Assembly (NCBI GenBank): GCA_003990765.1 | Contig: RBNJ01000035.1 | Coordinates: forward strand, 1-48,873 | Source of the DNA: Jimgerdemannia flammicorona | Lineage: Eukaryota | Reading direction: 5' to 3' | DNA length: 48,873 bases | Shown here: positions 1 to 48,873 of the stretch, in pieces | How positions within the stretch are numbered: the stretch's first letter is position 1 | How the letters are laid out: every line of letters starts with the position of its first letter | Notes under the pieces: generated by a model | What the model was told of the DNA's origin: nothing | The model's input: the letters and a program-made list of their open reading frames with translations, nothing else | Databases searched by the model: none | Made by a program: the position numbers and the translations under genes

Positions 1-12
1 AAAAAAAACTCA

Positions 13-3535
<3,523 letters not shown>

Positions 3536-4692
3536 GATTTGAATGAGCATTTGTAGAAGGCAAGGCCCGATTCAGGGTATTGAAACTGGGGAGAAGAGAA
3601 AGGGAATGGGTGACTGGTAATTGGGATTGGGATCGACCTTTTCCAATGTTAATTTACACAATGACGTGAATTGCAAAGCCACAACTATTTCCGAGCGTGA
3701 GTATACCTATCGTCCGTTAAACACCCCTGTGGAACGCCATAGGGCCCAGATCTCATAATCTGCTTTATTGTCTCAATGAGTAGGAACAGGGGAACAGGAA
3801 TCCCGAAAATTTATAGTAATGGAGCTATGAACGATTGTGGGGCCAACAATCCAACAACGCGCACTCAGCGTCGATGGGAACCCTACACCCAAGAGTTCTA
3901 CGACAACGAAATTTCGTGACTCAAAGATGGTATTCACAGGAAAGAGGCACTGTTATAAAAATAAAATAAAATAAAACCTCAACGATGAGGAGGTATCTTT
4001 GGCTGCAATGATAATGTTAGTTTCCTCTCTCCATATCACATGAACCCAGCACTGGTGCTCCAACACATGTGTTGCACTGTGCAAAAGTGACGTAGAGGTA
4101 ATAGTCATTGACATCGACGTGGTTCTGGGTCAGCGGGCCGCAGCCAGGCAGTCCAAGAATTGTGACCACATGATGCGGAGTGCCACAGATAATCAACTTG
4201 TGGTTTCTTTTTTTGTGAGCAGACCGAGATCACAGGAAATGAGAAATGGGCACAAAGATAAAAAAATAAATATAATAATATATTTACAAATGATCTGGGC
4301 ATGAATATCAGGATATTCCGAGCACAGTTAATTGCGACAACGAAACAGATTGTCCGTTGGCTCATTGTTGTAATCACTATCACCAATCAGGACACAAGAT
4401 GAATGGATATGAACTATATACACCAGTGGCCTAACCAGGGATTACTACTGTGGTATATACGATTGCGAGGTATATGCCCATTTACGAAAACGTGTCTGGC
4501 CATACGCAGTAAATCGGTAAATGAAGTCAAAAAAAAAGGACGGTTCTCTATTGCGGTTCGTCAAGAACACGCTAGGACTTGGCCAACCCATGTTTCGTAT
4601 CAAACGATACAATGGGTGGCGAGAGCCCAACCGATAACTCAAGAAACTCAACATGACACGAATATCTGGAAATGTTCATCCTGTTATCCTCT

Positions 4693-5208
4693 TTAGAACC
4701 CAATGGCGAACCGCATCCTCCGCTCTTCACCGAGCTGAAACACCGACTGTGCCGAGTTCGCCCGGCGCCTCCCGGAAAAACTTGTGCTCGGGCGCAACAA
4801 TGACGGCCTAGCATCTTTCGAACACTGCGAGTCTAGAATGACCTGTTCCTGCTTTACCACAATGACTGCAGCACTCTCCACCACTGCAGGTTCGATATTG
4901 GAGTTGTCAACACGTGCCACTAGCAGGTCTCCGTTTGGAGCGCTCGCAAGGCCTTGCCCTGGAAAGACTGTTACTAGGCCGTCAAAATGCTGATCCTGCA
5001 CGTCTACCGCCGCAGGTTCGTCGTTGTCGTTGGTCGATGGTGGCGGTGATGATTGTTGAAAAGTGTTAGACTGCCGTGAGGTTTGCTGGTTGTCTAAACG
5101 TTGTTGGCGCTGATGTACAAGCCAGGCACGTTCGATGATGGCTTGGTTCTTGAGCTCGAATGGAAACCAGACGCCTTTCTCAAAGTCTTCAAAGAGCCAG
5201 ACGACCAT
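4693..5208 (-). CDS. Small protein with an N-terminal WWE-like motif
   Basis: 171-aa ORF starting MVVWLFEDFEKGVWFPFELKNQAIIERAW, which matches the W..W....E pattern of WWE domains, followed by a Q/S/P-rich linker. Confidence 0.5.
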   Translation of the reverse strand: MVVWLFEDFEKGVWFPFELKNQAIIERAWLVHQRQQRLDNQQTSRQSNTFQQSSPPPSTNDNDEPAAVDVQDQHFDGLVTVFPGQGLASAPNGDLLVARVDNSNIEPAVVESAAVIVVKQEQVILDSQCSKDARPSLLRPSTSFSGRRRANSAQSVFQLGEERRMRFAIGF

Positions 5209-6879
5209 TGTGGTTTGCGTTTGTATTTGTTGGAAAAGTGATTCCCAAATTTAAACCAAGAGAGGGATATGAGATAGGAGGAAAGGAGGAGGTTCGTCGT
5301 CTCAAGGGCTCGAAGAACGGTCTGTATCGAATCTTGGTTTTACGCGCGCGAACGTTTGCTTCGAACCAAGATGCTGAAAGAGATTGAATGCGGTTTGTTA
5401 AAATATGTACCTGAATTCGCACGCGGCATGGGTGGCCAGGAATGGGCAGGCTTTGTTACTTTTTCGGTCATGTGCAGCCAAGACAACGTGAAACCACGCA
5501 AATATATATAGACTACCTTATTATCACGGAGGTGGGGAAAGCTCAAGCAACGGAGGGATCTAACAGATGCCAACCAAGCTTGATCCCGCTCCACGATGCT
5601 ATTTATATGCAAATGAGTACCCCCTTTTTGTCAAGTTTTCCCGGACAAACACATTTGGAAATTGTCCGTGATCAAGGTAGATGTGATGTGTGACAAGCAG
5701 GGCAACACCCTTGCTCTAAACTGAAGGAGACACTCTCGAGAAAAGACTCACGGGGGTCTAGATGCTATTTGTTTGGCTTGGATAGAACAAACAAACAAAA
5801 CCTTGGGCTTTGCGATAGAGTATTCACAGTATAAATTGCACTGTAATTTTTGCCCGTCAAAGTGTAAGGGTCCCAGGTTGGTTTCAACCTTCAGCGATTA
5901 TATTCAGTTAGGTGAATGTGCGCCAACCCCCATTCGTGCATACACTTCTCAGAGAGGATTTTCCAACGTCAGGTTGATGGGGAGAATAGGGGTGTAGATG
6001 TATATGTATTTGCGACATGACCAAAGGGATGGAGGCTGTTGGGCAAACCATATTACCCCACACATTATCTACACTTACCCCACACATTATCTACACACTG
6101 TGACCGACCCCTACACTACTTTCATGCCCCCACACGATTCAATCGCTCAGATGCAGGAACTTCACGTGTCACCTAACTTGATACTTCCCTTCCCATCTTC
6201 CAAAGGGGCAAGGAGCGTCCATGTGGCAATCATATAAATACACCCTTACTCGTTCATGGGCGGGAATCTTCCTTCACATGTCGATCCAAATCCGCGTGCG
6301 AATGGGATTGATCGAGATCGGCCCAGAACGGGTAGGCAGGTGACATGATTGTCGGAAATGGTGAGGATTAGGGTGAAGGGAGGATTTCCGAGATAAAATA
6401 GATATGCGGTGGTCAATGAGCCCCTCGACAAGATGATGTTATTTGGTATATGAAATCGGGGCAATTGACCCAAGTCGCCTATTAATTACGGATATCCTAT
6501 ATACCACTGCACACCGAACAATTATATGCACAACAGTGGGAACTAGGGGCTACGCGGAAACCACGGGGTTAACCAATGATCGACGCGTGCCCAGGGTTAT
6601 TGCCCAAACATGGTGCAATACAAGGCGAACCGGCATTCGGGGAAATGTGATCTTCATCCAATGGTTCACACCACATGGTGCTACTGCGATTTTCGATTCA
6701 AATGACTTCATACTGATAAAATGAGAAATGGTTGCACCTGGAGGCATTACCAAGAATTTGGTAACGCGTAATTACCATACGTAGTATACATGCTGACATT
6801 TTGATTTGAATGCGAGCTCGAATTTTAAAATGTTGCCCAATAGTACATATATACACATAAGGAAAGGGGTTTCAAGTGG

Positions 6880-8129
6880 TTATACTGAGGACCAAATAAC
6901 CTCTACTAACCCTTCCAATTCTCGGTGCGCAGGATGCAATTCCATTTTATCTTTCTCCATTTTCGCATACCGGCCATCCTGAACAACATTGCCATTTCTC
7001 CCTCTCTTCTGATTTTTCTCCGCCGATCGCGCACCGTACACGTTATCGTCCTGCTTTCTACTTTCTTGCACCAATTTTGATACCTGTGCTAGCGTCAATC
7101 CACCGGGCCCCTTTATCTTATTAGGATCCTTCTCTTCATATATGGCGGAAGGTGCCGTTCTAGGGAGACTGCGCTTTCGCACCACACCGCGTTTCTCGAG
7201 CGAACAGAGTTGTTGCAGGATCGTGCCGGTAAAATTACGGCGCGTGGCTGCGGACGTGATTCTCGAGGAGGAGGAAGAAAGCTTATCGGCGATTTCGCGC
7301 GCGTCCATGACGGTCCCGCAGGACCGGAGGAACTGGAGGATTCGTGACGGAAGCGCCATCTGCTCCGAAATGCTACGTTCGATTAAGGACGGCGGATGGA
7401 TAACCACGTCGCCATGTCCAGGATACACGAGCTTGGGGAACAGCATGTCGAGTTTTTTAAGCGAGGCGAGGTAGGCGTCGGGGGCCTCGAGAACGACCTC
7501 GGCGACGTTCTCGTGCGGAACGAGTGTATCGCCCGACAGGATAGCGTCTTCTTCTGTGAGGCGCAAGACGATGCTGTCGCGGGTGTGGCCTGGTGTGTAA
7601 ACGACATTGAGGGAAGTGTCGCCGTCCGAGGTTTTGATTGTGTCACCGTCAGCGAGCTGGCAGAATTTGATCAAGGTGGGATTTTCGAATTCTCGGGGTG
7701 AATAGCCATGTTTCATCAATATAGGTGAAGATGCCCAAGACGCACGCGCGAGAGGTTCGAAGCCGCCGGCGTGGGCGGGGTGGAGGTGTGTCACCAAAAC
7801 CTTCGATAGCGTGATATTACGAGTTGAGAGGGTGGATTGGAGAGCTTGAAGGTACTCGGTGTCGCCATAACCCGTATCCACGAGAATGCGGTCCTTTCCG
7901 CGACCCAGCAAGTAGCTGTTTACTTAATTTGGGTGGGGGAGCAATAATATGTAATGCCTGTAAGATCAAGACAACCATAAAACGGCGCAAGTAACCATGG
8001 GTGATGTCAAGCAATTGTCAACATGCCAGTTCCTTGTGACTTTATGCGAATGACTCTTGTAGTCAATTGCGTGATCTGAGAGCTGTGCGTAGAAAATGAG
8101 CGCCTCGGGTGTCCAAGTCGTCGTAGCAT
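6880..8129 (-). CDS. Metallo-beta-lactamase fold protein, LACTB2-like, probably mitochondrial
   Basis: Motifs YLLG..RILVDTG, THLHPAHAGG (HxHxDH-like), TPGHTRDS, SGDTL, YPGHG, followed by a winged-helix-like C-terminal part. A short upstream exon from ATG 8129 reads MLRRLGHPRRSFSTHSSQITQLTTRVIRI: an Arg/Ser-rich presequence plus the typical 'L..RVIRI' start. The exact intron junction (about 7917-8030) is uncertain. Confidence 0.8.
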
Positions 8130-8308
8130 GATAGCGATTGAGTTGGCGGCGGGATGCCAGCAACACACTACAAACTGAGTGCACTGGATCACATGACATT
8201 TGGTGGCTTGTCGGATCACGTGTCCCAACTTTTTTTCATACGTTCATTTTCAGACCTTACGCTTGTCTCTTTGCTCCACATTCCCGCTATTCATACCTTG
8301 ACACTACA
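8130..8308. promoter_or_regulatory. Compact bidirectional promoter region
   Basis: Only 179 bp separate the divergent ATGs at 8129 (-) and 8309 (+). The interval contains TCACGTG (about 8216-8222) and TCACATGA (about 8189-8196) E-box-like motifs. Confidence 0.5.
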
Positions 8309-10469
8309 ATGGGTAAAGACGCACCGAAACCGAAAAAGGTCATTCCACAGAGGCATGATCCTCTCCATGTTCAGATGACTCAGGAGAATGACCTTACCCG
8401 GACTGGTCGAAAGGTCCCGAGGCAGAAGTTCATGCAGCGGGAAGCAAGGGTAGACAAGAGTGAGGTTAGTTGGTGTCTGATCATTGTTGCGTGCGGCTTT
8501 ATCTCCTATTCTCCAAATTTTATTGTCCGCCTAGGCGACTGCTTACTTTCTGTAACCCTCCTACCCATATACGACAACAGGAATATATCGACGCGAAACT
8601 TTCGAAAAAGATCTTGAAGATTGCGCAAGAGCAGCAGGATGAGATTGAGGCCGAGGAAGAAGACGAGGAAGAGGAGGAGTAGTAAGTTTTATGAACAGGT
8701 TGTCTTCTTCTAGTCCAGGTACCAATTTGCGTCTACACAAAAATTGATGATTTTTTCTTTTGCTTGCACCGTATCCTCCTTGGCTACACAGTATGCCATC
8801 GTCGAAGAGCGCGACGATAGCGACCATCGTAAATGAAGACAGCGACGAAGAATTCGACGATGATGAAGATGATTTTGGCGATTACGAAGAGCTGGTAGGT
8901 TATCCTGTTTAGCAGGAAGATCTCTGCCTGATTCGACTTCACGACATCTCATTCCATTCCCAAAAATAACAGGAAGTTGATGAAGCGGATGCGGAAATAT
9001 TGAGCAAATTCTTGCCCTCGGCACCGCGGGAGCGCAAGACGCTAGCCGATTTGATCATGGAAAAGATCAACTTGCAAAATGTATCTGGAGGGGACGGAAC
9101 GCAAAAGGATGACGGTGAGTCTAAATGTGCGGAGATTAGGATGCGAGGTAAAGCCAATGAAGCTATTCTGGTGACTGTACACACTGACATAGCCCCTGTC
9201 TGTCTCTTTTTGTCGTTAGTCCTAGATGACACACCGATTCCACCAGGGATGAACCCCAAGGTGGTCGAGGTATACACGAAGTACGCGTTACTCTTCTCTT
9301 TTCCGCTCACCTTTTTCCAATAAATATTTTCCTGCTTACTTACGTCAATCCAATTTTCAACAACAGAGTTGGCACTCTCCTAAGCCGCTACAAATCCGGC
9401 AAGCTTCCCAAGGCCTTCAAAATCATTCCCTCATTAAGCAATTGGGAGGACGTCCTGTACTTGACGCAGCCCGAACAGTGGACACCTCATGCCACATACC
9501 AGGCGACAAGGATCTTCGTATCGAATTTGAAGGCGAAACAGTCGCAACGGTGAATATTGTATTTCTTGACACCATAATGGTCGGATTGCATGCACAGGAA
9601 CCACGGAGTGTTTATATGCCATGGATATCCTTGTTTTCCGGATCGGCTACAGGTATCTCCTGACCTTCATCTCATCCCATTCGAACACCCTCCATCCAGC
9701 TTTTTCTCCCTCGTTCTCTTCGAACGTGTCCGCGATGACATCGCCGAGACCAAAAAGCTTAACTACCACCTCTACATGGCCCTCAAGAAGGCGCTGTACA
9801 AACCCGCGGCCTTCTTCAAGGGCATTCTTTTTCCGTTGTGCGAATCTGGGACATGCACGCTCAAGGAGGCGGCTATAATTGGGAGCGTCATCACCAAGGT
9901 GTCGATACCCGTGCTGCATTCCAGCGCGGCGTTATTGAGGTTGGCGGAGATGGATTATACGGGTGTGTATGCTGTTGAAAGCGGACCATGGGTTTGTGGC
10001 GAATGCTCACGGTAATCGGAGCACACATGGAAGGCATGGGCGGGGGGAGGTTTTGGGCACGCACTCGTTGATAATCTCTAGAGCCCATAATGAAACTACT
10101 AGAAACCTCCGCAAATCCTGATACGGTTTGTCCTCTCTATAACCAGGCCCCAACTCCCTCTTCATCCGCGTCCTCCTCGACAAAAAATACGCCCTTCCCT
10201 ACAAAGTCGTCGACGCTCTCGTTTCCCACTTCGCCCGTTTCCGTAACGACCCGCGCGCCATGCCTGTCCTCTGGCATCAGGCCTTGCTTGTGTTTGCGCA
10301 GCGATACAAGCAGGACCTCGTGCCCGAGCAAAAGGGTACCTTGCTGGAGTTGCTCAAGGTTAAGCAGCATCTGGGCATCACCCCCGAAATTCGGCGCGAG
10401 ATCGTCGGGTCCACAGCAAGGGGCGAGCTTTTGGCAGAGGGAGACAAGGATTGGATGATGATGGATTGA
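8309..10469 (+). CDS. ENP1: Bystin / Enp1, 40S ribosome biogenesis factor (8 exons)
   Basis: Exons at about 8309-8464, 8581-8682, 8791-8895, 8972-9114, 9220-9281, 9368-9549, 9700-9962 and 10147-10469, with GT-AG introns (boundaries approximate; an exon count of 8 is a minimum). Peptides: [116 protein letters not shown]. Confidence 0.95.
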
Positions 10470-11266
10470 GTGCGGTGATATTGGAATATGAACTGAGCAG
10501 GGATTGTGATAGGGTAGAGGATCACCATGCATGTAGTATAGCATAGAACTGTAATTATCTCGGTTCGCTTTTTTATCGGCCCTTTTTTTTGGCATTAGAT
10601 GTGCATATTATCTAGGACCTCCCCCCTACGTGATAATGTCAAATATAAGAGACGCTGTAAATGGCTGGCTTGAAAGTGTGCACATTTAAGAAAGAAATTA
10701 GTTAGTAGCATGTAACATACTGAACGTGTCATGATGAATCGGAAAACTTCATGTTTGGTAGCTTCTTGGGCGACCGAGCTATCAACACAAAATAGCGTAG
10801 CCAACATGCATTCTTAGTTGTGATGACCATTACGTTCTAACTTCATTGCTTTCATAGTGAATATATAAGATATTTTAGATTGCCGACATGTCCTTGTGAG
10901 TATTATTATACCTTTTGTAGTAAAAGCAATGCACACTTTGCAAGTCCATTCTCTATAGATTATAACGTCTTTCTTTTCACTTTCATGTCATTACATATGG
11001 CCAATCCATTCAACTTCTCATGCTTACTTGATGACTTGTCCACCATTATTCGTTGACATATGCCATCGATGACAATGATGAATCACATGTCGTTGCTCCG
11101 AGAGATCAAATGAGACAACGTCCATAACGTCACACTCGTCTGACCACACTGGAAACGGAAAAATGAGGCATCTACAGCACTGTCCTTGAAAAACATTCCC
11201 ATAAAGGCTACATTGATTTGGAGTAAAATACCATACAAAGGTAAACAGAAATAGATACAAAAACAG

Positions 11267-11329
11267 CGCCCAACGTGGGGGTCGAACAAGATTAAGAGTC
11301 TCACACTCTACCGATTGAGCTAGCCGGGC
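11267..11329 (-). tRNA. tRNA-Lys(CTT) with a 10-nt internal deletion (probable pseudogene)
   Basis: Minus strand reads GCCCGGCTAGCTCAATCGGTAGAGTGTGAGACTCTTAATCTT-GTTCGACCCCCACGTTGGGCG (63 nt). Acceptor, D and anticodon arms of eukaryotic tRNA-Lys(CTT) are present, but the variable loop and 5' strand of the T-stem are missing. A T5 Pol III terminator follows. Confidence 0.8.
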
Positions 11330-11833
11330 TGATGGATATAAACTTGAATTGTTAGTAGTTTGCACAACCTCAATCTGCAGTACTTGAAACGCAGTTCGGA
11401 TTAGTGTACGCTTATACATAATACAATGACTCAGTTGCATATTGATATTGAAAGAAAGAGGAGCATTTGCACAGAAGAATGGGGCAAGGAATAGCCGATT
11501 CAACGCTGGATTGTGATGCATACCTTAGTCACGTCGTTGACGATACCTTGTCTGAAATTTAATTTCACAGGAGGGAATGGTATCCAGCATAACCAGCAGC
11601 AAGAAGAAAGTCAACAGAGATAAGTAGATAGTGGAGGTGTCGATAAGTGTTTGCGTGCAGGGTTACCAGAGGGCTGAATGAAGTCAAGTTGGTCACCGAG
11701 TGCAGACGATCGATATCTTTGAAGGGGAGCTGTAAGACGGGAGAGGGCGAGAAACAAGAAAACGAGGTGTTTTTGCGCACTATATATAGATTCTACGCCT
11801 GAAATATCCTTATACGGCATACAAGGTAGCACA

Positions 11834-14344
11834 ATGACATCACAAACCAATCAAAATCCTTCCTTGTCAGATCATGTGACTGCACGAAGAGTGACGTTAG
11901 GGCAAATTCGCCCAACGTTGCGGTGTAAGTCTTTTTCCCAAATGGTTTCGCTTGACATGGACGAAACCCCACCGCCGCACTTCGACATACTATGGAGGCT
12001 CTTCGAGTTGGAACCCATATGGAACCTATTCCTAGAGGCCTGTGAAAAGAAACTCGCACCAGAGCCTCTGTGGCAGGTATGCCAAATTAAACAAAAATAC
12101 TCTTCAGCTAATTGCCAAGGTCCATTCCGCGTGCCCCCATTCACGTTCGCTCCTCTTTTCTTCTCTTATTCTTATCCCACTCAAGTCAGCGAACTCGGGA
12201 AGCAAGCACGTCCTTATCTTTCAGTTCCTTTCAATCCTCATTCACAAGTTTGCTGCCAACCTAGATGGCAAACCCCCTCTTGACACTCGCCCTTCCCTCG
12301 CCTACTTTCCAAGCCGGGCTTTCTCCAGCCACCAAACCTCTTTTCCGAGCCCTCCGCAGTGGAAGGACTTGGAAAATTTACTCTTGGCGTCAACTAGTGG
12401 CCTTTTGTCAAAACATCTTGCACTTGCTCGCAGTGCCAATGACTTTATACTTTCAACTGTGGCCAAATGGCATAGTGAAGACGCCAAAGAGGATTTGTTC
12501 ACTAATTTTGATCTGCTCAGGATTGGCTTGCGTGACTCGGATTGCTCTGTCACACTTATGGATTCCCAGCTCAATCCACAATATCGCATTCTGCATTTTC
12601 TACGGTTCATTGCCAATACTGTTATCCGACCAATTGAGGTTGCTCTTGGACCATCCATACAAGAAGGACTGGGTGATTGTCAGAGTTTGGGTGAATTGTC
12701 AAATTTGTATTCTTCACAAAGCAGGTAAACTTTATCTGGTTATTTGTCATCTTTATTCCAATTTGCTCTGTGTCCAACTTTCCTTTCTTTGATTACAGTC
12801 TGGGTGGAGAGCAGCACCTCTCACAAGCTCTTCTTTCGAATGGCAACATTTCTGGCACGAAGTCTGTCCTAGAAATTACCCGGGACGGTGATACTTTTCG
12901 CTATCCATTCTGCCTCAACGAGGCTGTCGGGCCAAAAGCAAAAGCATCATCGTGCCCACAACCATCTACGCCCACATTGTCATCAAGGATTGAGCCTAAC
13001 AAACGACGGGCGTCAGATCCCGTTCCAACTCGCGTTCCCTTTTTGGACGACGAGGGTGCCAAACGATCATCCTTAGACAACCTTGGTAAGACTGCTGACA
13101 AGAAAAAGAGGAGGAAAACCTCAACGTCGAGATCTAACCTCACAAAATCCCTCGATGGAGGAGGAGCAATAACTCTCAAGAAACGGAAGTTTACAAGCGG
13201 TGACCTCGGTGCGGAAAATTGTGCCGACGGCAAGGAAAGCGATGTTGCAAAAGAACAGCACGAAATTGGAACAGCTATGAATGACAGGAGCGTCACGAGC
13301 GTAGTGGAACAACGAATCGGACACCCTGTTGGTGGGGTGAGAGAGCAAACTCATTCTTCCGCGGGATCGTCCGGCACCTCGGCTCCGTTTGAGGGTGCTA
13401 AATTGTCGGAAGAGATGTCGGCATTGGTACGCGCGACGGCCATCGAAATGATGGAGCAGTGGAAGCGCGAAGCCTCGCAGACAATACTGGAGACAATAAT
13501 GATGCAGTTGGATACAATTGTGCGCGAAAAAATGCAGCTGGTTGTTGACGATGTGATTAACCAGACAATGGAAAAGCGTGTGCGCGCCATTTCCGAAGAA
13601 AAGATGGCGGAGAAGCGTGAACTTGATGATAATATAGCTGAGGAAGCTATGTCTTCTCTCTGGCAATCCCGTTTAGAAATGGCGCGTCACGATTCGGAAA
13701 TGCGTTGCGCAGTCAACAGGACCATCAGCGAGATATTTGAGGAGCAGCTGGACCGCTCTGAGAACTGGATGCTTGCCTCAGTGGATCGCAAAGTTGAGCA
13801 GGTGTTCGGGCGTAGGCATAGACGGCTGGTGAGTAGTGTGACGGAGGATTTAGATCGGGTGGTCACGCAGGTGGTGGAAAGGCGGGTCGGGGAAGTGAAG
13901 GGACGATTGGACGGGACAATCAATACAGCTTTGGAAGCTATACTGAAGGACAGGCGAAAGAGGACGGTAGAGGATGAGTCGGACGAAAAGCATGGAGTGA
14001 GGTGGATTGAAGAACCGTCTGGTGTTCCGACGCCGATACCAAGTCAGTCGTGTGAGCGCACTGGACAGAAGACGACAATGTCACTTCCGCCTGAAGGTTA
14101 CTTTGGCACACATTCATCACCTGCCTGGTCCGTGGAAGCCCTTCCATCGTGCTCGCCATTCACACAAGTCAAGAACAATACCCTATCACATTCGTCGGTC
14201 TCGTCGTGGGCGTCGTGGGCCTCCTGGGAGGCGAATATGGCGCCTATAATCAATGGATTCGCCATTTATCTGGAGAAACAGAAAGAAAAGAGGCTTTCAA
14301 ATAACACTATTGGTGATGATAAGGATAAAAACGAGGAGGGTTAA
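11834..14344 (+). CDS. Hypothetical protein of about 775 aa with basic NLS-like motifs and a long coiled-coil (3 exons)
   Basis: Exons at about 11834-12076, 12186-12724 and 12799-14344 join in frame through GTATGC and GTAAAC donors. Contains KKKRRK and LKKRKF motifs and a heptad-rich E/R/V/M helix at about 13410-13970. Confidence 0.65.
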
Positions 14345-14572
14345 GCGCCAAATGAAAAGCGAGCACACATGTAAGCAATGAAAAAAGAAGTTTGAGGGAG
14401 AATGGCCGACGATCGTGCAAGGATACCGATTTAATGGTGTATTTCATCCATTAGGCCATCAATGTTTTAATACTGAATGGCATTTCTACACAACTTTTTT
14501 TTCAGACTGTCCTGCACTCTCCAGTTTTTATCTCACGTGGTTACAATTCAAGGAAATTTTGTAAATTTGTGC

Positions 14573-14581
14573 TTTGCCACC
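14573..14581 (-). promoter_or_regulatory. PACE-like proteasome control element GGTGGCAAA
   Basis: TTTGCCACC on the plus strand is an exact match to the yeast Rpn4 site, about 270 bp upstream of the RPN7 ATG. Confidence 0.5.
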
Positions 14582-14849
14582 TTATTATAACTTTGCTATT
14601 GTATTTGACATTGCAATCTCCCATCTTACATGCCTTCGGTATTAGATTACTGTATCCCGCCATTGTCTATCTTTTAGCTATCTGTACATTTCTGTTTCTG
14701 TCATGTAATTAGCTCAATGAACTTCAGCAGTCCTTGGTCAGTAGATGACGTGACTTGCCTGTCGCCAGTGATTACGTGTACCCTCCTTTATTGACTGCCC
14801 TCTCGAGCCTCTGTGCGTCTACCTGTAAAATATACAAAAACTATACGCA

Positions 14850-16959
14850 ATGGAGGAAGCCCAGATCCCAAACATTCCTGACCTCAACCTTACCGTATGT
14901 TGCGAAAGTTTCTCCACTTCCTCTCACCCTATCATCTCTTGTTGACACCTTACTTCCGTCAACAGCATTATCGCTTCATTGCGCTCCATGGCCCTTCCGA
15001 GCTCAGAGACGACGCGAAGGCGAAATTACTTAAAGCCGTCGAAGATAACAGTACGTACGCTCCATTTTGGCCGTCTGCCTGGCACCCTTTTCTTTGTTTC
15101 CTGACCCTTTCTCGCTGCTATTCATGTTCCCCGCATGGCAGACATGGCCCCGTTCTACGTTCAGATTTGCGACGAACTTAAGATAACACTGGACAAAGAC
15201 CTCCTGGCACGCATGCAGCAGGCTAATCAAGAGGAGGAGGCGAAGCTTGACGAACGCCACAAAGACGCCGAACAGAACCTGGGTGAGACCGAGGTCAACG
15301 AGGCCCTGCTCGCCAAGGCGGAGCACCTGACCAAGATCGGCGAGAAGGTAAACTGCATACATTTCGCCAGAACACGCGTCCCCTGATGTGTTTCTGCTTA
15401 CTTTACGACAATTTTGTGAGGAAGGATGAGGGATCTTGATAAAACTCATAATGGAATGGGACTTGGATGATGTGCATGCCCTACGCGCATTTATGCCTTT
15501 GAATCGGGGATACTGAGAAACAATTTTGCTACAAGGGGTTACGAACCGCACAGAAGGAGGATGTCCACATTCGTATGCCCTGTATGTAGTGCCCATGGCC
15601 GCCTCAATTCTGACCTTCGTCACGCACCCTCTCTCGGTCCTCTTTCTTTATTAGGATAAAGCTATAACCGCCTATCGTGTTGCTTTCGACAAGATCTCGA
15701 CTCTGGGATCCCGCATCGACATCGTTTTTGCGTTCATGCGCATCGGGTTCTTCCACAACGATAACGATCTCATCAGCCGGAACGTGGAAAAGGGAAAGAG
15801 GTATGCAATTTGGCTATACGATGTGTTGGGGTAAAGGAGAGAGCTTATGTTGCGTTACATGAGAACCTTATTAGCGCTTTGGCAGGCCAAATAGAAGATA
15901 CTTGATGTGAAAATGCAGTATAGAGGGATTAAATCTGCCCCTCTTCCCTCAGTTATATTCTGTTACTCATACTACTACCCGTCATTATATTACAGCCTTG
16001 TCGAAGAAGGTGGTGATTGGGACCGGCGTAATCGCTTAAAGGCATACGAGGGTACCTACCTTATGTCCATTCGGGACTTCAAGGCGGCCGCTAATCTCTT
16101 CTTAGACACGCTATCGACATTTACCTCCACCGAGTTGATGGAGTACCGCGAGTTCGTCAAATATTCGGTTCTTATGTCTTTGATCAGCTTGAAGCGTGTA
16201 GACATTAAAAAGCGGGTAAGTAGTCAGGCATGAGGGCGCTCTTAAATGGTTCGAAAGCCAATATATGGCACGTATCATCCGGCTTGTGGCACTCAATTAA
16301 GCGCTGGCTTGCCTGCGTATCTGAACACCAGGTGATCGATACACCCGAAATCCTAGAGGTCCTTCATGAGATCCCTCACCTGGAGGATTATATACAGAGT
16401 CTCTACGAGTGCAACTACGCAAAATTTTTCAAGTCACTAGGTGAGACCTCTTCCTATTGGTTCCTCTTGGTATTCGTTTATGGATACTCCCTTAACCAGA
16501 GCTCTCTCCATTGCTATGGTTTCCAGCCGCCATCGAGCAGACCCATCTTCGCACCTCGCGTTATCTTTACCCACACATCCGATATTACGTGCGTGAGATG
16601 CGCATCATCGCGTATGCGCAACTGCTTGAGAGTTACCGGAGTCTGACAATGGAGAGCATGGCAAATGCGTTTGGCGTGAGCGAGGAATTCATTGATGCGT
16701 AAGTAGCAATACTCCTTTTGATCAAATGGATCACGTAAGTGGATATCGGTCTTTACATTTCGCCCTTTTCAATTTTCCTTCCAGTGATCTATCCAAATAT
16801 ATTGCTGCCGGCCGTCTTAACTGCGTGATTGACAAGGTGAACGGAATTGTGGAAACAAATCGGCCGGACGCGAAAAACGCACAATATCAGGCTGTTATCA
16901 AACAAGGCGATCTGTTACTTAACCGCGTGCAGAAGCTTGGCCGGGTGATCAACGTTTAG
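14850..16959 (+). CDS. RPN7: 26S proteasome regulatory (lid) subunit Rpn7/PSMD6 (8 exons)
   Basis: Exons at about 14850-14894, 14966-15050, 15142-15347, 15655-15800, 15995-16215, 16332-16441, 16527-16698 and 16785-16959. Peptides: [108 protein letters not shown]. Confidence 0.97.
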
Positions 16960-17799
16960 TGGTGGCAAGCGTGGACATTGTGGCTAGTTCAGTATAGGCT
17001 CGTCTGTGTAATAGCCGGGCGCTGGTGATCGTTCTTCAAGGTAGAACTATGTCGCTGAAAGCAAGGAGGATTAAAATCGTGTTCTGAATCGTTTCTGGGT
17101 GTGGTTAGCGAAATCTTCGCCCTTTTTTTTTTGGTCAATACAATACTCGGTGCTCAAATATGACAATTTTTGTCTGTGAATTTGAAAGGGAGAGTACGGG
17201 ATCTCGGGTTCGACATAACCAAGGCTACAGCGGATACGTTCATCAGAGATACCCTTGTGGCTTAGCTCTGATTACGCTCTCGTTTCATACTAAAAGGCGT
17301 AACATTCAGCATGACTGAAAGTCATCCTTATCCCTTCTACCTCAACCTCGCCATCAAACTTCCAACTGCCCTTCATTTCTCCAACCCTGGACCTGGATTT
17401 CAGTACTCAGCCTCTTATAGTGTAAATGATTTGCAATACAATACTGTCTTTTTTTTTTTATTTTTTTTTATTTTTTATTTTTATTTTTTTACAGCTAATT
17501 GAAAATTATAAATCTAAGTAATAAAACATCTAATTAATTGATTGATTAAGCTAAATAAAAAGATAAATATTTAACAATATAAAATATATCTTTATTAGTT
17601 ACCAAAGATTTATATATTATATTAATATTGAAAATTAAAAAAAAGTAAGTATCTTTATAATTTAGAAAAGCAACCATACCTGCAGTACAATTACATTAAT
17701 ATTTACCTCCTTAAAATAAACAATAGCTGCAAGCTTTAAATTTTGCAGACAGAATCATCAACCTTTTGGCGAATTCCTTATTTGGCATTACCAGCTTCT

Positions 17800-18160
17800 A
17801 GAAATTGCTGCAGCACCTTTTCATCAGCAACGATACGAAATCCAAGGAGCCGAGATGATACCGTAGACTGAAGTTCCGTCTAAGGAAGGAGTTCGCGTAC
17901 CTGAACACCCAGGCATCGCACAATATATCGTATTCGTGTGGCCTTAGAAAAGTCCCACCCACCCTACCCACCTGGTTTGGTGACCTTTCATGACCGCTCG
18001 GCGAAAATGCGTTGGTAGTGCGGTAAATGTATTCGCCACGACGAAGATGGACGAAATGTCGATACTGATGAACTTGGAGTGCGGATATTATAGACACCAT
18101 CCGGAATGGTGATGCCGCTCCTCGACGGGGTAACTGAAATTGTCGTACACAAGTAGCTAT
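17800..18160 (-). pseudogene. Decayed class I SAM-dependent methyltransferase
   Basis: Frame-shifted fragments DNFSYPVEE / SGITI.D / GWCL / YPHSKFISIDISSIF / VTKPGG.GW occur in the order seen in fungal Methyltransf_25-type proteins. The GxGxG loop is deleted and stops are present. Confidence 0.45.
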
Positions 18161-18419
18161 GGAGATTTAGGGAAAGAATGAGAATTAGATCCATGTAATG
18201 AGTATCACCGACTCTGATAGCCTCTTTAACGATGATATCGGACGTTACTTGGTAGTCCTTGCTCGCTACAAACCGTGGAAGGATTTGGGGCCCAATACAT
18301 GTGACCTATTCTTTGTATCATTACCCACATTGGGTCATGTGCTCATATCTTCCTTCACAAAACCGTACTATGCTATGCTATACAAGGTCATATGAGAGCC
18401 GTGCATAAGATATGATGAA

Positions 18420-20169
18420 TTATTCTGTTTGTATGAATACTCATTCTAATATATTTGTATTGCCTTTCTTCTTTTTACTAATTTTACTACAAAAAAGATG
18501 AGGTGAAGAAAAAAAATTATAATATTATTATATTATCTTAAAATTTATTCTATAACTATATTCATATCAATTTTAAGTCTAAAATAGTATTAAGACTTTG
18601 AAAAATAATATTTATTTAGAAAAAATAGAGCTTTATAATATATATTCTTATATTAAAAAAATAATTATAAAAATTATAACTATTTATCAAAACTGATATT
18701 ATGTATATATTATATATTAAATATATCTATTTTTGAAATAGTATTATAATTATTATAATTATATCTTTTAGATATAAATAAATAATAATAATAATAAATA
18801 TACTTATATCTTATATTATAATATTTTATAGATAAATTTATTTATATATCTATATAATCTTATATTTATATTTTAAAAGATCAGTATATATTATTTTTGA
18901 AAGTTTTATAATTTATATACTTTATCAGAATGTTTTTAAAAAATTTTTTTATTAGTCTTTAGTTTGAATTTATACTAATTACTATTATTCTTATTAAGTA
19001 TTATAATATAGTAGTATATTATAGTAAAAGTGTAACAGATTTCTTTATCTTGAGTACTTGATCTTTTTTGACTTCTCAAAGTTCTGAGATATAGGGGTGG
19101 ATGAGTTCAAAGTATATCTGCCTACAAGCTTACTAGTTCTCTTGTCTCTTTATCTTAAACTATTTCAATCTGAGATTTATTTATTTTAGATACTAGAGAT
19201 ATTTATATAAGTTTGCTAGCTATATAGTAGATAAGTTAGAATTTCTTTTCCTATAAGTTATTTTATACAGTTGTGAGATCTGTATATCTATACAAATTAT
19301 ATATCTATATAATTTATATAATTATGAGTTTTATATATATAGTTATACTTTTTATATAATTTTATAAATTATATAACTATAAGATCAAGTAACTGCTAAA
19401 CTATAATACTATACTATATTAGAAATCAGATTTAGATACTATGATCAAATATCTATTCTCTGATTATACTTTCTAATTTAGATCTACTATTATAACTTCT
19501 TTCTAAATAAGTAATTTTATCTCTGAATCATCTTATTTAAACTTTCAAGTATTCTAGTTATATGTTCTTATACTATATGATCTACTTGATTATATTCTCC
19601 TAATAATATCTCTTTACTTATTGAAAATCTCTTAAGACTACTTCTTAAAAATAGACTAGAGCTTACTAGAGTATTATATATTTTGAATAATATTTATAAA
19701 TAGATATAAGTTCTATCTAAAGAGATAAAGACTGATTGATAGAATTCTGAGTATAAATTCAAAGTGATATAATATTATACTTTATCTCCTAATATCATTA
19801 GGATTATTACTGATAAGAGGCAGTAGTTGGGTAATTCTTCTTAGTAATTTTATTGAGTTTTCTGTAGTCTATATAGAGTCTTAAGGCAAATTCTCCTGGC
19901 CTACTTTCTTTTTTTAGAGCTAATATAATTGGTGAGAACTATAAGCTAATAGTCTTTTTGATGATACTGGCTTCCTCTATCTGCTTGATTTCTTCTTTGG
20001 GTTATTTATGATATATTAGTAGAATAGCTCTATATTTCCTATATCTATATTATAATAGTAGTATGGTGTCTTTTCTTTAATATTTTTGAAATCAGTAGCA
20101 AGGATATCTTTGATTTATATAAAAGTTTCCTTGAGTAAAAACTTATTTCTAATAGTATAACTATACTTA
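18420..20169. repeat. Extremely AT-rich, eroded repeat remnants (family not identifiable)
   Basis: Almost no CpG, no ORFs of 60 aa or more, TpA-rich. This is the sequence into which the gypsy element at 20170 inserted. Confidence 0.55.
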
Positions 20170-23100
20170 TATAATGATTCTAGTTTCTTTAAAAGGAAGT
20201 ATCTAAGCCTAGTAATTTTAGTGAGTCTAAAGTTACTCAAAGAGATACTTATAAGTTCAAGTATTCTCAATGAAATTCTGAGAGAAAATATTCTGAGCTT
20301 TATTCAAGTAAAAAATAAGGATATTTATATAAAATCTAAAAGAAAGATTTAGAAGAATTTCAGAAAAGAAGAAAAAAGCTAAGAAATAAGTTCTTAGTAA
20401 AGATGACAAATAGAATTCTATAATATTTTAAAAGATAAGAGACTTAGTACTGAGAAAAGACAAAAATATTCTAGTAATATCTTGGTACTAAGAGAAGATT
20501 TCTACGTATTTAGAAAATACTGGAACATAGTAGAATATTTAAGAAAGAATAAGAAAAGATTAGAGAAAGAATGTGAAAAGTATTAAAACTAAGATATGAC
20601 TGTGAAATTATTACATCTTACTCTTCTTAAGAACTAATGTTCTCATTAAATTCTTAAGTAATATAAGACTAAATATACTTAACTAAAATTTCTCAAACTT
20701 GTATTAGTATATTGGCAAGAACTAGCTATCTTTATATAGAACAGAGAGCCTATTATCAGACTAACTAACTGAGAGTAGTTTGAACTTAGCTAGTAGCTCT
20801 ATTTTAGTAGACTTCTTATTTACTAGATATTCTGTTAGTTCTAGAATTCCAAAGTAATCTTCTGATATATAAGATACTAGTTATTACTATAGGTTATTGA
20901 CAATTCAAGAAAGTTACTATAGAGATTAAACAATGTATTTTGCCTTAAAGTCTTGAACTAGGTCTTGAGAGTTCTTAAGATTAACTAGTAGTTTCTAGGT
21001 AGTATTATATTCAGAGTAGCCTATCCACTTGATCAGATATTCAGGATAATAGTAGTAGATTCATTTGTCAAAGATTTTCTTAACTTTGTACTTAATATGG
21101 TCTTCAATAATTACAAAGATAGATGGCTTGAAAATTTAACCAGAGTAGGATGGTAACTAGTTCTAGGTCTTGAAGTATAATATATAAAAGACTGAATATA
21201 CTCTTATGGTTTCAGATAGCTTGAGATAGTAGGAGAATATAGAGACTTGTTCAATAATCTCAAAGAGTTTAATATACTTAGATTGAAACTTATTTAATAA
21301 GTAGTTAACTTGAGATTATATCTTGAGATTTTCAGTAGATAATAGGACTTGATTACTAATAGTATAGGTGATATCTCAGTATTTCTTATCAGCATACTTG
21401 GTTTGATACTGTTGGGCTTTCTGGAGATTTATGATAGCAATCTTAAGTAGTTTGTCTATTTTGTCTATCAGGTTCTTGATGATAGAGACTTATATTTGAC
21501 TGCTTTTCTTGAAAGAGACTAGACTTGTAGAAGTCTCAGAATCTTGACTATAGAGTAGCTAAAAGGGAAAAAGACTAGTAGATAATTAGATAATATTATT
21601 ATATACAAATTCTGCATAAGTCAAATAATGATTCCAATTATCTTACTTATAAGAACTATAGTTTCTGAGTATTTGTTTTAGAGTTCTGTTTATATACTTG
21701 ATCTTTTTATCAGTTTATAGATAAAAGGCAGTAAACATGGCCAATTGGGTTTCTAGGATCTTGAAGAGAGTTTGCTAGAAGTAACTGGTGAACTTAAGAT
21801 TATGGTTATTGACAATTACTTATGATAGGTCATAGTGATAAAAGATAGACTTGAAGAAGATTCTTATAATTTCAGATATAGTAATATTAATAGTAGTTGG
21901 TTTGGCAACCAGTCTTGATCAGACAGTCAACAAATATGATGATAGCATTAGTATCAAATTGAGTTCATAATAGTTGAGTTATAAAGTTCATTATAATTTG
22001 TTTGAATTTCTTAATCAGAATTAGCAGTAGTTATAATAAACTAACTAGTACTTGGTTAGTAGACTTATTGTACTGATAGAGATCATAGCTCTCAATATAG
22101 TTCTTGATTTTCTTGACCATACTTGGCCAATAGTAGTAATATTAGATATTCTTAACAGTTTTCTCAATTCTAAGATAATTAGTAAGAGGGGAGTTATAAT
22201 ATTCTTATAATATCTTATAGTATATATAAGTTCATATTATTAGGTAGATAGACTTTGTCTTAATAGTAGATTAGGTTATTCTTGATAGTATATATATCCT
22301 TGAGCTCATTTAAGAAGACTCTAGTAGTAATAGTATCTTTTTTATAAACTTGTCTAATTTGGTCTAGAAATTCTAATACTAAGGTGACTTGTATGATTGT
22401 AGTAAGGTCTGGATATTGATGTACTTGTGAGATTGATAGTCAGTAATGATATCAAACTCAACATCTTCTAGATAGCATTGCTAGTAGTCTAGTATATATA
22501 TTATTACCAGTAGCTCCTTCTCATAAGTAGCTAGCTTTTGTTTAGCTAAGACCAACTTATGGAACTTAAAGGTAATAGAGTAGTATTCTTTACTATCATT
22601 TATGATAGGACTACTCTAATGACAAAATTTGATACATTAGTAGTGATGGTGAATTTCAGACTTAGATCTATATTATGCAAAACTGAAGTATGGATCAGAT
22701 AGTTCTTGAGTTCTTAGAAGGCTTACTGATAGAAGAGGTCTTAGATATAAGATATATAATGATCAGAGTGAGAGGTCTTTCTTATGAGATTAGTCAGTAG
22801 CTTAGTAATACCAGAGAAGTTTCTGATAAAGTGATAATAGTAACCAGCTAGACTAAGAAAAGACTAGAGTTCTGTAAGATTTGATAGAATAGACTATTCT
22901 TGAATTGTCTCTATCTTATATAAATCTACTTAAATTTCTTATATAGAGATAAAGTGGCTAAGATATTTAACTTATTTTTTAAAGAATTTATATTTCTTAA
23001 GCTTGATATAAAGCTTGTATTTTCATAGAATCTCCAGAACTACTCAGATATACTTAAGGTATTCTTCTTTAGTTATACTAAAGATCAGGATGTTGTCAAG

Positions 23101-23901
23101 ATATACTAACAAGAAGATGAATAGTTAGTTCTTGAATATCTTATTCATAAGGGTCTGAAATATAGTAGATATATTAGTAAGACTAAATGCTAAAACTAGA
23201 AATTCATAAAGTTCAAAGGAGGTCATAAATATAGTCTTAAAGATATCTTCTAGCTTGATTCAAATTTGATGGTAATCTGACATAAGGTCTAGCTTAGTGA
23301 AGTACTTCTCATTTTTAAGAGTATTAAAAATTTGATCAATCAAGGGTAACAGATATTAGTTCTTAACTGTAAGCTTATTGAGTACTTAATAGTCCATATA
23401 CATTCATAAGGTACTATCCTTCTTCTTGATAAATAGAACTGGTGAGCTATAGGGGAATTTGTTTTGTTAAATAACTCCTTATAAGTAGTTCTTTTAGTTC
23501 TTTCTTAATTACTTCAATTTTAAGAGGTAATATGTAGTATATGTATTTCTTAGGTAGAACAGCTTCTGGAGTTAGTTTAATTTCATAATCAACTTCTTAT
23601 ATAAGTAGTAAACTAGGTAGCTTGTCTGAGAAGACATCCTTGAATTCTTCAAGTAGAAACTTAATGCTTTTATTAATTGACAGCTTCTTGTTTTGTTTCT
23701 TGGAACAGACTATTATAACAAAGATATGTACTGCCTTCTTGAGTGTTTTCTTATACTATATTGCTGATAGTATTGTAATTGGAGTTTTATTTATAGGTAT
23801 GTCTGTCTTGATAGTGATATTGACTCTTTTTTGAAGTAGGGTAACTTTATTCTTACACTAATTAATATTCAGATTGTATTTTATAAGTTAGGGATTTTCT
23901 A

Positions 23902-24472
23902 TTTTTTTTTTTTTTTTTTAATGGACTCATAGTCCTGTGGATTTTTATTAGAAGAGAACCTAGACTATATAGGCCAAAACTCTCCCCCACCACCTACTGA
24001 ACAATATCCCACCATTAATCTAAGCTACTAAATTGTCCAGCAGTTCCACTGCTCTAGCTATATCTGTCAAATATCAGCTATATTGATCCCCATAATATAG
24101 ACCAGACTTGTCTGCTCACCAGGACTGGATCATCATTTATATGTGAGAGCACACCTATATGTCAGATCTAGCAGTACCAGAACTGAATAAAGAATAGCCC
24201 CCTGAACTCCAAAAGAAAGCCCAAGGTAAAGAAAAAAACCCCCAACCAATCAACAGAGAGCAAAGTGAATTCAAAGTGGGTGAGTAAAGAACTTACATAT
24301 AGAACCTTCTATAAAGGACTTACACCACTCCCACTCTCCAAGCCTGTGGGCCTCGATCATATTGCCATATCAGCTTCCAGTTCCAGTCAGGTACTGCCAA
24401 ATGAGGAAGGCCTCACTCTCTAAGCCTGCAGGCCTTGATTGCACATCAGCTCCTGGTTCCAGTTGGGTACAG
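23902..24472 (-). mobile_element. 571-bp poly(A)-tailed non-LTR retroposon fragment (5'-truncated LINE or SINE-like) in the protease region of element A
   Basis: T18 at 23902-23919. AATAAA lies about 25-30 nt before the tail on the minus strand. 15-bp TSD GTTAGGGATTTTCTA (23887-23901) / GTCAGAGATTTTCTA (24473-24487). GC content is higher than in the flanks. Confidence 0.85.
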
Positions 24473-25393
24473 GTCAGAGATTTTCTAAGATCAGATCATA
24501 ATCTCCTAGTAGTGTGATCTCAAAGTCTATTTATTCCCAATATTTCTGAATCTTGATAGGTAGTTTGGCTACAATTGACTCAATAAAATATAGTATGCCA
24601 TCTATAGTAACTATATTATAATTCTTGAATATAGGCTTAATAAGAATCTTGAGGTTTTTGATAAAGTTCTGGTTAATGAAGTTTTCTGTAGCTCTACTGT
24701 CTATAAGTACTTGAACTTCTTTTCCTTTAACTAGTCCTTTGAAAATAAGTATAGCTTGAGCTTGATTTTTGATAAGACTTGCTACTTAATCAATATTATC
24801 AAAATCTTTCTAGTCTTACTTAGTTTCAGATAGCTCTTAAACTTCTGGATCTTGGGTTAACTGGCTTTTTCTAAGATCATTTGTATGACTTAGTCTCCTT
24901 CCTTAACTATATAGTCTTGATTCTTCTAGTTGACAAGTAAGACTTGAACTTATCCTTGATAGTCTGAGTTAATGATATTAGTGCTAATGTAACATTTTAG
25001 CATAGTTTATTCCTTTTCTTTGTCTTTCTCCAATATTCTACAACCTTCTGGTATTTTCTGAATGCTTAGAAATCCTTTCTTAGTGCCGAGCATTAACTAG
25101 TACTTATTTAGTTAGTCACTGAATGTCCTGGAAACTTGTAGAACGTTATTTGTCATCATTTGTCATCTTTGCTGAGAACTTTCCTCTTGGCATTTTCCTT
25201 TGATTTCTCAGATCCTTCCAGATCCTTCTTTCAGATCTTGTATAAATAACCCCTTTGTTCTCATGAATAAAGTCTCAGAATATTTTTCTCCCAGAAATCC
25301 TTCGAGAACACTTGAATCCTTAGTATCTCTTCGAGCTACTTAGGACTACCAGAATTAGTCGCTTCCTTATTTAGAAACTAGAACCATTACACT

Positions 25394-25406
25394 TGGTAGC
25401 AGCGGT
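25394..25406 (+). other. Primer-binding site complementary to the 3' end of initiator tRNA-Met
   Basis: TGGTAGCAGCGGT, 2 nt after the LTR end. TGGTAGC is the complement of the ...GCUACCA end of eukaryotic tRNA-iMet. Confidence 0.75.
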
Positions 25407-25459
25407 GAAGTTACACCTAGCCTTATTAAGACACCTCTCAAGATATCAGTCACAGTACT

Positions 25460-28400
25460 ATGGAGGACAATGGGTAGAACCCTTCATATAGTACCTATGG
25501 TCCAGGCAATGCCTCTTACCACCAGCAAGAAGAAGAAGAGGAACAGCCAATCCCCACCCAGTCAACTGGGTCCATCAAGAGTCTTTTGCAAACTGCATTA
25601 GCTCAGATTGCCCAACTTCAAGAACGCATAGAAAGAAAGGAAAGCAAGGCCTCTGCTCATACCTCCGCACCTCCACCGACATCAATACATCTGACAGCAG
25701 TCACCACCAAGCCTCAGAAGTCTGATACCTTTGATGGTCAAAGAGGAGGACTGTCTACCGACGCCTGGCTTTTCCAATTGGAGCAATATGGAGAACTGAC
25801 CAATTTGAAAGAAACAACACTAGTCCAATTTTCCACCACACTCCTCCGAGGGAATGCTGCAATCTGGTGGCAAAATCATGTCCAGAATACCAGATTCTCT
25901 GGCCGAATCAAGACCTGGGGCGAATTCTCTGATGCTATTCAAGGCCAATTCAAACTAGTCAATAGCACCAAGGCTGCGCAAGACCATCTGGCAAATGTCA
26001 AACAACTCAAGTCTGTATAAGCATATAATGCACAATTCTTGTCAATTCTGTTAGAATTACCATATGTCATCGAAGACGAGAAGGTTGACAAGTACATCTG
26101 AGGTTTGAAAGGCCAAACCCGAGTTTGTGTCGAACTAGAAGAACCCAAGGACCTAGACACAGCAATGAAAATTGCTGATAGGTTTGATGTCATCACCTAT
26201 GGTCACTGCTTCAAACAGAAGAGACCACCTTTCAACAATAACAATAACCACAGAAGGGAGGAACCCAAAGTCAGAACTGTTGGACCTGCCCCCATGGACC
26301 TAGATACCATTGACAAGAGCAAGAAAGGCAAGCTTACACCTGAGGAAAAGGAGCACCTCAAGAAGGCTGAAGCCTGCTTCTTTTGCCGTCAGCTCAGTCA
26401 CATTGCAACCAAATGCCCCAAGAAAACCGCGGAACCAAAGAGGATCCTGGTCCTGTCCAAAGACACTCAAGGTCAACCAGTCAAACAAGAAGTTGTACTC
26501 AATTTCATATGAGTCAACCCCAAGGCCCAGATCCCTCAAGCACAGTCAGAAGGAGCCATTGGTTTGGACCTTCAAGCAGTACAACAAGTCACTATTCCAG
26601 CACATGAAAGAAGGCTCATCCCAACTGACCTTTCAGTTGAAATCCCCAAGGAACATTATGCACGAATTGCACTAAGATCTGGCCTCAGCTTCAAGCACTC
26701 ATTGGATGTTGGTGCTGGAGTCATAGACCCTGAGTTTCGAGGTGAAATGCAAGTTCTGCTAGTCAACCATAAGAACCAGCCATATACCATCAATGAAGGA
26801 GATAGAATTGCACAGCTCATTCTGGAGTGAGCCACCCTACCAGTCGTCAAAGAAGTCACCAAGCTGTCTTCCACTAAGCGAGATCAGAAAGGCTTTGGCA
26901 GCACTGACAAAGTTGCAAGCATAGCTGAGAACTGAGCCAATTCAATGCTCATTTTCAAAGATCTAGTCAAGGGACAAGAACTAGATGTTCTCATAGACAG
27001 CGGAGCTGTTGGGAACTTCATCAACAAGAACCTCATTGACAAGCTCAAGATTCTCACCAAACCAGCTGGCAAGAATGGTGGAGTTGTCACTGCAGATGGC
27101 ACCATCTTACCAATTGACTCAATTGCCACTAAACTTCCCCTCAAGATCCAGAAGTACTGGGAACATTTAGATTTCGAGGTAGCACCACTAGGAGACCATG
27201 ACCTGATCCTAGGCAAACCCTGGCTTACACAGCACAACCCCCAGATTGATTGGACCAAGAATGAAGTCACCTTGATTCAAGATAGAGCCAATATTACCAT
27301 CAAGCCAGACAAGACTCAAACAAGAACCCCAATTGCTACCCTTTCAGCAATCCAGTTCAAGAAGGCCCTCAAGAAAGCTACCTGTGCCTTTGTGGCACTG
27401 ATCTGACCAAAGAAAGAAGACAAGAAGCTATCAATTGATAAAAGCATCAAGTTACTGCTGAACAAGTACAAGGATGTCTTCTCAGACAAACTACCTGGTC
27501 TACCACCTTCAAGAGACCATGACCACGAAATCAAGTTGGTACCTGATGCAGCCATACCCAAGAAGAAAATGTACTACATATCTCTACTCGAAATTGAAGC
27601 AGTCAAGAAGAAACTCAATGAACTCATCGAGCAAGGAGCCATTCAGCCAAGCAAGTCACCCTTTGGCTCCCCAGTCCTATTTGTCAAGAAAAAGGATGAT
27701 ACTCTGCGAATGTGTATAGACTACCGAGCACTCAATAAGATCACTGTCAAGAACCACTATCTGCTACCACTCATAGATCAAATCTTTGATGCTCTCAAGA
27801 ATGCAAAGTACTTCACCAAGATTGATCTCACCTCTAGGTATCACCAAATTCAAATCAAGCCAGAAGACATACCCAAGACTGCCTTCATGACACCCTTTGG
27901 ACTCTATGAGTTTCTAGTCATGGCCTTTGGTCTCACCAATGTGCCAGCAACCTTTCAAGACCTCATGCAAACTATCTTCAAGGATCAGCTCTATATCTTT
28001 GTACTTGTGTATATTGATGATATCCTGATCTTCAGTAGCACTGAAGAAGAACACCTCAAGTATATCGAACAAGTCCTCAAGATCCTCCATGAGAACAAGC
28101 TCTATGCAAAGCTCAAGAAATATGAATTTTTCAAAGATCAAGTCAAATACCTTGGATACATTGTATCAGCCAAAGGAATTCAAGTAGACCCAAGGAAAAT
28201 ACAAGCCATTGAACAGTGGCCTGTACCAGCAAACCTCACTGAACTCAGGTCCTTCCTTGGTCTGGCTAGATACTACCATCGATTTGTCAAGAACTTCTCT
28301 GGCATTGCAGAATCTTTGACAAACCTCCTGCGAAAGAAACCCAACTCTGACCTCTATGTTCCCTATATCTGGGATGCCTTCTGTCAACAAGTCTTTCAAG

Positions 28401-30305
28401 AACTCAAGAACCGCCTGACCCATGCACCTGTCCTTAGAAACATGGACCCAAACTTGAAGTTCACGGTCACTACAGATACATCTAACTTTGCCATTGGTGC
28501 AGTCATTTCTCAAGATGATGGTCAAGGACACTGACCTATTGCCTTTGAGTCAAGAAAATTGTCCCCAGCAGAACAAAAGCTGGCTACTCATGAAAAGGAA
28601 CTCCTGGCAATCATACATGCCCTCAAGACCTGGCGATACTATCTAGAAGGAGTTGAGTTCGACATGATCACCGATCACAGATCCCTTCAGTATATCAATA
28701 CTCAACCAACCCTTTCTTGCCAACAAGCCAAGTGGAGTCAACTGCTTCAGACCTTTACCCCAAACATCATCTACAAGCCTGGCAAAACTCTAGTTATACC
28801 AGACGCACTTTCAAGGAGACCTGACCTTGCCACGATTTTACAAGTCACCATGGCACCTGAATTCCTCAACCAGATCAAGAAGGCATACGAACAAGACTCT
28901 CTGGTTCTACAAAGGAACACCAAGGAATTCAAGGAAAAGTACACCATTAAGGACAACCTTGTGTACTATCAAGACAAAGTATATATTCCTGCCAACCCTG
29001 AACTATGGTACAAGATTCTCCATGAACACCATGACTCCCTACTAGCTGGCCACCTTGGAACTGAGAAGACCATCAAGAATATCCAACAAGACTACTACTG
29101 GCCAAACATGCTCAAGGAAATCAAGGAGTATGTCCAAAGCTGTGATCTTTACCAAAGAATACAAGTCAAGCAACCAAGCACCTGCTGGTCTTCTACAACC
29201 CTTGTCAATTCTGACCAAGAAGTTCGAACAAGTCACAATGGACTTCATTGTGCAACTCCCACGAATCAAAACAGGCTATGATGCTATTGTTGTGTTTGTG
29301 GACCGTCTCACCAAGATTACATTTGCCAAGCCAACCACAACCAATGCCACTGCCCCAGAAATTGCAAGAATCTTCTTCAAGACTGTCTTCTGCCATTATG
29401 GACTTCCCTGAGTAATTATCAGTGACCGCGACCCCAAATTCACAAGTCACTTCTGGCAAGCACTCTTCAAGACCCTTGGAACCCAAATTGCTATGTCTAC
29501 AGCTTTCCATCCTCAAACTGATGGACAGACAGAGCGAATGAACAGAACACTTGAACAAATGCTCAGAAACTATGTATCCTATGAGCAAGATAATTGGGAC
29601 CACTATCTGACTTACACCGAGTTCACCTACAACAATGCCAACTAATTATCAACGGGTCTTTCCCCATTTCAGCTACTTCACAGTCAAAACCCCGAGACCC
29701 CTGCAAGTCTAGTCCAATTCCAGCAATCCAGTCACACACAAGTCCCCACAGCCCAGAACCTTATCGACAAAATGGATTCCCTTCTCAAGATCACCACTAC
29801 GAACCTGAAAAAGGCTCAGCAACATCAAGCTAAGTATGCAGATAAGAAGCGGCGAGATGTCATATACAACATTGGCAATATGGTTCTACTCAAAGCCGAC
29901 AACATCAAGGCTCAATCTCAAGTCAACTGCCAGTCAGCCAAATTCCAGCCCAAGTACCTTGGACCCTTCGAGATCACCGAGCAAGTCTCTACCTGGTCTT
30001 ACCATCTCAACTTGCCGACAACCATGCATATACACCCAGTATTCCATGTGTCACAACTCAAGACCTGGAACCAGTCACCCCCATACCCTGGCCAAATTCC
30101 AATGCCATCAGCACCAGTCATAGTTGAAGACCACATCGAGTATGAAGTCAAGAAAATCTTAGACAAACGAGTCTGATACCGTCGCACAGAATACCTAGTC
30201 AAGTGGATGGGCTACCCTGAATATGACGCCACCTGGGAATCTGCTGCCAACCTCAAGAACTCCCAAGACCTCATCCAAGAGTTCGAGCAAAAAGGAACTC
30301 ATTGA
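25460..30305 (+). pseudogene. Single gag-dUTPase-protease-RT-RNaseH-integrase-chromodomain polyprotein, inactivated
   Basis: Gag LLRGNAAIWW, PAPMDLD and CFFC...H....C knuckle; dUTPase motifs; LIDSGA protease; [10 protein letters not shown] and YIDD RT; TDTS and HEKELLAI RNase H; HHDS..AGHLG and MDFI..VDRLT integrase; GPF; EYEVKKILD..YLVKW.GY...DATWE chromodomain. In-frame stops at 25475, 26018, 26099, 26510, 26828, 26933, 27404, 28532, 29409, 29643 and 30174, plus one frameshift near 29160. Confidence 0.93.
26490..26910 (+). pseudogene. dUTPase domain within the retrotransposon polyprotein
   Basis: All five trimeric dUTPase motifs in order: GLDLQA, ARIALRSGL, GAGVIDPEFRGE, GDRIAQLI, RDQKGFGST. 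Confidence 0.93.
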
Positions 30306-31874
30306 CTGCCCATGAGGTTCTCCCCTTGGATAGTAGATGACCTACTGTGCTGATCAGGTACATTACACATTGGGGCTCTCTAAGAGATACAGCATCAGAA
30401 GCAAGAGATATAGGAGAACCCTATAAATCCTGCAACCAACGAGGTTCAAACCAGTTCTCATTTGATCAAGATGATACTTTGGCCCTTGCCTTATACAAGG
30501 ATGGCCAATCCTTGCCAATGAGTCAGTATATTTAATTTGAAGTTTCTTTTAGTCTTATTGTTTATTATGTATAACTTTGAGAATTCAACGAGGACGTTGA
30601 TTCTTAAGGAGGGGGAGATGTAACATTTTAGCATAGTTTATTCCTTTTCTTTGTCTTTCTCCAATATTCTACAACCTTCTGGTATTTTCCGAATGCTTAG
30701 AAATTCTTTCTTGGCACCGAGCATTAACTAGTACTTATTTAGTTAGTCACTGAATGTCCTGGAAACTTGTAGAACGTTATTTGTCATCATTTGTCATCTT
30801 TGCCAAGAACTTTCCTCTTGACATTTTCCTTTGATTTCTCAGATCCTTCCGGATCCTTCTTTCAGATCTTGTATAAATAACCCCTTTGTTCTCATGAATA
30901 AAGTCTCAGAATATTTTTCTCCCAGAAATCCTTCGAGAATACTTGAATCCTTAGTATCTCTTCGAGTTACTTAGGACTACCAGAATTAGTCGCTTCCTCA
31001 TTTAGAAACTAGAACCGTTACAGCTAATATCTAAATAATATTTGATACTAAGTTCTAATTATAGTACAATTCTGATATAATATCCTTCAGGATATTGGAC
31101 TGCAATTCCAGTAGGTACCAGAGTTCAGCCTTTGGCTGAAATAGTGACTTACTTAACAGAGTATAGGTCAAGATCAATGACTTCTTCTAATTGATATTAT
31201 AGAATCTGGATCTTCAGATGAAGCTTCTTGATCTTGAGTTTAGATTGACTGATAGTGGAATTGATAGAGGTATCTTTGGATAATATAGTGACTAGTCTTG
31301 AGAGTTCACTGGTTTTTTTAAAATATTTGGTTGCAATGTATCTTATTTAGTAACAGAAGAAATTAGCTTTAAATTTCTTTAGATAATTTTTTTCTTCTGG
31401 AGTAAGCTTAGTATTCTTCTTATTTATAGTATCTAGATTTATTAGTACTGGGCCAACTACTTTGGATTGGTTCTTGTGATAGTTCTTGAAGTAATATTTC
31501 TTGTAGTATTCTAGTTTAAAGTAGTTATCAAAGATAATAACATCAAATCTATCAGCAATTCTTATAGTTTTATAGAGGGTCTGTAGCTCTTCTAGCTCAA
31601 TCTTAACTCATATGTTTTCTTTCAGATCTCAGATATAGTAGTCTATCTTTTCATCTTTAGATATTGTTAATAGTTTAAGTAGAATTGATAGAAATTATAT
31701 ATTATAACTTTATATAGACTTAAGTTACTTAAAATTTACTAGCTTGTCTCAGACTAGCTTAGTAGAATTAGTAGACTTAAACTACTAGTAAAGGGCCTTC
31801 TTAAAGGATTTCTAATCTTGGATTCTTGTATTTGAATAGATAGTAGTGATTATAATATAATTATACTACTAAAT

Positions 31875-32276
31875 TGTAACATTTTAGTATAGTTTATTCC
31901 TTTTCTTTGTCTTTCTTCAATATTCTATAACCTTCTGATACTTTCTGAATACTTAGAAATCCTTTCTTGGTACCGAGCATTAACTAGTACTTATTTAGTT
32001 AGTCACTGAATGTTCTGGAAACTTGTAGAACTTTATTTGTCATTATTTGTCATCTTTGCTGAGACTTTCCTCTTGGCATTTTCCTTTGATTTCTCAGATC
32101 CTTCCAGATCCTTCTTTCAGATCTTGTATAAATATCCCCTTTGTTCTTATAAATAAAGTCTCAGAATATTTTCTCTCAGAAATCCTTCAAGAATACTTGA
32201 ATTCTTAGTATCTCTTCGAGCTACTTAGGACTACCAGAATTAGTCACTTCCTTATTTAGAAACTAGAACCATTACA
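31875..32276 (+). mobile_element. Solo LTR of the element B family inserted in gag of element A
   Basis: Matches the 24988-25391 LTR end to end (TGTAAC..TTACA), with perfect TSD TAAAT (31870-31874, 32277-32281). Confidence 0.95.
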
Positions 32277-33134
32277 TAAATGGTCATATTTCCTCAAAGA
32301 AGTATGGCAGCAAATTGAACTTGTATATCTTCTTTCACTCTTATAAGTTTGAAGTATTGGTCTAACTGGAAGGTCCATGCATCTGTGGTTAGTCCTCCTC
32401 AGTGACTATCAAAGATATCTGACTTGAGTGGCTTGAAGCTAATCAGTATAGTGGTAGGATATAATATAGTTATAGTTCTTGTTTTCTGATATTCTAGTTG
32501 TACTTAAAGTTGTCAAATTTGATGGGCTATAGTGGTAATCATATTCTCTAGATTGACTTGTAATTTCATATTGTCTGCTTCTTCTATAACAGAGGAGTCT
32601 AGATAGTAGGCTGATCTTTCATAGCTCATTTGGACTTATATGACTAGTTGTGACTAGTTTCTGAATTCATATAAGGTTTCTTAATAAGGCAATATATAAT
32701 AATACTACTACTACTAAATATAATAGTTCTAGTTTCTTTAAGAAGAAGTAGCTAAAACTAGTAATTCTGATGGACGTAAAGTAGCTTAAAGAGATACTTA
32801 TAGGTTCAAGTATTTAAAGAAATTCTAAGAGAAAATATTCTGAACTTTATTTAAGTAGAGAATAATGATATTTATATAAGATCTGAAAGAAAGATCTAGA
32901 AGGATCTCAGAAAAGAAGAAAAAAGCCAAAAAATAGATTCTTGATAAAGATGACTAATAGAATTCTACAATGTTTCAAAAGGTTCTATAACTAGCTAAGA
33001 TAAGAGACTTAGTGCTGAAAAAAGACAAGAATATTCTAGTAATGTCTTGGTATCAAGAGAAGGTTTCTAGATATTTGGAAGCTGCTGGAACATAGTAGAA
33101 TATTTAAGAAAAGATAAGAAAAGACTAGAGAAAA

Positions 33135-33591
33135 GACATAAGACTAAGATATGACTGTAAAATTATTATAGCTTATCTATAATTTTCTCCTTATAGTCTA
33201 GTTTGGTAATCTTGGTACTGATAAAAACTCCTTTTTCTATAGATCTGAATCCTTTCCTTTCTCTCTCTATTTTTTTTAGTTTTTTTACTTCTATGATCTT
33301 AAGTTATAGTATTAGAAAGATAAGTATTTATATTATTCAGTACTTCTTAACTATAAACAGAATTATAGAGTTATGGTTTCTAGTAATGAGCAGAATTTTT
33401 TCAATATAATCAGAATTAATTACTTCTCTTTTAATAGAAATTTCACTTTTGACTAAACTACTTCTTATCTTGAGTATTCTAATATAGTTCTTGAAAATAG
33501 TCATCTCTAGATTAGTTGTAAGTAGAATAATTATCTGGGGTTCAAGAACTATTTCTTCAATAATAGTGATATTTATTTCAGCATCTTTCTC
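33135..33591 (+). repeat. Left copy of the 457-bp direct duplication flanking the PLE array
   Basis: Matches 47261-47717 with about 5 differences counted by eye, all transitions. Ends directly at the T19 tract 33592-33610. Confidence 0.95.
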
Positions 33592-36500
33592 TTTTTTTTT
33601 TTTTTTTTTTATTATAAAATGAGTAGATAATAGAGGAATAGTTTAGAGCGAGATGTGATACTGTTATAGCGGATATGAAGGTCGGTGGTAAGAGGTCAAA
33701 ACAGAGAAAGCAGTAAACATATGTGAATTTTCACGACGGAACAAAAACAAGCGGAATAAAGTGTTTTCTAAAGTAAGGTGCAATAGATCTGCAACCTGCC
33801 TATGGCACCGCAATCTGTGATGGTCTTTATTCAAAATTGAGAACAAAGTTCAGATAAACAAAGACACAGATCTAACCCTGGAATTCCGGAATTGGACAGG
33901 TGCATAAGTACCTGAGCCTTGCCCTGAACCAAACAAAGGTCTGAATCGGGCATCATCGATCTATACACATGACGGGCCATTAAAAACCCGATATAGTAAC
34001 AATCGGGAAAAGATACCGGTCATGTGATCTAATGTTACACAAACAATAAACAATGCTAAAAACGGAACTAGACCAATGACGTGTCACATGTCATCATGTG
34101 ATTGTCACTTATAGGTTTAAAAACCTAAAAATCATCAGCACCTGAAGGCATAGGCATCAGGCCTAGAGCCTCGTGACCGGAGCAGAGTAGAGCCTCGGTA
34201 CCAGAGCAAGTGAAGTGAGCAGAGGTAGCCAGGCATCATGGAGCATAGGTACACAGGCGTCAGGCCTAAAGCCTTGCACCGGAGGTTGTCCAGCGATTTT
34301 TCGCGTTTTTAAATATCGCACGGCATGTACGAGTGGTGCGGCCTTCAAGGAGGACTTAGAGTGAAGCTGGTGTTTGAGATGGCATTAAGAATGGTAAAAC
34401 CATTCTTCTGGGCGATAATTGGTCGTCGGGCAGTTGCAGAGAAACCAAAACGAAGCAAAGCGGTACATAGAGTCTTGTCGGGCTATTGATGTAGCCATCG
34501 GGCCATGTCGTATTGGACGACAAGCAATGGGGGAGGAAAAGCGGAGTGGGGGATAGGGGGGTGGGAAATAAGGGGAGGGGTGAGAAGTGAAGTTCGGACC
34601 TTAAGCCAATCAACCAAACTCAATTGAGCAGTTACAACATCAACAGGGTATCCTTTCCTGTGAACCAGGAATTCGGCCAAAGACCGACACTCATCAAGCC
34701 AATCATGGTGAGATGAGCAGAGTAGCAAAAGGCAGCAGGCCTTGTTCACAATGCATAGACGGAGTGTCTTCCTAGGATGATTGCTCAACCAGTCAACAAA
34801 CTGAGTACTACGCAGGAATTTGGCAAAGCGGCCTGTGTGGAATAGTGCAACTCGGATTTCCAGGTCTAAGTAATGGCATGGTCCGGCGGACAAGACTTCC
34901 CATTCGATACGATGGTGTGGCGGGTACATGACAGCAAAAATCGAGGCCAAGTCCATAATCGCGAGCGTAAAGACAATAAGATCGTCAATATACTGGTGGA
35001 ACTTTAGCCCGGCAGTGATGGCTTGGCTGAGCAGATGATTGGGCGCTTGCAAGATGCGCAACTCATGAGCAAAACCAACAAGATTGGCAAGATCTGGAGC
35101 ACAATTAGTGCCCATAGCAATACCAGTCACAGAGTGGAAGGAACCGATGGCGGATGTAAACATCATACGAGTCATGACTATGCGGACAAGGCCGAGAATG
35201 GCTTCAAGCAGCAATAAGCCAGGGGGGAAGGCCACTGTCGACAAAAAGGTGAGGCAGTCAATGCACTCATCTAATGTGATCCTGGTGTAGAAGGCGGCAA
35301 AATCTCCAGTAGCGATGTAGAAGCAATCTGACATGTCAAGGTAATCTGATCGAACCAACTGAAGCAGTTCTAACATATCATGTAGAGGTGAATAACGGGA
35401 ATAACCCACATTATGATGCAGATGGGCCGACTACAGGTGGAGAAAGTAAGATAGGAAACACAAAATCTCGGTTGTGGGAGAGTTAAATGCACCAACAATA
35501 GGACGCCATGCCACGCGAGCCCCTTTGTGTACCTTGGGCAAAGCGTGAAACACAGGTAGCTTATAATCGTTAGGCTCCATGAGGTGTTTCCAAATCGGCA
35601 TACAATTATGATCGCCGATACAGAACTTGAGTAGACCAAGCAGGTCTAGCCTCACTGATTTCTTAACATTATCAATTGTAGAGGGATCATTCACATATGC
35701 AGGATTGTGAAGGAGGGACCAAAGACCATCAAGATATAGAGCACGTGGTATAACAGTGAACCCCAGATTCTTGTCGGTAAGATAGACAGTAAAGTCATTA
35801 TGAGTATGGATGTCTTTAAGAAGGCGGTGGAACTTTTTCGGTACAAGTGCGCCGGATACATTCGTCATGGGTCAGACAGCTTGATTCAAAGCGGCACTCA
35901 TATAGAGCATAATTTGCATATTTTTCATACAGTGTGGCAGTTGCCATTTGGATGGCACCCAGGCAGAGATCTCTGGGACGTCATCAGGATTACCCATAGA
36001 TGTCCAGAAGGTGGCAAGGTCGAGATGCCATTGGAACGACGACAACGAAATCGGGTCGATGGTGCTGTTCATTGATGCCGACCCAGGGAGAATGAACTTA
36101 GAGCCAAAGTTCAGCATATACGTGAGCTCGGGGGTAAGCCAAAGCAGAGGTATATCAGTAACAAAGCCCTCCTTGGTAAACATCTGAAACCGAGAGACGA
36201 AAAACTGACTTAAGCGGGAACCGGGAAGAGAAGACATGAAGGCAAAATCCTCAATAGGTGTTAAGGCTGCTACCCCACGTGGAATGGGGACATCAGGGCC
36301 AAACCACGCTGCCAGAAAGTCATATAAGACTTCTGGGCTGGGGACCTCTAGTTTTTTGACACTAGAGGGCAGGCATCGCCGGCATTATGCCAGACGATAT
36401 GATGCTTGGCGGCAGTACACTTGTTGCACTGCGGCACAAACGCCCTGGTAGTACTCTTAGATGAGCGGCTCAAAGTCAATGAGCGGCTAGTCCTGGTAGA

Positions 36501-38191
36501 AGCAGAAGAAACGGACGGGGAAGGTGAAGCCTTACACGCTCACTTGACCCCTTTTACAGAACCCTCTGTCATAGCAGGGGCTAGGGGGCAAGGACCTCAG
36601 TGGGCCTTTGTAGGCACACCAAGGTATCCAGAACAGCTACGGCAGTTCGGCGCAACAGAGGCCGAGGTCACCTTCACCTCCTTCACCTTTCTCGCAGCCC
36701 CCGCAGGCATGGCAGTGGAGGGTAGGGGGGTGGGGACACTCTTTTTCGGTCGGGCAGAACCAGTAGCAGCAGAAGCAAATGTGTGTTTGGCACCCGGAGT
36801 AACAATCTTGGGGCGCTTCCCAAGCTCCTCGACCATGGCTTTGTGGACAGTGGTGGAAATCCCATCTTGCAGAGAGGAGGACACAGGGACTGTCAGGCGG
36901 ACGGCGGTGGCAGCAGCTTTAGCAGTGGTGGCAGCAGCAAGACAGCGAGACTGACGCATGACAACATCAAAACCACAGAACAGAAACAAGTTTGTCTTGG
37001 CCCGGTCAGTGGCAGCAAGGGTAGCGATATTTTTGCTAACCCCTTGAGTGATATCGACGGATACACCAAAAAATTAGTGGGCATCGGAAGAACCACCCAT
37101 GGCCTTGTCAATTTTAGCATGCTGGTCCTTAGCATACTGGGTGGCGGCATCTTGATCAGAGACAGTAGCCTCGATCGCGGCAGTGGCACAGCGCTTAGCT
37201 TCTGCCGAAGCAGTAGTAAGAGTGGCATCACGCTGCTCCTCAGGTAGGAGGGCGATGGCAGCAGCTACTTTCTTGGAAGGAATAAACCTCCAATCAGCAA
37301 CCTGGGCCCATAAGAACTCGGCATGGTGTTCTCTCGTGGCGGCAAGCTCAAGGGCGGAAAGCACTCCGGTGCAAGCAGCCTGGAAATAAGCAGAGACCTT
37401 GGCAGACGCGGCAGCAATATAGGCTGCAAGGTTGTTGAACTCCGCCAAATTGGCGAAGGAAGCTTTGGAGACGGTAGCATCGCCATCTACATTTATGTTA
37501 TCTGTCATGTTGTATATTATAAAACGAGTAGATAATAGAGGAATAGTTTAGAGCGAGATGTGATACTGTTACGGCAGATATGAAGGTTGGTGGTAAGAGA
37601 TCAAAACAGAGAAAGCGATAAATATATGTGAATTTTCATGACGGAACAAAAACAAGCAGAATAAAGTGTTTTCCGAAGCAAGGTACAATAGATCTACAAC
37701 CTGCCCATGGCACCGCAATCTGCGATGATCTTTATTCAAAATTGAGAATAAAGTTCGGATAAACAAAGACATGGATCAAACCCTGGAATTCTGGAATCGG
37801 ACAGGTGCATAAGTACCTGAGCCTTGCCCCGAACCAAACAAAGGTCTGAATCGGGTGTCGTCGATCTATACATGTGACAGGCCATTAAAAACCCGATATA
37901 GTAACAATTGGAAAAAGGTACCGGTCACGTGATCTAATGTTACACAAACAATAAAAAATGCTAAAAACAGAACTAGACCAATGATGTGTCACGTGTCATC
38001 ACGTGATTGTCACTTATAGGTTTAAAAACGTGAAAAATTGTCAGCACCCGAAGGCACAGGCGTCAGGCCTAGAGCCTCATGACCGGAGTAGAGTAGAGCC
38101 TTGGCACCGGAGCGAGCGAAGCGAGCGGAGGTAGCCAGGTGTCACGGAGTGTAGGTATGCAGGCATCAGGCCTAGAGCCTCACACCGGAGG
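33592..38191 (-). mobile_element. Endonuclease-less Penelope-like element, copy L1
   Basis: Terminal repeat - ORF1 (37508-36348) - RT ORF (36357-34345) - 3'UTR - terminal repeat - poly(A) (33592-33610). RT motifs LNFGSKF, TDKNLG, LPKVHK, WRPIVG, GDFAAFYT, GIAMGTNCAPDLANL, YIDD, YLDL, SNHP, GYP. Several premature stops. Confidence 0.92.
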
Positions 38192-41100
38192 TTTTTTTTT
38201 TTTTTTTTTTTTTTTTTTATTATAAAACGAGTAGATAATAGAGGAATAGTTTAGAGTGAGATGTGATACTGTTACGGCAGATATGAAGGTCAGTGGTAAG
38301 AGGTCAAAACAGAGAAAGCGGTAAACATATGTGAATTTTCACCATGGGAACAAAAACAAGTAGAATAAAGTGTTTTCTAAAGCAAGATGCAATAGATCTG
38401 CAACCCGCCCACGGCACCGCAATCTGCAATGGTCTTTATTCAAAATTGAGAACAAAGTTTGGATAAACAAAGACACAGATCTAACCCTGGAATTCCGGAA
38501 TCGGACAGGTGCATAAGTACCTGAGCCTTGCCCTGAACCAAACAAAGGTCTGAATCGGGCGTCATTGATCTACACATGTGATGGGCCATTAAAAACCCGA
38601 TATAGTAACAATTGGGAAAAGGTACCGGTCACGTGATCTAATGTTATACAAACAATAAACAATACTAAAAACGGAACTAGACCAATGACGTATCATGTGT
38701 CATCACGTGATTATCACTTATAGATTTAAAAACCTAAAAATCGTCGGCACCTGAAGGCGCAGGCATCAGGCCTAGAGCCTTGCAACTGGAGCAGAGTAGA
38801 GCCTCGGCACTGGAGCGAGCGAAGTGAGCGGAGGTAGCCAGGCGTCATGGAGTATAGGTACACAGGTATCAGGCCTAGAGCCTCGTGCTGGAGGTTGTCC
38901 GGCGATTTTATGTGTTTTTAAACATCGCATGGCACGTACGAGCGGTGTGGCCTTCAAGGAGGACTTAGAGCAAAGCTGGTGTTTGAGACGGCATTAAGAA
39001 TGGTAAAACCGTTCTTCCGGGCGATGATTGGTCATCAGGCAGTCGCAGGGAAACCAAAACGAAGTAAAGTGGTATGTAGAGTCTTGTCAGGCTGTTGATG
39101 TAGCCATCAGGCCATATTGTATTGGACAACAAGCAATGGGGGAGGAAAAGCGGAGTGGGGGATAGGGGGGTGGGAAATAAGGAGAGGAGTGAGAAGTAAA
39201 GTTCAGACCTCAAGCCAATCAACCAAACTCAATTGAGCAGTTACAACATCAACAGGGTATCCTTTCCTGTGAACCAGGAATTCGGCCAAAGACCAACACT
39301 CATCAAGCCAATCACAGTGAGATGAGCAGAGTAGCGAAAGGCGGTGGGCCTCATTCACAATGCATAGACGGAGTGTCTTCCTAGGATGATTGCTCAACCA
39401 GTCAACAAACTGAGTACTATGCAGGAATTTGGCAAAGCGGCCTGTGCGGAATGGTGCAACTCAGATTTCCAGGTCTAAGTAATGATATGGTCCAGCAGAC
39501 AAGACTTCCCATTCGATATGATGGTGCGGTGGGTACATGGCAGCAAAAATCGAGGCCAAGTCCATAATCGTGGGCGTAAAGACAATAAGATCATCAATAT
39601 ACTGGCAGAACTTTAGCCTGGCAGCAATGGCTCGGCTGAGCAGATGATTGGGTGCTTGCAAGGCATGCAACTCATGAGCAAAACCAACAAGATTGGCAAG
39701 ATCCGGAGCACAATTAGTGCCCATAGCAATACCAGTCACAGAGTGGAAGGAACTGATGGCAGATATAAACGTTATATGAGTCATGACTATGCAGACAAGG
39801 CCGAGAATGGCTTCAAGCAGCAATGAGCCAGGGGGGAAGGCCACTATCAACAAAAAGGTGAGGCAGTTGATGCACTCATCTAATGTGATCCTAGTGTAGA
39901 AGGTGGCGAAATCTCCAGCAGTGATGTAGAAGCAATCTGACATGTCAAGGTAATCTGATCGAACCAACTGAAGCAGTTCTAACATATCACGTAGAGGTGA
40001 ATAACGGAAATAACCCACATTATGGTGCAGATGGGCTGACCATAGGCAGAGAAAGCGAGATAGGAAACGCGAAATCTCGGTCGTGGGAGAGTTAAACACA
40101 CCAACGATAGGGCACCATGCCATGCAAGCCCCTTTGTGTACCTTGGGCAAAGCATGAAACACAGATAGCTTACAATCATTAGGCTCCATGAGGTGTTCCC
40201 AAATCGGTATACAATTATGATCGCCGATGCAGAACTCGAGTAGACCAAGCAGGTCTAGCCTCACTGATTCCTTAATGTTATCAATTATAGAGGGATCATT
40301 CACGTATGCAGGATCGTGAAGGAGGGACCGAAGACCATCAAGATATAGAGCACGCAGTATAACGGCGAACCCCAGATTCTTGTCGATAAGACAGACAGTA
40401 AAGTCATCATGAGTATGGATGCCTTTAAGAAGGTGGCAGAACTTCTTCAGTACAAGCACGCTGGATACATTCGTCATGGGTCAGACAGCTTGATTTAAAG
40501 CGGCACTCATATGGAGCATAATTTGCATATTTTCCATACAGTGCGGCAGTCGCCATTTGGATGGCACCCAGGCAGAGATCTCTGGGACGTTGTCAGGATT
40601 ACCCATAGAGGTCCAGAAGGTGGCAAGGTCGAGACGCTGTTGGAACGACGATAATGAAATCGGGTCGATGGTGCTGTTCATCGATGCCGACCCAGGGAGA
40701 ATGAACTTAGGGCCAAAGTTCAGCATATACGTGAGCTCGGGGATAAGCCAAGGCAGAGGTATATCAGTAACAAAGCCCTCCTTGGTAAACATCCGAAACC
40801 AAGAGATGAAAAACTGACTTAAGCGGGAACCGGGAAGAGAAGACAAGAAGGCAAAATCCTCAATAGGTGTCGAGGCCGCTACTCCACGTGGAATGGGGAC
40901 ATCAGGGCCAAATCACGCTACCGGGAAGTCGTATAAGACTTCCAGGCTGGGGACCTCTAGTTTTTTGATGCTAGAGGGCAGGCATCGCCGGCATTATGTC
41001 AGACGATATGATGCTTGGCGGCAGTACACTTGTTGCACTGCAGCACAAACGCCCTGGCGGCACTCTTAGATGAGTGGCTCGAAGTCGATGAGCAGCTGGT

Positions 41101-42828
41101 CCCAGTAGAAGCAGAAGAAACGGATGGGAAAGGCAAAGCCTTATGCGCTCGCTTGACCCCTTTTACAGAACCCTCTATCATAGCAGGGGTTAGGGGGCAA
41201 GGACCTCGGTGGGCCTTCGTAGGCACACCAAGGTGTCCAGAACAGCTATGGCAGTTTGGCGTAACAGAGGCCGAGGTCACCTTCACCTCCTTCACCTTTT
41301 CCACAGCCCCCGCAGGCGTGGCGGTGGAGGGTAGGGGGGTGGGGACACTCTTTTTCGGTTGGGCAGAACTAGCGGCAGTAGAAGCAAACGTGCATTTGGC
41401 ACCTAGAGTAACAATCTCGGGGCGCTTCCCAAGCTCCTCGACCACGGCTTTGCAGGTGGCAGCGGAAATCCCATCTTGCAAAGAGGAGGACACAGGGACT
41501 GTCAGGTGGACAGCAGCAGCAGCGGCTTTAGCAGTGGCAGTAGCAGTAAGATGGCAAGACTGATGTACGATAATGTCAAAACCATGGAACAGAAACAAGT
41601 TTGTCTTGGCCTGGTCAGTGGCAGTGAGGGTAGCGATATTCTTGCTAACCCCTTGAGTGATATCGATGGATACACCAAAAAATTGGTGGGCATCAGAAGA
41701 ACCACCCATGGCCTTGTCGATTTTAGCATGCTGGTCCTTAGCATGCTGGGTGGTGGTATCTTGATCAGAGATGGCAGGCTCGATCGCGGCAGTAGTACAG
41801 CACTTAGCTTCTGCCGAAGCAGTAGTAAGGGTGGCATCATGCTGCTCCTCTGGTAGGAGGATGATGGCAGCAGCTACTTTCTTAGAAGGAATAAACCTCC
41901 AATCAGCAACCTGGGCCTGTAAGAACTTGGCACGGCATTCTCTCGCGGTGGCAAGCTCAAGGGCGGAAAGCACTCCAGTGCAAGCAGCCTGGAAATAAGC
42001 AGGGACCTCGGCAGACGCGGCAGCAACATAGGCTGCAAGGTTGTCGAACTCTGCCAAATCAGTGAAAGAAGCTTTGGGGATGGCAGCATCGCCATCTATA
42101 TTCATGTTATCTGTTATGTTGTATATTATAAAATAAGTAGATAATAGAGGAATAGTTTAGAGCAAGATGTGATACTGTTACAGTGGATATGAAGGTCGGC
42201 GGTAAGAGGTCAAAACAGAGAAAGCGGTAAACATATGTGAATTTTCATGACAGAATAAAAACAAGCGGAATAAAGTGTTTTCTAAAGCAAGGTACAATAG
42301 ATCTGCAACCCACCCATGGCACTGCAATCTGCAATGGTCTTTATTCAAAATTGAGAACAAAGTTCGGATAAACAAAGACATGGATCTAACCCCGGAATTC
42401 CAGAATCGGACAGGTGCATAAGTACCCGAGTCTTGCCCTGAACCAAACAAAGGTCTGAATCGGGCGTTGTCAATCTACACATGTGACAGATCATTAAAAA
42501 CCTGATATAGTAACAATTGGGAAAAGGTACTGGTCACGTGCTCTAATGTTACACAAACAATAAACAATACTAAAAACGGAACTAGACCAATGATGTGTTA
42601 CGTGTCATCACGTGATTGTCACTTATAGGTTTAAAAACCTAAAAATCATCGGCACCCGAAGGTGCAGGTGTCAGGCCTAGAGCCTCATGACTGGAGCAGA
42701 GTAGAGCCTCGGCACCAGAGCGAGTGAAGCGAGCGGAGGTAGCCAGGCATCATGGAGTGTAGGTATGCAGGCGTCAGGCCTAGAGCCTCGCACCAGAGGT
42801 TGTTCAGTGATTTTTCGCATTTTTAAAC
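38192..42828 (-). mobile_element. Endonuclease-less Penelope-like element, copy L2
   Basis: Same layout as L1: ORF1 42117-40957, RT ORF 40966-38954, poly(A) 38192-38218 joined directly to the 5' end of L1 (head-to-tail). Confidence 0.92.
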
Positions 42829-43338
42829 CTATAAGTAACAATCATGTGATGACATGTGACACGTCATTGGTCTAGTTCCGTTTTTAGCATTGTTTATTGT
42901 TTGTGTAACATTAGATCACGTGACCGGTACCTTTTCCCAATTGTTACTATATCGGGTTTTTAATGGCCCATCACGTGTGTAGATTGACAACACCCAATTC
43001 AGACCTTTGTTTGGTTCGGGCAAGGCTCGGGTACTTATGCACCTGTCCGATTCCAGAATTCCGGGGTTAGATCCATGTCTTTGTTTATCCGAACTTTGTT
43101 CTCAATTTTGAATAAAGACCATCGCAGATTGCGGTGCCATGGGCGGGTTGCAGATCTATTGCACCTTGCTTTGGAAAACACTTTATTTCGCTTGTTTTTA
43201 TTCCATCATGAAAATTCACATACATTTATCGCTTTCTCTGTTTTGACCTCTTACCGCCGACCTTCATATCCGCTGTAACAGTATCACATCTTACTCTAAA
43301 CTATTCCTCTATTATCTACTCGTTTTATAATACACAAT

Positions 43339-44499
43339 ATGACAGATAACATGAATGTAGATGGCGATGCTGCCATCCCCAAAGCTTCCTTCGCCAATTT
43401 GGCGGAGTTCGACAACCTTGCAGCCTATGTTACTGCTGCGTCTGCCAAGGTCCCTGCTTATTTCCAGGCTGTTTACACCAGAGTGCTTTCTGTCCTTGAG
43501 CTCGCCACTATGAGGGAACGCCGTGCCGAGTTCTTATGGGCCCAGGTTGCTGATTGGAGGTTTATTCCTTCCAAGAAAGTAGCTGCTGCCATTGCTCTCC
43601 TACCTGAGGAGCAGCATGATGCTGCCCTTACTACTGCTTCGGCAGAAGCTAAGCGCCGTGCTACTGCCATGATCAAGGCTGCCATCTCTGATCAAGATGC
43701 TGCTGCCCAGCATGCTAAGGACCAGCGTGCTAAAATCGACAAGGCCATGGGTGGTTCTTCCGATGCCCACCAATTTTTTGGTGTATCTGTCGATATCACT
43801 CAAGGGGTTAGCAAGAATATCGCTACCCTTGCTGCCACCGACCAGGTCAAGACAAACTTGTTTCTGTTCCATGGTTTTGATATTTTCGTGCGTCAGTCTC
43901 GCCATCTTACCACTGCCACCGCTGCTAAAGCCGCTGCTGCCACCATCCGCCCGACAGTCCCTGTGTCCTCCTCTCTGCAAAATGGAATTTCCGCCGCCGC
44001 CTGCAAAGCCATGGTCGAGGAGCTTGGGAAGTGCCCCGAGATTGTTACTCCGGGTGCCAAACGCACATTTGCTTCTACTGCCGCTGGTTCTGCCTGACCG
44101 AAAAAGAGTGTCTCCACCCCCCTACCCTCTATTGCCATGCCTGCGGGGGCTGCGGGAAAGGTGAAGGAGGTGAAGGTAACCTCGGCCTCTATTGCACCGA
44201 ACTGCCATAGCTGTTCTGGACACCTTGGTGTGCCTACAAAGGCCTATCGAGGTCCTTGCCCCCTAGCCCCTGCTATGATAGAGAGTTCTGTAAAAGGGGT
44301 TAAGCGAGTGTGTAAGGCTTTACCTTCTCCATCCATTTCTTCTGCTTCTACCGGGACCAGCCACTCATCGACTTCGAGCCGCTCATCTAAGAGTGCCACC
44401 AGGGCATTTGTGCCACAGTACAACAAGTGTACTGCCACCAAGTGTCATGTCGTCTGGCATAATGCCAGCGATGCCTGCCCTCTAGCGTCAAAAAACTAG
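43339..44499 (+). pseudogene. PLE ORF1 (386 codons): Ala-rich helical/coiled-coil protein with two C-terminal Cys/His clusters
   Basis: Consensus of three copies gives Cx2Cx10Hx3C (CHSCSGHLGVPTKAHRGPC) and Cx2Cx9Hx5C (CNKC...HNAGDAC). This copy has a TGA at 44095, where copy L1 has CGA. Confidence 0.8.
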
Positions 44500-46502
44500 A
44501 GGTCCCCAGCCCAGAAGTCTTATACGACTTCCTGGCAGCGTGGTTTGGCCCTGATGTCCCCATTCCATGTGGGGTAGCAGCCTCAACACCTATTGAGGAT
44601 TTTGCCTTCATGTCTTCTCTTCCCAGTTTCCGCTTAAGTCAGCTTTTTGTCCCTTGGTTTCGGATGTTTACCGAGGAGGGCTTTGTTACTGATATACCTC
44701 TGCCTTGGCTTACCCCTGAGCTCACGTATATGCTGAACTTTGGCCCTAAGTTCGTTCTCCCTGGGTTGGCATCGATGAATAGCACTATCGACCTGATTTC
44801 ATTGTCGTCGTTCCAATGGTGTCTCGACCTTGCTACCTTCTGAACCTCTATGAGTAATTCTGACGACGTCCCGGAGATCTCTGCCTGGGTGCCATCCAAA
44901 TGGCGACCGCCACACTGTATGGAAAATATGCAAATTATGCTTCATATGAGTGCCACTTTGAATCAAGCTGTCCGACCCATGACGAATGTGTCCGGCGTGC
45001 TTGTACCGAAGAAGTTCTACCACCTTCTTAAAGGCGTCCATACTCATGATGACTTTACTATCTATCTTACCGACAAGAATCTGGGGTTTGCCGTTATACT
45101 ACATGCTCTATATCTTGACGGTCTTCGGTCCCTCCTTCACGATCCTGCATACGTGAATGATCTCTCTATGATTGATAATGTTAAGGAATCAGTGAGGCTA
45201 GACCTGCTTGGTCTACTCGAGTTCTGCATTGGTGATTATAATTATATGCTGATTTGGGAATATCTCATGGAGCCTAATGATTGTAAGCTACCTGTGTTTC
45301 ATGCTTTGCCCAAGGTACACAAAGGGGCTCGCGTGGCATGGTGCCCTATCGTTGGTACATTTAACTCTCCTACGACCGAGATTTTGCGTTTCCTATCTTG
45401 CTTTCTCCGCCTGTAGTCGGCTCATCTGTGCTATAATGTGGGTTATTCCTGTTATTCACCTCTACGTGATACATTAGAACTGCTTCAGTTGGTTCGATTG
45501 GATTACCTTGATGTGTCAGATTGCTTCTACGTCGCTACTGGAGATTTCGCTGCCTTCTACACCAGGATCACATTAGATGAGTGCATCGACTGCCTCACCT
45601 TTTTGTTGACGGTGGCCTTCCCCCCTGGCTCGTTGCCGCTTAAAGCCGTTCTCGGCCTTGTCTGCATAGTCATGACTTGTACGATATTTACATCCGCCAT
45701 CAGTTCCTTCCGCTCTGTGACTGGTATTGCTATGGGCACTATTTGTGCTCCGGATCTTGCCAATCTTGTTGGTTTTGCTCATGAGTTGCATGCCTTGCAA
45801 GCGCCCGATCATCTGCTCAGCTGAGCCATCACTGCCGAGCTAAAGTTCTGCTGGTATATTGATGATCTTATTATCTTTACACCTGTGATTATGGACTTGG
45901 CCTCGATTTTTACTGCCATGTACCTGCCGCACCATCATATCGAATGGGAAGTCTTGTCCACCAGACTGTGCCATTACTTAGACCTGGAAATCCAAGTTGC
46001 ACCATTCTGCACAGGCTGCTTTGCCAAATTCCTGTGTAGTACTCAGTTTGTTGACTGGTTGAGCAATCATCCTAGGAAGACACTCCATCTATGCATTGTG
46101 AACGAGGCCCGCCACCTTTTGCTACTCTGCTCATCTTGTCATGATTGGCTTGATGAGTGTCGGTCTTTGGCTGAATTCCTGGTTCACAGGAAAGGATACC
46201 CTGTTGATGTTGTAACTGCTCAATTGAGTTTGGTTGATTGGCTTGAGGTCCGAACTTTACTTCTCACCCCTCCCCTTATTTCCCACCCCCCTATTCCCCA
46301 CTCTGCTTTTCCTCCCCCATTGTTTGTCATCCAATATGATATGGCCCGATGGCTACATCAACAGCCCGACAAGACTCTATGTACCGCTTTGCTTCATTTT
46401 AGTTTCCCTGCAACTGCCTGATTACCAATCATTGCCCGGAAGAATGGTTTTACCATTCTTAATGCCGTCTCAAACACCAGCTTTGCTCTAAGTCCTTCTT
46501 GA
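44490..46502 (+). pseudogene. PLE reverse transcriptase ORF, no GIY-YIG endonuclease
   Basis: PLE-type RT motifs as in L1. The frame ends about 100 codons after GYP (..NTSFALSPS-stop) with no GIY-YIG signature at either end. Confidence 0.88.
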
Positions 46503-47260
46503 AGGCCGCACTGCTTATACATGCCATGCAATGTTTAAAAATGCGAAAAATCGCCAGACAACCTCTGGTGCAAGGCTCTAGGCCTGATGCCTGCGTACCT
46601 ATGCTCCATGATGCCTGGCTACCTCCGCTCGCTTTGCTCGCTCTGGTGCCAAGGCTCTACTCCGCTCCGGTCGCGAGGCTCTAGGCCTGACACCTGCGCC
46701 TTCGGGTGCCGACGATTTTTAGGTTTTTAAACCTATAAGTAACAATCACGTGATGACGCATGACACGTCATTGGTCTAGTTCCGTTTTTAGCATTGTTTA
46801 TTATTTGTATGACATTAGATCACGTGACTGGTACTTTTCCCAATTGTTACTATATCAGGTTTTTAATGGCCTGTCACATGTGTAGATTGACGACGCCCGA
46901 TTCAGACCTTTGTTTGGTTTGGGGCAAGGCTCGGGTACTTATGCACCTGTCCGATTCCGGAATTCCGGGATTAGATCTGTGTCTTTGTTTATCCGAACTT
47001 TGTTCTCAATTTTGAATAAAGACCATCACAGATTGCGGTGCCATGGGCAGGTTGCAGATCTATTACACCTTGCTTCGGAAAACACTTTATTCTGCTTGTT
47101 TTTATTCCGTCGTGAAAATTCACATATGTTTACTGCTTTCTCTGTTTTGACCTCTTACCACCAACCTTCATATCCGCCGTAACAGTATCACATCTCGCTC
47201 TAAACTATTCCTCTATTATCTACTTGTTTTATAATATAAAAAAAATAAAAAAAAAAAAAA

Positions 47261-47717
47261 GACATAAGACTAAGATATGACTGTAAAATTATTATAGCTT
47301 ATCTATAATTTTCTCCTTATAGTCTAGTTTGGTAATCTTGGTACTGATAAAAACTCCTTTTTCTATAGATCTGAATCCTTTCCTTTCTCTCTCTATTTTT
47401 TTTAGCTTTTTTACTTCTATGATCTTAAGTTATAGTATTAGAAAGATAAGTATTTATATTATTCAGTACTTCTTAACTATAAATAGAATTATAGAGTTAT
47501 GGTTTCTAGTAATGAGCAGAATTTTTTCAATATAATCAGAATTAATTACTTCTCTTTTAATAGAAATTTCACTTTTGACTAAACTACTTCTTGTCTTGAG
47601 TATTCTAATATAGTTCTTGAAAATAGTCATCTCTAGATTAGTTGTAAGTAGAATAATTATCTGGAGTTCAAGAACTATTTCTTCAATAATAGTGATATTT
47701 ATTTCAGTATCTTTCTC
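47261..47717 (+). repeat. Right copy of the 457-bp direct duplication flanking the PLE array
   Basis: Begins immediately after poly(A) 47238-47260 and includes the last 36 nt of the element A 5' LTR plus its GCTTA TSD. Confidence 0.95.
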
Positions 47718-47759
47718 TAGTAACATTCAGATTATACAACCTTTTGATAATACTCACAA

Positions 47760-48873
47760 TACTGTTTTTGGAGAAAAGCAACTAATAACATAGTGATCAA
47801 TGTGTATTCTGAGGTGCATACTGGGCAGGGTGGCTCTAGTACATTTGACTGGCAGTATGTAGGAAGGGGCCCTAACTTGGGGGAAAACATGAGAGATCTG
47901 CTGATAGGAGGACATAGATGGAGAGAGAGTAGGATTGGAGGGCAGGGAATAGGGAGGGTAAGTTCACAGATATGGTGAAGGGAAGACAGCTGGCATCTAA
48001 GCTGAAGAGCTGATTAAGAAAGGGCAAAGAGACAGTAATGATAGTAGAATATAAGAGAGCAGCTCTTAGCAGTAGGGGTAGTAGAGCTGGGTGTAGTGAC
48101 TGGGGAGAGTGTGACAGCTGATGGCAACAGAACTATCAATCTGGAAAAAAATCCAAATATAACTGCCGATAGTGGGGCTGAGAGGATGGGGCTTGAATGA
48201 ATGAGAGACCTGATAGATGGCATGATGGGTCTAGTGATGGCACTATTACTCAAGAAGTCAATCTCAGAGTTCATAGTTACTTTGTGCTTCTGGGGCTTAG
48301 CAGTGATAGTAAAAATAGTATTGAGGCTGATTGTTAAGCAGGTAGCTAGAGCAGTATCTGTGAAGTTTCTGAAGGGATTGAAAGGAGTAGAGGTGGGTTT
48401 TGAGGAGGCAGAGCCATTGGAGGAAGCACTGAAGGCTGGACTGACTATTGGAGAGGTATGTATTCCAATAGTATGCTGCTTGAGATGGGACCCCTGGGTG
48501 GTGTAGCTGCTGATGAAAGGGGTGCCCATAGTGACCACTGTAGAGATAAGAAGGAGAGTTGAAGAAGTTATGGCTGAGTATAGAGAGGTGGTTGATGTTG
48601 GTTTCCAGGTCTGAGAGGGGATCTCATTTAGAACTGGAAATATAGATGTTAGAATTCAGTTGACAGAGAAGAAAGCTATCAGAAAGACTAGGAACTGGCC
48701 TTCAGTAATAGTTTGGGGGGCTTTCTTGTATAAGGTAATGAGGGTGAAGAGAAGTAAAGAGAAGGAAGAGGATTTATTAGAGATACTGAAGGAGCTGGAG
48801 GACAAGGGTGACATTGTATTGTATACATTATAGACTTCGGTAATAAAGGGCAGTCCAAGAGACTATAAAAAAA
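47760..48873 (-). mobile_element. Degenerate, CpG-depleted repeat remnant, possibly LINE ORF2 interior
   Basis: Strong strand skew (C-rich minus strand), almost no CpG, and a long stop-poor H/P/S/L/Y-rich frame. No diagnostic motif recognised. Confidence 0.3.

Follow-up and report, generated by a model that had tools for sequence, protein, structure and literature searches.

Two copies of a 457-bp host segment enclose three decayed copies of a Penelope-like element whose tails face outward, at one locus in one assembly. The best reading of this structure, to which we give an even chance, is that reverse transcription was primed from both DNA ends of a single lesion. The window that we analyzed, a stretch of 48,873 nt without any N, is a whole contig. 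Within it, the array runs from the host segment through T19, the antisense copy L1, T27, the antisense copy L2, the sense copy R, and an A-rich tail into the host segment again. The original prediction had drawn this layout together with its coordinates, and self-BLAST and direct reading of the sequence found all parts present.

Self-BLAST aligned the two host copies, 33131-33592 and 47257-47718, with 98.9% identity across 462 nt. A column-by-column comparison of the duplicated core (33135-33591 versus 47261-47717) gave five differences in 457 nt, all five of them transitions. The borders of the duplication are ambiguous, with up to four common A on the left and one common T on the right, and its total length is 457-462 bp. 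Chance would come nowhere near producing a match of 457 nt at 99%. The left copy starts inside the end of an old AT-rich LTR (32697-33175), which matches 20150-20620 at 79.6%. In the alignment, LTR homology fades past approximately 33175, and the final 41 nt of the LTR are the opening 41 nt of the 457-bp segment. Within this contig, the duplicated segment can thus be said to span a unique LTR/flank junction and not to be a dispersed repeat, an explanation that self-BLAST ruled out for this contig only. The insertion site is AT-rich, repeat-derived DNA, and host DNA flanks the array on both sides. To its left this DNA measures 33 kb, and to its right 1.15 kb, where the host copy is followed by 1156 nt of flank up to the contig end. 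The position of the array only 1.15 kb from a contig end, where assemblies are weakest, counts against the explanation that we favor.

At both outer junctions (33591 for the top strand, 47261 for the bottom strand), a host 3' end is followed by a T tail and then by antisense element, and the strand logic of cDNA priming that had been proposed for the locus is borne out. The poly(A) tail of L1 (T19, 33592-33610, minus strand and read as T on the plus strand) abuts position 33591, the 3' end of the host strand. The poly(A) tail of L2 (T27, 38192-38218, likewise minus strand and T on the plus strand) abuts the 5' end of L1; two T of this run are possibly part of L1. On the plus strand, the A-rich tail of R (47236-47260; 25 nt in the order A, T, A8, T, A14) abuts host DNA at 47261, and its final four A are possibly host sequence. 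The tails are not host-derived, since the right host copy shows a non-T after position 457 and the left copy only four A before position 1. The host 3' ends are T-rich on both sides, with one T that could be shared on the left and up to four on the right. The poly(A) starts at the identical element site in all three copies, and the tail lengths differ (19, 27, and 25 nt), as expected if the RNAs were polyadenylated separately.

L1 (33592-38193) and L2 (38194-42828) lie head to tail on the minus strand, and L2 and R (42808-47260, plus strand) lie head to head. L1 and R both contain many in-frame stops. Self-BLAST gave 90.9% identity between L1 and L2 over 4612 nt and 90.8% between R and L1 over 4455 nt. 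Each copy carries terminal direct repeats, or pseudo-LTRs, of about 700 nt (679-706 nt per copy); in L1, sequence comparison placed them at 33611-34313 (3') and 37515-38193 (5', minus strand in both cases). The copies differ at their 5' ends: that of L1 is the pseudo-LTR start, that of L2 extends 27 nt past it, with sequence found elsewhere just before the 3' pseudo-LTR, and R has lost roughly 150 nt from the beginning of its 5' pseudo-LTR. All three copies share one set of variants peculiar to the 5' pseudo-LTR and another peculiar to the 3' pseudo-LTR, which indicates that every copy was made from a whole RNA spanning both pseudo-LTRs. Classic LINE-1 twin priming copies one RNA from two primers and yields an inverted 5' part and a single poly(A). 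Here there are three RNAs and two outward tails. We rejected twin priming on one RNA because of the two tails; together with the overlap of the inverted copies over their full length, they require at least two RNAs.

ORF2 of L1 (34483-36420, minus strand, translated with X at three internal stops) encodes a reverse transcriptase (RT) with the motifs DKN, LPKVHK, GIAMGTNCAP, and YIDD plus a thumb region. DKN, RT 1-7, and thumb are given as typical Penelope-like features in the available part of PMC13159263, and by its predicted DKN motif and thumb the element is of the Penelope-like RT type. In a 10-sequence alignment, D216, K217, and N218 are at least 90% conserved, and the K..HK, RPI, G.AMG, and DD columns are invariant. 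Pfam RVT_1 matched the RT weakly (E 0.001), and a PDB profile search returned bacterial and group II RTs alone, with a best E of 1.1e-5 and no telomerase. Protein matches bear PF26215 (HTH_animal) and PF28514 (DUF8422) as precomputed families. The nearest Atlas clusters were most often from Rotifera, with the Gigaspora relative P0003 rather than the window's own protein as the query. A protein search with shorter fragments gave one distant match (33% identity) and did not reveal a close copy. The host is an early-diverging, Endogonales-type fungus; for a gene next to the array, the closest protein with a species name comes from Jimgerdemannia flammicorona and is 99% identical. In L2, ORF1 (40999-42156, minus strand) spans 385 codons between two stops, and it had no Pfam family match; in every copy, ORF2 is read in the -1 frame with respect to ORF1.

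A Pfam search of the three sense frames of L1 and R at E <=0.05 detected no endonuclease and matched RVT_1 alone, in agreement with the proposal that the element is endonuclease-less. Nine aligned relatives likewise stop after the thumb region. For these insertions, an endonuclease may have been supplied in trans. Tails and a flanking duplication are present as in LINE-type target-primed insertion at a T-rich nick, which also involves an AP-type or REL-type endonuclease; here no endonuclease domain was found, and the RT is Penelope-like.

For the ends of related elements, and for these only, we used 80 distant loci (20-31% identity) from a metagenome scan queried with the alignment; the scan with a single protein had given no relative. 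Seven of the 80 carry (CCCTAA)n of at least three units on the sense strand 3' of the RT, which marks this RT group as priming on pre-existing 3' ends. None of the 80 showed a terminal A run attributable to the element, though many of their contigs are cut; the only locus with an A run of at least 12, L079, is uninformative. Telomere-type repeats are absent from the present contig (2 two-mismatch matches versus 3.1 expected). For the hammerhead ribozyme motif that Penelope-like elements carry in the pseudo-LTR, Rfam gave no match in 30000-48873 at E <=1, where a decay of approximately 9% could mask the motif; the sole match in that scan was a snoRNA-like chance hit.

Athena and Coprina elements, including Coprina-1_Alen of Ascochyta lentis, resemble this element in that they have no endonuclease, two ORFs with DKN, RT, and thumb in ORF2, terminal direct repeats, a length of about 4.5 kb, and a 3' end joined to a host DNA end, toward which the ORFs point. 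In these clades a coiled-coil ORF1 precedes ORF2, and a frameshift may link the two. The ORFs of telomeric Coprina copies point to the centromere (PMC13159263, available part), and their polarity relative to the host end is the same as in this array. In contrast, Athena and Coprina sit at chromosome ends and carry reverse-complement telomeric repeats and a hammerhead ribozyme, whereas the element described here ends in poly(A), lies in a contig free of telomeric repeats, gave no Rfam ribozyme match, and has host DNA on both sides. The link to Athena and Coprina that the original prediction had drawn thus does not amount to demonstrated membership: the element agrees with them in the missing endonuclease but not in the 3' repeats, the ribozyme, or a location at a chromosome end. 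The missing ribozyme and 3' repeats also count against the explanation that we favor.

As far as the accessible text of PMC8557442 and PMC3846280 goes, Penelope-like elements canonically insert as a tandem array joined head to head to an inverted copy with a truncated 5' end, and the bidirectional array is not, as had been supposed, special in itself. Penelope, Poseidon, Neptune, Naiad, and Chlamys share with this array direct pseudo-LTRs, head-to-tail repeats, and an inverted 5'-truncated copy. They also share a palindrome or hairpin both where the pseudo-LTR starts (5') and where the inverted copies meet, and their RT likewise has the DKN motif and thumb. These canonical elements encode a GIY-YIG endonuclease, whereas none is detectable in ours. 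They are not known to have a poly(A) tail, whereas poly(A) closes every unit of this array. Endonuclease-bearing Penelope elements are described, in the part of PMC3846280 available, with duplications of 8-10 bp, and canonical insertions contain pseudo-LTR stubs; here the duplication measures 457 bp and whole units are repeated. An overlap of 457 nt between 3' ends lies far above this range and would need an unusual lesion.

At the head-to-head junction of L2 and R, 21 nt (42808-42828) can be assigned to the 5' extension of L2 as well as to the beginning of R. This overlap, a new observation here, corresponds to two sites that are reverse complements within the element, and it fits the annealing of two antisense cDNAs.

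We propose that an endonuclease-less Penelope-like element with poly(A)-tailed RNA entered a pre-existing lesion in AT-rich decayed transposon DNA, at which two host 3'-OH ends (top strand, 33591; bottom strand, 47261) would have overlapped by 457 nt. The terminal T of each host end would pair with the poly(A) of an RNA and thereby prime reverse transcription. On the left side, the L1 RNA would be copied through to its 5' end, and the poly(A) of the L2 RNA would be copied next, either through an end-to-end template jump or because the new end served as a primer once more. On the right side, a third RNA would be copied to yield R. The two antisense cDNAs would anneal where a 21-nt self-complementary site forms the base of the pseudo-LTR hairpin, and each would prime the second strand on the other; fill-in of the overlapping host ends would leave the 457-bp direct duplication. 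Later, C-to-T changes biased toward CpG would have eroded all copies. What the sequence shows directly is the layout, the tails, the junction overlap, the lack of a detectable endonuclease, and the equal divergence of the copies; from these we infer in which order the events occurred, the template jump, the annealing step, and the kind of lesion. The lesion had been predicted to be a break with 457-nt 3' overhangs; from this we retain the two overlapping 3' ends, which would be explained equally well by nicks in staggered positions, by a replication fork, or by breaks in both sister chromatids.

The three copies carry 196, 204, and 211 unique changes, and no pair is closer than the others, as in a star-like relationship. 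Pairwise differences number 408-417, of which 401-407 are transitions, 270-292 of these in CpG context. At strictly non-CpG C/G sites, the element copies differ by 7.0-7.6%, and in the duplicated host segment 5 of 116 such sites differ (Fisher p 0.27-0.34 for the host segment versus the copies), so that one age for copies and duplication appears compatible and is not rejected. The host segment is nominally less changed (4.3% versus about 7%), which counts against the explanation by two-ended priming. The identities (99% versus 91%) might suggest a duplication far more recent than the elements. We set this aside, since the surplus of changes in the elements is tied to CpG, which the host segment lacks. 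Equal divergence could also stem from repeat-directed or methylation-driven mutation after separate insertions.

Separate insertions underlie a stepwise course of events, which we consider unlikely. An inverted pair, or one copy, would have arisen with the long duplication first, and L1 would have entered the T tail of L2 later, primed at a nick in the T homopolymer so that no visible duplication resulted. Indeed, L1 sits exactly between host and T27 with T runs at both of its borders, poly(A)-tailed RNA is expected to pair with T-rich 3' ends, and the 5' ends of L1 and L2 are 27 nt apart. However, a later copy from a functional source should have fewer unique changes than its neighbors, and the numbers are near-equal. 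Furthermore, the L2/R pair and the 457-bp duplication would still require two-ended priming or an equivalent. The successive double extension that had been postulated for the left side agrees with a single age for the copies, whereas a later entry of L1 into the T tail could give the same arrangement.

The L2/R overlap is predicted equally well if the left end alone was primed and the 3' end of the L2 cDNA folded at the hairpin site and copied itself to give R, whose A tail was then caught by the T-rich right end of the bottom strand through microhomology. The earlier claim that two cDNAs were fused accordingly has the overlap in its favor but shares it with this snap-back route, which we regard as rather improbable. 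The long hairpin in question lies at the start of the 3' pseudo-LTR (46533-46737 in R, plus strand, roughly 200 nt); its predicted minimum free energy is -80.5 kcal/mol (z -3.2), with 1 of 200 shuffles equally good, and its base consists of the two sites that meet at the L2/R junction. L2 retains the entire hairpin and R begins exactly at its 3' base, which is how the arm of a fold-back would look. The central bases of the junction agree with the upstream site of L2 and not with its internal site, and the tails of R (25 nt) and L2 (27 nt) are near each other in length. There is also a precedent, as earlier work has invoked self-priming for the palindromes found where Penelope copies meet head to head (PMC3846280, available part). 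On the other hand, such copying should continue through T27 into L1 or inverted host DNA. R actually ends at its tail and the host repeat is direct, so a fortuitous stop at the tail end would be required. The similarity between L2 and R does not exceed that of either copy to L1, which is uninformative if all RNAs were alike.

About as improbable, in our judgment, is an assembly artefact, in which reads of different copies, haplotypes, or individuals were misjoined and no single molecule has the structure. The window being a whole contig with the array 1.15 kb from its end fits this view, Penelope-like tandem and inverted structures are reported to trouble assembly (PMC8557442, available part), and the five differences between the host copies may be allelic. 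Against it, the window has no N, the copies are approximately 9% apart and hence readily distinguished, and the right host copy begins exactly at the tail, within the LTR end, like an insertion junction. A fold-back read, which would yield inverted flank and identical arms, was ruled out by the direct orientation of the host flank and by arms that are 91% alike.

We think it very unlikely that polyadenylated RNAs of a dead Penelope-like element were inserted in trans by a LINE-type endonuclease and RT, as processed retrocopies with a two-ended outcome. Poly(A), T-rich priming sites, the 5' truncation of R, and the flanking duplication are LINE-type hallmarks, relatives of the RT end in telomere-type repeats rather than poly(A), and LINE-1 is able to yield insertions of several RNAs in two orientations. 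However, all three RNAs are of one family and no LINE sequence accompanies them, which speaks for an RNP of the element at work on RNA from the same element, and the combination of head-to-head and tandem copies is a Penelope-like signature. No LINE was seen in the window, where Pfam matched gypsy-type proteins alone besides this element. Least probable is a DNA rearrangement, either a 457-bp tandem duplication with elements arriving at its joint or separate insertions united through end joining: break repair is known to give tandem duplications with DNA inserted at the joint and the site is AT-rich and repeat-derived, but the array would have to strike the joint to the base with both tails outward, and homologous exchange between inverted copies cannot give a direct host repeat.

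The left half-array (host, L1 tail, L1, L2 tail, L2) has the form of the Drosophila HeT-A/TART elements, which make head-to-tail arrays attached by their poly(A) ends to the chromosome end and also heal broken ends. HeT-A and TART belong to the LINE clade and sit at true chromosome ends, whereas here two half-arrays face each other inside a chromosome. LINE-1 experiments described in the part of PMC11702581 available ascribe concatenated copies in the same orientation to template switching and copies joined in opposite orientation to two RT products that annealed; the insertion sites also show small tandem duplications. LINE-1 insertions also include tandem duplications bridged by one insertion via a second 3' overhang on the sister chromatid. 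Two-ended reverse transcription with annealing and RT-bridged duplications are thus already described, so that the patching from two ends in the original prediction has precedents. In contrast to our element, for which no endonuclease is detectable, LINE-1 nicks its target with its own AP-type endonuclease and belongs to another RT clade.

We hold only tentatively the broader conclusion that an endonuclease-less RT patched an interstitial lesion from both 3' ends, and that RT and RNA alone, not GIY-YIG cleavage, make the head-to-head and tandem layout typical of all Penelope-like elements, by jumping end to end between templates and by annealing two antisense cDNAs at the pseudo-LTR hairpin. 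According to the accessible text of PMC8557442, Penelope-like integration is still undefined, and the tandem and inverted layout is tentatively credited to the element's endonuclease. If the locus is real, the canonical layout was produced by an element without an endonuclease. If the conclusion is true, the poly(A) tails mark where synthesis started on each side, so that the direction of priming would be readable for the first time, and the 21-nt overlap at the hairpin would show a possible meeting of the two halves. The layout would then be explained by RT and RNA structure rather than by a nuclease. The locus would be a natural case, outside animals and LINEs, in which reverse transcription bridged a lesion in a chromosome and several hundred base pairs were duplicated, and the endonuclease-less group would extend from priming with telomere repeats to priming with poly(A) on T tracts.

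A repeat scan and self-BLAST of the window detected a direct repeat of host DNA (33131-33592 and 47257-47718, 98.9% identity across 462 nt) that encloses three copies of one Penelope-like retroelement, each 4.5-4.6 kb long. Two copies are antisense, L1 (33592-38193) and L2 (38194-42828), and share 90.9% identity over 4612 nt, whereas the third, R (42808-47260), is sense and shares 90.8% identity with L1 over 4455 nt. This is the arrangement described in the original prediction, whose 457-bp target duplication was also confirmed: the core (33135-33591 on the left, 47261-47717 on the right) differs at five sites, all five of them transitions. Reading the junctions likewise recovered the expected homopolymers, namely a T19 tract at 33592-33610, a T27 tract at 38192-38218 and, at 47236-47260, a 25-nt A-rich tail composed of A, T, A8, T and A14. 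When each was checked against the opposite host copy, neither T19 nor the right A-rich tail proved to be host-encoded; tail and host could have in common just one T at the left border and a maximum of four A at the right. The window contains no N bases.

Of the duplicated segment, the first 41 nt belong to the terminus of an old AT-rich LTR and the other 416 nt are flank. The LTR match (32697-33175 against 20150-20620) amounts to 79.6%, with homology ending near 33175. Since the right host copy starts within this LTR end, immediately after the R tail, the duplicated piece is a copy of that particular LTR/flank junction. For the same reason, membership of the 457-bp piece in a dispersed family was rejected at the scope of the contig. 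The two LTR-like ends may bracket a nest containing a younger gypsy-type LTR retrotransposon (24987-31022; LTRs 24987-25391 and 30618-31022, 96.8% identity), which encodes gag, protease, RT, RNase H, an integrase zinc-binding domain and a Tf2-1-type SH3 domain in several stop-bounded frames. A third copy of its LTR lies at 31875-32276 (93-95% identity). A much older related element in the opposite orientation occupies 18000-24800 at 68-70% identity to the younger copy and with a GC content of 24-29%; it appears to have decayed through heavy C-to-T change. Elsewhere in the window, an exon-like ORF on the minus strand (6880-7923) encodes a metallo-beta-lactamase fold domain, with 99% identity to a Jimgerdemannia flammicorona protein and 63% to an Endogone sp. 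protein.

Each element copy has two reading frames with many stops, ORF2 lying in the -1 frame relative to ORF1, and terminal direct repeats (pseudo-LTRs) of 679-706 nt. With stop codons read as X, the ORF2 search returned 28 proteins at E values up to 0.001, the best at 43% identity; a Gigaspora margarita protein shows 30% identity. Alignment of 10 sequences shows the DKN motif conserved at 90% or more and the K..HK, RPI, G.AMG and DD columns invariant. Penelope-like elements are typified by DKN, RT 1-7 and the thumb, and the Coprina element described in the same paper is 4.5 kb long with two ORFs and terminal direct repeats (PMC13159263). A search of all sense frames of L1 and R gave no match to an endonuclease family, and the aligned relatives stop after the thumb. 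Endonuclease-less, telomere-attaching clades are marked by a 3' (CCCTAA)n-type repeat (PMC8557442). In contrast, all three copies in the window terminate with poly(A) at the same position and the element is flanked by host DNA on both sides; the contig contains no telomere-type repeat, and no ribozyme was found for the element. Given these features, we filed it as a Penelope-like element without detectable endonuclease and did not assign it to Athena or Coprina. Among 80 distant relatives on metagenome contigs, seven carry at least three units of (CCCTAA)n on the sense strand downstream of the RT, and none of the 80, many on cut contigs, finishes with a poly(A) run that can be ascribed to the element. 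These seven loci (L002, L010, L037, L050, L051, L066 and L071; RT identity 21-27%) look like telomere-attached endonuclease-less elements of eukaryotes, and in L002, L010 and L051 the repeat run reaches within about 15 nt of the contig 3' end.

Variants specific to the 5' or to the 3' pseudo-LTR are each common to all three elements (six pseudo-LTR copies). Each element was therefore retrocopied from an RNA in which both pseudo-LTRs were present beforehand; they were not newly built at insertion. The 5' end of L1 lies at the pseudo-LTR start and adjoins the L2 tail, with two bases assignable to either. L2 extends 27 nt further at its 5' end and there takes in sequence found elsewhere ahead of the 3' pseudo-LTR. 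This extension is the reverse complement of a stretch some 150 nt into the pseudo-LTR, the exact point at which R starts, and 21 nt at 42808-42828 therefore match both copies. The two sites close a hairpin of about 200 nt (-80.5 kcal/mol, z -3.2, 1 of 200 shuffles as good). If R synthesis stopped at the hairpin base, the 3' ends of the antisense L2 and R cDNAs would be complementary across the 21-nt overlap. In endonuclease-bearing Penelope elements, palindromes at pseudo-LTR 5' ends and head-to-head junctions have been interpreted as self-priming (PMC3846280). The hairpin-base site (38020-38040 in L1, 42808-42828 at the junction) occurs in two forms, an indel and a transversion apart. One is found in 4 of 6 pseudo-LTR copies. 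The other, of the type exactly complementary to the upstream site, occurs in the L1 5' copy and the L2/R junction. Two source variants, or conversion across the hairpin, may account for this.

The best reading of the array is two-ended target-primed reverse transcription, as originally proposed; strand and junction evidence partly supports and refines that proposal. Two T-rich host ends, the top strand at 33591 and the bottom strand at 47261, would each prime on a poly(A) tail. Synthesis on the left would move from the L1 RNA onto the L2 tail, the two cDNAs would anneal at the hairpin site, and fill-in of 457-nt overlapping host ends would give the duplication. The array has the same polarity as telomeric Coprina copies, whose ORFs face the centromere (PMC13159263). 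The overlap of host 3' ends is the geometry of any target duplication, only longer, and could stem from staggered nicks, a stalled fork or breaks at different points of two sister chromatids, the last being the model for LINE-1-bridged tandem duplications (PMC7058536). Experimental work on LINE-1 describes every ingredient of such a route: same-orientation concatenation by template switching, opposite-orientation joins by annealing of two RT products, and small tandem duplications at insertion sites (PMC11702581).

Pairwise, the three copies differ at 408-417 positions, of which 401-407 (98%) are transitions and 270-292 (about 70%) lie in CpG context. Among non-CpG changes in the copies (33592-47260), CpA is favoured over CpC, and CpC over CpT. 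Such a pattern is indicative of C-to-T mutation, either linked to methylation or directed at repeats, in an early-diverging fungus. The duplicated host segment contains no CpG, and CpG decay accounts for its 99% identity against 91% for the elements; counting only C/G sites strictly outside CpG, divergence is 7.0-7.6% among the elements and 5 of 116 in the host segment (Fisher p 0.27-0.34). A single age for all parts is thus not rejected, which does not prove a single event, because repeat-directed mutation would equalise copies. A stepwise build-up, in which L1 entered the L2 tail later, is possible but not favoured, as the copies are equally diverged (196, 204 and 211 unique changes) and no two of them are closer to each other than to the third.

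Mobilisation of the element's RNAs in trans by a LINE is possible, but leaves the single-family origin of all three RNAs unaccounted for. The L2/R junction would also follow from a snap-back of the L2 cDNA on the hairpin; such an event, however, should have continued into L1 or left the host flank inverted, neither of which is seen. The array may be an assembly artefact: the window is one whole contig, and the array ends 1.15 kb short of the contig end. Against this, the copies differ from one another by 9%, the flanking host DNA is repeated in direct orientation and the junctions resemble insertion junctions. A prior tandem duplication is unlikely, as the array would have had to land exactly on its joint.

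Support for two-ended target-primed reverse transcription comes from a single locus in one assembly. Bidirectional arrays of this kind are canonical for Penelope-like elements (PMC8557442, PMC3846280), and two-ended RT joining is already known for LINE-1 (PMC7058536, PMC11702581). Our literature check was limited, so a similar printed case is possible. Three differences from the printed cases found are noted. Compared with the Penelope-like cases, the same layout comes here from an element without detectable endonuclease; compared with cases of this RT group, poly(A) tails take the place of telomeric repeats; and the duplication spans 457 bp, as opposed to 8-10 bp in endonuclease-bearing Penelope cases (PMC3846280).
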